Source of the DNA: an uncultured Leptolinea sp.
GTDB lineage: Bacteria; Chloroflexota; Anaerolineae; Anaerolineales; Anaerolineaceae
NCBI GenBank assembly: GCA_964600595.1
Contig: CAZRKL010000002.1
Coordinates: forward strand, 3,111 to 52,750
Reading direction: 5' to 3'
Length of the DNA: 49,640 bases
Shown: piece by piece, positions 1 through 49,640 of the stretch
Position numbering within the stretch: position 1 is the stretch's first letter
Layout: every line of letters begins with the position of its first letter
Notes under the pieces: generated by a model
What the model was told of the DNA's origin: nothing
Seen by the model: only the letters and a program-made list of their open reading frames with translations
Database searches by the model: none
Made by a program: the position numbers and the translations under genes

Positions 1-321
1 GCGAAAGAGATTTACGGCGCAGACGGTGTCGATTACACACCTGAAGCGGAAGAACAGATCGGCTCCTATACCCGCCTGGGCTTTGGATCTCTTCCCATTT
101 GCATGGCAAAGACGCACCTATCGCTCACAGCTGATCCAACCATAAAAGGTGTACCCAAAGGGTTTCGCATCACCGTCAGAGAGATTCGCGCTTCGGTCGG
201 GGCAGGTTTTCTCTATCCCCTGCTTGGGAAGATGAGCACCATGCCGGGTCTCCCAACCCGTCCCTCATTTTACGATATAGACCTGGAGATTGAAACCGGA
301 AAAGTATTGGGCTTATTCTAA
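1..321 (+). CDS. fhs: formate--tetrahydrofolate ligase, C-terminal fragment (5' end lies outside the window)
   Basis: Frame 1 is open from nt 1. The translation [55 protein letters not shown]...[14 protein letters not shown] matches the conserved FTHFS C-terminus. Confidence 0.85.
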
Positions 322-339
322 TCAGCCCCATCTGAACAA

Positions 340-378
340 AAAGACATCTGAGGTCATTTACTCTCCTCAGATGTCTTT
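340..378. terminator. bidirectional stem-loop between convergent fhs and GNAT genes
   Basis: Perfect 14-bp stem (aaagacatctgagg / cctcagatgtcttt) with an 11-nt loop. A-rich on the 5' side and T-rich (tttgttt) on the 3' side, so it could terminate both strands. Confidence 0.6.
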
Positions 379-395
379 GTTTCAACCAAGAATTG

Positions 396-896
396 CTAAT
401 TCGTTCCTGCAGTTTTACTTCTCCGCTCCATCAAAACCACATCACGCCATTGTTTATTTAGTTTTCCCAGGCGTTCACGTTTCCCTACCAGCCGAAATCC
501 GCTGATCAAATGGAGCCGGATGCTGGCTTCGTTTTCGGATAGAATGGCAGATTGAAGTGTCCAGATGCCATTTGCTTCAGATTCCTGTATCAGGCGTTGC
601 AGCAACTTCTTGCCAATACCTTTTCCCCGCGAAGACTGTGCAACGTAAACACTAACTTCTGTGACACCTGCGTATACATCACGGTTGGATACAGGCGACA
701 ACGCTGCCCAACCCACAATTCCCTGCTGATATTCTTCTGCTATCAGCCGGCAAGTCTTGATATGCATCTTGTCCCAAATTTCCCACTCAGGTGATTGTGT
801 TTCAAAGGTAGCCAGTTCAGTGGCGATCCCTTCTTCATAAATAGATCGGACATTCTGCCAATCTTCAGCTTTCATTTCGCGGATAATCAGGTCCAC
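396..896 (-). CDS. GNAT family N-acetyltransferase (phosphinothricin-acetyltransferase-like)
   Basis: 166-aa ORF. It has a GNAT acetyl-CoA motif (VAQSSRGKGIGKKLLQ) and a PAT-like N-terminus (IREMKAEDWQNVRSIYEEGI). GTG start preceded by GAGGTG. Confidence 0.8.
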   Translation of the reverse strand: MDLIIREMKAEDWQNVRSIYEEGIATELATFETQSPEWEIWDKMHIKTCRLIAEEYQQGIVGWAALSPVSNRDVYAGVTEVSVYVAQSSRGKGIGKKLLQRLIQESEANGIWTLQSAILSENEASIRLHLISGFRLVGKRERLGKLNKQWRDVVLMERRSKTAGTN

Positions 897-918
897 AGAG
901 ACACCTCACATAAATGTC

Positions 919-3723
919 CTAGCGGTTGAGCCATTTTTCCACTACACGCGGTAATTCGATGGATGACCCAATACGGGTGGTGCAGCGAGGAATTGAATCT
1001 AAGAATAGCTTACCATATTTCTTGGTGAGAATACGCTTATCCAGAATAACAACCACACCCCGGTCTGATTTGGTGCGGATCAACCTGCCAAATCCCTGGC
1101 GAAAACGCAGGATGGCTTCGGGCAGGTTGTACTCATTAAATGGATCATCAAATGTCTCACCACGGGCAGCAATAATTGGATCGGATGGAACATCGAATGG
1201 AATCTTGGTGATTGCCAGTACAGAGAGTGCCTGCCCGGGTACATCGATCCCCTCCCAAAAAGAACGGGTTCCCAGCAATACAGATTTTTCATTGCTCTTG
1301 AAACTTTCCAGTAAGCTGGCTGCCGAGGCACCTTCAGCCTGTTCGTATACGGTGATCCCTTTGTCAATTAAAAGTGGACTCAAGTAGGCTGAGGTTTGCT
1401 TCAATTGCGAATAACTGGTGAAAAGGGCAAGCAATCGTCCTTCGGTTGTTTTGCTTAACCGTAACAGGATGTTATTCAACTCCTGTTGATAGCTGGATCC
1501 CATGGTGGGTTCCGGGATGTCATTCACCAGATACAGCATGGCAGCATCTTCATAATCAAAGGGAGATCCTACGGCCAGCTCATCAGCATCCTCCGCTTCG
1601 AGCCTGCCACGGAAATATGAAAAATCACCGGCGGTGGTCAGGGTTGCAGAAGTGACGATGACAGAATTTTTTTGGTTCCAGAGATGCTGCCGCATCAAAG
1701 GTCCAATTTGTAAAGGCGCGGCGTTGAGGCTGATACGGCTGCCAGTATTATTCATCTCTACCCAGTACACCCGGTCGGATGCAGGATTGGACACCAACCC
1801 ATTCAGGTTCACCTGAATTTCAGAAAACCGGCGCAGCAGGGTGCCAATGGACCCCTGTGAATCGGTCAGGTCATCAGAATCAATTTCCTGGTGATCGCCA
1901 ATCCAGGTAAAAATGGCTGTAATCTGGCTGATCATTTGTTTAAGCGATGTATTCAGGTCATCCCATAAAATTTCCACCGCTGACCAATCTGGTTGCGTGC
2001 GGGTACCTGAAGTAATCCGAACCTGCTGGGAATAATTTACCGATCGCCCCGGGTTCTCCTGTATCTTAAGGAACTCTTCGATCTCCTTGAAGAAACCCTG
2101 TAACTGGCGCTGAACACGCGCGGCTGTGTCGGTTGCACCTTTGATTTCTTTTTCCATGTCAGCCAGATCACCCGGTGATACCACCCGATGAATGATATTC
2201 AGGAATCTGCCAAGGACCCCGCTGGAAGAACCCCCCAGCTCTTTCAGGATGCGCTCGATTTCAAGATAGGTAACGCGGAATGCCAGAGCGTTCGTAGTGG
2301 CATCTTCCAGATGGTGACCTTCATCCACAATCAGGTAATGGTATTCTGGCAGCACTCTGCTGCCCGTAGAGATGTCTGCCAGCAGCAGGGCGTGATTAAC
2401 CACAATCAGATGGGCAGATTGGGCTGCCTGATGCGCCTGATAATACGGGCAGGCGCCTCCGGTTCTCTTGATGCAGTTTTCGATCGAGCAGGCTTCATCG
2501 TCTGCTGAGAGTTTATTCCAGGCATCCCGTTCATCCGGACCGGTCAGGCTGATCTCCGTCCGGTCGCCGCTGCCACCCCGGCTCAGCCAGACCAACACCT
2601 TGGCGAGCACACGCATCTCTTCCAGTGATTCTGGCGGGCGCAAACGTGATGCTTCCAGACGCCGCGGGCAAAGGTAATTATTCTTTCCTTTTAATACACA
2701 TGCCTGTAGATCAAGACCCAATGCTTCCTTCAGGTCAGGAATATCTTTCTTAATTAATTGTTCCTGCAGGTTGATGGTATTGGTGGAAATAACCACCCGG
2801 GCGTTATTCTGCATCGCCCAGAAAGCGGCGGGTATCAGATACCCGTAAGATTTTCCAGTTCCAGTGGCTGCTTCCACAAGCAGATGCGCGCCAATATTAA
2901 AGGAATCTGCTACCTTGCGGAGCATCTCCACCTGCTGGGAGCGGTATTCAAAACCAGAAAAATGTTTCTGGAACGAACCGCCATTTTCAAGATGCGAAGC
3001 GATCAGTTCTATATCCAACGGCTGCATCTCATCACGCGGTTTAAGCGGTGCTTTGTATGAAGAAATCGCGAACAAACCTTCACTCGAACCGCTGCTCTTT
3101 TTGGGCAGGATCCCCTGACGTGCTTTGCGCCGGAAAGCCCACTCCATTGGTAGACGCGCGCCCCACTCAAATGGCTCGCTCAGACGAAGAATTTCTGACA
3201 ATAATTCTCCCGATAGCCCATACTCCGGATCAAGCATCTTGTTAAGCAATTTAAGGTAAACCTGAGCCGTCAGACGCGCATCGGTCAGGGCGCTGTGCAA
3301 ATCATCCGGCACCTCAATTCCCAATTCCATTGCCAGAGCACCGAGATTGTACCTTCGCGCATCTGGCAGGAGAATGGATGCCATCTCAAATGTGTCGATC
3401 CATTGGTGATCAAAAAATATACCGGCTTTTCGTAAAAAGCCCAGATCGAATTTAACATTCTGACCGAGTATGGGGGATTCTTCAACAAAAACCACCAACT
3501 CCGGCGCAAGCGCTTTCAAAGTGGGAGCATCCACGACATTCTCATTCTTGATCCCGGTCAGCTGGGTTATGAAAGGCGGAATCTGTCTGCCGGGATTGAC
3601 ATACGACTTCCACTCGTCCTGGATTCCATCTTCATTAAAGCGCACGGCGCCAATCTCAATTATGGCGTCGCGGCGTGGATCCAGACCGGTGGTTTCAACA
3701 TCTATTGCAACGATGGAAGGCAT
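919..3723 (-). CDS. dinG: bifunctional DnaQ-like 3'-5' exonuclease / DinG-family ATP-dependent helicase
   Basis: 934 aa. N-terminal DEDD exonuclease motif (VAIDVETTGL). Walker A (EAATGTGKS) and a DEGH box (IVDEGHHLE). Four Cys typical of the XPD/DinG Fe-S domain (NYLCP...CSIENC...GGACPYY). C-terminal helicase motifs (GTRSFWEGIDVPG). Confidence 0.85.
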   Translation of the reverse strand: MPSIVAIDVETTGLDPRRDAIIEIGAVRFNEDGIQDEWKSYVNPGRQIPPFITQLTGIKNENVVDAPTLKALAPELVVFVEESPILGQNVKFDLGFLRKAGIFFDHQWIDTFEMASILLPDARRYNLGALAMELGIEVPDDLHSALTDARLTAQVYLKLLNKMLDPEYGLSGELLSEILRLSEPFEWGARLPMEWAFRRKARQGILPKKSSGSSEGLFAISSYKAPLKPRDEMQPLDIELIASHLENGGSFQKHFSGFEYRSQQVEMLRKVADSFNIGAHLLVEAATGTGKSYGYLIPAAFWAMQNNARVVISTNTINLQEQLIKKDIPDLKEALGLDLQACVLKGKNNYLCPRRLEASRLRPPESLEEMRVLAKVLVWLSRGGSGDRTEISLTGPDERDAWNKLSADDEACSIENCIKRTGGACPYYQAHQAAQSAHLIVVNHALLLADISTGSRVLPEYHYLIVDEGHHLEDATTNALAFRVTYLEIERILKELGGSSSGVLGRFLNIIHRVVSPGDLADMEKEIKGATDTAARVQRQLQGFFKEIEEFLKIQENPGRSVNYSQQVRITSGTRTQPDWSAVEILWDDLNTSLKQMISQITAIFTWIGDHQEIDSDDLTDSQGSIGTLLRRFSEIQVNLNGLVSNPASDRVYWVEMNNTGSRISLNAAPLQIGPLMRQHLWNQKNSVIVTSATLTTAGDFSYFRGRLEAEDADELAVGSPFDYEDAAMLYLVNDIPEPTMGSSYQQELNNILLRLSKTTEGRLLALFTSYSQLKQTSAYLSPLLIDKGITVYEQAEGASAASLLESFKSNEKSVLLGTRSFWEGIDVPGQALSVLAITKIPFDVPSDPIIAARGETFDDPFNEYNLPEAILRFRQGFGRLIRTKSDRGVVVILDKRILTKKYGKLFLDSIPRCTTRIGSSIELPRVVEKWLNR

Positions 3724-3730
3724 GCGTTGA

Positions 3731-3768
3731 TTATACCAGCGGGCGGCTCCTGCCGCCCGCTGGTATAA
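3731..3768 (-). terminator. 17-bp perfect GC-rich stem-loop downstream of the VIT-vWA gene; its 3' arm forms an extended -10 (TGGTATAAT) for dinG
   Basis: ttataccagcgggcggc-tcct-gccgcccgctggtataa. There is no U-tract on the minus strand, so it is not a canonical intrinsic terminator. See the finding on a possible leaderless dinG. Confidence 0.45.
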
Positions 3769-3798
3769 GAAATTTAGGATATCTCACGTGAATTGTGA

Positions 3799-5991
3799 TT
3801 ACTCAATCACCTCAAACACCTGAACTCCACTTAAAATAATCACTCTGGGTCCCAGCGCCAGTCCGGCAGCCAGGTCTGCATCAGATTTTACCAACCTGAA
3901 GTATTCGTTAGAGAGGAATTTTATCTGCACCGGCTTATCTTCATCCGGGTCATAGCGGGTATCAATCCAGACACCGTCTTTTAGGACGAAAGTGCGTGAG
4001 CCCGCGGATTTTACCAGATCCAACACCGTTGGATCTTCTGTACCACCGCCACCACCTCCGCGTCCGTAAGCCCCACTCAAATTTTCGGCGGCACTCATAG
4101 CACCGGCATCCGCTGCCTTGTTCACCGCGCCAGCGCCACTCACCATTGTTGGCATGGCTGCCTGAACCGAAAACTCCTGTTCGGCAATTCGTTGTTGCGC
4201 TTCCTCACCCAGGGCATCTGGTTCAGTAACCAGGTATGAAGTGTAAGGAGTGACTATACCAAACCGGATTGATAAAGCAACGATTTGCGCTATTGTTTCC
4301 TTATCCGCGCCCTGCATCCGCACCTGGTTCAAGAGATTCCCAATCTTCCGGGCTGCCCAAATTCGCGAGAGATACGAAAGCTGTTCCGCTTCCGGCTCTG
4401 ACCCATCAGAGAAAATCACACCATCCACAACCTTTTCATAGGGGGTGTTGCCTTTCAAAGCGGTCAGTTTGATTTGCGCTGCGCCGGAGTTCCGGTATCT
4501 GCCGGTAATGATCAATTGTGACCCATAGAAAAGATCTGGCAGGGGAACCGGCTGAACATCATAGATGCCCGCTCCCTGCACCACCATGTTCAAATCTGTT
4601 AGAACCGGCGCGCTGATCTTTTGGTAAAAAGATGATATCGCCTCTTCAGCATCCTCACCCGGTCGGACATATGTGCTGCCGCCGTGATGATCCGATGCTA
4701 ATTGGTCGAGAAGGAATGTATCCACATCATACCCGACACCGAATGCAAACAGGCGGATGGATCTACCGGCGCTTTCCTGCACATTCTCCAGGATGCGGCT
4801 GGAATTGATCTCGCCGGTGGTCGGCAACCCATCTGTGAGAAAGATGACATAAGTCGGACGAGAGCCAGAATCCATTTTCAAACCGGTGAGGAGGGCATCC
4901 TGAATGTTTGTTGACCCACCCGGAGACACCCCATCCAGCCAGGCTTCTGCCATGGTGCGATTCTCAACCGGCTGCAAATAGGGGGCGAAAGTCTCGACAC
5001 CGGAAGAGAAAGTAACAATATTGAAATAATCATTCGGATTTAGGTGCTGGAGGATAAACCTGGCTGCCGAAATGGCTTGCCTGAATTTCTCCCCTTCCAT
5101 GCTGCCAGAGTGATCCAAAACCAATATCAAATTCTTGGGAAGGACATCCTCATCCAAAGCAACAGGCGGCGTGATCATCATCATAAAGTATCCATCTGGA
5201 TCGGCTGAATCGTTAAGGTTCCGATAAGTTAAGAGATGTATTCCCTCTTCTGTTCCCACCGAGTAATAGAGCAGAAAATCCTGATCCGGTTTTACCTGAG
5301 ATTCCTCATAGCTTGCCGTCCATTGATTGGGGTTTTTACTTGTTGCGCGGACGGGGTGTGAAGGGGAGTAAACATTGAGCACCGGGCTGGGAGACGTGAT
5401 CTCCACGGTGACCGATACACTCTCCAGCGGTTGATTGGAGAATTTCTCTGTATTCAGCGGATAGCGGTAGGCGACCAGCCCGTTTTCGGCAGTGAGCGCT
5501 TCGGTGTATTCCAGTTCAATGCGGCGTTCTTCTCCTGGCGCAATGGGGAAAATGCGAGCCATCACCGCGCCCCGGTCTGCATATTCAAGCAGCGCAGGAT
5601 CACGAAGTTCTCTTACAATTTGCTCGTATTCAGCGCGGGCGGCGTCGGCATCCAACACCCTGCCTTCCACGGGTTTTCCATCCACCCAGAGTTTGAAATT
5701 CGTAACCACCGCGCCGCGTGGAATTGGAAAAGTGTAAACGCCTTCCACGACCCAGTCGTTGGTGTTTTCGAAAACCTGATCCACCCGGGTTACAGCCACC
5801 TGGTCATTGATTTGAACAGAGACATGATGGTACTTAATATTCAAGGGTGTCATGTGCCAGGGCGGGCAGGGTTGCGGCCAGCACGCTGGCGGATCGGGGA
5901 TGATAATCCCATCCGCAGAAACACTGCTCAGGGGTAGAAATGCAGCAATCAAAACAAAAAATATGGTAAAGATCCAGGTTCTTCGCATCAT
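3799..5991 (-). CDS. secreted VIT domain / von Willebrand factor type A domain protein
   Basis: N-terminal signal-like helix (RRTWIFTIFFVLIAAFLPLSSVSA). VIT-like region (VSVQINDQVAVTRVDQVFEN). vWA MIDAS motif (LVLDHSGSM...GGSTNI...FLTDGLPT). ATG at 5991 sits behind GGAGGAGG; the ORF track begins at GTG 6003. Confidence 0.8.
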   Translation of the reverse strand: MMRRTWIFTIFFVLIAAFLPLSSVSADGIIIPDPPACWPQPCPPWHMTPLNIKYHHVSVQINDQVAVTRVDQVFENTNDWVVEGVYTFPIPRGAVVTNFKLWVDGKPVEGRVLDADAARAEYEQIVRELRDPALLEYADRGAVMARIFPIAPGEERRIELEYTEALTAENGLVAYRYPLNTEKFSNQPLESVSVTVEITSPSPVLNVYSPSHPVRATSKNPNQWTASYEESQVKPDQDFLLYYSVGTEEGIHLLTYRNLNDSADPDGYFMMMITPPVALDEDVLPKNLILVLDHSGSMEGEKFRQAISAARFILQHLNPNDYFNIVTFSSGVETFAPYLQPVENRTMAEAWLDGVSPGGSTNIQDALLTGLKMDSGSRPTYVIFLTDGLPTTGEINSSRILENVQESAGRSIRLFAFGVGYDVDTFLLDQLASDHHGGSTYVRPGEDAEEAISSFYQKISAPVLTDLNMVVQGAGIYDVQPVPLPDLFYGSQLIITGRYRNSGAAQIKLTALKGNTPYEKVVDGVIFSDGSEPEAEQLSYLSRIWAARKIGNLLNQVRMQGADKETIAQIVALSIRFGIVTPYTSYLVTEPDALGEEAQQRIAEQEFSVQAAMPTMVSGAGAVNKAADAGAMSAAENLSGAYGRGGGGGGTEDPTVLDLVKSAGSRTFVLKDGVWIDTRYDPDEDKPVQIKFLSNEYFRLVKSDADLAAGLALGPRVIILSGVQVFEVIE

Positions 5992-6018
5992 ATCCTCCTC
6001 CACTCATGTAACCTATAC

Positions 6019-6053
6019 ACAAAACGAAAACCCGGGGAGTTTTGTTCCCCGGG
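6019..6053 (-). terminator. rho-independent terminator after the TPR gene
   Basis: Minus-strand RNA reads CCCGGGGA-acaaaac-UCCCCGGG followed by UUUUCGUUUUGUGU (8-bp GC stem plus U-tract), 29 nt past the stop at 6082. Confidence 0.7.
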
Positions 6054-6081
6054 CATGGAATGGCTAAAGAGTGAATGAAGA

Positions 6082-6588
6082 CTACTGGCGGTTCTGGTTT
6101 TCTTCCAACGCCTGCGCAGCCAGGTGATATTCGGGAACCAGCTCCAGAACACGTTGATAAATCAACGCGGATTTCTCAAAGTCACCGGTTGCGTCGAGGC
6201 AGCGGCCCAGCATATAAAGCGCATCCGGGTCTTGCGGGCGGAGCTCAAGGAATTTCACCAGCATGTTCATGCCTTCCACTACCTTCTCCTCTTGCGGCAG
6301 CAATGACTGGATGAGGTTTTTTACCAGGTGCGGGTTTTCAGGATCATGCTCCAGCCCGGAGCGCAGGGCAGCTTCTGCCGATTGATTCTCTCCCACCAAC
6401 AGGTACGCCACACCCAGGTTGTTCCATGCTTCGATGTGTTCAGGCACCATGCTGGTTACAATCAGGAGTGATTTAATGGCATCGCGGTAGTTCTGCTTCT
6501 GCATCGCTTTTCCCGCCTGGACGAGGACTTCATCCAAATTGACTTCTTTGATCTCATCCACAGGAGGTGTTGTTTTCTTTTTAGTCAT
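6082..6588 (-). CDS. tetratricopeptide-repeat protein
   Basis: TPR-like repeats (AWNNLGVAYLLVGENQSAEAALRSGLEHDP; ALYMLGRCLDATGDFEKSALIYQRVLELVP). ATG at 6588 follows AGAGGAAA; the track start at 6621 lacks an RBS. Confidence 0.7.
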   Translation of the reverse strand: MTKKKTTPPVDEIKEVNLDEVLVQAGKAMQKQNYRDAIKSLLIVTSMVPEHIEAWNNLGVAYLLVGENQSAEAALRSGLEHDPENPHLVKNLIQSLLPQEEKVVEGMNMLVKFLELRPQDPDALYMLGRCLDATGDFEKSALIYQRVLELVPEYHLAAQALEENQNRQ

Positions 6589-6626
6589 AGGTTTCCTCTT
6601 TTGTACCTCAATTTTACACATTTTTA

Positions 6627-8612
6627 CTATGGTTTCAGCATGTCATCCAGAATGCTTTTTACCTCGGCATCCTCTGGATGAAAACGGGAATAAGCAATAT
6701 AAGCACGCATTGAATATGCCAGGTCCAAATTTGCCTGCCATTCAGAGCCCTTTTCTTTTAATACATCCACCGGATTCTTCCCCAGATGCCGGGCAAGATG
6801 TTCCAGATTTGCCTGGAAATTTGGATTGGACGATTCCAGCAGAAATGCCCGGGCAGCATAATCAAGGGCTTTTTCATGGTTCCCCTGACGTGCCGCAATA
6901 AATGAGCGGATGCTCGCCTCAATGGGGTGATCTGCCTCAATCCTGCGTGCCATATCGAGCATATACTCGGCGTAATTATCGTGTCCTGATTGTGTCTGGC
7001 AGGTAGCCAGATCAAGTAGATCTGTAAACTCAAGCCCTGTTTTTGATGCTGCATTCAGTATTTCTTCAATTGCTTTGGACCATTGCTGGCTGGCAATCAG
7101 CATCTTTGCACGGGCACGAATAAGTTTGACATCATCCAGCAAGACATCTTGAGATTCTTTCAAGAACTTTTCGGGGTCGTTTTGTTCTAACAAGTGATGC
7201 AATTCGTTTTTTCGTTTAGCATCAAGTTTACGGTGATTAGGGAACTCAATTTGTGAATAATAATGCTTTGCCCTGCTTAGATCACCCAGAAGAACAGACA
7301 CCTCCACCAGTCTCCAGCGAATATTCTGAAGATTATAGATTGTTGGAGGGAGCATATCTTCAATCATATGCGTGGCTCTCCGTTCCTGAGCAATTGTCAG
7401 GATGAATAATGCTTCATCCAAGTCCTGTAATTCGTATAAAGCCAGCTCACCCGCAAATTGGAGCAAATGCGAATCAAAAGGAAAATCAATTACCAATCCA
7501 CGTACAATCCTCGCTACTTGTTCTCGATTCTTGCGTTGGAATTCACGATTCGCCAGATATAGATAAGCAGCGGCATGGTACTTGATAATGGGGGTATCAT
7601 CCGGCACATCAAAAACAATTTTTTCAAGGGCATTTAGAGCATTTTCTGGATCTGTATGACCCTGGCTGTTTAGTTTAATAAACTGCAAATACAGATCATC
7701 AGGGTTTTTTGCAAGTGCTTTCTCACAGATCGCAATATTTCTGGCTAATTTCTTATCGAGCTGATCAGCCTCAATATGATAACCTGTGTGAATAAACTTG
7801 ATGTTTGTTATCGCCTGGGTCAATCTCAATTTCGTTGCCGATGGTCCCACCGTTTCGTGCATGGGATACGTGTACTGGACGCCTAAATGATTACGGATTA
7901 AGCGGACATTTTCAACAATATTTTCTTTCCCATCAGGCATCAGACTGCAGGTCGGGCAGATATATATATCAGCGTTTCCACTATTTATTGCCTGCAGCAA
8001 CTTGGGTTTTTCAGAATCCTCAATATATTCATCCGCATCTGTTCTGAGAATCCAATCACAGGTCGCAAACTGCAGGCTGTAATTACGCGCTGCAGAAAAA
8101 TCATCGATCCAGGGAAAGTATTCCACCCTCGCCCCAAAGGATTTGGCAATTGCCACCGTGTCATCTGTAGAGCCGGTATCCACAACGATGATTTCGTCAA
8201 CCAGATCCTGATAAGATTTTAGACACTCAGGCAGGTTCTCTGATTCATTTTTGACGATCATTACGAGAGAGATCGTTTGCTTCTTCTTTGGTTTTATTTT
8301 TCCGTCGTACATGACGATAACAGAATTACTATTCACCTCACGGATCAGGTTTTCTAGTTCCTGATAGGCTTTCATATCTCCTGGAGAAAAGTAGATGGCT
8401 TTTAAGTACAGGTATCTTGCCTCGCGTAATTTACCTTGGCTAACTTTACATTTCGCGGCAAGATGAAATACCTCAGCATTGGGCAAATCCGCATCCAGGT
8501 ATGTCTGGAGTGTAGTCAGAGCTTCACTATAGGCAGCCTCTCTTAATAAAGCCTTTGCCTCACGAATTGCGTTTTGGATGGATGGGTTGGATTTTTGGAT
8601 GCTTTGATTCAT
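6627..8612 (-). CDS. family-2 glycosyltransferase flanked by TPR repeats (TPR-GT2-TPR)
   Basis: GT2 core: ISLVMIVKNESENLPECL...EIIVVDTGSTDDT...WIDDFSAARN...RTDADEY (DxD). TPR-like helices lie on both sides. The start is uncertain (ATG 8612 versus GTG 8714). Confidence 0.75.
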   Translation of the reverse strand: MNQSIQKSNPSIQNAIREAKALLREAAYSEALTTLQTYLDADLPNAEVFHLAAKCKVSQGKLREARYLYLKAIYFSPGDMKAYQELENLIREVNSNSVIVMYDGKIKPKKKQTISLVMIVKNESENLPECLKSYQDLVDEIIVVDTGSTDDTVAIAKSFGARVEYFPWIDDFSAARNYSLQFATCDWILRTDADEYIEDSEKPKLLQAINSGNADIYICPTCSLMPDGKENIVENVRLIRNHLGVQYTYPMHETVGPSATKLRLTQAITNIKFIHTGYHIEADQLDKKLARNIAICEKALAKNPDDLYLQFIKLNSQGHTDPENALNALEKIVFDVPDDTPIIKYHAAAYLYLANREFQRKNREQVARIVRGLVIDFPFDSHLLQFAGELALYELQDLDEALFILTIAQERRATHMIEDMLPPTIYNLQNIRWRLVEVSVLLGDLSRAKHYYSQIEFPNHRKLDAKRKNELHHLLEQNDPEKFLKESQDVLLDDVKLIRARAKMLIASQQWSKAIEEILNAASKTGLEFTDLLDLATCQTQSGHDNYAEYMLDMARRIEADHPIEASIRSFIAARQGNHEKALDYAARAFLLESSNPNFQANLEHLARHLGKNPVDVLKEKGSEWQANLDLAYSMRAYIAYSRFHPEDAEVKSILDDMLKP

Positions 8613-9096
8613 TCGGTAAAATATCACTTTCGTGTGCCAGTTTACAACAATTACCAGTATAGAAAGTTGGATCAAATTATCCAGTAAAGTAGAGCTGAAA
8701 GCAGCATTAACCACGCGTAAAGAAAAAACAGGATTACTGAATTCGATATCTCCTCCTTTCCAGGGAAAGACAGCAATATTAATACAAATATTCCATTCAA
8801 GTTATTTGAAGTATTTGTGCCAGATCGATTATCAAGATATCTAAATATCCACATTCTTTACCCATAAATATTTACGCAATTTTTATGCACCTAAAGACTT
8901 AAGAATCCTTCAGGCGAGACGACAACAGAATAAGACAAAACAGACCTAATGGAAAACCAGTTGAGGAGGTTGTTATCGAAAGAAAATAACAAATACAGCA
9001 GGAAGTCCACCATCGGTCGGTGACGTTGGGAAAAGGGCAAAACCCGGCGCACAAAAAATCTCAAAGATGCCTACGAAAACATTTTTCATAAACCAA

Positions 9097-9130
9097 GGGG
9101 AAGGATCCCCGCCAAACACAAACATGGAGG
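9097..9130 (+). promoter_or_regulatory. putative CsrA-binding sites in the fliC leader (GGA hairpin plus GGA within the SD)
   Basis: GGGGA-AGGA-TCCCC hairpin (9097-9110) presents GGA in its loop. The SD GGAGG lies at 9126-9130, 6 nt before ATG 9137. The two GGA motifs are 23 nt apart. Confidence 0.45.
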
Positions 9131-9136
9131 TTTGAA

Positions 9137-10399
9137 ATGGCTGATAATGATGTAACTCGAATTGCTGGTAATATCGGCGCTATGAATGCGCTGAACGCGT
9201 TAACCGTGATCAACAAACAGCTCTCTGTTCACCAGTCCCGGTTAGCGTCTGGTAAACGCATCAACTCCGCTGCAGATGATCCCGCTGGTCTGACAATCGC
9301 GACCAAAATGATGGCGCGCAGCGAAGGCTTGAAACAGGCTTACAGCAATATTGGTGATGCCAAGAACCTGCTCGCCGTTGCAGAATCCGGTCTGGGCAGA
9401 ATTAATGAAATTCTTGTTCAAATGCGCAACAAGGCGGAAGCCGGCGCTTCTGACACCATGGGAACCAATGAACGACAGGCTTTGGTTGATCAGATGGTTG
9501 CTTACGCCAAACAGATTGACGATGTAGTTGCCCAAACCAAATGGACAAGCTCCAGCCCGAGTTTGATCGGTGGTGATTATTTTAGTGTCGCAAACGCACT
9601 GACCTTCCAGACTGGTGTAGACCAGGGCGAAACCACCACCCTGAGTGGTCTGGCAAACATGAGCGCCAGCAATGTTGGTACCGGTGCTTCACTAGACATT
9701 GCTCAAGCTGAAGCATCTTCAAGATTAGCCACGAATGTTAGCGGTATCATTTCAACATCTGCAGCAGGAGCTCCATCCAACGCTAATCTGAGCGAACTCA
9801 CCAGCGGCACCTACCGAGTGGAAGTCAACTATGGTACTGGTGGCACTGCAGCGCAAGTATCATTATTCCTAAATGGTTCCAGCGTCCCCGTCATGGTTGA
9901 CGCAGATAATTTGGGAACAACCGAAGCGATCAACACCTTCGCAGTTGTTGACTTGAGCACTGTTGCAAAAGCTGTTGACTTTGGTAATGGTCTGACCGTC
10001 ACCGTAGCTAACGGCACCTCCGGAACTGGTTCTGGTACAGTGGATTACACCCAGGCAAGCACTGATTACAAATTGAAACTCTCTGCAGGTGTATTCCTTA
10101 CGAAAAACTCCTCTGCGGCAGATTTTGCTCAGTATATGTCAAACATCAATGACAAACTGGATACAGTATCCGGTCAACTTGCGCAAATCGGCGCCATGAA
10201 CGGCCGCCTGACCTTCAAAGAAGATCAGATCTCTGCCGCTCAGATCAACGTCGAAGGCGCTTACAACCGAATTATGAACGCCAACATGGCCGAGGAACAG
10301 GTGAACGCTTCCAAATTCCTGATCCTGCAGCAAACCGCTACCGCGATGCTGTCACAGGCCAACGCTGCACCGCAATTCCTGCTCTCCCTCTTCCGGTAA
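9137..10399 (+). CDS. fliC: flagellin
   Basis: Conserved N-terminal region (LSVHQSRLASGKRINSAADDPAGLTIATKM) and C-terminal region (GAMNGRLTF...EGAYNRIMNANMAEEQVNASKFLILQQTATAMLSQANAAPQFLLSLFR). The central region is Ser/Thr/Gly-rich and variable. Confidence 0.95.
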   Translation: MADNDVTRIAGNIGAMNALNALTVINKQLSVHQSRLASGKRINSAADDPAGLTIATKMMARSEGLKQAYSNIGDAKNLLAVAESGLGRINEILVQMRNKAEAGASDTMGTNERQALVDQMVAYAKQIDDVVAQTKWTSSSPSLIGGDYFSVANALTFQTGVDQGETTTLSGLANMSASNVGTGASLDIAQAEASSRLATNVSGIISTSAAGAPSNANLSELTSGTYRVEVNYGTGGTAAQVSLFLNGSSVPVMVDADNLGTTEAINTFAVVDLSTVAKAVDFGNGLTVTVANGTSGTGSGTVDYTQASTDYKLKLSAGVFLTKNSSAADFAQYMSNINDKLDTVSGQLAQIGAMNGRLTFKEDQISAAQINVEGAYNRIMNANMAEEQVNASKFLILQQTATAMLSQANAAPQFLLSLFR

Positions 10400-10448
10400 C
10401 AGCAGGGTACGGGGGCAGATAAGCTCTCAGATCCGCCGATGGTATAAA

Positions 10449-10477
10449 GCGGGGAGCGCCGGAAACGGCGCCCCCGC
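10449..10477 (+). terminator. GC-rich stem-loop between fliC and fliD (attenuator or 3'-end stabiliser)
   Basis: gcgggg(a)gcgccg-gaaa-cggcgcccccgc: 12 bp with one bulge and a GAAA tetraloop. No downstream U-tract. Confidence 0.45.
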
Positions 10478-10507
10478 TCCACCTAAAGAAAAGAACCAGA
10501 GGTACGA

Positions 10508-12217
10508 ATGGCAAACACAATCGGGCAACTAGACTCTTCCTTCACAAATCTCATCAGTAATTTGATGACGCTGGAACGCCAGCCGTTGTTGGGTTTAAAC
10601 ACCAAACGTGACACACTCAATGTGAAAAAGGCTGTCTACACCGATCTCAAGGATAAAGTCGATGCCCTTCAGGCTGCCGTCCGTACTCTGAAACCCAGTG
10701 ATGCATTCTTCAGTCTCAACCCGGGTCGAAAAGTCAGTGTATCATCCAATACCACCGGCTCCACCATCGCCACCGCAGCCGCCGGTTCCGCATCTGTGCC
10801 AGGCACCTACACCATCAGCGAGGTTACCCTGGCGAAGGCGCACAGTGTTATGTCTGGCCGCATGGCTTATACAGACCAGGCGCTGGGCTACACAGGCGCA
10901 ATCCGCATGGGCGGATACGAGGCCAGAGCGGTGGCTGCATCCTCAACCAATACGGTCGTAGATGGGATCACAACCGCTGCTTCAATCATCGCAGGTCAGC
11001 AAGAGCTCGGAACAGGCAGCTACTTCATTGAGACCCGCGAATTGGATGGTGTGCAGCAATTCCGCATGGTCGATGAAAACGGGAAAGCAGTAGCCATCCG
11101 CAATGGCAGCACATCCAGCGTCACCGCCAACTGGCAGGCGCTCCCAACCGCCGGTGAATTCGATACCGGACGTGGACTGGTATTAAACTTTACTGGTACA
11201 TTCTCAGCCCACATGAAAGGCAGTGGAGCTGCCAGCGTGGAGTATCACGCGCAAGGCGCCTCCATTGACATTGCCGCTACTGACACCCTGGTCGAAATCG
11301 CCTCAAAAATCAACAACGCAAGCTACGCAGCCGGAAACGAAGTACTGGCGAATATTATCGACAATCAATTGATCCTGACTGCCAAGAACAGTGGAGCCGG
11401 GAAAGAGATCGTAGCCAGCGGAACTGTTCTTGAAAACCTGGGAATCTTGAATGAAGGCGTTTACACCAACATTCGATCCATAGCAGCCAATGCATCCTTC
11501 AAAGTGAATGGCATGAATGTCACCCGCAGTTCCAATACCGGGTTGACCGATGTTATCCAGGGCGTGACATTGAACCTTTCCAGTGACGCGGAGGGTGCAG
11601 GGAAAGTGGCAACCATTAACATCACCGGTGACACTTCCACACAGAAATCTGCACTTCAGGATTTCTTGACCAAATTCAATGGTCTGCAGACCTACATCAC
11701 GCAAAAGATGGCTGTGACCAAGAAAGCAGATGGTACGTACGAGCGCGCAACACTGGCTGGCGATTCGATGTTATCCAGTCTCAAGATGGATCTTGGACGG
11801 ATGATGACAACATCGTACACCAATGCTGGCACATTCACCAATCTGCGCCAGATCGGCATTACGATGAATGAAACTGGACAGATGACCATCAGTGACAGCT
11901 CAAAGTTGGATAATCTGCTCGCATCTGATTTCAACAATGTAAAGCTCCTACTGGATGCAGTGATGACGGGAGCCCTTAATAAGATCAACCGCTTCTCAGG
12001 AACCAGCAGCTACGTGGATACTGCCATTAAAGCTGTGGAAAGAGAAGCCGATAATGTAGGAAAACAGATAACCACCATGAATGAACGGTTGGCAAAGAAA
12101 GAATCGCAGTTGTTCGATCAATTCGCAGCTGCCCAGTCTACACTGGAATCTCTCTCGTACCAGCAGCAAACAATCGCAGCGGGAATGAGTTATCTGTCAA
12201 GCATCAATTATGGTTAA
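10508..12217 (+). CDS. fliD: flagellar filament capping protein FliD
   Basis: N-terminus LISNLMTLERQPLLGL; motifs PGTYTISEVTLAKAH and FKVNGMNVTRSSNTGLTDVIQGVTLNL; C-terminal coiled coil (ERLAKKESQLFDQFAAAQSTLESL). Confidence 0.9.
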   Translation: MANTIGQLDSSFTNLISNLMTLERQPLLGLNTKRDTLNVKKAVYTDLKDKVDALQAAVRTLKPSDAFFSLNPGRKVSVSSNTTGSTIATAAAGSASVPGTYTISEVTLAKAHSVMSGRMAYTDQALGYTGAIRMGGYEARAVAASSTNTVVDGITTAASIIAGQQELGTGSYFIETRELDGVQQFRMVDENGKAVAIRNGSTSSVTANWQALPTAGEFDTGRGLVLNFTGTFSAHMKGSGAASVEYHAQGASIDIAATDTLVEIASKINNASYAAGNEVLANIIDNQLILTAKNSGAGKEIVASGTVLENLGILNEGVYTNIRSIAANASFKVNGMNVTRSSNTGLTDVIQGVTLNLSSDAEGAGKVATINITGDTSTQKSALQDFLTKFNGLQTYITQKMAVTKKADGTYERATLAGDSMLSSLKMDLGRMMTTSYTNAGTFTNLRQIGITMNETGQMTISDSSKLDNLLASDFNNVKLLLDAVMTGALNKINRFSGTSSYVDTAIKAVEREADNVGKQITTMNERLAKKESQLFDQFAAAQSTLESLSYQQQTIAAGMSYLSSINYG

Positions 12218-12282
12218 AGTCCCGGATCAGACGGGCAGCATCTCAGCGGCATCGCAGCAGACTTAGCTGATCCCAGGCATGG

Positions 12283-12624
12283 ATGCCGGAGGGCAAAATG
12301 TACGGAGAAAATGTAACACCCATAAGCAATATCGAGCTGGAACGGCCGGCAGCCGTTCAGGTTCAAGCGCAACAGGTGGCGCAGGTAAAAGCTGCACAAC
12401 CTGTTAAACAGGCTGAACCCGCTGCTGAAGAGAAAAAAGTCGTCGAGGCGAAATCCACACCCGTGAAGACGTCAGATGTTCAATTACGCTTCATTGTGGA
12501 TGGTGAAACCAACAATATCACTGTTCTGGTTGTTGATCGAACAAATCAACGTGTTATTCGTTCAATCCCACCTGAAGAATTAAACACGTTCCAAAAGGGA
12601 GACCTGTTATCACTTTTTGCGTAA
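12283..12624 (+). CDS. flaG: flagellar protein FlaG
   Basis: C-terminal FlaG domain LRFIVDGETNNITVLVVDRTNQRVIRSIPPEELNTF. An alternative ATG at 12298 has the better SD (GGAGGG). Confidence 0.85.
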   Translation: MPEGKMYGENVTPISNIELERPAAVQVQAQQVAQVKAAQPVKQAEPAAEEKKVVEAKSTPVKTSDVQLRFIVDGETNNITVLVVDRTNQRVIRSIPPEELNTFQKGDLLSLFA

Positions 12625-12666
12625 ATCTTCGTAATATCTTTTACTGAATTTTTACGGAGAATGCCC

Positions 12667-12693
12667 TAAAGTGCAAACCGGGTGACCCGATAA
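12667..12693 (+). promoter_or_regulatory. sigma-28 (FliA)-type promoter upstream of fliS
   Basis: TAAAGTGC-N11-CCCGATAA compared with the enterobacterial consensus TAAAGTTT-N11-GCCGATAA: 6/8 and 7/8 matches with exact spacing. It ends 45 nt before the fliS GTG. Confidence 0.55.
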
Positions 12694-12738
12694 CAGATTA
12701 CATAGAACAATCAAACAGTGATAACCAGGAGTAAAGCC

Positions 12739-13098
12739 GTGTATCAAACTTCTTACCACCGCAACGAATACCGCACACAGGATGTGATGGGCGCCAGCCC
12801 GATTAGACTGGTCATTATGGCATACAACTTAGCCATCAATTCCTGCGAACAGAAGGATTTTGCACAAGCTACCAAAGCTATCACGGTTTTACGCGACGCC
12901 TTGAATTTCGATTATCCAGAAGTATCGGTGGGCTTGTTCCGCCTGTATCAGTGGTGCCTGGATTGCATTCGTCAGGGAGATTACACCGGCGCGATCCATA
13001 CACTTATAGAATTAAGAGATGCCTGGGTGCAGGGTGAGAAAAACTTGCAGCACCTGGCTGCTCCAGCGCTGCAGAGCCAGAGGATTTCCGCAGCCTGA
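12739..13098 (+). CDS. fliS: flagellin-specific export chaperone FliS
   Basis: FliS-like four-helix pattern (ASPIRLVIMAYNLAINSCEQ...AITVLRDALNFD...LFRLYQWCLDCI). GTG at 12739 follows AGGAG (12727-12731). Confidence 0.85.
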   Translation: MYQTSYHRNEYRTQDVMGASPIRLVIMAYNLAINSCEQKDFAQATKAITVLRDALNFDYPEVSVGLFRLYQWCLDCIRQGDYTGAIHTLIELRDAWVQGEKNLQHLAAPALQSQRISAA

Positions 13099-13131
13099 GA
13101 GTTGAACTCACTCAGCGCAATTCGCTAACCC

Positions 13132-13149
13132 GGGGCAGATCACTGCCCC
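13132..13149 (+). terminator. stem-loop after fliS
   Basis: GGGGCAG-atca-CTGCCCC, 7-bp stem, 34 nt after the fliS stop. No immediate U-tract. Confidence 0.4.
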
Positions 13150-13273
13150 ACTAAGGGTTTAATCCCGTTCATTTATACATTTTTTATATCTTCTTCATCA
13201 ATGCTTTACTGTCTCTTCAGTTTGGTTCTGGTAGCATACAAGCATCCAGAGTTATTAACTGAAGGAGACGGTT

Positions 13274-13735
13274 ATGAGTTTTTGGAACAGCATTCGAATC
13301 AGCGGCAGCGGACTAACTGCTCAACGTTTGCGTCTGGACATGATCTCAAATAATATTGCCAACGCGCAGACCACCCGCACAGCTGCCGGCGGTCCATATA
13401 AACGACAGGACGTCGTTTTCGTTCCACAAACACCCAGCAACAATCTTCCTCCATTCCTGGCCAGCCGTTTTGCCAATTCTCCCATCGCCAGCCGTATGAA
13501 CCAGACGGGCGGTGTCGAGGTCGCGCAGATCGTCACCGATCAAGAGGAAGGTTCCCGCGTATATGATCCGAACCATCCGGATGCTGATGAAGATGGTTTT
13601 GTGACCTATCCAAATGTCAACATTGTGGTGGAGATGACCAACATGCTGTCTGCCACCCGGTCATACGAAGCCAACCTCGCAGTAGTTGATGCTGCCAAGC
13701 GGATGGCTTTACGCGCTCTGGATATTGGTAAGTAG
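13274..13735 (+). CDS. flgC: flagellar basal-body rod protein FlgC
   Basis: SGSGLTAQRLRLDMISNNIANAQTTRTAAGGPYKRQDVVF...VTYPNVNIVVEMTNMLSATRSYEANL. SD GAAGGAG. Confidence 0.9.
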   Translation: MSFWNSIRISGSGLTAQRLRLDMISNNIANAQTTRTAAGGPYKRQDVVFVPQTPSNNLPPFLASRFANSPIASRMNQTGGVEVAQIVTDQEEGSRVYDPNHPDADEDGFVTYPNVNIVVEMTNMLSATRSYEANLAVVDAAKRMALRALDIGK

Positions 13736-13751
13736 AAGGAAGGGATGACAC

Positions 13752-14057
13752 ATGGCAATAAATCCAATTTCGCCACTCAATATCAACTCGATCAACCCAC
13801 TTAACACAACCGGTGCAACCAGGAATACATCCGCGCTGGATCAGGTTGGCAAGTCATTTGGGGCTGTTCTTGAATCTTTGAATGAATCTCAGCTCAAATC
13901 AGACTCACTCATCCAATCGCTGGCAACAGGCGGAAATGTTGATTTGCACACCGTAACGATTGCGGCGGAAGAAAATGATGTCAATTTCCGTGTTGCCATG
14001 GCAATCCGCGACAAACTGGTGGATGCCTACCGCGAAGTAATGCGGATGAGCGTATAA
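13752..14057 (+). CDS. fliE: flagellar hook-basal body complex protein FliE
   Basis: The C-terminus VNFRVAMAIRDKLVDAYREVMRMSV is the typical FliE signature. Confidence 0.85.
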   Translation: MAINPISPLNINSINPLNTTGATRNTSALDQVGKSFGAVLESLNESQLKSDSLIQSLATGGNVDLHTVTIAAEENDVNFRVAMAIRDKLVDAYREVMRMSV

Positions 14058-14090
14058 AACCATTTACAGATAAATTGAGAGATAAAGCAT

Positions 14091-15746
14091 ATGTCCGTAC
14101 CCCTGCAGCAGCAAGTATCCACATTCTGGTCAAGACAATCCACTTCTCAGAAGATTACTTTAATTGCGTTAGTTCTAGCAGCCGTCGTTGTTATTCCGCT
14201 GCTTATCACCTGGGCAACGCAGCCAACCTATGCAGTTGCATTCAGCGGCATGGGCGAAGAGGATGCAGGCGAAGTAATTGAGAAGCTGAACGAATCCAGC
14301 ATCCCCTATAAACTTCAGGGCACTGGAACGATCATGGTTCCGCAAGATCAAGTGTATGAAGTCCGATTGCAGATGGCTCGTGAAGGATTACCCCAGAACG
14401 GCACCGTTGGTTTCGAACTCTTCTCTGGTTCCACGCTGGGTATGACTGAATTTACCCAGAAGGTGAATTACCGCCGGGCGCTGGAAGGTGAGTTGGAACG
14501 CACCATCGGCAGCCTGGCTCCGGTAGAAGCAGTCCGTGTCCATATTGTTACTCCAGAAAAAACGCTTCTTTCCAATGATCAGGTACCAACCACTGCTTCA
14601 ATCATGCTCAAACTCGGCAGCAGCCGGGCTCTTGATCAAGCGCAGGTTCAATCAATCACCCATTTAGTCGCATCCAGTGTTGAAGGGTTGAAACCCGAAA
14701 ATGTGGTTGTTGTCGATTCTTCCGGAAGGATGTTGGCCAGCGGTGTGGGCGGGAGTTCAGAAGCAGGTGCAGCAGGACAAACCGACACCCGCCGGGCAGC
14801 TGAATCCGCTGCCGCGCTGGCTGTTCAGCAAAAAGCAGAACAGTTGCTTCTGCAGGTATTAGGCCCCAATCGGGCTGTCGTGCAGGCAGATGTGTCACTG
14901 GATTGGACCCAAAAAGAAACCACATCCCAGACTTATGAGCCAACCACGACCACAATCCGCAGCACCCAGAAAACCACGGAAGAGTATGAAACCGCAGGCG
15001 GCGCAACTGGCGGCGTCCCGGGCGCCGAAACGAATTTACCCGAAGGTACAGATACCAACGCGACCAATGCCAGTTCATCCAATTACACACGCTCTGACGA
15101 GGTTGTGAATTATGAAATTTCAACCGTCCAGGCGCATGAAATCATCTCCCCTGGCTCCATAAAACGGATCACCCTGTCAGTGCTGGTGGATAGCGTAACT
15201 GATCAGGCACAACTCGCCACACTGCAGAGCGCAGTCGCTGCAGCCGTAGGAATTGATGAAACCCGTGGAGACAAACTGGTTGTAGAAAACACTACTTTCG
15301 ACAAAACATACCTGACAACACAGACAGAAGATCTGGAAAAATCATCGCAAACGGAGCTTTATTGGCGGATCGGTGAAATCGCTGGCGCGGTCATCTTACT
15401 ATTCGTCTTGCTCTTCTATGTCCAAAGGTTGCTCAAAAACCTCAAGCTCGCATCTGCCGACGCCTGGGTTCCTGTAATGAAACCTCTTTCTGAGACTGCT
15501 CTCTCTGGTTCGGGATCCATGAATGCGCCATTATTCCCATCCATGGATAACGCGGGTATGGCAGGCTTATCCTCAGCGCAGGATCATGCTGCTCCTCCCC
15601 GATTGGAATCTTTGATCAAACCGCATAAAGCCAACCCGGAAGACGAGCAGCTGCAGAAAGTTCTCACCCGCCTGACGGAAGAGAACCCTGCCAGCGTGGC
15701 TGAAATCATCCAAATGTGGCTCACGGAAGATGAGAGGCGCTCATGA
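14091..15746 (+). CDS. fliF: flagellar M-ring protein FliF
   Basis: N-terminal TM helix; IPYKLQGTGTIMVPQDQVYEVRLQMAREGLP; RALEGELERTI; second TM helix (AGAVILLFVLLFYV); C-terminal FliG-binding tail. Confidence 0.9.
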   Translation: MSVPLQQQVSTFWSRQSTSQKITLIALVLAAVVVIPLLITWATQPTYAVAFSGMGEEDAGEVIEKLNESSIPYKLQGTGTIMVPQDQVYEVRLQMAREGLPQNGTVGFELFSGSTLGMTEFTQKVNYRRALEGELERTIGSLAPVEAVRVHIVTPEKTLLSNDQVPTTASIMLKLGSSRALDQAQVQSITHLVASSVEGLKPENVVVVDSSGRMLASGVGGSSEAGAAGQTDTRRAAESAAALAVQQKAEQLLLQVLGPNRAVVQADVSLDWTQKETTSQTYEPTTTTIRSTQKTTEEYETAGGATGGVPGAETNLPEGTDTNATNASSSNYTRSDEVVNYEISTVQAHEIISPGSIKRITLSVLVDSVTDQAQLATLQSAVAAAVGIDETRGDKLVVENTTFDKTYLTTQTEDLEKSSQTELYWRIGEIAGAVILLFVLLFYVQRLLKNLKLASADAWVPVMKPLSETALSGSGSMNAPLFPSMDNAGMAGLSSAQDHAAPPRLESLIKPHKANPEDEQLQKVLTRLTEENPASVAEIIQMWLTEDERRS

Positions 15747-16765
15747 ACGACTCCTTCATTGCACCATCAGGTCTGGAAAAAACCACCGCGCTACTGCTTA
15801 GTTTAGGTGTGGATCTTTCTTCCAAGGTTCTGCAATATCTGGGAGAAGGAGAAATTGAAAGAGTGCTGCTTTCCCTTTCGCGCGGCAACAATATCAGCCC
15901 CGAGACCCGCCGTGAAGTGATGATCGAAGCTTATGAATTATCACAGGAAGGCGTGGGATTGATGGGTGGCGGTGTGGAATACAGCCGGCAATTACTTGCC
16001 CGTGCTGTGGGTCCACGCCGGGGTGCTGAAATTCTGGAACGTATCTCTGCCCGTGAACAGCTTTCTTCTTTTGAAATGCTGCGCAATGCAGATCCAGAAC
16101 AGGTCGCCACGTTATTACAAGATGAACTTCCGCAAACGATAGCGCTTGTCCTTTCATACCTTGAAGCAAAAGTTGCCGCGGATATACTGTGCAGCTTCCC
16201 CAAGGATTTACAGATTGAAGTCGTTTTACGGCTCGCAAATATGGACCGGGTTTCTCCGCAGGTAGTTCAGGTGGTGGAGAGAAACTTGAAGAGTAAATTA
16301 TCCGGTGTATTGAATGAAGCAGACTTCCGTGCGACAGGTGGAGTTTCCTTCCTGGTGAAGATGATGAACCAGGTTGACCGGGGAGTGCAAAAATCCATTC
16401 TTGAAGCGTTGGATACAACCAATCCCAAATTGGTTGAAGAAATCCACGCCAATATGTTCACCTTTGATGACCTGGCGAAACTGGATGATAAAACCATGCA
16501 GCGCGTACTTCGGGATGTTTCTAAATCTGATCTTGCCATGGCGCTGAAAGCCGCTTCAGAGAAACTGAAAGACTTGGTATTCCGCAACCTCTCAGAACGC
16601 GCTCGTGACAACCTGAAAGAAGAAATTGAAGTCCTTGGTCCGCAGCTTGCCAAAAATGTTTATGGTGCACAACGGCGAATCGTCGATGCAGTTCGCTCGC
16701 TGGAAGAAGCGGGTGAAATCGTTATAGCTGGCAGTGGAGGTGAAGAATATGAAGTCATCGCGTAG
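15743..16765 (+). CDS. fliG: flagellar motor switch protein FliG
   Basis: GLEKTTALLLSLG...; the torque-helix region (FRNLSERARDNLKEEIEVLGP) is typical FliG. ATGA overlap with fliF. Confidence 0.95.
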   Translation: MNDSFIAPSGLEKTTALLLSLGVDLSSKVLQYLGEGEIERVLLSLSRGNNISPETRREVMIEAYELSQEGVGLMGGGVEYSRQLLARAVGPRRGAEILERISAREQLSSFEMLRNADPEQVATLLQDELPQTIALVLSYLEAKVAADILCSFPKDLQIEVVLRLANMDRVSPQVVQVVERNLKSKLSGVLNEADFRATGGVSFLVKMMNQVDRGVQKSILEALDTTNPKLVEEIHANMFTFDDLAKLDDKTMQRVLRDVSKSDLAMALKAASEKLKDLVFRNLSERARDNLKEEIEVLGPQLAKNVYGAQRRIVDAVRSLEEAGEIVIAGSGGEEYEVIA

Positions 16766-17621
16766 TATCAACCCAAACGGAACAGTGCAGAGTTGGCTGC
16801 CTTCAGATCTGGTAAAGAATATCCTTGATGCAGCCGTAGGAAAAGATGCCAGTGATGGACAAGCATTATTCAGTTCCTCACGGGAAGGATTAATCGCAGA
16901 GAAATCTTCCGGCAATTTACTGAAAGCCGATATCGAAGTAAAACCCGCTGCGTGGATGCCGGGAGATTTTGGCAGCATTCAAACAGAACGTACCTCTCCC
17001 AAGTGGCAACCGGCTGTTCGCTACCATACTCCGGCTAATGCTGCAGATGCCGCCACACAGATTATTCTGGATGCGCGCCGGCAGGCGGATGAAATTGTAA
17101 AAACTGCTGAAGACAACGCCAGATCCATTCAAGAACAGGCGTATCAGGATGGCTGGAACGCATCCATGAGTGAGCTTCAGGCACATTTCACTACTGCAAG
17201 ATCGCTGGTACAGGAACTTTATGCGTGGCGTGAAGAACTCATGCAAAAAAGTGAGAGTATGATCCTGGAACTGGTGAAAAATATTGCCCAAAAATTATTC
17301 GGGGAGGGATTCACGTTAGATGCTTCCGCTCTCCAGCAAACCTTTACAAATGTCCTGGATAACGCCAGATCGCTGGGCAACTTGCGGGTCTATGTAAATC
17401 CCGATGATGCCACCCTTTTGGGACCCTACTGGCGCGAATTTCAGGAATCAATTTCCAACCACCAGATCGAAATCATTCCCAGCAATTCCATCTCGCGTGG
17501 TGGATGCTATGTCAACGGGCAATGGGGATCTGCAGATGGTCGCATAGAGACCCAATTAAAAGCGATCATGGATGCCCTCACGCCTGAGGAAAATGAGAAT
17601 ACGGAGACAGGTGAAGCATGA
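16749..17621 (+). CDS. fliH: flagellar export-apparatus protein FliH
   Basis: Coiled-coil centre (ILDARRQADEIVKTAEDNARSIQEQAYQDG). C-terminus ISRGGCYVNGQWGSADGRIETQLKAI. ATG 16749 follows GGAGG; the track start is 16734. Confidence 0.75.
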   Translation: MKSSRSINPNGTVQSWLPSDLVKNILDAAVGKDASDGQALFSSSREGLIAEKSSGNLLKADIEVKPAAWMPGDFGSIQTERTSPKWQPAVRYHTPANAADAATQIILDARRQADEIVKTAEDNARSIQEQAYQDGWNASMSELQAHFTTARSLVQELYAWREELMQKSESMILELVKNIAQKLFGEGFTLDASALQQTFTNVLDNARSLGNLRVYVNPDDATLLGPYWREFQESISNHQIEIIPSNSISRGGCYVNGQWGSADGRIETQLKAIMDALTPEENENTETGEA

Positions 17622-18940
17622 GCGACACCATCAAATTGCCTGACCTGAGCCGCTTTTCTCAGGCACTGACCCGCCTGAACCCAACCCGTACTTCGGGTCG
17701 GGTAACTCAGGTTTTGGGTCTCACGATTCAGGCAATTGGATTGGATTGTCAGATCGGTGAGGTTTGCGAGATCAACACCTCTGATAGTGAACCGATCATG
17801 GCAGAAGTTGTCGGCTTCCAGGAAGAACGGGTTTTGCTGATGCCGCTGGGCGATATGCAGGGAATTCAACCCGGATCAGCTGTTTACCCGGCGAGCAAGG
17901 CATTCCGCGCTCCGGTTGGTATGCCGCTGCTTGGCAGAGTATTGGATGGTCTGGGACAACCTATTGACAGCGGTCCATCGTTGGAGAGTGTTGAGAATGC
18001 TGCCACCAACAGCAGCCCGCCTCCTCCACTTTCCAGACCTCCCATCAGTGAGCCGTTAGTGACAGGGGTTCGGGTGATTGACGGCATGCTAACCTGCGGT
18101 AAAGGTCAACGTATGGGTATCTTCGCCGGATCCGGCGTGGGGAAAAGCACCCTGATGGGTACAATCGCCCGAAGCTCCCGTTCAGATGTTTCGGTGATTG
18201 CCCTGGTTGGAGAACGCGGTCGTGAAGTTCGAGAATTCCTCGAACGCGATCTTGGAGAAGATGGTTTAGCCCGCTCGGTTGTGGTTGTATCCACATCAGA
18301 TCAGCCGGCATTGGTTCGGTTAAAAGCTGCCTTTGTTGCCATGACGATAGCAGAACATTTTCGAGATAGCGGAATGGATGTGACTTTCTTGATGGACTCA
18401 GTCACCCGTTTTGCCATGGCGCAGCGCGAAGTAGGTCTGGCGATTGGTGAGCCACCCGCCAGTAAAGGTTATACCCCATCCGTTTTTGCATTGCTTCCCC
18501 GCCTGCTGGAGAGAGCCGGGGCTAGCGCTAAAGGTACGATCACTGGATTTTTCACTGTTTTGGTGGAAGGCGATGATTTCAACGAACCAATCTGCGACGC
18601 GACCCGCGGTATTTTAGATGGACACATAATTCTAAGCCGAACCCTGGCTTCCCGAAATCATTATCCTGCCATAGACGTGCTCAATAGCGTGAGCCGCGTT
18701 ATGCCGGCAGTCACATCAAGAGAGCATGTCCAACTGGCAGCCAGAGCGCGTAAACATCTGGCAACCTACGAAAAAGCACGCGACCTGGTAAATATCGGGG
18801 CTTATGTAAGTGGGTCCGATACTGAGATTGACGAGTCACTGCGGGTACTACCCGCCCTAAACAGCTTTCTTCAGCAGGATACGAAAGATGTGACACCGTT
18901 TGAAAACACTTTATCGTTATTAGAACAGAGTCAGGCGTGA
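17618..18940 (+). CDS. fliI: flagellum-specific ATPase FliI
   Basis: Walker A GIFAGSGVGKST, Walker B VTFLMDSVTR, and HYPAIDVLNSVSR. Confidence 0.95.
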   Translation: MSDTIKLPDLSRFSQALTRLNPTRTSGRVTQVLGLTIQAIGLDCQIGEVCEINTSDSEPIMAEVVGFQEERVLLMPLGDMQGIQPGSAVYPASKAFRAPVGMPLLGRVLDGLGQPIDSGPSLESVENAATNSSPPPPLSRPPISEPLVTGVRVIDGMLTCGKGQRMGIFAGSGVGKSTLMGTIARSSRSDVSVIALVGERGREVREFLERDLGEDGLARSVVVVSTSDQPALVRLKAAFVAMTIAEHFRDSGMDVTFLMDSVTRFAMAQREVGLAIGEPPASKGYTPSVFALLPRLLERAGASAKGTITGFFTVLVEGDDFNEPICDATRGILDGHIILSRTLASRNHYPAIDVLNSVSRVMPAVTSREHVQLAARARKHLATYEKARDLVNIGAYVSGSDTEIDESLRVLPALNSFLQQDTKDVTPFENTLSLLEQSQA

Positions 18941-18948
18941 GGTAAAAA

Positions 18949-19407
18949 ATGCCGCCAAAATTTACTTTACAAACCGTATTGGATGTCCGCCACAGCAAAG
19001 TGGAAGCAATTGAAATTGAGATGGGACAGCTCATGCAGGATCGGCATCAAAAAGAGGAATTGTTGATTTCATTACAATCAGCGCAGAGTCATCTTTACGA
19101 AACCTTGCATCAACATATGACCGGTGAAATCGATCTGTTTACCATCAATCACCTTCGCGCAAACATCAAGCAGATCGAAGAAGGTTTCGAGATGGTGAAT
19201 GCAGCCATTGAAGAGCTTTCAATCCAGATAGAACAAAAGAGACTTGCCCTGGTTGAAGCAAAAAAAGAAGAAGAATCACTGAAGATTTTAAAAGACAAAG
19301 AGTACGAACGATACCTTGAAGAAGAAAAAGAAAAAGAAAAACGTTTCATGGATGATGTGTATATTTCTCAAGGCTTCAGGGCAAAGAAAAATGAGGTATG
19401 GCTATGA
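18949..19407 (+). CDS. fliJ: flagellar export protein FliJ
   Basis: 152-aa coiled-coil protein directly after fliI. The N-terminus FTLQTVLDVRHSKVEAIEIEMGQL is FliJ-like. Confidence 0.75.
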   Translation: MPPKFTLQTVLDVRHSKVEAIEIEMGQLMQDRHQKEELLISLQSAQSHLYETLHQHMTGEIDLFTINHLRANIKQIEEGFEMVNAAIEELSIQIEQKRLALVEAKKEEESLKILKDKEYERYLEEEKEKEKRFMDDVYISQGFRAKKNEVWL

Positions 19408-19952
19408 TTGGCGATGTATTTAACTCACGTATCCAATCCATCATGTATGAATTAATTCTTAAACTGTTAGAGCGTTCACAAGCAGAAAACGGTCAAACTG
19501 GAGATTTATCAGGTTTGAGGGAATTCTCCAATGGCTATGGTAGTAGTGCCTCACTTCAGGGGGCAAAATTTACGGATCTTATCGCAAAAGCAGCAGAAAA
19601 ATACGAGGTCAATCCACGACTGGTACAGGCAGTGATAAAAGCAGAATCAAATTTCAACCCGAAAGCTGAGTCATCTGCTGGAGCTCAAGGCTTGATGCAA
19701 TTAATGCCCGCAACAGCAAAATGGCTGGGTGTGCGCAATTCCATGGATCCTGCCCAGAATATTGAAGGTGGAGTGAAGTTCCTCTCCTCTCTATTGGAAA
19801 GGTACGACGGCGATACGCAAAAAGCCCTGGCAGCCTACAATGCGGGTCCAGGAACCGTGGATAAGTATGGAGGTATTCCACCCTACCGTGAGACACAAGT
19901 ATACGTTGAACGGGTAATGGATTACTACACGAATCAGGATTGGAGCGCGTAA
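19404..19952 (+). CDS. lytic transglycosylase (SLT domain), flagellum-associated
   Basis: AVIKAESNFNPKAESSAGAQGLMQLMPATA...AAYNAGPGTV contains the catalytic Glu and SLT motifs. ATGA overlap with the fliJ stop. Confidence 0.8.
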   Translation: MIGDVFNSRIQSIMYELILKLLERSQAENGQTGDLSGLREFSNGYGSSASLQGAKFTDLIAKAAEKYEVNPRLVQAVIKAESNFNPKAESSAGAQGLMQLMPATAKWLGVRNSMDPAQNIEGGVKFLSSLLERYDGDTQKALAAYNAGPGTVDKYGGIPPYRETQVYVERVMDYYTNQDWSA

Positions 19953-19953
19953 G

Positions 19954-20352
19954 ATGAGCGGCTTGTTTGGCGACAATGCAATTCAGGCAGCGAAAATGGC
20001 GTTGGATGGATTATCCCTCCGCCAGCAGATCATCTCGCGAAATATTTCCAATATCGACACACCGGGTTATCGCGCCCAGGAAGTCGATTTTGAAGGAGCC
20101 CTGCAGAGAGCACTTCGCTCGAATGGGCAAGTACAGATGGCGGTTACAAACAGCGGCCATTTGGCGGCACCGGCTAATCGGCCATTCTATCATGTAAAAG
20201 CACAACCAGGAGGCACAGCGCGAGCAGACGAAAACAATGTTGATATCGATCGAGAATTATTATCCATGTCAGAAACTGGTATCCAATACCAGGCAGTCAG
20301 CCAGGAGATCAGTAAAAAACTTCTTCTCCTGAAAACCATCGCATCGAGGTAA
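19954..20352 (+). CDS. flgB: flagellar basal-body rod protein FlgB
   Basis: LSLRQQIISRNISNIDTPGYRAQEVDFE...NNVDIDRELLSMSETGIQYQA. Confidence 0.85.
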   Translation: MSGLFGDNAIQAAKMALDGLSLRQQIISRNISNIDTPGYRAQEVDFEGALQRALRSNGQVQMAVTNSGHLAAPANRPFYHVKAQPGGTARADENNVDIDRELLSMSETGIQYQAVSQEISKKLLLLKTIASR

Positions 20353-20354
20353 AG

Positions 20355-21692
20355 ATGAGCGAACTAATTCAGTGTCCAATCATCTCCTCGCCGCCCTCGC
20401 CTCCGCCAGCATCCCGTCCGGCTAATACTGCCGTTCGAGATGGCAACAATTTTGAAGATGTCTTGAAGGCTCAAATGGAATCTGACAAATCCTCAGAAAC
20501 ATCCAATGAGACGAATACCACATCTACAAATTCAAGTGTGAAGGCGGTGAGAACTGATTCACAATCCAAAGCAAATCAAGGAGAAAACATATCGAATCTT
20601 AACAATGAAAAAGATGAAACAGAACAGGTATTAAAAGTCACCCCTGCCGCCATTGAGGTCAATGCTGATATCGCATATATCGCCCAACCCGTTCAGATAA
20701 TCGCTGAGCAACCTCAAGCCGTTCAGGTTAATATTGTTGAAACAGGTATGCAAAATCCTGATGTAGCGGTTATTGAGGGAGATGCTGTAGCAGCAACAGC
20801 TACTTTGCCAACACAAATTTCTTCTCCGGTAAGTAGCCCGGCGAAAGAAACATCCTCACCCGAGATTCTGAATGCCCAGAATGTTGCGCTGCAACAAGTA
20901 TCAAAAACAATCGAAGATTCCAGCGCAGTGGATGTTCAAGAGAGCAGCCCCAATGGAAGCTTTATCCAGAAGGATGACGGAAAAGTTAGTAGTACCTCCG
21001 CTCGGAACGAACAGGCTGTTGAGGCGTCAGTAAAAGCGCCTGGTCAAGCTGCATCTGAGACAAATACTGATAAACCGACCCCTGGTCAAAACAAAGTAGC
21101 AGTAAAAGCTGAACCAGGGCAGATAGCGGAGACTACGGTAAAGAGTGTCGAGGTTTCTGCGGATAAACCTCCGCAGGTACAGGCTCCTCCCGGAGAATCA
21201 CCTGGGAGAATGGTTGGCGGGGTTGCGACCACACAAGTGGAAAACCCGGTTAACCAAGCCATCGAGCCGGACCGCCTGGCGGAAGCTCAGACAACAAACA
21301 TCATCGGACAAATTGCCCGACAGATGGAAAAACTGACGCAGACAGGCAGGCAAACCCTCCGCATTCAATTGTATCCCCACGAATTAGGGCATATCGATCT
21401 TAAGATCACCACCACATCACAGGGTGTCGGTGTAACGATGCTGGCTGATAATCCGGTGACAGGTAAACTGCTGGAAGGCCAGATGGCTCAATTACGCCAA
21501 AACCTTACCGATGCAGGGATCCAGATCGCGAATATGCAAATCGGAACTCAATCGAACCAGCAATCCAATCAGGGTACGTTTCAAAACCCCAACCAAACTC
21601 CGGCACGATATACAGCACCAACTGTATCTTCTGAGGTTACAGGGGGAGAACCTGCTCGTCTGATTGAATCGTTGATCGATTACAAAATATAA
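20355..21692 (+). CDS. fliK: flagellar hook-length control protein FliK
   Basis: Long Ser/Thr/Pro/Gln-rich ruler region, then a Flg_hook-type domain (LRIQLYPHELGHIDLKITTTSQGVGVTMLADNPVTGKLLEGQMAQLRQNLTDAGIQ). Confidence 0.75.
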   Translation: MSELIQCPIISSPPSPPPASRPANTAVRDGNNFEDVLKAQMESDKSSETSNETNTTSTNSSVKAVRTDSQSKANQGENISNLNNEKDETEQVLKVTPAAIEVNADIAYIAQPVQIIAEQPQAVQVNIVETGMQNPDVAVIEGDAVAATATLPTQISSPVSSPAKETSSPEILNAQNVALQQVSKTIEDSSAVDVQESSPNGSFIQKDDGKVSSTSARNEQAVEASVKAPGQAASETNTDKPTPGQNKVAVKAEPGQIAETTVKSVEVSADKPPQVQAPPGESPGRMVGGVATTQVENPVNQAIEPDRLAEAQTTNIIGQIARQMEKLTQTGRQTLRIQLYPHELGHIDLKITTTSQGVGVTMLADNPVTGKLLEGQMAQLRQNLTDAGIQIANMQIGTQSNQQSNQGTFQNPNQTPARYTAPTVSSEVTGGEPARLIESLIDYKI

Positions 21693-21703
21693 GGAAACAA
21701 AAT

Positions 21704-22147
21704 ATGGCAATCACACCCATTACTCAAGTAGTCGCATCCCAGAGCTCGGGCGTTGAATCTATCACATCAGATAAAGCTGCCGGTTTACTGGGCATGGGAA
21801 ATAGTGATTTCATGATGATGCTCATGGCGCAACTGAAAAATCAAAATCCCATGGAACCAATGGATGATAAAAACCTGATGGGTCAGGTGACACAGCTTAA
21901 CACGCTGAATGAATTGCAGGCATTGTCGCAAAAAATGGAACAAATGGCAAGAGCATCGCAGGCGACCTATGCCGCAAATCTCATTGGCAAGGAAGTCGTT
22001 GCTACCAATAAAGGATATGTAATGGCAGAAGGTGAAGTCACCGGCATGGAAGTTTCTGAAAACGAAATTTACCTAACGGTAAATGACCAGCTCATCCCTC
22101 TGGCTTACATAACTCAGGTAAAACAGCTTCCCGAAGAAATGGAGTAA
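21704..22147 (+). CDS. flgD: flagellar hook assembly/capping protein FlgD
   Basis: MMLMAQLKNQNPMEPMDDKNLMGQVTQLNTLNELQAL is the FlgD N-terminal signature. Confidence 0.85.
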   Translation: MAITPITQVVASQSSGVESITSDKAAGLLGMGNSDFMMMLMAQLKNQNPMEPMDDKNLMGQVTQLNTLNELQALSQKMEQMARASQATYAANLIGKEVVATNKGYVMAEGEVTGMEVSENEIYLTVNDQLIPLAYITQVKQLPEEME

Positions 22148-22151
22148 GTCT

Positions 22152-22577
22152 ATGACAGATCCCATCAGGATAACGAATAATCAACCCATTAAACCTGTTC
22201 AGGATCAAAATCAGGTCCAACATGGACAAATTCAGGGACCCAACTCAACAAGTTTCGCAGAAGCCCTGGAAAAAGTTCAGAATTTACGATTTTCCAACCA
22301 TGCACAAAAACGTTTGCAGGTACGGAATATAAACCTGAATGATGAGGGAATATCCCGACTTGCAAATGCCGTGGATAAGGCTGAAAAGCGTGGGGGTAAA
22401 GAATCCCTGGTGCTGGTGGATGACCTGGCTTTCATTGTAAACGTGAAAGAAAGGCTTGTAATTACTGCCCTCGACGAACCAAGTCGCGGGGAGGGTGTAT
22501 TCACCCAGATCGATAGTGTGGTTTTCGCTGATCCTGCGCAAACCGTTGAACATGCCGATAATGATGTTGAGGCATGA
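22152..22577 (+). CDS. conserved flagellar-operon protein of unknown function (resembles the TIGR02530 family found between flgD and flgE)
   Basis: Lies between flgD and flgE. The motif FSNHAQKRLQVRNINLNDEGISRLANAVDKAEKRGGKESLVLVDDLAFIVNVKERLVITALD matches my recollection of that family. Confidence 0.55.
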   Translation: MTDPIRITNNQPIKPVQDQNQVQHGQIQGPNSTSFAEALEKVQNLRFSNHAQKRLQVRNINLNDEGISRLANAVDKAEKRGGKESLVLVDDLAFIVNVKERLVITALDEPSRGEGVFTQIDSVVFADPAQTVEHADNDVEA

Positions 22578-22645
22578 ATTAATCATAAACACAGGCTGGC
22601 CCTCTTGGAGGAAGCCTGTGACTGACACCTCTAGGAGAATTTACA

Positions 22646-23881
22646 ATGATACGCTCTATGTTTACTGCAATTAGCGCTTTGAATTTGAATCAGAATTATC
22701 TGGATGTAATTTCTGACAACCTGGCAAATTCCAACACAACTGGATTCAAGTCATCCCGCGTGGTATTTCAGGACCAATTTGCCCAGATCATGAACTCTGG
22801 CGCCGCTCCTTCTGCTACGAATGGCGGTATTAACCCAACCCAGATCGGTCTGGGTGTAAAAATCGGTTACATCTCTCCCATCTTTACCCAGGGTATGCTG
22901 CAGAGCACCGGAAGAAGCACTGATCTGGCTGTTCAGGGAAATGGCTTCTTCATTTACGCGCAGGGTGAAGAACTCCGTTATTCCCGCGAAGGATCGCTGG
23001 AAATCGACGCCGGTGGTTACCTGGTAAACAACTCATCCGGTATGCGCATCCAGGGATGGAGCATGCTGCCGGGTGCCACAGCCATCGACTCAAATCAACC
23101 CATTGGAGATATCCAGATTACTCTGGATGCCACACTGGCTCAGGCAACATCCAATATTTTCGTGGGTGGAAATCTGGACTCCTCAACTCCAACTGGCGGC
23201 ACTGTAGATACAACTTTCGGTGTTTACGACACTCTGGGTGCACTTCACACCGTATCCGTCAGGTTCACCCGCGCAACCGATAACACCTGGGGATTTGCAT
23301 TCCAGACACCCCCGGCAGGAACCACAGGCGCGGGCACACTTACTGTCGATACTGATGGCGCTTATGTTTCTCACACTCTGACCACCCCCATCCATGTTGA
23401 TGGAAGCTCGGGAGCGGAGGATATCAATCTTACTGTGGCAGGTCAGCTTGACCTTTCCAGTGTGACCATGCTCTCTGCCCCCAACAGTATTGCAGTGCGC
23501 AGCCAGGATGGTCTCCCGGCTGGTACTGTTACGGATATCTACGGTGCTCCGAACACCGGTGAAATCTACCTGGTGTATTCCAATGGTTTGAAACAGCTTA
23601 TCGGTCAGCTCTCTCTGGCGCACTTCACCAACCCCGCAGGTTTGTTGCGATCTGGACAAAATATGTTTAAGGTCGGTCTCAACTCAGGTGATCCACAGGT
23701 TGGACTGGCTGGCAGCGGCGGACGTGGATCCATTGCCAGTGGTTACCTGGAAGCTTCCAATGTCGATATGGCGCAGGAGTTCACCAATATGATTCTTGCC
23801 CAGCGTGGTTTTCAGGCTTCATCACGTATCATTACGACCTCCGATGAAATCCTGCAGGAACTGGTCAATTTGAAACGCTAA
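22646..23881 (+). CDS. flgE: flagellar hook protein FlgE
   Basis: MFTAISALNLNQNYLDVISDNLANSNTTGFK...GYLEASNVDMAQEFTNMILAQRGFQASSRIITTSDEILQELVNL. Confidence 0.9.
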   Translation: MIRSMFTAISALNLNQNYLDVISDNLANSNTTGFKSSRVVFQDQFAQIMNSGAAPSATNGGINPTQIGLGVKIGYISPIFTQGMLQSTGRSTDLAVQGNGFFIYAQGEELRYSREGSLEIDAGGYLVNNSSGMRIQGWSMLPGATAIDSNQPIGDIQITLDATLAQATSNIFVGGNLDSSTPTGGTVDTTFGVYDTLGALHTVSVRFTRATDNTWGFAFQTPPAGTTGAGTLTVDTDGAYVSHTLTTPIHVDGSSGAEDINLTVAGQLDLSSVTMLSAPNSIAVRSQDGLPAGTVTDIYGAPNTGEIYLVYSNGLKQLIGQLSLAHFTNPAGLLRSGQNMFKVGLNSGDPQVGLAGSGGRGSIASGYLEASNVDMAQEFTNMILAQRGFQASSRIITTSDEILQELVNLKR

Positions 23882-23894
23882 TTTAGTATAACTA

Positions 23895-23926
23895 CGGGCG
23901 GTTGATCATGGATGATCAACCGCCCG
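23895..23926 (+). repeat. 32-nt near-perfect palindrome (15-bp arms, 2-nt centre) just after flgE
   Basis: cgggcggttgatcat-gg-atgatcaaccgcccg. The 3' arm contains the ATG (23912) of the next ORF. Confidence 0.7.
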
Positions 23927-25297
23927 GAACTGGTTATCATGTTCACCATACCTGGACCCCCACCTGTTTCTCCTGTACAACACCCTGATGAAGGGAGTTT
24001 ATTCCTTCGGGTTAATCAACGGGTTGCCGGAGAAGTTTTGAAGGTAGGCAATGAACAAGTAATCCTTTCGATCCAGGGCGTGCAAGTGGTCGCCCGGTTG
24101 ACAAATCCCGAACAACTAACAGCACTCATCGACAGGCGTTTTGCCCAGTTCCTGGTCAAAGATATGAGCAACCAGGTAGTGACACTTCAGCTACTTGAGC
24201 TTCCAACCCAGCAGAGCGCTGCTGAAGTGGCTACTACAAACCGAGAAGCTCTTCTATTAAAAGGTTTACTTAACCAAATTGGTTTACCCGCCACACCAGA
24301 AAACCAGATCCTTGCCCAGGCTGTTATCCGGCAGGGATTGCCGGTGACAGCAGAAGTTCTTCAGGACCTCAGAAGAGTCCTTGAAGGAATTCAACCCTGG
24401 GGGGAAACCGAAGCGAATTTAGCTGTACTGTTGAAATCACATCAGGTGCCGGTCAGTCCTGAAACACTTCGGTTACTGGCAAATTCACCCGCCGAAGTAA
24501 CCCAGGCATTCGCAAAACTGGTCCAGCAGCTGGGACAATTACAACAAGACGGCTCCATTTCGTCCAGCATGCGGGCGCAAATTAGCCAGGTTTTGAATGT
24601 TTTTTCGCAGGCGATCATCATAGGAGATCAGCCAGCTGAGGTGATGATTGCCCGGTTGAAAAACGCGGTGAGCCTGCTTGGGAAATCGCTCGAAGGAGAG
24701 TTGGCAAATCTTATAAACACAGATGTAACCGATCTGGAACGTGGATTGCTGGCGCTTACCAGGCTGCGGACTGAGTTGGCCGCTCGTGGATACAATGCAC
24801 TTGCCAGTGATATTGACAGTTTCAATGATCATTTACGCCTTGTCCATCTGTTCAATTCCGGCGGGAACGAGGGCAAAAAGAACGAATGGATCCGTCTGGA
24901 ACTGCCTGTGCAATTTCCGGTTCAGGGCAAAGCAGATTATGAAGAAGAATTGCACCCTGCCCGGATTCGCATCGCCCGGGATCAGTCTGCTGAAGGTATT
25001 GAAAATGTTAATCCACATTACACCCGCATAATTGTCCAAGTGGACCTTTCGCATGACAAAAGTATTGAGGTGGATTTATCGGTAGTCTCCCATCAACTCG
25101 GTCTAACCATCACAGGTACTGATTCTGACATCAGTCAGGCAGCATCGAGTGAATTGGAATCGCTGAAAGAAAACTTGAAATCACTGGGTTTTGAAACCAG
25201 ATATGCTCAAGTGGAAACGGGAACAGCGATATCCGGTGAAACGACCTCAGCGGTAACTTCCAACCTCACCAAATCTGATGTAAATCTGGAGGTTTGA
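23912..25297 (+). CDS. FliK-like protein (second hook-length-control-type paralogue); function unknown
   Basis: N-terminus VAGEVLKVGNEQVILSIQGVQVVARL. Helical repeats LLNQIGLPATPENQILAQAVIRQGLPVTAEVLQDL. The C-terminus IIVQVDLSHDKSIEVDLSVVSHQLGLTITGTDSDISQAASSELESLKENLKSLGFE resembles a Flg_hook domain. Start uncertain (23912 or 23939). Confidence 0.5.
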   Translation: MINRPELVIMFTIPGPPPVSPVQHPDEGSLFLRVNQRVAGEVLKVGNEQVILSIQGVQVVARLTNPEQLTALIDRRFAQFLVKDMSNQVVTLQLLELPTQQSAAEVATTNREALLLKGLLNQIGLPATPENQILAQAVIRQGLPVTAEVLQDLRRVLEGIQPWGETEANLAVLLKSHQVPVSPETLRLLANSPAEVTQAFAKLVQQLGQLQQDGSISSSMRAQISQVLNVFSQAIIIGDQPAEVMIARLKNAVSLLGKSLEGELANLINTDVTDLERGLLALTRLRTELAARGYNALASDIDSFNDHLRLVHLFNSGGNEGKKNEWIRLELPVQFPVQGKADYEEELHPARIRIARDQSAEGIENVNPHYTRIIVQVDLSHDKSIEVDLSVVSHQLGLTITGTDSDISQAASSELESLKENLKSLGFETRYAQVETGTAISGETTSAVTSNLTKSDVNLEV

Positions 25298-25299
25298 GG

Positions 25300-25587
25300 A
25301 TGACAGATTACACTCCAGATCGTAAAAATAAAAACAGACAAACAGCCACAGCGATCGGTTACAACCCCGATACTGACGCGGCGCCAATTGTTCTGGCATC
25401 TGGGCATGGTAAAATTGCAGAACAAATTATGTCGATTGCCAGAGCCAATCAAATTCCCATGCATGAAGATGCATTATTGGCAGAAACCCTGGCTAAGATA
25501 AATATTAACCAGGCAATTCCACCAGAACTATACCTTGTAATTGCGCAAATATTTGCTTATATTCAAAGAGTCAGAGATCATCTATAA
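25300..25587 (+). CDS. stand-alone FlhB C-terminal-domain-like protein (EscU/YscU/FlhB switch-domain family, YlqH-like)
   Basis: TATAIGYNPDTDAAPIVLASGHGKIAEQIMSIARANQIPMHEDALLAETL...IPPELYLVIAQIFAYI aligns to the FlhB region that begins at the NPTH cleavage site. ATG 25300 follows GGAGG. Confidence 0.75.
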   Translation: MTDYTPDRKNKNRQTATAIGYNPDTDAAPIVLASGHGKIAEQIMSIARANQIPMHEDALLAETLAKININQAIPPELYLVIAQIFAYIQRVRDHL

Positions 25588-25610
25588 CCAAAAATATATA
25601 GGATAAACGA

Positions 25611-25946
25611 ATGGATCAAAAAGCAACCCTCAATAAAGATCGCCGAGCGTATTTTAGAATTGTTTATCCAGATGGACATCGTCCTCAGATTACAATCAGG
25701 GGAACATCTTTCGATATTATGGATATTTGTGAAATTGGGATCCGATTTCTAAACCCTGATCAGAGTAAACTTCCCGGCGATATCTTCCAGGCAGTTGTAA
25801 CTCTGCACGATAACGATCCTTTTAATATTATCGGGCGAATCATTCGAGTAGCAGACGCTGAAGCTGCAATGATGATTACTATAAGAGGTATTCCGTACAA
25901 AAAGATTATTGCTGAGCAGGCTTATCTGCGTCACCTGAATGATTAA
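25611..25946 (+). CDS. single-domain PilZ protein (putative c-di-GMP receptor)
   Basis: RRAYFR (RRxxxR) followed by DICEIGIRF (D-x-S/C-x-x-G). 111 aa. Confidence 0.7.
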
Positions 25947-26211
25947 CCACGTTATCGGTTGTATCATCAGAATTGGTTGCGAGTAATTCCCGCAATTCTT
26001 TAAAAGAATCTGGTTCAGGGCTGGTTGCAAGAAATTGCTCCAGCTTATTTTGTTCCTGAACAGCCTGGAAAATTTCTTTGCGAAGTATCGTGATTTCGCG
26101 AGGCGCTTTAATACCTATCTTAACCTTGTCCCCCTCTATGGCAAGAACCGTCACCTCTATAGAATCACCAATGTTCAGGCTTTCATCTACGCGCCTTGTT
26201 AATACAAGCAT
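25906..26211 (-). CDS. csrA: carbon storage regulator CsrA with an extended C-terminal tail
   Basis: [56 protein letters not shown], then a ~45-aa acidic tail. Directly downstream of flgL. Confidence 0.9.
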
Positions 26212-26227
26212 CCATCACTCTCTGAGT

Positions 26228-27118
26228 TTAGCGAAGTAAGTCAAACAGGTTCAATGAAGAAATTGCCCTCTGCCCAACTTCAAGAACCGCCCGATAGGTG
26301 GTCTCCTGGTTGGTCAGGTTCGCAATTGCTTCAGCCATATTAACATCTTCTTTCTCAGAAAGCAAGCTTTTCAAAGTAAGATTTGATTTCTCCAGGTAGG
26401 TGATGGCGTTATCCACCTGACGCATCCGAGCTCCATTGGTTGCGCGCATATCTCCAATGGCATTCTGGGCATTGTTCAGATCAGAGAGTGAAGCATCTAA
26501 TTCTGCCCGGTTATCAGTTTGCAGCGCGTTACGCGCCCGAATGACTGCGTTAAACATCGCCTGAAGGGACGATGAATTATTAATATTCGTTGTAACCGAT
26601 TGACCGGTTCCAATATCATGCTGCATCAAACCAGCATCACCCCGATATAGCACCTGGCTGTTATCAGCTGGATTGATCTCATATGGTTCAGTATTAACCT
26701 GGAAACCGGAAAAGACATACTGATCCATGAATGTGGAGTTTGCCATATCGATGGCTTCGTCTAAAATTCCGTTCATCTCAGGAGCAAGTGCTGTTGCTCT
26801 TTCATGAGCTCCAATTGTGTCAGACAAACCTTTCTGCACCAAATTTAACGCCCTGATAACGAGGGTACTCATTTGAGCAAATGCCTGATCTGTTGTCTTC
26901 ATCCAGCCATCGATCCGGTTCGCATTTTCCAAATATGCCTGACCGGTTCGCAAGGTTGACTTTATTGTCAGCGCAGCAGACATCTGCGCGGGGTTATCTG
27001 AAACATTTTGATAAATCTTTCCAGAGGCAACCTGATTGGATAATTGATCCAACTTCGCTTTGTTGTCATTCATATACTGGATCATTTGATTAGCTACCAT
27101 TCGGTCAGAAACACGCAT
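26228..27118 (-). CDS. flgL: flagellar hook-associated protein 3, FlgL
   Basis: MRVSDRMVANQMIQYMNDNKAKLDQLSNQVASGKIYQNVSDNP...; flagellin-like C-terminus (TYRAVLEVGQRAISSLNLFDLL). SD AGGAGG. Confidence 0.85.
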   Translation of the reverse strand: MRVSDRMVANQMIQYMNDNKAKLDQLSNQVASGKIYQNVSDNPAQMSAALTIKSTLRTGQAYLENANRIDGWMKTTDQAFAQMSTLVIRALNLVQKGLSDTIGAHERATALAPEMNGILDEAIDMANSTFMDQYVFSGFQVNTEPYEINPADNSQVLYRGDAGLMQHDIGTGQSVTTNINNSSSLQAMFNAVIRARNALQTDNRAELDASLSDLNNAQNAIGDMRATNGARMRQVDNAITYLEKSNLTLKSLLSEKEDVNMAEAIANLTNQETTYRAVLEVGQRAISSLNLFDLLR

Positions 27119-27132
27119 CTTTGCCTCCTTAA

Positions 27133-28872
27133 TTATCTGCCCACAATACCCATACCATTAATAATGGTGTTCATCATCTCATCAATTACTGTCATCAATC
27201 GGGCAGATGCTTCAAAAGCCTTCTGAGCTTTAATGAGATTCGCCGCTTCTTCATTCAGGTTGACACCCGAAATGGATTGACGCTGTTGGTCAATAACATT
27301 TGCCACGGTCAGACGATCAGCGGCATTTGTTTTTGCCCTGCGGATATCCACTCCGAACCTGGCGGTTTGTGCGGTATAAAACTGATTTATGGTGCTTAAC
27401 CCGCCACTCATCAAACTCTCAGTTCGGACATTTGCCAGGGCGCGAGCCAAATCCCCGTTACCGGGTTGGTTGGGAGCAGTAGCAGTTGCCAGTAAATTCG
27501 GGTTGGCCAGCAGTGTTGAATTTATTGCAATGGTCAAGGCATCGGTACCAGTAAAGAACTCTTGCTGCTCATAGAACTGAACTGAAGCGGCACCTGTCGT
27601 GTAACTGTTTTCTGTATAAAGGCTTACATCACCACCAAACTGCATGGTAATTCCGCGACCTGTATCATATGCTACCGGCAATCCGCCAGCAGTGGGAATA
27701 TCCTGCCAATCGTTACTATACCCGCTAAGATCTGAAAGCTGAATACTTACCGGGTTCCCTGTGGAATCAACCATCCTGAACTGCCAGGTGCCCGCATCAA
27801 GCCGGGTTTCAACAAAATAATTACCCGAAGCAAGTTCAGTTTGCCCAACAGCCAGAACTCCTGCCTGGATGGATTGAATGGTGTCGTTGCTAACAAGTGT
27901 GTTGGTTTTGCCCGGTGCATATCCGCTAAGATGTAAGGCATTCACCCGGGAGATGATCGTGCCAGAAAGGTCATTTAAAGCCAGCATCTGATCGCCCAGA
28001 ACACCATCTCTGGCGCTGAATAATCCAGCCAATTCCCCAGAAGATGGATTGAAGCTCTGACCATCGCTCCACCGTACAGCAAATAAATTCGGATTCACTG
28101 GATCGGGTTGGGTTTGCAACCCAAATGGAGTAACGCCTTGAACCAATACATGCCCATTAATTGAAACAATAACATCACCGGCAGACTGCAATGCTGAAGT
28201 TGCGCCACTCAGCTTCGCGAGTTCATCCAGTATGACATCCCGTTGATCCATTAGATCATTTGGCTGTTCACCAATGGATACCACACGCATAATTTCCCCA
28301 TTTAATCTGGCAACTTGTTCTGCCAGTTGGTTAATGCTATCTACCCGTTGTGATATCTGAAGGTTTTGATCTGCCTGAACTGTTCTTATGTTTAACGCTC
28401 GATATTGAATGGATTGAGTAAGTGTATTTGCTACATCCACTAATTCTGCTTTTAGAGCAGAGTTGCTTGGATCAGCGCTCAACCGCTGCCAACCAGCCCA
28501 GAATTCATCCAGCTTATTCAGTAACCCATTGGTTGAAGTCTCAGAGAATTCTGCTTCAATTTGTGAGAGGATTGACGCTTGAAGACCGAACTGAGCAGAA
28601 GACTGAATTTCTGACCGGTAACGCATATCATAAAAATCGGTGCTGAAACGGCGGATTTTATCTACCACAACACCGGTACCTATTTGCCCCACGCCCACAT
28701 TGTAAGAAGCACCTGGAGAAGAAACAGCCGGACCGGATTTTAACACCGCTTCCTGGCGTTTATAGCCAGGTGTGTTTACGTTGGCTACGTTATGCTCAAT
28801 CACCTGCACGGATGCCTGATGACTGAGTATTGATTGTAAGGCTAAACTAACTCCTGCGAATAAATTCGGCAT
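27133..28872 (-). CDS. flgK: flagellar hook-associated protein 1, FlgK
   Basis: LQSILSHQASVQVIEHNVANVNTPGYKRQEA...; C-terminus VNLNEEAANLIKAQKAFEASARLMTVIDEMMNTII. Confidence 0.9.
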   Translation of the reverse strand: MPNLFAGVSLALQSILSHQASVQVIEHNVANVNTPGYKRQEAVLKSGPAVSSPGASYNVGVGQIGTGVVVDKIRRFSTDFYDMRYRSEIQSSAQFGLQASILSQIEAEFSETSTNGLLNKLDEFWAGWQRLSADPSNSALKAELVDVANTLTQSIQYRALNIRTVQADQNLQISQRVDSINQLAEQVARLNGEIMRVVSIGEQPNDLMDQRDVILDELAKLSGATSALQSAGDVIVSINGHVLVQGVTPFGLQTQPDPVNPNLFAVRWSDGQSFNPSSGELAGLFSARDGVLGDQMLALNDLSGTIISRVNALHLSGYAPGKTNTLVSNDTIQSIQAGVLAVGQTELASGNYFVETRLDAGTWQFRMVDSTGNPVSIQLSDLSGYSNDWQDIPTAGGLPVAYDTGRGITMQFGGDVSLYTENSYTTGAASVQFYEQQEFFTGTDALTIAINSTLLANPNLLATATAPNQPGNGDLARALANVRTESLMSGGLSTINQFYTAQTARFGVDIRRAKTNAADRLTVANVIDQQRQSISGVNLNEEAANLIKAQKAFEASARLMTVIDEMMNTIINGMGIVGR

Positions 28873-28892
28873 AATACACCTGTAGTAATTGT

Positions 28893-29414
28893 TCAGGCTT
28901 TGTGTTCAACACCCCACGCCGGAAGTTGCTCGGTGGAGGGATTGGGACCAGGTGGTGTGTAAGTAACCTGGTTTTGGTAGAACCCAAAGATAAACGCCCT
29001 GGTAGCTTCAAGCCAATCAATGGCGGTAACTGCCAGTGCGCGATTGCCGTAATTAAGGTCGCGTGCCTGCCCGACAAGCATCGCAATTCCGTCACTTAAC
29101 CGCTGTAACCGTCCGGCTGTTGCAGTATCAATCCATGGAAGAATTTCACCAAGAGAAGATGTACCCGGAGTTACACCCAATTCCCGTCCGAGTGATTCAA
29201 TGACTGTCCGCCTCTTCTCTTCAAGCAAAGACATTTGATCCAGAATATTTTCTTTTCGCTCAACAAGCGACATTAATTCATCCGGATCACCACCTGGGAG
29301 GAATTTACGCTCTTCATTTGTGATCACAATCAGACTCTGTAACAGGCGAAATTCCTGTACCAGGTAGTCTTCGAGTACAGTCAACAAAGAGCGGATTTGG
29401 GTGTTTTCATTCAT
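28893..29414 (-). CDS. flgN: FlgN-family flagellar chaperone (putative)
   Basis: Lies between flgM and flgK. The N-terminus LLTVLEDYLVQEFRLLQSLIVITNEERKFL is FlgN-like. Confidence 0.6.
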   Translation of the reverse strand: MNENTQIRSLLTVLEDYLVQEFRLLQSLIVITNEERKFLPGGDPDELMSLVERKENILDQMSLLEEKRRTVIESLGRELGVTPGTSSLGEILPWIDTATAGRLQRLSDGIAMLVGQARDLNYGNRALAVTAIDWLEATRAFIFGFYQNQVTYTPPGPNPSTEQLPAWGVEHKA

Positions 29415-29426
29415 TACAGGGTATCC

Positions 29427-29726
29427 TTATCCTTTGATATCAATATTCCCAAGGATCTTTTTCGCCACCTCGGCATAAGGAATCTGATATGTACCCTGGT
29501 TAATTGCTTCTTTCAACATTTCAACCTTGCTCTGGTTGATGTCCTGGGTTTCATCCAGTTCCATGCGAGCTTTAGATAAAAGCCTGGCTTTTTCCGAAAG
29601 TTCCAGCCGGTCACGCTGCGGCGTAGATTGAGTGTTCTCAACCATTCGCTGCTGTTTCTCAACCTGCTGAAGGTTCTCGGACTTCTGAGTATTCAGTGGA
29701 TTCAGATGATTATTGTCGATTTTCAT
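29427..29726 (-). CDS. flgM: anti-sigma-28 factor FlgM
   Basis: The C-terminus SKVEMLKEAINQGTYQIPYAEVAKKILG is the typical FlgM sigma-binding helix region. ATG 29726 follows GGAGGT; the track start is 29747. Confidence 0.8.
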   Translation of the reverse strand: MKIDNNHLNPLNTQKSENLQQVEKQQRMVENTQSTPQRDRLELSEKARLLSKARMELDETQDINQSKVEMLKEAINQGTYQIPYAEVAKKILGNIDIKG

Positions 29727-29780
29727 AAGCGGTTTACCTCCATACAATATCGGGCAGGGCTGTTTTAGCCTGTACCTTTA

Positions 29781-29807
29781 TTATCGACAATCCACGCAAG
29801 AACTTAA
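29781..29807 (-). promoter_or_regulatory. sigma-28 (FliA)-type promoter for flgM-flgN-flgK-flgL-csrA
   Basis: Minus strand TTAAGTTC-N11-GTCGATAA compared with TAAAGTTT-N11-GCCGATAA: 6/8 and 7/8 matches with exact spacing. The -35 element overlaps the flgG stop codon. Confidence 0.55.
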
Positions 29808-30544
29808 CCCTTGCGTACATGAATCGCCTGACTAATCATAGTATCGGTAGCCTGAAAGATGCGGGTACTCATCTGGAAATTGCGCTGAATAACAATCATA
29901 TTTGTCATCTCATCAGCCATATTTACATTTGATCTTTCAGCAGTCTGACCCAGCAACCTGCCAAATAACTGGCTGCCCGGTCTTCCGGTTTGGGCAGTAC
30001 CCGACGCTACCGTTTCCACCAATATATTATTTCCATTCAATTGCAAACCACTGGGATTGGCAAACCTGGCAAGGTTGATTGTGCCAGCTTCCATCCAATT
30101 ATCACCTACGCGCATTCTTACCAGGCCATCAGGCTGGAATGCAATTTCCTCAGCGCCTGTGGGAATGGTGCCCGTCCAGATAAGCGGATTTCCAGATGCT
30201 GTTACCAACCTTCCCTGCGCATCGATCATCAACTGACCATCACGCGTGTAGCCTGTTTTTCCACCACCAATATTTATCTGAAAGAACCCATCCCCTTCGA
30301 TGGCAACATCTAATTGATTACCGGTCTGCACAACAGAACCCTGAATCGTGTTGAGTTGTGTGGACGTGAGATGAACGCCCTCCAGCTTTGCCTTATCCAA
30401 CATTTCCTGGAAATTGGAGCGGCTTCCTCTGTATCCCATGGTGTTTATGTTTGAAACATTGTTGGCCACAGTATCCAGCGCTGTCATTCTGGATAACATA
30501 TCCATCCGGGAGATGTTCAAAATATGAAATAGTGATGTTGCCAT
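29804..30544 (-). CDS. flgG: flagellar basal-body rod protein, FlgG family (distal rod)
   Basis: ALDTVANNVSNINTMGYRGSRSNFQE...NVNMADEMTNMIVIQRNFQMSTRIFQATDTMISQAI. Confidence 0.85.
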   Translation of the reverse strand: MATSLFHILNISRMDMLSRMTALDTVANNVSNINTMGYRGSRSNFQEMLDKAKLEGVHLTSTQLNTIQGSVVQTGNQLDVAIEGDGFFQINIGGGKTGYTRDGQLMIDAQGRLVTASGNPLIWTGTIPTGAEEIAFQPDGLVRMRVGDNWMEAGTINLARFANPSGLQLNGNNILVETVASGTAQTGRPGSQLFGRLLGQTAERSNVNMADEMTNMIVIQRNFQMSTRIFQATDTMISQAIHVRKG

Positions 30545-30556
30545 GATTTACCTCTC

Positions 30557-31315
30557 TTAACCAATTCTGCCTAATGTAGCAATAGCTTTTCCGAGCAATT
30601 CATCCTGATTGGATACCATTTGCTGAGCAGCTTCATAAGAACGGGTGACTTCGACCAGCTGGGTCATAATCCGGGTCGGATTGGCATTAGACATCTCCAG
30701 AAAGCCCTGCGCAACAATACCCTTTTCGGTGCCATTGGGAGCACCAGTTGAACTGAAAGCATTTTCACCATCCCGAACTAATTGGGTTTCTGGTGTCAAA
30801 AAACTTGCTATTCCCAGCTGCCCGGCAGCATCCCCTTCAACGGTGATCGTTCCATCTTGTGCAATATTGATTTTCCCTTCACCCAGTTTTATCGGCGCGC
30901 CACTAGCATTTAATACATTAAAACCGTTGGTAGTCACCAGGTTTCCCTGGGCATCCCGAAGAAAACGGCCATCACGGGTGTACCGTTCACCGGCAGCTGT
31001 TCGGATCCTGAAGAAACCAGGTCCATCCAGGGCAACATCTAACTCATAGCCGGTTTCTTTTAACCCACCCTGAGAGAAATCATTCATATTTGTCACACCT
31101 TCCACACCCAACCCCAATCGGCCTAATACATTTACTCTGCGATTGGGATCATTAGGGTTAACCTGATTCACCTGGGTTGTGACAAAATCATCCATGGCAG
31201 TTAATACTTGTTTGAAACCGGGAGTATCCAGGTTGGCAACATCATGTGCAATCGCCTGCTGTCTGGTGATGTTAGCCAGCATTGCAGTTGCCGCTGCGTA
31301 CAATCCTTTGATCAT
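30557..31315 (-). CDS. flgF: flagellar basal-body rod protein, FlgF/FlgG family paralogue
   Basis: MIKGLYAAATAMLANITRQQAIAHDVANLDTPGFKQ...SNANPTRIMTQLVEVTRSYEAAQQMVSNQDELLGKAI. The assignment as flgF rather than a second flgG is tentative. Confidence 0.75.
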   Translation of the reverse strand: MIKGLYAAATAMLANITRQQAIAHDVANLDTPGFKQVLTAMDDFVTTQVNQVNPNDPNRRVNVLGRLGLGVEGVTNMNDFSQGGLKETGYELDVALDGPGFFRIRTAAGERYTRDGRFLRDAQGNLVTTNGFNVLNASGAPIKLGEGKINIAQDGTITVEGDAAGQLGIASFLTPETQLVRDGENAFSSTGAPNGTEKGIVAQGFLEMSNANPTRIMTQLVEVTRSYEAAQQMVSNQDELLGKAIATLGRIG

Positions 31316-31324
31316 AATTACCTC

Positions 31325-31717
31325 CTATTTTCCCTGAACACTCAGGATGAGCCGTACTTCTTCACGCGTCATTCCCATCTGACGGGCGATGTCAATATCC
31401 TGCATATTGCCAGCTGCCATTGCAACAACCATCTGGTTGCGCTCAACGATATTTTGTGATGGCATCACTCTCTGGGCTCCGTTATGGTTATTGGCAGCCT
31501 GCAGCAATGTTTTGAAATCTGATTGAACCATCATGCCGCCTGGTTGAACTGGAGCCAAATTTTCTTGTGATGTCTTTACAAGCGACTTCAGATCATCAAC
31601 CACTGGCGTAAGCTTTTGCGCCTGGGCATTCTTACCCTGCGCCATGGCTGTTTCACGGGCAAGTTGAACAAGACTTAATGTGTCATTTAATAATCCGGGA
31701 ATGATTGTATTACCCAT
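31325..31717 (-). CDS. hypothetical protein with a C-terminal HTH-like segment, translationally coupled to fliA
   Basis: The ATG overlaps the fliA stop (GGAGTGACACATGGGTAA) with GGAG 6 nt upstream. C-terminus NMQDIDIARQMGMTREEVRLILSV. No family recognised. Confidence 0.55.
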   Translation of the reverse strand: MGNTIIPGLLNDTLSLVQLARETAMAQGKNAQAQKLTPVVDDLKSLVKTSQENLAPVQPGGMMVQSDFKTLLQAANNHNGAQRVMPSQNIVERNQMVVAMAAGNMQDIDIARQMGMTREEVRLILSVQGK

Positions 31718-32480
31718 GTGTCACTCCAGTTTTTAATAATGCCTGCAGGTTCATTACAGCTCGAGCGTGCAATTGACACGCGCGAGATTCTGAAACCCCC
31801 AATACTTCACCTATTTCTTTCAATGTCAAATCCTCATAATAATAAAGTGATAAAACCAACTGTTCTCGTTCAGGAAGCTCTTTTAATGCTTCAACCAACC
31901 TGGTTTGCATATCTTTTCGGGCTACCTGGTCGAATGGATCTTCCTGGTCATCATCTGCCAGAGTGTCATAGAGAGATGTCTCACTCTCATCATCTACATC
32001 GATGACCGCATCCAACGATACCAATACCCGGCTGGAATCAACCAGAGCCTGCTGTACTTTTTCAATGTCCATCCCCAAATGTTCAGCCAGTTCAGCATCT
32101 GAAGGTGTTCGCTGGTTCCGTTCGGTGAGGACCGTAATCGCCTGGCGGATATCACGAGTGCGGTGCCGGGCAGTGCGGCTGAGCCAGTCTAATGATCTAA
32201 GGTAATCAAGAACCTTTCCTCTAATGCGAACTGTGGCATAAGTTGAGAACTGGGTGTTATATGCCGGATCATAACGGTCAACTGCTTCAATCAAACCAAT
32301 CAAGCCCTGATTGACCATATCTTCATAATCATTGCCCAAATCTTGCGATATCCCGAGCCTGCCCAACACAAAGTGCACAAGCGAAACATAGCGCAGAACC
32401 AGCTCTTCGCGAAGTTCTGGCGAATGTGTCGTGACAAATCGGGTAAGAAGATCAGCTTCTCCGGCCATAATGGTCATCAA
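31710..32480 (-). CDS. fliA: RNA polymerase sigma-28 factor FliA/SigD
   Basis: Region 2 (LIGLIEAVDRYDPAYNTQFSTYATVRIRGKVLDYLR), region 3, and the region 4 HTH (LTLKEIGEVLGVSESRACQLHARAV). Confidence 0.9.
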   Translation of the reverse strand: MMTIMAGEADLLTRFVTTHSPELREELVLRYVSLVHFVLGRLGISQDLGNDYEDMVNQGLIGLIEAVDRYDPAYNTQFSTYATVRIRGKVLDYLRSLDWLSRTARHRTRDIRQAITVLTERNQRTPSDAELAEHLGMDIEKVQQALVDSSRVLVSLDAVIDVDDESETSLYDTLADDDQEDPFDQVARKDMQTRLVEALKELPEREQLVLSLYYYEDLTLKEIGEVLGVSESRACQLHARAVMNLQALLKTGVTHG

Positions 32481-32484
32481 TTAC

Positions 32485-32829
32485 CTATCCACCAAAATCC
32501 ATAGTGCGCCCAACACCTTGCTGTCTTCGGATTTCCTGCTGGCGTTCTTCATATAAATCCTTCATCATATCAACACTGCCTCTGGCAACCATCCAATAGA
32601 TTAGCCAGATAATCAATCCGACCGCCAGCATAGAAGCTGCAGCCCGTATCGCGCACATCAGAAAAGTTGCGCCGTGTATGTATGAGATGACAGCCACAGA
32701 TATTCCAATTAGAGTGACAATAATCTGACCAAAGGTGTTGATCGTAACCCAGAGGATTGGAAGGCGGGTTCCTTTCGGCGCCTTTTGGATTTGCTTTTCT
32801 TTAGTATCTTTATCATCTTTTGCGCTCAT
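32485..32829 (-). CDS. small membrane protein of unknown function (sits where flhG normally lies)
   Basis: 114 aa with a Lys/Asp-rich N-terminus. Predicted helices ILWVTINTFGQIIVTLIGISVAVISYI, FLMCAIRAAASMLAV and GLIIWLIYWMV. ATGA overlap with flhF. No P-loop. Confidence 0.6.
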   Translation of the reverse strand: MSAKDDKDTKEKQIQKAPKGTRLPILWVTINTFGQIIVTLIGISVAVISYIHGATFLMCAIRAAASMLAVGLIIWLIYWMVARGSVDMMKDLYEERQQEIRRQQGVGRTMDFGG

Positions 32830-34127
32830 CCGTGAAATCCTCCAGCAAAGATAGCGTCGATCAGAGCAGCAGGATCACCAGGGCGGATTTTTCCAACAAC
32901 CTGGGTGCCGTGGGTAATATACATCAGGGGCATCTTTGTTTCATGCATCAAATTGAATAACTCACCATAGGCATAAGTCTCATCCATTTTTGTGACAATG
33001 AACCCTTTCAAATTGAAAGGAGAAAAGGTAGAAACTGCCTGTAAAAGATCTGCCAGCTTGGTGGTTGCCGGGGCGGTAAGGTAGATGGATCTGCCGGAGA
33101 TCTGGCTCAGGTAAGTGCCCAGCTCGAGCACCTTGTCCTCATCCAACATATTGACTCCGGGTGTATCCACCAGTACCAGGTCTGCATCGGTTTGTGAATT
33201 CACAATCTCACCCAGTTCCTGTGGTGTATAAGCAAAGAACAAAGGTATTTCCAGGACATCTGTATAAGTTCGAGTTTCTGCAATTGCACCAGCGCGGATG
33301 GTGTCGGCGCAAACCCAGACAACTTTTTTGCCCATCGTTCGTGTGTAGAAGGCAGCCAGTTTAGCACAGGTGCTGGTTTTTCCACTGCCCGTTGCACCAA
33401 TCAGGCACATGATGCGGGATGGAATGATTGCCATACTGTTCTTTTGCGGTTTTAAAGATGCCTCAAGTTGTTGTTTTACATACCTGGTGAGTCGTTCATC
33501 ATCCTGCAAAATTACCGGGCTCAGTGCTTTCCGGTTGGCATCCATAATTTTCTTAATATAGATGGAATTCAATCCCTGGCGGGTAAGTTTGCGGGAGATA
33601 CCCTCGAGAATATCTTTTTGCTCTGGAATCGCTGCTTGCTCTGATGCCTGGTGTCCCTGAATAATCTCATCTACAAGATCACCCAGACGATCCGTCATGC
33701 TCAAATCAATAGAGGAAGATAACTCAAGCTCTGGTTCAGGATTCAACGAGGGTGGCGTCCACTTGGCGGGCTCAGTGCGGGTACCCAGATGTGCTCGCGG
33801 CTTAGCTTCTCTCCTCACCTGAAATGCCTCTGAACTCGTTGTTGGCGTGAAGCCTTTCCTGTCTGCAATAGCATTTAAAATATCTTCAATTTCTTTGCGT
33901 CCAGGGATAACTTCTTCTGTTTGCTTTTTCGTTTGTTGGGGTAAACTCTGCGATGGTAATTCGGTTGTTGCGACAACTTCCACGCCCGTTTTATTCCAAA
34001 CCTGCCAGGCAGGACCGGTTGGGATTTCTCGCATGGATAGAACAATGGCATTAGGTCCCATCTCGCGCTGGATATCCTGGAGCGCTGCCATCATGTTTTG
34101 AGCTCGAAAAGTTTTTGTTCGCATCAT
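32826..34127 (-). CDS. flhF: flagellar biosynthesis SRP-type GTPase FlhF
   Basis: G1 LIGATGSGKTST, G3 LVDTPG, G4 VTKMDET. N-terminal B-domain MRTKTFRAQNMMAALQDIQREMGPNAIVL. Confidence 0.85.
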   Translation of the reverse strand: MMRTKTFRAQNMMAALQDIQREMGPNAIVLSMREIPTGPAWQVWNKTGVEVVATTELPSQSLPQQTKKQTEEVIPGRKEIEDILNAIADRKGFTPTTSSEAFQVRREAKPRAHLGTRTEPAKWTPPSLNPEPELELSSSIDLSMTDRLGDLVDEIIQGHQASEQAAIPEQKDILEGISRKLTRQGLNSIYIKKIMDANRKALSPVILQDDERLTRYVKQQLEASLKPQKNSMAIIPSRIMCLIGATGSGKTSTCAKLAAFYTRTMGKKVVWVCADTIRAGAIAETRTYTDVLEIPLFFAYTPQELGEIVNSQTDADLVLVDTPGVNMLDEDKVLELGTYLSQISGRSIYLTAPATTKLADLLQAVSTFSPFNLKGFIVTKMDETYAYGELFNLMHETKMPLMYITHGTQVVGKIRPGDPAALIDAIFAGGFHG

Positions 34128-34141
34128 TTACCTCGATCCGA

Positions 34142-36232
34142 TTAATTCATATTAACCATGCCATGGGCTTTTACTTTCGTTCCCGGGCTGATTTCTGAAT
34201 AAGCCAGTACAACCAAATTGGTGAGAGACTGCTCAACCAAACGTTTAAAAGCCATTCGCAATTCACGCGGGCAGAGGAGAATGGGCATATGCCCCAGCCC
34301 TGCCAACGCCTCCATCTTTTCTCCGGTGTTTCTCAATATGACCTGCGCAAGGGAAGCATCAATTTGAAAACCTACTCCCGAATCGGTTACGCCCAGAGAA
34401 GAGCGAAGCATGCTTTCTAACTCAGGAGACAGAGTAAAGACATGCAGGGCGTTTTCTTCATCGCGGTACAGAGATGAGAGGGTGTGTGCCATTGTCTGAC
34501 GGACAGCTTCTGCCAGAATGTTGGGGTCGCGGGTAATGGTGGCGTTGTTCGCAACAACTTCCAATATCCCACTTAAGTCACGGATGGGCACCCGTTCGCG
34601 TAGAAGATTACGTAGCACTGTCTGGAATTCACTCAAACTCAAGATCTCAGGAATAACACCTTCTACCGAAGCTGGGCTGCGGGATTTTAATTGGTTTAGC
34701 ATTTCCTGCACCATCTGCCGGTTGAGCAAGTCTGGGGCGTAATGCCTGACGACCTCTGTCAGGTGTGTACTCAGAACCGAAAGAGGATTCACGACGGTAT
34801 AGCCCATCAACTCAGCGCGTCCCTGTTCAGATTCGGGAATCCACTGGGCAGGCAGACCAAAAGCGGGTTCGGTAGTGGGAACCCCTTTCAGATTCGGATC
34901 AGCTTCGCTGCCGGGAATCGCCAGCATGTTACCCAGCATCAGGTCCCCTCTTGCCACTTCCTGCCCGCGGATCTTGATCCGGTATTGTGATGGCTGCAAG
35001 CGCAGATTATCCCGAATCCGAACCACCGGTAGGATTAAACCCAATTCGGCCATGACCTGTCTGCGGATACCCGTAATCCTCTTGAGCAGGTTATCTGTCT
35101 GGTCATTGTCAATTAAAGGTATCAGGCTGTAACCAATTTCCAATTCCATGGGGTCAACAACCACCATGTTGAGCATATCTTCGGGAGTTTCTGGTTCTGC
35201 CGATGGCACCGGACCAGCAGCTGATGCTGGCAATTGTTTCAGCTGCGCTTCTTTCTTCTGAAAATTTGAAACATAATAAGCCGCAATACCCAGCGCGCCA
35301 CCCACCGCAAAAAATGGGACCTTGGGTAAGCCGGGAACAAAAGCCATTAAGACAATAATTCCGGCTGCAACAGCCAGGGTATTGAAATTGGAGAGCTGCC
35401 CAAAAAGGTCAGTACCCAGCGATTTTTCAGAAGTCGAGCGAGTGACAATTAAACCTGCGGCTGAAGAAACCAACAGCGCAGGAATTTGCACGGCCAGACC
35501 GGCACCAACAGTAAGCAGTGTATAAGTCTGCAACGCCTGGGTAAACTCGAGGTTGCGCTGCACCATGCCAATAACAAATCCGCCAATTATATTGACCAGC
35601 ATGATGATGATTGCCGCGATGGAATCTCCCCTCACAAATTTACTGGCACCATCCATTGCCCCATAGAAGTCAGCTTCGGTTTCTACCTGTTTTCGGCGGG
35701 AACGAGCTTCTGTTTCGTCGATAATCCCGGCGTTCAAATCTGCATCAATGGAAAGCTGCTTACCGGGCATGGCATCCAGGGTGAAGCGGGCAGATACTTC
35801 TGCAACACGCCCCGCACCACTGTTAATAACCACGAATTGGATGATCATCAGCATGAGGAAAATAACTACACCGACAACGTAGTTTCCACCAACGATCAGA
35901 GTGCCGAATGTTTCTATTGCTTTACCGGCGTTTCCTTCCAGTAATATCAACCGGCTGGCTGAGATGTTTAACCCCAATCGAAATAGGGTGATGAGCAACA
36001 GAAATGTAGGGAATACCGAAAACTCCATGGGTTGTGAAATGTACATTGTCAGTAAAATCACACCGATGGATAGGGCGATATTCAACGCTACCAATAAATC
36101 CACCAGAACGGGCGGGAGAGGAATGATCATCAATCCAACAATCATGACCAGACCAAACGCGAGGGCAATATCCCGGGACTTGAATAAGCTCCGGAGACTT
36201 GAAATATTTGCTGTTGGATTAGATGCAACCAT
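34142..36232 (-). CDS. flhA: flagellar export-gate protein FlhA
   Basis: TM region plus FVVINSGAGRVAEVSARFTLDAMPGKQLSIDADL, and a C-terminal cytoplasmic ring domain. Confidence 0.95.
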   Translation of the reverse strand: MVASNPTANISSLRSLFKSRDIALAFGLVMIVGLMIIPLPPVLVDLLVALNIALSIGVILLTMYISQPMEFSVFPTFLLLITLFRLGLNISASRLILLEGNAGKAIETFGTLIVGGNYVVGVVIFLMLMIIQFVVINSGAGRVAEVSARFTLDAMPGKQLSIDADLNAGIIDETEARSRRKQVETEADFYGAMDGASKFVRGDSIAAIIIMLVNIIGGFVIGMVQRNLEFTQALQTYTLLTVGAGLAVQIPALLVSSAAGLIVTRSTSEKSLGTDLFGQLSNFNTLAVAAGIIVLMAFVPGLPKVPFFAVGGALGIAAYYVSNFQKKEAQLKQLPASAAGPVPSAEPETPEDMLNMVVVDPMELEIGYSLIPLIDNDQTDNLLKRITGIRRQVMAELGLILPVVRIRDNLRLQPSQYRIKIRGQEVARGDLMLGNMLAIPGSEADPNLKGVPTTEPAFGLPAQWIPESEQGRAELMGYTVVNPLSVLSTHLTEVVRHYAPDLLNRQMVQEMLNQLKSRSPASVEGVIPEILSLSEFQTVLRNLLRERVPIRDLSGILEVVANNATITRDPNILAEAVRQTMAHTLSSLYRDEENALHVFTLSPELESMLRSSLGVTDSGVGFQIDASLAQVILRNTGEKMEALAGLGHMPILLCPRELRMAFKRLVEQSLTNLVVLAYSEISPGTKVKAHGMVNMN

Positions 36233-36252
36233 GTAATACCTCTAAATTTGTT

Positions 36253-37335
36253 TTATGGGTTGGCTGTCATCGGTTGACGAGAAGCTGGTTTGTTCAACCG
36301 ATAGACATAAGCCAGAACTTCAGCTACAGCCATATACATCTCTGGCGGAATTTCCTGATCCACTTCGACCATACGATAAAGGGAGCGCGCAAGCGGCACA
36401 TTCTGCACAACAGGAACTTTGTTTTCACGGGCAATATCCACGATACGCTGAGCAACATGGAAAGCACCTTTTGCCAGCACACGCGGAGCGCGCATTGCGT
36501 CGGAATCGTAATCAATTGCCACTGCAAAGTGAGTTGGATTGGTAACCACTACTTTTGCCTTTGGAACATTACTCATCATCCGGGTGCGTGCAATTTTTCT
36601 TTGCTGCGCCCGTATGCGTCCACGCAAGAATGGATCTCCTTCAGACCGTTTGAAATCCTCTTTAATTTCTTCTTTGGTCATTCGCATCGAACGCATAAAA
36701 CGCCAGCGTTGAAACGCATAATCTGCTGCAGCGAGGGCAAGGTAGGATGACCCAACTCTGATTCCCAGTGATATAGCCAGTTCAGACCATTCAGTAACAC
36801 CTGAAGCCAGATCATTGTTCCCCAAATAAAGAATATCTTGCATATGGCTGTTTAAGAAACTGTAGGCAACATATCCAACCAGGGCGAGTTTTAGTAACGC
36901 TCTTCCCAGTTCGATCAAACCTTGAGCGGAGAAAATCCGTTGAAAGCCAGTAATGGGATTAATTCTTTTGAAGTCAAAACCTATCTTCTTGCTTGCCCAC
37001 AAAAAACCTGTCTGGATCAGAGTGACAGACACACCTGATATCATCAAACCGATCAGGATAATCCCCACCACAGGGACAAATGCCATCAATTGCTCAACGG
37101 CAAAATCCTTCATCCAGGTTCCTGTTAATTCAAAATCAGGCAATATCATGATCACGGAAACCATCATTTCCTTGATCAATCTGACCAGTTGGGCGCCAGG
37201 ACCCTGAAGCAAAAGAGTTCCAACCAGCAAGATTACTGCAGTGTTTAATTCTAGACTGCGGGCAACCTGCCCTTCCTGGCGGGCATCTTCTAACCTTCGA
37301 TGAGTAGGTGCTTCGGTTTTATCTGACATATCCAT
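36253..37335 (-). CDS. flhB: flagellar export switch protein FlhB (full length)
   Basis: KTEAPTHRRLEDARQEGQVARS...; autocleavage site VVTNPTHFAVAIDY; C-terminus PPEMYMAVAEVLAYVY. Confidence 0.95.
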   Translation of the reverse strand: MDMSDKTEAPTHRRLEDARQEGQVARSLELNTAVILLVGTLLLQGPGAQLVRLIKEMMVSVIMILPDFELTGTWMKDFAVEQLMAFVPVVGIILIGLMISGVSVTLIQTGFLWASKKIGFDFKRINPITGFQRIFSAQGLIELGRALLKLALVGYVAYSFLNSHMQDILYLGNNDLASGVTEWSELAISLGIRVGSSYLALAAADYAFQRWRFMRSMRMTKEEIKEDFKRSEGDPFLRGRIRAQQRKIARTRMMSNVPKAKVVVTNPTHFAVAIDYDSDAMRAPRVLAKGAFHVAQRIVDIARENKVPVVQNVPLARSLYRMVEVDQEIPPEMYMAVAEVLAYVYRLNKPASRQPMTANP

Positions 37336-38097
37336 TTACCTGGCAAGTAATTGCAGCATTCGCGGTCCAACAGAGCGGAAGAGTTGCTGCATCATTGGAA
37401 GGGCAACACTAAAACTAAACGCAACTGCCAGCATCCCCAGCCCGATTTTTACGGGTAAACCCAAAAAATAAACCTGCACTTGCGGCGCAACTCGGGCAAG
37501 CAATCCCAACGTCAGGTCAGCGAGCAGAAGTGCGCCAACTACAGGTAAAGACATCTGCACCCCGGCAGCGATCATCTGTGCAGCCATCCGCACCAGAACT
37601 TCAGGATCGGTGAATGGGATAGGCTGATTTACCTCCAGCACCTCAAAAGATTTATGGATCGCCTGGATAACTACATGATGGCCATCCATTACAACGAATA
37701 ACAACATGCCAACCATGATGAAGAATTGATCGACGGATGATCCTGTCTCGCCCAGGGTTGGATTGAAAACCCGTCCTGATCCGAAACCGCTGCCAATGCC
37801 CATCAATTCACCAGCCATCTGTAATGCGCCGAAAGTAAGAACAGCAGCCATCCCTGCCAGGGAACCAACAATTAGTTCTCTGAAAATTCCTCCGGCAAAA
37901 GCAAAAAGGCCTAACGCTTCAGTTCCTGCAGGGAGGGGATTCCACGGGATAAGGATAGCGCTGAGGATAATTCCCAGGCTGATCCGTACCTGTGGTGGGA
38001 TGGACTGCCCTCCCAAAACAGGGACAGGTAACACCATGGCCATGACCCTGGTGAAAACCATAAAGAAGATTTGTGCTTGAGCAACAGATATTAACAT
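37336..38097 (-). CDS. fliR: flagellar export-gate protein FliR
   Basis: 253-aa polytopic membrane protein with FMVFTRVMAMVLPVPVLGG...QMAGELMG..., immediately upstream of flhB with no gap. Confidence 0.9.
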   Translation of the reverse strand: MLISVAQAQIFFMVFTRVMAMVLPVPVLGGQSIPPQVRISLGIILSAILIPWNPLPAGTEALGLFAFAGGIFRELIVGSLAGMAAVLTFGALQMAGELMGIGSGFGSGRVFNPTLGETGSSVDQFFIMVGMLLFVVMDGHHVVIQAIHKSFEVLEVNQPIPFTDPEVLVRMAAQMIAAGVQMSLPVVGALLLADLTLGLLARVAPQVQVYFLGLPVKIGLGMLAVAFSFSVALPMMQQLFRSVGPRMLQLLAR

Positions 38098-38212
38098 AAT
38101 CGCTTAACCGTCCTGATACGGTCTAGCTTAAGGTTATTCTGCTTTCAGCTTTATGTCAGTAAAGAGGGAATGAAGTGGTTCTAAAGAATGCGTAAATATT
38201 ACGTTTAATCTA

Positions 38213-38611
38213 TTAAGATTTTTTTACACCAGCCGATAACGCTTTGTTTATCATTCTGTTTAATCTGGAGCGCAATTGATCAGCATCCAATGGTTTGGTG
38301 ATGAACTCATCGACACCAGATTTTTGAGCTTTTGTTACAATCTCTGGAAAAGCCAGGGATGAAACCACTGCAACTAGTGGTGCTCTTGCTTGCATCTGGT
38401 TTTTTATATTTGCCACGGCATCCAATCCATTTACACCGGGCAGCAATACATCCAGGAAAAGTAACATAGGCTCAGCCTCAAGTACAAGTCCAACCAGATC
38501 TTGTGGTGAATCAATCACTTGAAAATGAATTTCTTCCCGCTGCATCACCAGTTTGAGCAAATCCCGATCCATTGGATCATTGATACAGATCAAAGCGGTT
38601 GTCTGCATCAA
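38213..38611 (-). CDS. stand-alone receiver-domain (CheY-like) response regulator
   Basis: Phospho-acceptor context LLFLDVLLPGVNG; SS at the T87-equivalent position; DEFITKPL (Lys with an aromatic residue at -3). The acidic pair is ND rather than DD. Confidence 0.8.
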   Translation of the reverse strand: MMQTTALICINDPMDRDLLKLVMQREEIHFQVIDSPQDLVGLVLEAEPMLLFLDVLLPGVNGLDAVANIKNQMQARAPLVAVVSSLAFPEIVTKAQKSGVDEFITKPLDADQLRSRLNRMINKALSAGVKKS

Positions 38612-38623
38612 CTTTTACCTGCC

Positions 38624-39466
38624 TTAATTGTTGGTTGTTCCTGAGAACTGATATTCCTGTACCAATTCTCGCATCTGCTCAAGTTGGGCTTCATTAATTC
38701 CAAGGATATTCAATGCCTCAGGATGTACTTTTTTCCCGTGGGGATCAAGCAAGATATAAGTATGGGTCTTGCTAAAAGCATTGGCAATATTGATGATCGC
38801 GCCTAGGGTGGGTTTTGTTTTAGCAAAAGAAGGGGCATGGTGAAACCGGATCGCCTCAACCAGTAGAACCGGGAAATTCCATTTTTCAGCCATCAGGCTT
38901 CCTACCGCAGAGTGGTCAATTCCCAGCAGCTTCTCTTCAACCTGCCAGAGTGCCAGATCATAATTTCGCATTAGTTCTAAAATGCGCATGTAATCTACGT
39001 TCATATATTGGTCGAGGATCAACTTGCCCATATCGTGCAGCAATCCACCTACATAAGCTTCTTCCGGGTCAGGGTACCGCAAATATCTGGCAATCCATTG
39101 CGCAATGGTTGCCGTCACAACTGAATGATTCCAAAGTTCTCCGGCACCCAACCGGTAACCACTTAACCTGCGGGTTAATGGTCCGGATGAGGCTGCGCCC
39201 AGAACCAGAGTCTTTATCCGTTTAATTCCCAGGCGCATTACCGCATCTGAGATCGAGGCGCAAACAAAACTGAAACCCATTGAAGCTGAGTTTGCCATCT
39301 GTAATACAGATGCCGCCAGAGCCTGATCAAGACCAATCAAATCACTGATGGTTCCCGCCGTGTTGTTTGGATCATCCAATGCATTGAGTATCCGCGTTAC
39401 GCTTGTTGGCATGGGACGCATTTTATCAACAGAGGCTAGAATTTGATTGATCGTAGATTGTGCCAT
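38624..39466 (-). CDS. HDOD domain protein
   Basis: ILNALDDPNNTAGTISDLIGLDQALAASVLQMANSA...LWNHSVVTA...GGLLHDMGKLILD...GIDHSAVGSLMAEKWNFP are the typical HDOD motifs. Confidence 0.8.
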   Translation of the reverse strand: MAQSTINQILASVDKMRPMPTSVTRILNALDDPNNTAGTISDLIGLDQALAASVLQMANSASMGFSFVCASISDAVMRLGIKRIKTLVLGAASSGPLTRRLSGYRLGAGELWNHSVVTATIAQWIARYLRYPDPEEAYVGGLLHDMGKLILDQYMNVDYMRILELMRNYDLALWQVEEKLLGIDHSAVGSLMAEKWNFPVLLVEAIRFHHAPSFAKTKPTLGAIINIANAFSKTHTYILLDPHGKKVHPEALNILGINEAQLEQMRELVQEYQFSGTTNN

Positions 39467-39481
39467 GACGTGAGGATCCCC

Positions 39482-39751
39482 TTATTTGACAAAATTTGGC
39501 AGCGAGGTAAATAGACTTGTGGTAAATACCAACAATTGCTGCAACATCCATGACCCGAGGAAAGCGAGAACCAATCCAATGGCTACCATTTTTGGAATAA
39601 AGGTCATGGTTACTTCATTAATTTGGGTGGCTGCCTGGACCAGGCTTATGAGAGAACCAACCAGAAGGCTGACAAGCAATACTGGCGCAGCCAGAATAAG
39701 CATTACTGTTATTGAGTTCTGAGCCAGGGAGAGTACGTAAGATTCAGTCAT
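39482..39751 (-). CDS. fliQ: flagellar export-gate protein FliQ
   Basis: 89 aa with two TM helices: VLLVSLLVGSLISLVQAATQINEVTMTFIPKMVAIG. Confidence 0.9.
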   Translation of the reverse strand: MTESYVLSLAQNSITVMLILAAPVLLVSLLVGSLISLVQAATQINEVTMTFIPKMVAIGLVLAFLGSWMLQQLLVFTTSLFTSLPNFVK

Positions 39752-39760
39752 AATGCCTCA

Positions 39761-40522
39761 TTACATGAAACTCAACATTAATGATTTTACCAATAGATAC
39801 CATCCATCTACCAGAACAAAAAGGAGAATCTTGAAAGGTAGTGAAACCAGGGATGGTGGAAGCATCATCATACCCATTGACAGGAGCACGCTGGAAATGA
39901 CCAGATCAATGATCAAGAATGGGATGTAAATGATGAATCCCATGGTAAATGCCGTTCGGAGTTCACTGATTACAAACGCAGGAAACAGATCAACCGTCTG
40001 GATATCAGAAAGCTGCGCGGGGCGTTCCTTTCCGCTCATAGACATAAACAATTCAATGTCTTTCTCACGCGTTTGGGTGAACATAAACTCGCGGACTGGT
40101 TCAATGGCTCTTTCCAGCGCAACTTCTTGAGAAATTTCGTTATTTGTGTATGGCTTTATCGCGTTCTCGTCAATTTTGGCATACGTCGGCGCCATAACAA
40201 AAAAGGTCAGGATGAGCGACAATCCAATCACAACCTGGTTGGGCGGGATAGTCGGCGTGCCAATCGCGTTTCGAACCATGGATATGACAATCACTATCCG
40301 GGTGAAGGAAGTTGCCAGGATCAGAATGGCTGGAGCAAGCGTAAGCACCGTCAGCAAGACAAAAAGCTGGACACCTGAAGTCACCTGATCCGGATTTCCA
40401 TCAGGTTGTACCGACAATGTCACACCGGGTGCCTGTAATTCAGGATTCCCCGCGCATGATGTCAACAGGAACATGGATAGCAGACTCAACAGGAGGAATA
40501 GAATGCGTTTCTGCTTAGTCAT
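39761..40522 (-). CDS. fliP: flagellar export-gate protein FliP
   Basis: LTLAPAILILATSFTRIVIVISMVRNAIGTPTIPPNQVVIGLSLILTFFVMAP...FMLPFKILLFVLVDGW. Confidence 0.95.
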   Translation of the reverse strand: MTKQKRILFLLLSLLSMFLLTSCAGNPELQAPGVTLSVQPDGNPDQVTSGVQLFVLLTVLTLAPAILILATSFTRIVIVISMVRNAIGTPTIPPNQVVIGLSLILTFFVMAPTYAKIDENAIKPYTNNEISQEVALERAIEPVREFMFTQTREKDIELFMSMSGKERPAQLSDIQTVDLFPAFVISELRTAFTMGFIIYIPFLIIDLVISSVLLSMGMMMLPPSLVSLPFKILLFVLVDGWYLLVKSLMLSFM

Positions 40523-41000
40523 TCAAACCTCCCGCAATCTCTTTATCAATAGCTTTTTTGAACACTTCCGGAAATTCTTCGGTGTCATCTGAAAGATACT
40601 CTGATACATCTTTTATCAACGTGATCTGCTGGTCGGTTGCACCTACCAATAATACTGATTCACCCACCCTGATGATGTGCAACGCCCGTTTGGGGGTTAA
40701 TCCCAAAGTTTCCACCACCTGCATCTGCCGTAATTTAGACCTGGATGGGTTGACCATCCACCGTTTCATGACTATTGCTGCTCCATAGATAATCATTAAA
40801 ACTAGAAGTAGTTTGAAGAACACACTGATCATCCAGGTACTCGAGCTGGTGAGATCTGCCGCGCTATCCCCGTCTGGTGTAGTAAACAATGTGAACCAGA
40901 ACCCGACTACCAGCAAAACAGATACACCCGTGATGATGGCAATTTGTGTGAATCTTGATCGGGTTTTAAACCAGCTCAACCATTTTTCTGCATAATTCAT
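40515..41000 (-). CDS. fliO: flagellar protein FliO/FliZ
   Basis: One TM helix, then LRQMQVVETLGLTPKRALHIIRVGESVLLVGATDQQITLI. ATG 41000 follows GAGGAA and comes just after the fliN stop; the track start is 41042. Confidence 0.7.
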   Translation of the reverse strand: MNYAEKWLSWFKTRSRFTQIAIITGVSVLLVVGFWFTLFTTPDGDSAADLTSSSTWMISVFFKLLLVLMIIYGAAIVMKRWMVNPSRSKLRQMQVVETLGLTPKRALHIIRVGESVLLVGATDQQITLIKDVSEYLSDDTEEFPEVFKKAIDKEIAGGLND

Positions 41001-41010
41001 CAGAAATTCC

Positions 41011-41397
41011 TCAAGGCTTACTTGTGTTAGCCTGAGGGTCAATCAGCTCGGTAATGCGGACTGCGAACTTATCATCCACAACAACAACCTCACCTTTCGC
41101 CAGCAGGCGCTCGTTTACGAACACATCCACCGGGTCACCCGCTAAACGGTCCAGTTCAATTACTGAACCCTGAACCAAATCAAGCGTCTGGCGTAAGGAC
41201 ATCCTTGTCCGACCTAATTCAACGGTAATTTTTAATGGCACATCCATCAGCATATCCAGGCTTGTCTGTCCTTTTGAAGCGATGCGTGCCTCGGTATTCG
41301 GTTTTACTTCAGGGGCAACTGGCACTGGAGAGACAGGGGTGGGTGTCTGCACGGGTGCAGGTGATGGATTTACAACGGGAACAGGTGCATCAGACAT
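41011..41397 (-). CDS. fliN: flagellar motor switch protein FliN (short form, no CheC-like domain)
   Basis: LDMLMDVPLKITVELGRTRMSLRQTLDLVQGSVIELDRLAGDPVDVFVNERLLAKGEVVVVDDKFAVRITELI. Confidence 0.9.
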   Translation of the reverse strand: MSDAPVPVVNPSPAPVQTPTPVSPVPVAPEVKPNTEARIASKGQTSLDMLMDVPLKITVELGRTRMSLRQTLDLVQGSVIELDRLAGDPVDVFVNERLLAKGEVVVVDDKFAVRITELIDPQANTSKP

Positions 41398-41406
41398 AAG
41401 ATTACC

Positions 41407-42459
41407 TCATTCGATTTTTCGCAGGTTGATTGCAGGATCATGGAACGCTGAAACCACCTGAACAGCAAGATTGTTAGCAACCTTGCCTATATGAACATTG
41501 AACAACCGTTGATTCGCAATTTGCATGATCAACGGGTCATCCTTTCGGTTGTCAAGCTGAATGATGTCGCCAACCTCAAGGTTTAACAAATCGCCCATGG
41601 AAAGTTCAGCTTCTCCTAAAATAACTTCCGCGGGTAAATCTACATTAACCAGGTTCTTCATGGCCAGTTCACGAGCTGCCGGATCAATGACTTTTTCTTT
41701 CCGTCCAGAAATCCAAACATGCGGGTTCAATACCGGTCCAATTGGTTTGAGTGTGCTGAACGGGAGATAAAAATTCATCGACCCCGTTACACCTTGAATG
41801 GTCAATTCGAAGGTCAACAGCATGACCTTTTCATTACCCATGATCATCTGTACCCAATGCTGGTTTGTAGTACTATCTTCGAGTGATGGCTCCAGGGCAA
41901 CCAGCTTACTCCAGGCGCTCTTCAGATCATTTAGCATATGCTCGACCAATCCACGCAACAGGGATTGGTCTATGTCTGTGAGTGGCCTCTCTTTTGCTTC
42001 ACCTTCAATCTTGCCACCCAGCCGTTGTTCGAGAACCATATAACTGACATTGGGGCTGATGGTGACAACCATATATCCAGGCAGGGGAGCCAGAGTGATC
42101 ATATGGAAAAGGGCGTTTGGAGGCAGATCCTTCAAGAAATCATGAAAGCGCCCCTGCTCTGTGTGCACCAATCTCGGTTTGAGATTTGTCCTCAAGAAGG
42201 TTGGAATGGAAGTTGTCAGTTTTTCTGACAAATCCTCATGGACCAATTCCACAGCGCGCATCTGTTCTTTGGAGAAGCGATCTGGAGACCAGAAGTTATA
42301 TGCGGTTACTTTTTTCCCGCCAGACGGTGCATCTGGCTTTTCTGATCCTGCCGGAGATTGCCCCATGATTTCTGCAAGGTTAACATCATTGCCACCATCC
42401 TTGCTTTCGATGGCAATTGCACCGCTTAGCAGAGCATCAATTTCTGCTTGAGTTAGCAT
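41407..42459 (-). CDS. fliM: flagellar motor switch protein FliM
   Basis: The N-terminus MLTQAEIDALLSG matches the CheY-P-binding LSQxEIDALL motif. The middle domain and a C-terminal SpoA-like domain are present. Confidence 0.9.
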   Translation of the reverse strand: MLTQAEIDALLSGAIAIESKDGGNDVNLAEIMGQSPAGSEKPDAPSGGKKVTAYNFWSPDRFSKEQMRAVELVHEDLSEKLTTSIPTFLRTNLKPRLVHTEQGRFHDFLKDLPPNALFHMITLAPLPGYMVVTISPNVSYMVLEQRLGGKIEGEAKERPLTDIDQSLLRGLVEHMLNDLKSAWSKLVALEPSLEDSTTNQHWVQMIMGNEKVMLLTFELTIQGVTGSMNFYLPFSTLKPIGPVLNPHVWISGRKEKVIDPAARELAMKNLVNVDLPAEVILGEAELSMGDLLNLEVGDIIQLDNRKDDPLIMQIANQRLFNVHIGKVANNLAVQVVSAFHDPAINLRKIE

Positions 42460-42468
42460 AATACCTTT

Positions 42469-43086
42469 CTACTCGACCACAAATTCGGTGAAATAAACAC
42501 CGATGATCTTGTATTCCGGCATCATGCCCTGTAATTTTTGGATGAGTTCTCCCCGCAGAGCTTCCTTGCCCGTTGCGGTGTACAGTTCTTCAAAAGTTTT
42601 TGAAGAAATTAAGGTAATAATTGTGTCGTTTATCATCGGCAGCCTTGCATTTACCCCCGTCATAACCATGCTGACAGCCGGATCTTCAACTGCTGCCTCT
42701 TCTCCGCCATGTGCCCCCGCATCACCACCTTCTGCCGCGTGGGCAGCTGCTTCTTCATACATGGGAGCAAATTCCACCACCAATCCAATCCGGATATACT
42801 TTTTTGAATTTGTTTCGGCTAGATTGATGATTTTTGTACCGGTATCGATCATGATCCCTTCACCGGGTTTGACTTCATGAACTTCTACTGTTTCTTCTTC
42901 AACAGCTTCAACTGTCGCTTCGGGAATCGGGGTGGGATAAAGGTAGGATAAATGGAATGGTTTTGGCAGATCATCTGGCGCCAAAACAATATAAGCTGTA
43001 ACCAGACTCAATAAACTACCAGCTACAACGATAATATAGAGAAAGATCTTGCCTACCAAGCCTAATATCTTTAGTACATTTTTCAT
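42469..43086 (-). CDS. fliL: flagellar basal-body-associated protein FliL
   Basis: N-terminal TM helix; KYIRIGLVVEF; C-terminus LRGELIQKLQGMMPEYKIIGVYFTEFVVE. Confidence 0.75.
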   Translation of the reverse strand: MKNVLKILGLVGKIFLYIIVVAGSLLSLVTAYIVLAPDDLPKPFHLSYLYPTPIPEATVEAVEEETVEVHEVKPGEGIMIDTGTKIINLAETNSKKYIRIGLVVEFAPMYEEAAAHAAEGGDAGAHGGEEAAVEDPAVSMVMTGVNARLPMINDTIITLISSKTFEELYTATGKEALRGELIQKLQGMMPEYKIIGVYFTEFVVE

Positions 43087-43104
43087 ATGCTTCCTCCCCG
43101 TGGA

Positions 43105-43875
43105 TTATTGCGTTGGCAGCAATTTGCTTCCACCAGGTGATACAACATTTTTCTCAACATTGTAGACCACGATAATATCCGCACGGCTATTCATGGCGCG
43201 GTGTTCAGGTGTGTCATTCGGAAAAATGGGTTCATATTCTCCCCGCCCTGATACAATCAACCGCTCTGGTTCTAATCCAGCCTCCATCATGTAATTGGCG
43301 ATAACAATAGCCCGTGCTGTTGATAATTCCCAGTTGTTTCCATAACGGGGATCAGTTGGCTGTGAGTCATCTGTATGGCCCATCACCTTAATTTGATTCT
43401 GGGTTGGCTTGAGCATTTCGATAATCGTGTCAAGAACCGGATAAGCTTCTTCCTGGAGATATGCAGTACCGGTATCGAACAGTAACTTCTCGCTGAGAGA
43501 AATCAATACCCCATCGATATTTGTTTGAACACTGACCGCTGTTCCCAGGTTACTTTTTGAGAGCATGCTGGCCAGGTTACCGGCTACTTCTTCTGAAGCT
43601 GGCGGTTTATCTGGAATACCCGGGACAACAATCGGATTGGGTACTCCATCCGGATTTCTTCCGCCACCCTGGCTAATCTGTGAATCTACCACTTTTACAG
43701 GACCTCCGCCCAGGGTGAAAGCAGCACGCAATGAATCGGCAAGTTGTTTGTACTTTTCTACATCCACCTGCCCCATGGAGTACAAGACCACGAATAAAAC
43801 CATTAATAAGGTAATGAAATCAGCGTAGCTGACTAACCAGCGATCTCCACCACCTTCACCGCCTCCGTGACTCAT
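43105..43875 (-). CDS. motB: flagellar stator protein MotB (OmpA-like peptidoglycan-binding C-terminus)
   Basis: RWLVSYADFITLLMVLFVVLY carries the conserved channel Asp. OmpA-like motifs HTDD...NWELSTARA. Confidence 0.85.
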   Translation of the reverse strand: MSHGGGEGGGDRWLVSYADFITLLMVLFVVLYSMGQVDVEKYKQLADSLRAAFTLGGGPVKVVDSQISQGGGRNPDGVPNPIVVPGIPDKPPASEEVAGNLASMLSKSNLGTAVSVQTNIDGVLISLSEKLLFDTGTAYLQEEAYPVLDTIIEMLKPTQNQIKVMGHTDDSQPTDPRYGNNWELSTARAIVIANYMMEAGLEPERLIVSGRGEYEPIFPNDTPEHRAMNSRADIIVVYNVEKNVVSPGGSKLLPTQ

Positions 43876-44666
43876 ACTTGTGCCTTTCCTTTCTCTGCGC
43901 CAGCAGCTTTCGCAGCTACGGATGGAGGCAGGAACGCGTACAGTTTTTCACGAACGATCCGCGGATTTTCACCAGCCTGCAAGGATAATATCCCTTCCAA
44001 CAGCAGACTGCGGTACGCTGCTTCATGCGTATCCTTGGTCTTTAATTTTCCGCCCATAGGCAGATAAATCAGGTTGGATGAAAGCAAACCCCACAGGGTG
44101 GCCAGGAAGGCAGCAGCGATGGACATTGCAAGTTTGGCGGGATTATCCAGTTCTTTCAAAACTGAAATCAATCCCATGACGGTTCCGATAATACCAAAGG
44201 TTGGAGCAAAACCACCGGCAGCGTTGAATAAACCGTAATTAGCCGCGTGCCGCTCTTGCATATGATGGATTTGCGTCTCTAAGATTGCTTTTACCTGCGC
44301 GGGATCAACACCATCGACCACCAGCATAATTCCCTTCTGCAGGAATGGATCTTTTATCTTTTTGCTTTCTTCTTCCAGAGCCAGCAAACCTTCACGCCTG
44401 GCTTTGTCTGCCATCCGTGCCAGGGTTTCTATGGCTTCTTCTTCATTGAAATGTGTCTCTTTGAACGCGACACCAATTAATTTGGGGATCAGGAGGAAAT
44501 GCTTCAAGGATGTTGTTATGAAAACAGCCATCAATGAGCCGCCCATTGTTAAGATGATAGCAGCCGGATGCGTAACCAATTCAACCGGTGAGCCGCCATC
44601 CATGATCATAACAACGACGACAATTAGTACTGCACCGATAAGGCCTAAAATGGTCGCTAAATCCAT
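43872..44666 (-). CDS. motA: flagellar stator protein MotA
   Basis: Four-TM MotA/TolQ/ExbB-type protein (FAPTFGIIGTVMGLISVL...AAAFLATLWGLLSSNLIYLP). ATGA overlap with motB. Confidence 0.9.
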   Translation of the reverse strand: MDLATILGLIGAVLIVVVVMIMDGGSPVELVTHPAAIILTMGGSLMAVFITTSLKHFLLIPKLIGVAFKETHFNEEEAIETLARMADKARREGLLALEEESKKIKDPFLQKGIMLVVDGVDPAQVKAILETQIHHMQERHAANYGLFNAAGGFAPTFGIIGTVMGLISVLKELDNPAKLAMSIAAAFLATLWGLLSSNLIYLPMGGKLKTKDTHEAAYRSLLLEGILSLQAGENPRIVREKLYAFLPPSVAAKAAGAEKGKAQV

Positions 44667-44669
44667 TAA

Positions 44670-44894
44670 TTATTCTCCAGATACAGAATTACTCGCAGAG
44701 TAAATAAGTGGGGAAGAATAAACCTTCTTCCGGTATTCAATAATTCGATCCACCACTTCAGCAGCGGTTTCGTGGACAATGACCTTCACATTCGTAGTGA
44801 GAGAAATAATCGTATCCGGGGTTGATTCCACAATTTGGATCAACTCCGCGTTTACAAAGAACTGCGTCCCATTTAGTCTCGTAACTTGAATCAC
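44670..44894 (-). CDS. flbD: flagellar protein FlbD
   Basis: VIQVTRLNGTQFFVNAELIQIVESTPDTIISLTTNVKVIVHETAAEVVDRIIEYRKKV. GTG 44894 follows GAGGT; the track start is 44912. Confidence 0.8.
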   Translation of the reverse strand: MIQVTRLNGTQFFVNAELIQIVESTPDTIISLTTNVKVIVHETAAEVVDRIIEYRKKVYSSPLIYSASNSVSGE

Positions 44895-44948
44895 GCCAGC
44901 TACCTCACACAATACGGAAAGGTTTCCTCAGAAGTCCAGCAAAAGGAT

Positions 44949-44976
44949 AGCATAGGCGGTAACTGGTCGATGTAAA
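44949..44976 (-). promoter_or_regulatory. candidate sigma-70-type promoter for the flbD-motAB-fliLMNOPQ operon
   Basis: Minus strand TTTACA-N16-TATGCT with an AT-rich upstream tract. Sequence-only guess. Confidence 0.3.
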
Positions 44977-45104
44977 ACATCCGTGAAAGCGGGATAAAGG
45001 GGAAATAAAAAAATCGAATCACTGAACTTGCTTTTTTTATTTTGTTAACATATTATTAAAGAACTTAATAATGTGCGCTTAATTATTCTGTAGATGGGGT
45101 TGCG

Positions 45105-45908
45105 ATGAAACCAACAAATATCCTGGTTATTGAAGATGATGAAATTGTCTCGAGAACAATCGAAAGATGCTTACGTGGCGATGAATTTCATGTTGGCATA
45201 GCAAACACCGGGGTGGATGGTTTACAGAAAGCACGCAGGCAGGTTCCTGATCTGATTATTTTGGACGTGATTATGCCCGGTATGGATGGTTATGCTGTCT
45301 GCCGGGAGGTGCGTGCAGATCCTTTACTCAAAGACATCCCCATTTTATTCCTGACCGCAAAGGCGAAAGACGAAGATAAAATCACCGGCTTCACCGCCGG
45401 CGCAGATGATTACCTTAGCAAACCTTTTAATCTGGATGAATTGACTTTGCGGGTGAGGGCGATTCTCCGTCGAACGAAGAGCCAGGCAAGGATGAAAGCG
45501 GATGAAGCAACCAAACCTTTCAACCTGAGCGGCATATTTTCTAAAGGAAAAACTACCACAAAAGAGACTGTCGAAGAGCCGGTGCAGAAATCATCTCGAA
45601 CAATTACCATTCGTGGTTTTACACTTGATACACAAACATACGAACTGACCACCAACCAAAACACAAAAATACGGCTTACCCCAGTTCAATTTGATCTGCT
45701 CTACCACTTGATGAGTCACCCTGAGGTGATATTCTCGCCCGGTAGATTGCTTGATGAAGTGTGGGACTATCCTACGGATGCCGGAAGCCCTGACCTTGTG
45801 AGAGTTCACATAAAAAATCTTCGCGAGCGTATTGAAACCGATCCGCATAATCCAAAATTCCTCGAGACAGTTCCCGGGTACGGGTACACCATCCGCGCTG
45901 AAGATTAA
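45105..45908 (+). CDS. OmpR/PhoB-family response regulator with a long inter-domain linker
   Basis: Receiver domain (ILVIEDDE...LIILDVIMPGMDG...LTAK...YLSKPF), a ~50-aa linker, and a winged helix (LTPVQFDLLYHLMSHPEVIFS...VHIKNLRERIE...ETVPGYGY). Confidence 0.85.
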   Translation: MKPTNILVIEDDEIVSRTIERCLRGDEFHVGIANTGVDGLQKARRQVPDLIILDVIMPGMDGYAVCREVRADPLLKDIPILFLTAKAKDEDKITGFTAGADDYLSKPFNLDELTLRVRAILRRTKSQARMKADEATKPFNLSGIFSKGKTTTKETVEEPVQKSSRTITIRGFTLDTQTYELTTNQNTKIRLTPVQFDLLYHLMSHPEVIFSPGRLLDEVWDYPTDAGSPDLVRVHIKNLRERIETDPHNPKFLETVPGYGYTIRAED

Positions 45909-46000
45909 ATGCGGTTTTGGGTAAACATTACCCGGAACGACTTCCGGGTATGCATATTGCACACCAATTGACTAACCTTGTCATGTACTGGTGCAAATAA

Positions 46001-47638
46001 ATGCCACATCATAAAGAACAAACCAATCCCCGTTTACGCGAGATTATATCAGCTTTACAAACGCTTTCTGGCTCCATGAGCCAGGAAACCGATTTAAACA
46101 AAATTCACCTTCAATACGCACGTCTGGTAAAACGTTTATTAAACTGCGAAATGGTTGCCTTGCTTTTGGTCGATAGCGATGATAAAAGGATCCTTCTTCG
46201 TAAAATTTTACTAAGTGATGGCGATTGGTCTTTTGTGGATAGTCACCAAATTGATTTGCCCGCTCTGCAGGGGTTATTTGTCAATGAAAGGATTTTGCAA
46301 TTCACATATAGAACGCAGATAATGGAGGATTTTCCATATCTGGATGTTGCCAAAGATCAGCCGTTTTTAAATAACATTTATGTATCCATTCAACCGGCTG
46401 AAAAATTGAGTGGAATTATCCAGGCAGTAAATTGCAAACCTTTCCCGCTTGATGACATAAAAACAGACCTATTGATGTTAATATGCAATTCATTTGCTAG
46501 TTCTCTGGCATCTTACTCGGCAATCAGACAGCTGAAAGTCGATAATGCAAATCTGGAAGCATGGCGGTGGGAGCTTCTTCAATCACGCAACACATTACGC
46601 GCCATGTTCGACAGCATCCCCACTTCTATTTATATTATTGATACGCGTTACAGAATCGTTGCTGTGAATGCGAGCAGATCAGAACGCGCCGGGAAAAAGC
46701 CTAATTTTCTGGTTGGACAAGTATGTTACGAGGCGCTTTATGGTCGAACCCAACCCTGCCAGGGCTGCCGGGTGAGTGATACCTTTTTATCGGGAAGAAA
46801 TACCACCCGAACCGACCGGCAATGGATCGACAACGAACAGATATCTGACTGGGAAATCACTACCTACGCGATATTAAATGAAACAGATATCCCGGTACAG
46901 GTCATTATTAATGAACAGGATGTCACTGTTGAGAAGCGGCTTGAGACCAATCTGATCCAATCGGAGAAGCTGGCAGCTGTCGGTCAATTGGCAGCCGGAG
47001 TGGCACATGAAATTAACAATCCGCTATCAGCTGTTATTGCCAATGCTCAATTACTTCGCCGCGACTTACCAGAAGACGCTTCAGATGCGCTTGAATCAGT
47101 GGAGTTAATTGAGACTGCCGGATTACGGGCATCTCAGGTCGTCCGCAACTTGCTGGGGTTTGCCCGCAAAGAGCAATATGAATTCTTGATGGTTGATTTA
47201 AATGAGACAATTCTGAATGCCCTGTCATTGGTGAAACATGAACTGGTCACGAGGAATGTTGAAGTGACAACAGACCTGGCAAACGACATACCTATGATAA
47301 AAGCCAGTCGCGACCATCTCCAAAGCGTGTGGATAAATATGATCTTGAACGCGCTTGACTCGATGGAAAAAAAGGATGGGATGATTTCAATCGTGTCTGC
47401 TAACAAGAACAAAGAGTTCCGTGTATCCATTGCAGATAATGGTAGTGGCATCCCGGCAGATAAGGTGTCACGGATTTTTGAACCATTCTTTACCACCAAA
47501 GCTCCCGGAAGAGGAACCGGTTTAGGTCTCTCAGTATGTCATCGAATAGTGAAGCAACACGGCGGGTATATCCAGGTGGATAGCCTGGTGGGAAGTGGAA
47601 CAAAGTTCACAATCATCATTCCTGAGACAACACCATAA
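46001..47638 (+). CDS. cytoplasmic GAF/PAS sensor histidine kinase
   Basis: No TM segment seen. GAF-like N-terminus. PAS region with [16 protein letters not shown]-box [15 protein letters not shown]1 and G2 boxes (NALDS...DNGSGI...GTGLGLS). Confidence 0.85.
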
Positions 47639-47663
47639 AACAAATAGTTCAAACTATCAGTTC

Positions 47664-48479
47664 TTATTTCGCCAATCGAAAACCTAAAGCTGGCGAAATA
47701 TAATCCTGCAATACCCCTTCACGGCTTGAGCAGCGCGCGAGTGCCCGGCTATAGTACCATGCGCCACCACGTACAACCACTTTCTGGTTAGGCGATCCCA
47801 TTCCTTCTCTGCCGTCATCCGCTTTATAAGGATATGGCATCAGGAATGATCTGGTCCATTCCCACACATTGCCAACCATGTCGGCAACTTCAAAAACACT
47901 ATCCCCCCCGGGCGAGTATGATCCTACCGGTGTAGTCAGTTTCTTGCCGCTTTCTACAGTGTTACAGCGCCAGGGATCAAAGTTGTCTCCCCATGGATAA
48001 ATTCGAGATTCTGGTCCTCTTGCCGCTTTTTCCCACTCCGCTTCACTTGGCAGCCTGTATCGAGACCCTGATGATTTATTCAACCATTGAATATATGCTT
48101 CAGCATCCATTCTTGATACACCTGTCACTGGATGTGTCTCAAGACCTTCTGGGAATTTAAAACCTGTCCAATTTTTTGGGACCTTGTAACCCGTATTGAA
48201 AATAAATACATAGTATTCAGCATTGGTGACAGGGTATCTGGCGATTTGATACGTGTTAAGGGTTACCTGATGAGCAGGCAATTCGGCCATAAACAGATCC
48301 GAATTATGCCATTCACTTGCCCAGTCTTCCTTATCAAGTAAAGTCTGGATATGCTGGTCAGAAGTACCCATCCAGAATGAGCCTGCAGGGATTGTAATCA
48401 TTTCCGGTAGTTTAGCCGGTAATCCCTGGTTTTCATCATCCGCCTGATCAAAATCTGCCAGTTTTCCGCCGAGTGACAT
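47664..48479 (-). CDS. formylglycine-generating-enzyme (SUMF1/FGE-sulfatase) domain protein
   Basis: MITIPAGSFWMG...YQIARYPVTNAEY...YRLPSEAEWEKAARG...GNVWEWT...VVRGGAWY...GFRL. ATG 48479 lies 3 nt after the upstream stop. Confidence 0.8.
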   Translation of the reverse strand: MSLGGKLADFDQADDENQGLPAKLPEMITIPAGSFWMGTSDQHIQTLLDKEDWASEWHNSDLFMAELPAHQVTLNTYQIARYPVTNAEYYVFIFNTGYKVPKNWTGFKFPEGLETHPVTGVSRMDAEAYIQWLNKSSGSRYRLPSEAEWEKAARGPESRIYPWGDNFDPWRCNTVESGKKLTTPVGSYSPGGDSVFEVADMVGNVWEWTRSFLMPYPYKADDGREGMGSPNQKVVVRGGAWYYSRALARCSSREGVLQDYISPALGFRLAK

Positions 48480-48481
48480 TT

Positions 48482-49555
48482 TTATTTCACTCCATCCCAA
48501 ATTTTTGTATGAAATTGGATGCATGTGGAGATGAGGCGATCAAAATTTTCTTCAAGCCCTTGTCCCAATGCAAATAAATATGAGTCGTTTGTATCTTTGC
48601 GATAATTATCAACATGTTCGATCAGATCTTCAAGTACTTTTTGCCACGATGTCTGATGGTTTGGCACCAGCCAACCGTAGGATCGCTGATCAAATAAGGA
48701 TATAGATTCACTGCCCGCCCATGGGATTTTCATAGCCATGAATTCGAGGACAGCTTCCCTGCCCAGTCGGTCATCAACTTCACCCGATCGGGGAAGTAAT
48801 CCGATATCAATGGAGGGCAAAACTGATTGCCACTGATCCTTTTCAATACCAGGCAGGAAAAACTTGCGCTCACCATTCGCTTTAATCTGATATGCCTGGT
48901 GGGGATGATCTCCAAAAACAATCACCCTGATTCCCTGATTCTGATGAAGGACCTTTTCCAGAGCTGGGCGCAAACCCGTTTCGGTCAGTTTGTTAATTCC
49001 TCCACTGGCTATGTTAATACCAAGTATTAACCCAGTATGCGATTCATAAGGATGGATGAGGTACTTGTCCAACTCGAGCATGTCTGGCAAATACTTCATC
49101 TCAAGAATCCCCTTCCAGTCTTCCACGATCAGTTTAGAATTAGAATATCCGCTCTCTACTAATTTGAGTGACCAAATAAATTCATTGTCATCCACCTCGA
49201 CAGGCTGGGTCTTTTCTGCAGGCAATGTAGTTGTTAGTTCCAAACCAATCTGGTACTTATGCTTTTCCGAATCATAGATAATAGGCACGCTAAGGTCGGC
49301 GATGAGCGTCTTATCTCTCGCCTTCCAGTGCTGAATCGCTTTTTGTCCAAAAGGCAAGACGGCAGCGTGAATAATGATAATATCCGCATCATTGCAGGCT
49401 TGGATCGATTCCTGCGAATTTTGAATAAATAAGTCACCATCCAGAATATCAATTCCAACCTGGTGATGTTTGTGCATAATCATCTGTAATGCCGTGCATT
49501 TCTGGTGCACTAAAGGATATTTTTGGGGGCTTGGGAAAACAAATAATATTTTCAT
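48482..49555 (-). CDS. hypothetical protein, possibly a GT-B-fold glycosyltransferase-like protein
   Basis: 357-aa ORF. The only family hint is the weak C-terminal pattern VLEFMAMKIPWAGSE, which resembles the GT1 E-x7-E region. Confidence 0.4.
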   Translation of the reverse strand: MKILFVFPSPQKYPLVHQKCTALQMIMHKHHQVGIDILDGDLFIQNSQESIQACNDADIIIIHAAVLPFGQKAIQHWKARDKTLIADLSVPIIYDSEKHKYQIGLELTTTLPAEKTQPVEVDDNEFIWSLKLVESGYSNSKLIVEDWKGILEMKYLPDMLELDKYLIHPYESHTGLILGINIASGGINKLTETGLRPALEKVLHQNQGIRVIVFGDHPHQAYQIKANGERKFFLPGIEKDQWQSVLPSIDIGLLPRSGEVDDRLGREAVLEFMAMKIPWAGSESISLFDQRSYGWLVPNHQTSWQKVLEDLIEHVDNYRKDTNDSYLFALGQGLEENFDRLISTCIQFHTKIWDGVK

Positions 49556-49640
49556 TCAATCTCCGGGTGAAGATGATTGCTTTCCTTCGCTCTGGTAGAT
49601 CCCGCAGTCCAGGGATTTTGCATAATTTCCAGCAAGGCTC
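49556..49640 (-). CDS. 3' end of an unidentified upstream gene (partial, runs off the window)
   Basis: The open minus-strand frame ...SLAGNYAKSLDCGIYQSEGKQSSSPGD ends in a TGA that directly abuts the next ATG (TGAATG). Too short to identify. Confidence 0.25.
   Translation of the reverse strand, partial: SLAGNYAKSLDCGIYQSEGKQSSSPGD

What the first reader, a model, noticed from the sequence alone, without database searches (positions are those of the whole stretch)
10991..11254. A ~90-aa module is shared by the filament cap FliD and the hook-filament junction protein FlgK
**The alignment.** FliD residues 163-249 read GQQELGTGSYFIETRELDGVQQFRMVDENGKAVAIRNGSTSSVTANWQALPTAG..DTGRGLVLNF...GAASVEYHAQ. 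FlgK residues 343-436 (nt 27565-27849, minus strand) read GQTELASGNYFVETRLDAGTWQFRMVDSTGNPVSIQLSDLSGYSNDWQDIPTAG....DTGRGITMQF...GAASVQFYEQ.

**Strength.** By hand count, 27 of the first 54 positions are identical with no gap. Shared DTGRG and GAASV(E/Q)(Y/F) blocks follow.

**Why it matters.** FliD and FlgK belong to different families and normally resemble each other only in their terminal helices. The two copies use different codons, so this is not recent gene conversion. The same presumably surface-exposed insert therefore sits in the proteins at both ends of the filament. I am not aware that such a shared module has been described.
Basis: seen in the sequence. Interest (0 to 1): 0.7.

Follow-up and report, generated by a model that had tools for sequence, protein, structure and literature searches.

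The report
Mobile outer domain shared by flagellar proteins

Summary
FliD (10508-12217, +) residues about 147-249 and FlgK (27133-28872, -) residues about 328-436 align at 40% identity (BLASTP E=8e-22; z=30 against shuffles). Nucleotide identity is only 48.5%, so this is not recent gene conversion.

The segment is a discrete insertion, not part of the canonical domain set. Close orthologues lack exactly it: a 471-aa FlgK (L018) and a 479-aa FliD (L021). Pfam and NCBIfam have no model for it. No solved structure matches its confident AlphaFold model (pLDDT 92.8, all-beta).

An exhaustive profile search found 156 representative proteins (E<=1e-3). Most are FliDs, some with tandem copies. The rest are about a dozen FlgKs, four FlgE hook proteins, flagellins, giant FG-GAP surface proteins and one ABC permease.

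The window's own flagellin holds a third, diverged copy (hhalign 95.9%, E=5e-9).

A second FlgK clade carries the module together with the FliD-specific segment that follows it. FliD is therefore the likely donor, with at least two transfers.

Function is inferred, not shown. I favour a surface-displayed, possibly ligand-binding decoration.

This is a new domain family within a known phenomenon, the variable outer domains of flagellar axial proteins. Interest is moderate.

The parts
10508..12217 (+). fliD, filament cap protein (569 aa), host of module copy 1
   Evidence: Pfam FliD_N 13-112 and FliD_C 326-548, plus a weak Flagellin_IN match at 249-294. NCBIfam FliD models also match.
10898..11254 (+). 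Module copy 1 in FliD.
   Evidence: BLASTP E=8e-22 to FlgK. Profile score 129.8 bits. The segment is absent from the orthologous 479-aa FliD of L021. The E. coli-type FliD profile resumes at residue 252. The AlphaFold model of aa 147-266 has pLDDT 92.8 and is all-beta.
27133..28872 (-). flgK, hook-filament junction protein 1 (579 aa), host of module copy 2
   Evidence: Pfam FlgK_D1 102-318 and Flg_bbr_C 529-572. TIGR02492 scores 289.8 bits, above its cutoff. It aligns to Salmonella FlgK 9go6 over residues 11-319 and 476-572 only.
27562..27897 (-). Module copy 2 in FlgK.
   Evidence: Profile score 123.5 bits. The segment is absent as one clean gap from the 471-aa FlgK of L018/L019, whose flanks are 46-50% identical to the window protein.
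9137..10399 (+). Flagellin gene (420 aa), host of a diverged third copy
   Evidence: Pfam Flagellin_N 11-135 and Flagellin_C 335-419.
9779..10063 (+). Diverged module copy 3 in the flagellin central (outer) region, aa 215-309
   Evidence: The module profile scores 20 bits over HMM positions 9-113. Profile-profile comparison of the module alignment A2 with the flagellin-centre alignment A4 gives probability 95.9%, E=5e-9 over 89 columns. BLASTP of the centre hits the module regions of P0002, P0116 and P0074 in register. Pairwise comparison to the window's FliD and FlgK copies is not significant, so this copy rests on profiles only.

Best explanation
**What it is (shown).** The segment is a self-contained all-beta domain of about 100-115 residues. 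It has no Pfam or NCBIfam family, and neither sequence search nor Foldseek finds a solved relative. It behaves as an insertion cassette in the outward-facing loops of flagellar axial proteins.

- In FliD it is inserted within the FliD head region, just upstream of the IN-motif segment; by general knowledge this is head domain D3, which was not verified here.
- In FlgK it fills the slot between the D1 helices that holds the D2/D3 outer domains in other bacteria.
- In the flagellin a degenerate copy forms the central outer region.

**How it got there (inferred from comparison).** FliD is the main and probably original flagellar host. The cassette was copied from fliD into flgK by non-homologous recombination at least twice, with different boundaries. 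In the window's clade only the module moved. In another clade the module moved together with the adjoining FliD segment that carries the IN motif. The window's transfer is old: 40% amino-acid and 48.5% nucleotide identity.

**How it works (inferred, not shown).** Axial proteins are exported unfolded and polymerise through their D0/D1 helices. An inserted domain therefore folds on the outside, and orthologues that lack it show it is not part of the conserved core. I propose it is a displayed functional surface: five copies at the tip on the FliD cap, eleven at the junction on FlgK, and a decayed version along the filament. It most likely binds a ligand, in the manner of an adhesin or carbohydrate-binding module. 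The reasons are:

- A strongly conserved polar and aromatic motif set (ELxxGxYxVETR, WQFRLVD, W, DTGRG) is kept in FliD, FlgK, FlgE and giant FG-GAP surface proteins.
- That motif set has decayed in the flagellin copy, which evidently still folds.
For: - **Similarity:** E=8e-22 and z=30.
- **No known family:** no Pfam or NCBIfam model and no significant PDB hit by sequence or by fold.
- **Confident model:** pLDDT 92.8, pTM 0.81.
- **Clean presence/absence indels** in close orthologues of both proteins.
- **Insertion slots:**
  - The E. coli-type FliD profile (positions 141-454) maps to residues 252-550.
  - The Bdellovibrio FliD D2-D3 structure 6kty aligns to 93-157 and 321-364.
  - Salmonella FlgK aligns to 11-319 and 476-572.
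- **Distribution:** 156 representative proteins. About 95 are FliD, some with tandem copies. About 12 are FlgK. FlgE, flagellins, giant FG-GAP proteins and an ABC permease make up the rest.
- **FliD as donor:**
  - FliD is by far the commonest host.
  - The window's FlgK module clade nests among FliD modules in a neighbour-joining tree.
  - FlgKs P0124, P0129, P0112 and P0130 carry the module followed by a segment 39-52% identical to the post-module region of FliDs, with E down to 1e-10.
  - The FlgK copy ends in the FliD-like strand GAASVxF/Y.
- **Third copy** in the flagellin: 95.9%, E=5e-9.
- **Taxonomy:** Anaerolineae genome loci plus one Planctomycetaceae giant protein.
Against: - Function is entirely inferred. 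No ligand, structure or phenotype is available.
- The hints of a carbohydrate-binding module are below significance: the hyaluronate-lyase chain 4d0q (which I take from memory to be a carbohydrate-binding module) at E=0.066 and PF18099 at E=0.053 on the flagellin copy. Foldseek returned no carbohydrate-binding modules.
- The tree is neighbour-joining without bootstrap on a 123-column alignment. The polyphyly of FlgK copies is therefore suggestive only.
- All FlgK copies occupy the same slot. One old insertion followed by losses and a later deletion of the D3 segment cannot be excluded.
- The conserved motif could simply stabilise the fold.
- Surface exposure is inferred by analogy with solved flagella of other phyla. 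It has not been seen in this organism.
Confidence: 0.7

Rival explanations
1. The module is a structural reinforcement domain. Copies on neighbouring subunits contact each other (quasi-homotypic contacts) and stiffen the cap plate, the junction ring and the filament outer layer. It would have no ligand of its own. [quoted passage not shown]
For: - Hong 2018 proposes D2-mediated junction reinforcement and D2-D2 quasi-homotypic contacts.
- The only flagellar leads for the fold are FlgL D2 domains: xcFlgL 5ziz at E=0.11 by profile and lpFlgL 5yti at TM 0.41 by Foldseek.
- Homologous domains sit on three successive parts of the same flagellum.
- Tandem copies occur in some FliD and FlgE proteins.
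Against: - FlgL (296 aa) and FlgE (411 aa) of this window have no module. The FlgK ring would therefore have no like neighbours in the adjacent layers.
- Relatives combine module-bearing FliD with module-free flagellin (L005, L006) or module-free FlgK (L018). No coupled set is required.
- The same domain occurs in non-polymerising giant FG-GAP proteins and an ABC permease.
- The resemblance to FlgL D2 is below significance.
Confidence: 0.3
2. FliD and FlgK each acquired the module independently from a third source, for example a giant surface-protein gene or another genome, rather than FlgK receiving it from fliD.
For: - The module is present in giant FG-GAP proteins, at least one of them from a different phylum (Planctomycetaceae, L008).
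- Several giant-protein copies branch near the base of the neighbour-joining tree.
Against: - The window's FlgK copy nests inside FliD copies and ends with the FliD-type GAASV strand.
- Another FlgK clade carries FliD-specific flanking sequence next to the module. This is hard to explain without a fliD donor.
- FliD hosts outnumber all others.
Confidence: 0.12
3. The segment is just the lineage-specific form of a canonical head or D2 domain inherited vertically from the common ancestor of the axial proteins, and not an insertion.
For: Fold-level similarity between FliD head domains and FlgK or FliC domains is established in Proteobacteria.
Against: - Identity is 40% in the module, against no detectable similarity elsewhere between the two proteins.
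- Orthologues with 46-50% identical flanks lack the segment cleanly.
- Foldseek does not match the model to any solved FliD, FlgK or FliC domain.
- FliD keeps its ordinary IN-motif segment next to the module.
Confidence: 0.04
4. The similarity is an artefact: a chimeric metagenome assembly or low-complexity resemblance.
For: The closest relatives of the window are metagenome-assembled genomes.
Against: - The two copies differ at half their nucleotides and are in frame.
- Both architectures recur in independent assemblies: FlgK in P0013 and P0005, FliD in L001-L007 and many others.
- z=30 against composition-preserving shuffles.
Confidence: 0.01

Closest known systems
D2 beta-sandwich accessory domain of junction proteins FlgL and FlgK (X. 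campestris FlgL 5ZIZ, L. pneumophila FlgL 5YTI, B. pseudomallei FlgK 4UT1), and the similar head domain 1 of P. aeruginosa FliD
   Same: It is a small all-beta accessory domain inserted into the helical D1 scaffold and exposed on the outside. It is dispensable in some species and shared between different axial proteins. These domains give the only flagellar leads for the module: E=0.11 by profile and TM 0.41 by Foldseek.
   Different: Those domains resemble each other only in fold, at 14-17% identity. Here the copies are 40% identical in sequence and form a recognisable family. The resemblance of the module to them is not significant. In FliD the module is additional to the normal head region rather than one of its canonical domains.
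Hypervariable outer domains (D2/D3 and beyond) of flagellins
   Same: They occupy the central region of an axial protein, vary in presence and size between relatives, and are surface-exposed and tolerant of insertion or replacement. The window's flagellin centre is a diverged member of the family. It differs sharply (68% aa identity) from that of a relative that is 93% identical in nucleotide sequence.
   Different: The family described here is centred on FliD, not flagellin. It crosses protein-family boundaries (FliD, FlgK, FlgE, flagellin) and occurs outside flagella.
Flagellin_IN motif (Pfam PF07196), a short motif shared by flagellins and FliD
   Same: It is a sequence element known to recur in several flagellar outer regions. 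It lies immediately C-terminal to the module in FliD (249-294) and travelled with the module into one FlgK clade.
   Different: The module itself (FliD 147-249) is not covered by PF07196 or any other model. The window's FlgK copy has no IN motif.
Extra D4/D5 domains of Helicobacter and Campylobacter FliD, and extra domains of their FlgK and FlgE (from my own knowledge, not tested here)
   Same: They are lineage-specific additional outer domains on the cap, junction and hook proteins of one organism.
   Different: Foldseek against the PDB, which I assume includes those structures (their presence in the library was not verified), gave no match to them. No sequence relationship between their domains across proteins has been reported, to my knowledge.

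Membership tests
FliD filament cap protein (host protein) | N-terminal and C-terminal FliD regions (PF02465, PF07195) | tested here: met
   FliD_N E=1.7e-13 and FliD_C E=1.7e-34, both above the gathering score.
FlgK hook-associated protein 1 (host protein) | FlgK ends and D1 helical domain (TIGR02492, PF22638, PF06429) | tested here: met
   TIGR02492 scores 289.8 bits against a cutoff of 170.75. FlgK_D1 E=4.1e-51. Gene order is flgM-flgN-flgK-flgL-csrA.
Canonical FliD head domains D2/D3 | The segment is present in all FliD homologues and matches solved FliD head structures. | tested here: not met
   The orthologue L021 FliD lacks aa 131-246. FliD profiles skip the segment. No FliD chain appears among the Foldseek hits.
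Canonical FlgK D2/D3 domains | Sequence or fold match to the outer domains of solved FlgK (2D4Y/9GO6, 4UT1, 5XBJ, 9GSX) | tested here: not met
   Solved FlgKs align only to the flanks. The module plus flanks finds no FlgK in PDB sequences. No FlgK appears among the 50 Foldseek hits listed. L018 FlgK has an empty slot.
FlgL/FlgK-type D2 beta-sandwich | Sandwich of 3 plus 5 strands that superposes on xcFlgL or bpFlgK D2 | tested here: inconclusive
   Profile against 5ziz gives E=0.11 over 48 residues. Foldseek against 5yti gives TMq 0.41, probability 0.28.
Flagellin_IN motif (PF07196) | Match to the IN-motif profile within the segment | tested here: not met
   The excised modules have no Pfam hit at E<=10. 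The IN match in FliD is at 249-294, after the module, and scores 21.5 bits, below the 22.7 gathering score.
Carbohydrate-binding module or galactose-binding-like jelly roll | Significant profile or fold match to a carbohydrate-binding module family | tested here: inconclusive
   Only sub-threshold hints: the hyaluronate lyase chain 4d0q at E=0.066 and CBM_35_2 at E=0.053 on the flagellin copy. No carbohydrate-binding module appears among the 50 Foldseek hits listed.
New module family (defined here) | Match to the iterated module profile with the motifs ELxxGxYxVETR, WQFR(L/M)VD, W and DTGRG | tested here: met
   FliD scores 129.8 bits and FlgK 123.5 bits. Nearly invariant columns are listed. 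The flagellin copy matches only at profile level and has lost most of the motifs.

The most novel reading that the evidence does not exclude
The module is a previously unrecognised fold and domain family that bacteria use as a portable, ligand-binding 'tip and junction adhesin'. It would have been moved repeatedly by recombination between fliD, flgK, flgE, flagellin genes and giant adhesin genes. The flagellum of Anaerolineae would then double as an adhesive organelle whose binding specificity is carried by one exchangeable cassette.
Probability: 0.2. Interest if true: 0.65.

Novelty: new member of a known kind. Interest (0 to 1): 0.45.

Why it matters
- **Sequence-level evidence for domain exchange.** It shows that outer domains of flagellar axial proteins are exchanged between different protein families (cap, junction, hook, filament) and with non-flagellar surface proteins. 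Until now the resemblance between FliD, FlgK, FlgL and FliC outer domains was known only as low-identity fold similarity.
- **A new domain family.** It defines a family that deserves a Pfam entry, which would improve annotation of about 150 protein clusters, mostly from uncultured Chloroflexota.
- **A natural experiment.** Orthologues with and without the cassette allow a test of what outer domains on the cap and junction actually do.
- **An engineering lead.** It marks permissive insertion sites in FliD and FlgK that could be used for surface display.

Tried and rejected
- **The search for homologous proteins returned nothing, twice.** I queried it with the FliD module alone and with the 50-sequence module alignment. 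Yet the exhaustive representative search found 156 relatives, and the listing of cluster members confirms these proteins are in the collection. I treated the word-index tool as blind to this family and did not use the third search.
- **Single-sequence AlphaFold of whole FliD was useless** (pLDDT 37). It cost one of the two structure jobs.
- The 50-sequence and 8-sequence alignments were rejected because they contain no conserved 7-10-column stretch. The 2-sequence alignment worked, but its patterns are biased towards close relatives. The taxonomic range (Anaerolineae plus one Planctomycetaceae) is therefore a lower bound.
- **Foldseek gave nothing significant** against the PDB or the viral BFVD library. 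No AlphaFold DB library was available.
- **Two ideas about canonical domains were rejected.** I considered that the module is the Flagellin_IN motif or the canonical D3. The Pfam coordinates and the L021 indel rule this out.
- **Similarity to B. pseudomallei FlgK D2 was rejected.** A long HMMER envelope suggested it, but the module plus flanks finds no FlgK in the PDB.
- **Direct pairwise similarity of the flagellin centre is not significant.** Compared with the window's FliD and FlgK modules, z is about 1.2. Only profile-level evidence supports that copy.
- **The listing of cluster members gave no taxonomy**.
- **A strict coupling rule was rejected.** I tested whether the module must be present in FliD, FlgK and flagellin together. 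L005 and L006 (FliD only), L018 (FlgK without it) and L021 (neither FliD nor flagellin) rule this out.
Full report
**Observation**

The window carries a complete flagellar gene cluster.
- The ORF at 10508-12217 (+, 569 aa) is FliD, with Pfam FliD_N and FliD_C.
- The ORF at 27133-28872 (-, 579 aa) is FlgK. It matches FlgK_D1 and Flg_bbr_C, and TIGR02492 scores 289.8 bits against a cutoff of 170.75.

BLASTP of the two proteins gives one significant alignment. FliD 131-249 aligns with FlgK 312-436 at 52/130 identical (40%), E=8e-22. All other segments have E>=0.16.

The local alignment score is 197 against 30.9 +/- 5.5 for 2000 shuffles, so z=30.

At the DNA level the copies are 48.5% identical. 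Only 13 of 42 conserved residues share a codon. This is old homology, not gene conversion.

**A discrete insertion, not part of the canonical proteins**

No Pfam or NCBIfam model touches the segment, even at E<=10.

In FliD the segment lies between FliD_N (13-112) and a weak Flagellin_IN match (249-294).
- The E. coli-type FliD profile aligns its positions 141-454 to residues 252-550.
- The Bdellovibrio D2-D3 crystal sequence aligns to 93-157 and 321-364.
- About 100 residues are therefore extra, inside the head region.

In FlgK, Salmonella FlgK aligns to 11-319 and 476-572 only.

I then fetched 80 metagenome loci anchored on the FliI ATPase. This anchor brings in the neighbouring fliD and flgK regardless of whether they carry the module.
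- A 471-aa FlgK (L018 and L019, FliI 71% identical) aligns collinearly with the window's FlgK at 46-50% identity on both sides. It has one clean gap covering residues 326-437.
- A 479-aa FliD (L021) likewise lacks residues 131-246. It goes straight from 'LGLSGS' to the IN-motif strand 'FQLNGVQIDVAVGDSL'.
- Across all 89 fetched loci (L001-L008 were themselves selected by a module pattern), 12 of 13 FliDs carry the module but only 1 of 5 FlgKs does; among the FliI-anchored loci alone, 5 of 6 FliDs and none of the FlgKs carry it.

**Distribution**

The exhaustive HMMER search of 1.84 billion representative proteins with the two-sequence profile found 156 hits at E<=1e-3 and 98 at E<=1e-10. I classified them with the window's flanking regions and with Pfam:

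| Host | Clusters or examples | Notes |
|---|---|---|
| FliD | about 95 clusters | Module at about 150-270; several with two tandem copies |
| FlgK | about 12 | |
| FlgE (hook) | P0007, P0067, P0117, P0126 | P0007 has two copies |
| Flagellin-type proteins | several | |
| Giant proteins, up to about 7000 aa | examples: P0071, P0098, P0054, P0114 | The four Pfam-scanned carry FG-GAP repeats |
| ABC-transporter permease | P0121 | |

A pattern scan of one genome per GTDB species found seven FliD loci, all in Anaerolineae (Chloroflexota). One is an uncultured Leptolinea that is 98% identical in the module and 93% identical in nucleotides over 6.4 kb. The scan also found one giant protein in a Planctomycetaceae genome. 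The search pattern was narrow, so this range is a lower bound.

**A third copy in the window**

- The iterated module profile hits the flagellin (9137-10399) over nearly its whole length, but at only 20 bits.
- Pairwise comparison with the FliD and FlgK copies is not significant.
- An alignment of the central regions of this flagellin and six orthologues (A4) matches the 50-sequence module alignment (A2) in hhalign at probability 95.9%, E=5e-9 over 89 columns.
- BLASTP of the flagellin centre hits the module regions of a FliD and two flagellins in register.

The flagellin copy keeps ELxSGTY, DFGNGL and VxYT. It has lost WQFR, the second tryptophan and DTGRG.

**Structure**

AlphaFold2 with the 50-sequence alignment gives a confident model of FliD 147-266. 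Mean pLDDT is 92.8 and pTM is 0.81. The model has about eight beta strands and then the first helix of the IN motif.

Foldseek found no match at E<=0.001 in the PDB or BFVD. The profile found no solved relative by sequence. The only flagellar leads are sub-threshold:
- X. campestris FlgL D2 (5ziz) at E=0.11.
- L. pneumophila FlgL (5yti) at TM 0.41.

Weak hints of a carbohydrate-binding module are also sub-threshold: a hyaluronate-lyase chain, 4d0q (to my knowledge a carbohydrate-binding module), at E=0.066, and CBM_35_2 at E=0.053 on the flagellin copy.

**Direction and number of transfers**

All FlgK copies occupy the same slot, after '...vnxLHxxGY' and before 'FFxGxxA'. Position alone therefore cannot count the events. 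Three observations point to fliD as the donor, more than once.
1. FliD is the overwhelmingly commonest host.
2. In a neighbour-joining tree the window's FlgK clade (with P0005 and P0013) nests among FliD copies, and other FlgK clades sit elsewhere. The tree has no bootstrap, so this is suggestive only.
3. FlgKs P0124, P0129, P0112 and P0130 carry the module followed by a segment 39-52% identical (E down to 1e-10) to the post-module IN-motif region of FliDs. The window's clade carries the module alone, ending in the FliD-like strand GAASVxF/Y.

**Mechanism**

Shown:
- The cassette is a real domain family.
- It lies in the outer-domain slots.
- Orthologues of both proteins exist without it.
- It is mobile between protein families.

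Inferred: axial proteins polymerise through D0/D1, so the module should fold on the outside of the cap (5 copies), the junction (11 copies) and, in decayed form, the filament.

I favour a displayed ligand-binding role, for three reasons.
- The conserved polar and aromatic motif set is retained across flagellar and non-flagellar hosts.
- That motif set is lost in the flagellin copy, which evidently still folds.
- From general knowledge, FliD acts as an adhesin in several pathogens.

The main rival is structural reinforcement by quasi-homotypic contacts, as proposed for FlgL and FlgK D2 domains (Hong 2018). Two findings count against it here. FlgL and FlgE in this window have no module. Relatives also mix module-bearing and module-free partners freely.

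**Comparison with what is known**

Fold-level similarity between FliD head domains and FlgK or FliC domains (Postel 2016), and between FlgL and FlgK D2 (Hong 2018), is established. So is the variability of outer domains.

What is new here:
- A specific, uncatalogued family with clear sequence homology across FliD, FlgK, FlgE and flagellin.
- Its occurrence outside flagella.
- Indel and flank evidence for cassette transfer.

Full-text searches found no description of it. I rate it a new member of a known kind, of moderate interest.

Noticed in passing
window 6627-8714 (-), compared with L001: A 695-aa TPR plus GT2 glycosyltransferase gene lies divergently upstream of the flagellin gene. It is missing from the otherwise 93%-identical Leptolinea contig L001, where 252 bp replace 2240 bp. 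A flagellin with a strong module copy elsewhere (L090, L091) and the FlgK locus L009 also sit next to large glycosyltransferase, sulfotransferase or methyltransferase genes. This suggests variable glycosylation of the flagellar surface.
   Followed up: partly
window 9587-10141 (flagellin centre) compared with L001 2643-3185: The flagellin central domain is only 68% identical in amino acids between the window and L001. The FliD module is 98% identical and the surrounding DNA 93% identical. The filament outer domain therefore appears to be diversifying much faster than the cap copy.
   Followed up: partly
window 23912-25297 (+) and 20355-21692 (+): There are two FliK-like genes. The 445-aa ORF has a clear Flg_hook domain (E=2e-17). 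A 461-aa ORF directly after flgE has only a faint Flg_hook match (E=0.0017) and no other family.
   Followed up: no
window 25294-25587 (+): A stand-alone 97-aa protein matches only the C-terminal part of FlhB (Bac_export_2 positions 261-335). It is separate from the full export-gate genes further right in the cluster.
   Followed up: no
window 25906-26211 (-) and 25611-25946 (+): CsrA (101 aa) has a C-terminal extension of about 45 residues. It follows flgL, and no FliW gene was recognised next to it. The overlapping 111-aa ORF on the other strand has no family.
   Followed up: no
L054 19453-21291 (FlgK, 613 aa): A relative's FlgK fills the same slot with a different, unrelated insert of about 140 residues that contains an IN-like motif (DSASAIAGKIQTALN). 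The slot is therefore a general landing site for outer domains.
   Followed up: partly
P0121 (464 aa) and P0007 (620 aa), from the representative search: The module also occurs N-terminal to an ABC-transporter permease domain (BPD_transp_1, 273-453), and as two tandem copies inside a FlgE hook protein.
   Followed up: no
window 919-6003 (-): Left of the flagellar cluster lie a DinG-like exonuclease-helicase fusion (934 aa) and a VIT-VWA protein (734 aa). They appear unrelated to the finding.
   Followed up: no
tool behaviour: The word-indexed protein search returned no hit for this family, even though the same proteins are in its collection and the exhaustive search finds 156. Negative results from that index should not be read as absence.
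   Followed up: yes

What the first reader, a model, noticed from the sequence alone, without database searches (positions are those of the whole stretch)
38213..39466. HDOD and CheY-like receiver genes sit inside the export-gate operon between fliQ and fliR
**Layout.** fliP-fliQ-fliR are normally contiguous. Here an HDOD gene starts 15 nt after the fliQ stop and has its own SD. A stand-alone receiver gene follows 12 nt later. A 115-nt gap then separates it from fliR.

**The two proteins.** HDOD domains have no defined biochemical activity. They are linked to motility and c-di-GMP phenotypes only in a few proteobacteria. The receiver keeps the phospho-acceptor Asp, the Ser/Thr, the Lys and an aromatic residue at the CheY Y106-equivalent position. 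Its acidic pair is ND rather than DD.

**Context.** No che genes are present in the window, yet FliM carries the CheY-P docking motif (LTQAEIDALL). This pair may therefore be a motor- or export-directed signalling module co-expressed with the gate. B. subtilis has cheY within its fla/che operon, so a receiver gene in such an operon has precedent. I know of no precedent for HDOD there.
Basis: partly seen in the sequence, partly recalled or inferred. Interest (0 to 1): 0.65.

Follow-up and report, generated by a model that had tools for sequence, protein, structure and literature searches.

The report
Flagellar-operon HDOD and receiver gene pair
A metal-binding HDOD protein gene and a small phospho-receiver gene sit between fliQ and fliR in nearly all flagellated Anaerolineae sampled, at the end of one flagellar operon, which gives a poorly understood signalling domain a testable link to motility control.

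Summary
HDOD (39466-38624) and a stand-alone receiver (38608/38611-38213) lie on the minus strand between fliQ and fliR. The spacers are 15, 12-15 and 115 nt.

It is not an assembly artefact. The same order occurs in 12 distinct Anaerolineae genomes or contigs, and in 40 of 43 FliR-seeded metagenome loci with a complete junction. One lineage has the receiver only and one has neither gene.

The 115-nt gap is not neutral. It holds a conserved promoter-like element: four 11-nt-phased TTTAC-type repeats, a 17-nt spacer and TAnnnT. The element precedes fliR in 74 of 75 loci and occurs four times in the window, each time before a block of flagellar or flagellum-cluster genes. The pair is therefore the tail of the flbD-motAB-fliLMNOPQ unit, not the middle of one gate operon.

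HDOD keeps the five-His, one-Asp di-metal site of PDB 3HC1. The receiver keeps Asp53, Ser83, Phe102 and Lys105 in 62 of 62 orthologues, but its acidic pocket is degenerate and it is not a CheY by sequence models.

Some lineages add an MCP or a REC-histidine kinase after the receiver. HDOD relatives in other phyla sit in che operons and flagellar clusters.

Best reading: a split phospho-signalling output module that tunes flagellar behaviour. The mechanism is inferred.

The parts
38624..39466 (-). HDOD protein gene (280 aa), stand-alone, with an intact di-metal ligand set (H114, H144, D145, H185, H209, H210)
   Evidence: Pfam HDOD E=1.5e-55 and HD E=2e-10. The six ligands are invariant in 42 orthologues. 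A family profile hits PDB 3HC1 at E=2e-40. The AF2 model has pLDDT 83.8, and its best Foldseek matches are 3HC1, 3M1T, SadB and Cj0248.
38213..38611 (-). Stand-alone receiver (REC) gene, 131-132 aa. The start is probably the ATG at 38608. D53 is the phospho-acceptor.
   Evidence: Pfam Response_reg E=8.5e-15. D53, S83, F102, K105 and P106 are conserved in 62 of 62 distinct orthologues; position 11 is D in 32 and N in 28. It is not a CheY by NCBIfam models or by profile-against-PDB ranking.
38131..38196 (-). Conserved promoter-like element in the 115-nt REC-fliR gap. It has four 11-nt-phased repeats (TTTACGC / TTTAG / TTCAT / TTTAC, 38196-38159), a -35-like CTGACA (38159-38154), a 17-nt spacer and a -10-like TAACCT (38136-38131).
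   Evidence: Alignment of 10 orthologous gaps. The pattern matches 4 times in the window against 0.01 expected. It precedes fliR in 74 of 75 metagenome loci. It is absent from 70 non-Anaerolineae loci. There is no Rfam hit and no consensus RNA structure.
39482..39751 (-). fliQ, the gene immediately upstream of HDOD (15-nt spacer)
   Evidence: Pfam Bac_export_3, 87 bits.
37336..38097 (-). fliR, the first gene after the promoter-like element; followed by flhB, flhA and flhF
   Evidence: Pfam Bac_export_1, 190 bits; downstream genes.
39761..44912 (-). Upstream genes of the same unit: flbD, motA, motB, fliL, fliM, fliN, fliO, fliP
   Evidence: Pfam hits. The same order is found in L001-L014.
44944..45009 (-). 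Second copy of the promoter-like element, upstream of flbD/motA (-10-like TATCCT at 44949-44944)
   Evidence: The equivalent copy is present in L001, L002 and L003.
13172..13237 (+). Third copy of the element, upstream of the flgB-fliE-fliF... operon
8656..8721 (-). Fourth copy of the element, upstream of the glycosyltransferase/TPR gene block
   Evidence: Pfam hits.
42427..42459 (-). FliM N-terminal MLTQAEIDALL, the CheY-P docking motif
   Evidence: Translation. The motif identity rests on established knowledge of FliM.
45105..47638 (+). OmpR/PhoB-type response regulator and PAS histidine kinase, divergent from the flbD promoter. Context only: a candidate regulator of the phased repeats, or a candidate phosphodonor.
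   Evidence: Pfam. A regulator in the same position occurs in L001 and L003. The functional link is inference only.

Best explanation
**Shown**
- In flagellated Anaerolineae (Chloroflexota), the operon for the stator, the switch and part of the export gate (flbD-motA-motB-fliL-fliM-fliN-fliO-fliP-fliQ) ends with two extra genes. One encodes a 280-aa HDOD protein with a complete two-metal binding site. The other encodes a 130-aa stand-alone receiver.
- fliR-flhB-flhA-flhF follows, behind its own conserved promoter-like element. That element is of the same class as those before the flbD and flgB operons.

**Inferred**
- The pair is a split two-component or chemosensory output module.
- The receiver is phosphorylated on Asp53 by a kinase encoded elsewhere. 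That kinase could be a CheA, or the soluble REC-histidine kinase that sits directly after the receiver in some lineages.
- In that state the receiver engages the HDOD protein.
- HDOD then acts after translation on chemotaxis signalling or the motor, through its metal pocket or through protein contacts, to tune swimming behaviour.
- Making the pair from the same transcript as the motor parts keeps its dose tied to the number of motors.

I put about 0.45 on this post-translational, behaviour-level mechanism. I put more than 0.9 on the locus description.
For: **Conservation**
- The fliQ-HDOD-REC-fliR order occurs in 12 distinct Anaerolineae genomes or contigs, with HDOD identity from 44 to 96%.
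- It occurs in 40 of 43 FliR-seeded metagenome loci with a complete junction.
- The organism is found in at least 20 sludge or wastewater runs.
- HDOD is as conserved as FliR and FlhB: 44-75% against 44-67% and 50-74%.

**Coupling of the two genes**
- The HDOD stop and the REC start are 1-15 nt apart in database gene calls.

**Operon structure**
- The phased-repeat element is found before fliR in 74 of 75 loci and four times in the window against 0.01 expected.

**Phospho-signalling**
- D53, S83, F102 and K105 are invariant in 62 of 62 receivers.
- Lineage variants add a REC-HisKA-HATPase kinase (L109, L129, L135, L142) or a dCache-HAMP MCP (L091, L092, L140) directly after REC.
- Among 70 HDOD relatives from other phyla, 26 have a REC within 2.5 kb, 16 have a histidine kinase there, and 12 are fused as REC-HDOD or HDOD-HK.

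**Chemotaxis and flagellar link**
- Caldilineaceae L017 reads MCP-MCP(protoglobin)-HDOD-REC-CheA-CheC-CheD.
- L016 has CheA-HDOD.
- CheD-HDOD, mostly followed by CheB, occurs in L022, L023, L033, L035 and L044.
- KSB1 and Latescibacteria have flhA-flhF-flhG-fliA-x-HDOD-HK.

**Metal site**
- All six ligands of 3HC1 are invariant. 3HC1 binds two Fe ions (PMC12075610).

**Published phenotypes**
- The stand-alone HDOD PSPTO_4229 has a che-like fitness profile, and its overexpression abolishes swimming (PMC11813219).
- Cj0248 and GsmR affect motility (PMC11004494).

**Expression**
- Metatranscriptome contigs span all the junctions.
Against: - There is no direct evidence of phosphorylation, of HDOD-REC binding or of any target.
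- The receiver's metal-binding pocket is atypical. The D12 equivalent is mostly Pro, and the D13 equivalent is Asn in 28 of 62 orthologues. Phosphotransfer may therefore be slow or lost in half the family.
- The receiver is not CheY-like by sequence. It evolves fast, at 30-42% identity.
- The known HDOD cases work at different levels. GsmR acts on gene expression and SadB is a proteolysis adaptor (PMC12075610). The level of action here is therefore open.
- An HDOD with an intact site (DVU0330) showed only weak bis-pNPP activity and none on c-di-GMP (PMC4114195).
- The RNA evidence is weak. Depth is an even 2-6x, the contigs carry no strand information, and DNA carry-over is not excluded.
- The sample of HDOD relatives was drawn with a pattern that contains the HD motif. 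It says nothing about degenerate HDODs.
- One lineage lacks HDOD and one lacks both genes, so the pair is not essential for flagella.
Confidence: 0.45

Rival explanations
1. The receiver is a CheY-type switch binder that docks on the FliM N-terminal LTQAEIDALL peptide when phosphorylated. HDOD is its dedicated modulator, for example a metal-dependent phosphatase or a sink for REC~P.
For: - It is a stand-alone receiver with an aromatic residue at the Y106 position, invariant in 62 of 62 orthologues.
- FliM keeps the docking motif.
- An MCP gene follows REC in three loci.
- Caldilineaceae have HDOD-REC-CheA-CheC-CheD.
- In a small panel, the family HMM scored B. subtilis CheY (76.6 bits) and the L017 che-operon REC (68.8 bits) above the window's OmpR-type receiver (60.9 bits).
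Against: - No CheY equivalog is approached. The best is 41 bits against a cut-off of 200, and PRK10610 is not among the top hits.
- A family profile ranks PleD, PhoB, Spo0A and AdeR receivers above CheYs in the PDB.
- At least one flagellated Anaerolineae, Ornatilinea apprima, encodes chemotaxis genes (PMC4653792). A canonical CheY elsewhere in the genome is therefore the more economical FliM partner.
- No HD-family enzyme is known to me to dephosphorylate aspartyl phosphate (my own knowledge, not tested here).
Confidence: 0.2
2. The pair controls flagellar gene expression or assembly rather than motor behaviour. REC~P-HDOD would act as an adaptor or anti-adaptor for a regulator or an export component. 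This would resemble GsmR (REC-HDOD) in Xanthomonas, or SadB, which hands AmrZ to Lon.
For: - GsmR regulates motility gene expression, and SadB is an HDOD-containing proteolysis adaptor that affects flagellar synthesis (PMC4114195, PMC12075610, PMC6543031).
- In KSB1 and Latescibacteria, the HDOD-HK pair follows fliA directly.
- The genes here sit next to the export-gate genes and upstream of a regulated promoter.
Against: - GsmR and SadB have degenerate metal sites, while this family keeps all six ligands (PMC12075610).
- The closest relatives outside the class sit in che operons, not with transcription factors.
- There is no DNA-binding or protease-related domain in either protein.
Confidence: 0.2
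3. HDOD is primarily an enzyme or a sensor of a small molecule. It could be a di-metal phosphohydrolase for a nucleotide messenger, or a di-iron redox, O2 or NO sensor. The receiver would gate or report its state. Motility would then be affected only indirectly.
For: - The five-His, one-Asp site is complete.
- 3HC1 binds two Fe ions (PMC12075610).
- After the HDOD structures, the next fold matches are the PgpH c-di-AMP phosphodiesterase, YqeK and an HD-GYP protein.
- DVU0330 shows weak Mn-dependent bis-pNPP hydrolysis (PMC4114195).
- The L017 operon includes a protoglobin-MCP.
Against: - There is no GYP motif (sequence).
- DVU0330 did not hydrolyse c-di-GMP or the other substrates tried (PMC4114195).
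- No HDOD substrate is known.
- Fold matches outside the HDOD family are weak (E above 0.04).
Confidence: 0.12
4. The two genes are passengers. They are signalling genes that happened to land at an operon boundary, a permissive site, and have no role in motility. Alternatively, the arrangement is an assembly artefact.
For: - The REC-fliR boundary is a site where other genes have been gained or lost: MCP, hybrid kinase, a second HDOD, REC only, or nothing.
Against: - The arrangement is kept in 40 of 43 independent loci across FliR identities of 48-72%, with strong constraint on HDOD.
- The same arrangement appears in many independent assemblies and runs.
- HDOD is associated with che or flagellar genes in unrelated phyla.
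Confidence: 0.03

Closest known systems
REC-HDOD response regulators (GsmR of Xanthomonas campestris; DVU0330 of Desulfovibrio vulgaris)
   Same: They use the same two domains. GsmR affects flagellar gene expression and motility. DVU0330 keeps the HD ligands, as this protein does (PMC4114195). Fused REC-HDOD genes were also seen among this protein's own relatives.
   Different: Here the domains are two separate genes in the reverse order (HDOD, then REC), and they are built into a flagellar structural operon. GsmR's HDOD lacks the conserved His residue and has no phosphatase or phosphodiesterase activity (PMC4114195), whereas this family keeps all six ligands.
Stand-alone HDOD motility proteins: PSPTO_4229 (P. 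syringae, 273 aa) and Cj0248 (C. jejuni, PDB 1VQR)
   Same: They belong to the same size class and have a single-domain architecture. Both give motility phenotypes. PSPTO_4229 has a fitness profile like the che genes, and its overexpression abolishes swimming (PMC11813219, PMC11004494). 1VQR is a fold and sequence match.
   Different: Those genes are not reported inside flagellar operons or paired with a receiver. Their partners and mechanism are also unknown. Sequence identity is low: about 20% over the Foldseek alignment to 1VQR.
PDB 3HC1, HDOD protein of Geobacter sulfurreducens (di-iron site)
   Same: It is the best solved relative (profile E=2e-40; Foldseek E=6e-11, TM 0.66). All five His and the one Asp that bind its two Fe ions align with invariant residues here (PMC12075610).
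   Different: Its function is unknown, its genomic context was not examined here, and it is only 24% identical.
cheY inside the Bacillus subtilis fla/che operon
   Same: A stand-alone receiver gene is co-transcribed with the switch and export-gate genes (established knowledge, not tested here).
   Different: B. subtilis cheY is a true CheY and lies between fliY and fliZ/fliO. cheA, cheW, cheC and cheD lie later in the same operon, and there is no HDOD. The receiver here is not a CheY by sequence models and lies after fliQ, at the end of an operon.
SadB (YbaK-like + HDOD, P. aeruginosa, PDB 9QZK)
   Same: The HDOD fold matches (Foldseek E=5e-9). SadB governs the motile-to-sessile decision through protein-protein adaptor activity (PMC12075610).
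   Different: SadB has an extra N-terminal domain. Its pocket is occluded and only one of the His ligands is present. It needs no ligand. It is not linked to a receiver.

Membership tests
HDOD domain family (Pfam PF08668) | Sequence match above the curated Pfam threshold | tested here: met
   188.2 bits against a cut-off of 22.9, covering profile positions 3-196 of 196.
HDOD domain family (Pfam PF08668) | All-helical HDOD fold like the solved HDOD structures | tested here: met
   AF2 model with pLDDT 83.8 and pTM 0.81. The top 12 Foldseek hits are all HDOD structures: 3HC1, 3M1T, 9QZK, 3MEM, 3I7A, 3P3Q, 3LJX and 1VQR.
Metal-site-intact HDOD subgroup (3HC1 / DVU0330 type) | Five His and one Asp ligands of the binuclear site | tested here: met
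   H114, H144, D145, H185, H209 and H210 are invariant in 42 orthologues and align with WAHS, LLHDVG, SHCEVG and YHH of 3HC1. Metal occupancy itself cannot be tested here.
HD-GYP c-di-GMP phosphodiesterases | The GYP motif and the extended HHExxDGxGYP signature | tested here: not met
   The sequence reads FHHAPSFAK after the HH pair, and the protein contains no GYP motif. The HD-GYP structure Bd1817 is only a weak fold match (E=0.08).
Response regulator receiver domain (Pfam PF00072) | Match above the threshold, plus the phospho-acceptor Asp, the Ser/Thr and the Lys | tested here: met
   55.3 bits against 30.2. D53, S83 and K105 are present in 62 of 62 orthologues.
Response regulator receiver domain (Pfam PF00072) | Acidic pair that binds Mg2+ (equivalents of CheY D12 and D13) | tested here: inconclusive
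   The window has N10-D11. Across 62 orthologues, position 10 is Pro in 39 and acidic in 6. Position 11 is Asp in 32 and Asn in 28. Glu at position 9 occurs in 45 and might substitute. Competence for phosphorylation needs an assay.
CheY (chemotaxis response regulator) | Match to curated CheY equivalog models | tested here: not met
   NCBIfam CheY_Halo scores 41 bits against a cut-off of 200. PRK10610 is absent from the top 25 for the window protein, and scores 23.8 bits against 189 for the L001 orthologue.
CheY (chemotaxis response regulator) | Closer to CheY than to other receiver families | tested here: not met
   A family profile searched against the PDB scores PleD at 86 bits, PhoB at 76, Spo0A at 77, and Thermotoga CheY at 70-71.
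CheY (chemotaxis response regulator) | Phosphorylation by CheA and binding to the FliM N-terminal peptide | not testable with these tools
   This needs biochemistry, or a complex prediction with a paired alignment. The structure tool here accepts single chains from the window only.
REC-HDOD response regulators (GsmR type) | REC and HDOD in one polypeptide, with REC at the N terminus | tested here: not met
   There are two ORFs separated by stop codons, in the order HDOD then REC, in the window and in all orthologous loci. Fused forms exist only in distant relatives.
Sigma-70-type promoter with upstream activator repeats (for the 115-nt gap element) | -35 and -10 hexamers at 17-nt spacing, conserved position before operons, and an experimentally mapped transcription start | tested here: inconclusive
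   The fixed 17-nt spacing between the CTGACA-like and TAnnnT blocks holds in 10 of 10 aligned gaps and in all 4 window copies. The simple consensus scan did not call it. No start site is mapped. The contigs from RNA runs carry no strand or 5'-end information.

The most novel reading that the evidence does not exclude
HDOD proteins with an intact di-metal site may be an unrecognised class of chemotaxis and flagellar accessory protein. They would work with stand-alone receivers, either as a metal-dependent enzyme acting on the phosphorylated receiver or as a di-iron redox or O2 sensor feeding into the pathway. Anaerolineae would have hard-wired this accessory pair into the flagellar structural operon. 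Other phyla would keep it in che operons (CheD-HDOD-CheB; HDOD-CheY-CheA) or next to fliA.
Probability: 0.25. Interest if true: 0.8.

Novelty: new variant of a known kind. Interest (0 to 1): 0.55.

Why it matters
**An orphan domain with motility phenotypes.** HDOD is a widespread signalling domain. It has several solved structures and repeated motility phenotypes (Cj0248, GsmR, SadB, PSPTO_4229, PFL_0554 and PFL_5871), but no agreed biochemical function.

**What this locus adds.**
- The metal-site-intact form is fixed in the flagellar operon of most flagellated Anaerolineae sampled.
- It is always paired with a receiver.
- It is sometimes followed by a kinase or a chemoreceptor gene.
- Its nearest relatives in other phyla sit in che operons.

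Together these points give a concrete, testable partner set: the receiver, CheA or the hybrid kinase, and the motor proteins.

**Flagellar gene organisation in Anaerolineae.** The survey shows that fliQ|fliR is an operon boundary in this clade. It also uncovers a conserved promoter architecture shared by the flagellar operons. This is a starting point for the unknown flagellar regulatory hierarchy of monoderm Chloroflexota, which are abundant in activated sludge.

Tried and rejected
- **Misassembly.** Rejected. The arrangement recurs in many independent assemblies and runs.
- **Terminator or known RNA element in the 115-nt gap.** Not found. There is no terminator-like site in the gap. The fold z-score is -0.95. 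There is no Rfam hit even at E of 1 or less. RNAalifold predicts zero consensus pairs.
- **Sigma-28 or sigma-54 consensus in the gap.** None seen by eye. This was not formally scanned.
- **REC as a recent copy of the neighbouring OmpR-type regulator's receiver.** Rejected. The two are only 19% identical.
- **REC as CheY.** Not supported by NCBIfam models or by the profile-against-PDB ranking. The apparent preference for B. subtilis CheY in a ten-sequence panel did not hold against the whole PDB.
- **Literature searches.** HDOD + flagellar + fliQ, and Anaerolineae + flagellar + fliR, each returned no paper. HDOD + CheA + chemotaxis returned none that describes HDOD in che operons.
- **Co-transcription from metatranscriptomes.** Only unstranded, low-depth Logan contigs were available. 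They span the junctions but cannot exclude DNA carry-over or separate read-through from a new start.
- **Complex prediction (REC with HDOD or with the FliM peptide).** Not attempted. The structure tool takes single chains, and paired alignments built from locus sequences are not accepted.
- **Taxonomic boundary beyond Anaerolineae.** Only partly resolved.
Full report
**1.

The region is part of a 40-kb flagellar gene cluster without P- or L-ring genes. On the minus strand the order is:

flbD (44912-44670), motA, motB, fliL, fliM, fliN, fliO, fliP, fliQ (39751-39482), an HDOD gene (39466-38624), a stand-alone receiver gene (38608 or 38611 to 38213), a 115-nt gap, then fliR (38097-37336), flhB, flhA, flhF, a 114-aa ORF, and fliA.

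- The spacers are 15 nt from fliQ to HDOD (with a GGGGA run) and 12 or 15 nt from HDOD to REC.
- Pfam scores are far above threshold for HDOD (188 bits) and above threshold for the receiver (55 bits against 30.2).
- No che gene is present among the ORFs scanned.

**2. It is conserved, not an artefact.**

- The HDOD protein has more than 1,100 database relatives. At least 120 clusters are 53% or more identical to it and are of nearly the same length. The named ones come from Chloroflexi or Anaerolineae.
- Look-ups of three of them (75, 60 and 54% identical) gave the same gene order, flbD-motAB-fliLMNOPQ-HDOD-REC-gap-fliR-flhBAF.
- A scan of species-representative genomes found ten Anaerolineae-type genomes with HDOD identity of 44-75%. 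All have the same junction wherever the contig reaches it.
- To avoid selecting on HDOD itself, I seeded a metagenome scan with FliR. The 43 loci with a complete fliQ-to-fliR junction divide as follows:

| Content between fliQ and fliR | Loci |
|---|---|
| HDOD + REC | 35 |
| HDOD + REC plus an extra gene | 5 |
| REC only (L162 and L164, one lineage) | 2 |
| Neither (L152) | 1 |

- The window's sequence is held by at least 20 sludge, wastewater or biofilm runs from many studies.

**3. The 115-nt gap is a conserved promoter-like element, so the pair ends an operon.**

- Aligning the REC-fliR spacers of ten genomes shows invariant blocks in otherwise free sequence: TTTACGC-n4-TTTAG-n6-TTCAY-n7-TTTACwGAcA, exactly 17 nt, then TAtcCT, about 30 nt before the fliR start.
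- The four T-rich blocks are phased at 11 nt.
- With up to 3 mismatches, the pattern matches four times in the window against 0.01 expected. Each match lies upstream of a co-directional gene block: fliR, flbD/motA, flgB-fliE-fliF, and a glycosyltransferase/TPR block. All four have the same 17-nt spacing to a TAnnnT hexamer.
- It lies 90-100 nt before fliR in 74 of 75 metagenome loci. These include the locus with no insertion and those with an MCP or a kinase upstream.
- It also precedes flbD in L001-L003, and it is absent from 70 non-Anaerolineae loci.
- It has no Rfam match and no consensus RNA fold, so it acts as DNA.
- No terminator-like site follows REC. Contigs from metatranscriptome runs cross REC-gap-fliR as well as fliP-fliQ-HDOD and HDOD-REC. 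They are shallow and unstranded and may contain DNA.
- My reading: fliQ|fliR is an operon boundary in this clade. HDOD-REC are the last genes of the stator/switch/gate unit, and read-through is possible. The promoter function is inferred, not mapped.

**4. The two proteins.**

*HDOD*
- Its best solved relative is 3HC1 (profile E=2e-40). The AF2 model (pLDDT 83.8) matches only HDOD structures with confidence.
- H114, H144, D145, H185, H209 and H210 are invariant in 42 orthologues. They align with the five His and one Asp that hold two Fe ions in 3HC1 (PMC12075610).
- This separates the protein from the degenerate HDODs of GsmR and SadB. It places it with DVU0330, whose isolated domain has weak Mn-dependent bis-pNPP activity and none on c-di-GMP (PMC4114195).
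- It has no GYP motif.

*Receiver*
- Across 62 distinct orthologues, D53, S83, F102, K105 and P106 never vary.
- The Mg-binding pocket is unusual. Position 10 is mostly Pro, and position 11 is Asp in 32 and Asn in 28.
- It is the fastest-evolving protein of the operon apart from FliO, at 30-42% identity.
- No CheY model is approached. A family profile matches PleD, PhoB and Spo0A receivers at least as well as CheY.

**5. Context in relatives points to phospho-signalling and chemotaxis.**

- Within Anaerolineae, three loci insert a dCache-HAMP-MCP between REC and the fliR promoter. Four loci insert a soluble REC-HisKA-HATPase kinase there, and one of those also duplicates HDOD.
- Outside the class, HDOD identity drops to 36% or less, and none of the relatives lies between fliQ and fliR.
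- Of those 70 loci, 26 have a receiver within 2.5 kb, 16 have a histidine kinase there, and 12 are REC-HDOD or HDOD-HK fusions.
- Eight lie in che operons. Caldilineaceae L017 reads MCP-MCP(protoglobin)-HDOD-REC-CheA-CheC-CheD. L016 reads CheA-HDOD. CheD-HDOD, mostly followed by CheB, recurs in five loci from different phyla.
- KSB1 and Latescibacteria carry flhA-flhF-flhG-fliA-x-HDOD-HK.
- All of these relatives keep the six ligands. The sample was drawn with a pattern that contains the HD motif, so this is a biased view.

**6. Mechanism.**

- Shown: the locus structure, its conservation, the conserved residues and the contexts.
- Inferred: the receiver is phosphorylated on D53 by a CheA-type or hybrid kinase and works with HDOD. 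HDOD acts after translation on chemotaxis signalling or the motor. Co-transcription ties its dose to motor synthesis.
- I put about 0.45 on this.
- The rivals are:
  - a true CheY-like FliM binder with HDOD as its modulator (0.2);
  - control of flagellar expression or assembly, as with GsmR or SadB (0.2);
  - HDOD as an enzyme or redox sensor for a small molecule (0.12);
  - passenger genes or an artefact (0.03).
- Published phenotypes of stand-alone HDODs fit the first group best. PSPTO_4229 behaves like a che gene in fitness profiling, and its overexpression abolishes swimming (PMC11813219).

**7. Novelty and verdict.**

- Both domains, and fused REC-HDOD regulators, are known.
- I found no description of an HDOD-receiver pair fixed in a flagellar operon, of HDOD in che operons, or of the phased-repeat flagellar promoter element.
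- At least one flagellated Anaerolineae encodes chemotaxis genes (PMC4653792), and 233 flagellated Chloroflexota genomes are catalogued (PMC12488501), so a wider survey is feasible.
- I rate this a new variant of a known kind, with interest 0.55. It gives a concrete handle on an orphan domain, but the mechanism is unproven and the host organisms are hard to manipulate.

Noticed in passing
window 38131-38196 (-), 44944-45009 (-), 13172-13237 (+), 8656-8721 (-): A conserved element with four 11-nt-phased TTTAC/TTTAG/TTCAY/TTTAC repeats, a 17-nt spacer and TAnnnT lies before four gene blocks of the flagellar cluster. There are 4 matches against 0.01 expected. It precedes fliR in 74 of 75 related loci and is absent from 70 non-Anaerolineae loci. 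It looks like a shared flagellar promoter with activator sites.
   Followed up: partly
window 45105-45908 (+) and 46001-47638 (+): An OmpR/PhoB-type response regulator and a PAS histidine kinase lie divergent from the flbD/motA promoter element. A regulator occupies the same position in L001 and L003, and a hybrid kinase does so in L002. Direct repeats at 11-nt phasing are the kind of site such regulators bind, so this may be the flagellar master regulator. This was not tested.
   Followed up: no
window 32485-32829 (-): A 114-aa ORF with no Pfam family sits between flhF and fliA, where flhG (a MinD-like ATPase) usually lies. It gives only a weak EfeU-like NCBIfam hit. An ORF of similar size follows flhF in L001-L003. 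No flhG was seen in the window.
   Followed up: no
L091:1473-3848, L092:1082-3457, L140:1406-3793; L109:2709-3839, L129:1566-2690, L135:2758-3882, L142:170-1300; L109:403-1338: Lineage-specific additions occur between REC and the fliR promoter. They are a dCache-HAMP MCP or a soluble REC-HisKA-HATPase hybrid kinase. L109 also has a second HDOD gene, between fliQ and the first HDOD.
   Followed up: partly
L152:1562-2844; L162:3054-4705 and L164:2353-4004: These relatives lack the pair or part of it. L152 has fliQ, a 230-nt gap containing the promoter element, then fliR. L162 and L164 have fliQ-REC-fliR, with a more canonical receiver (85 bits) and no HDOD.
   Followed up: partly
L017:1286-9682; L044:3707-7706; L035:1266-3750; L023:3612-7868; L022:1905-3253; L033:105-1987; L016:2843-5807: HDOD genes lie inside chemotaxis operons in unrelated phyla. 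One arrangement is HDOD-REC-CheA-CheC-CheD, behind a protoglobin-MCP, in Caldilineaceae. A recurring CheD-HDOD(-CheB) order appears in five loci. I found no description of this in the papers searched.
   Followed up: partly
L027:1765-8474 and L020:1458-6130: KSB1 and Latescibacteria flagellar clusters read flhA-flhF-flhG-fliA-(about 100-aa ORF)-HDOD-histidine kinase. In L027 a TPR/DUF6115 protein follows. A weak DUF6115-like hit also follows fliA in the window (31717-31325).
   Followed up: partly
window 25906-26211 (-), 25611-25946 (+), 23912-25297 (+): A csrA gene follows flgL, and no fliW was recognised next to it. Two neighbouring ORFs have no Pfam family: one of 111 aa, and one of 461 aa after flgE.
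   Followed up: no
window 3799-8714 (-): A glycosyltransferase-TPR protein, a TPR protein and a VIT-VWA protein lie behind a copy of the flagellar promoter-like element. This may be a flagellin glycosylation or accessory unit. The annotated GTG start at 8714 overlaps the element, so the true start is probably further downstream.
   Followed up: no
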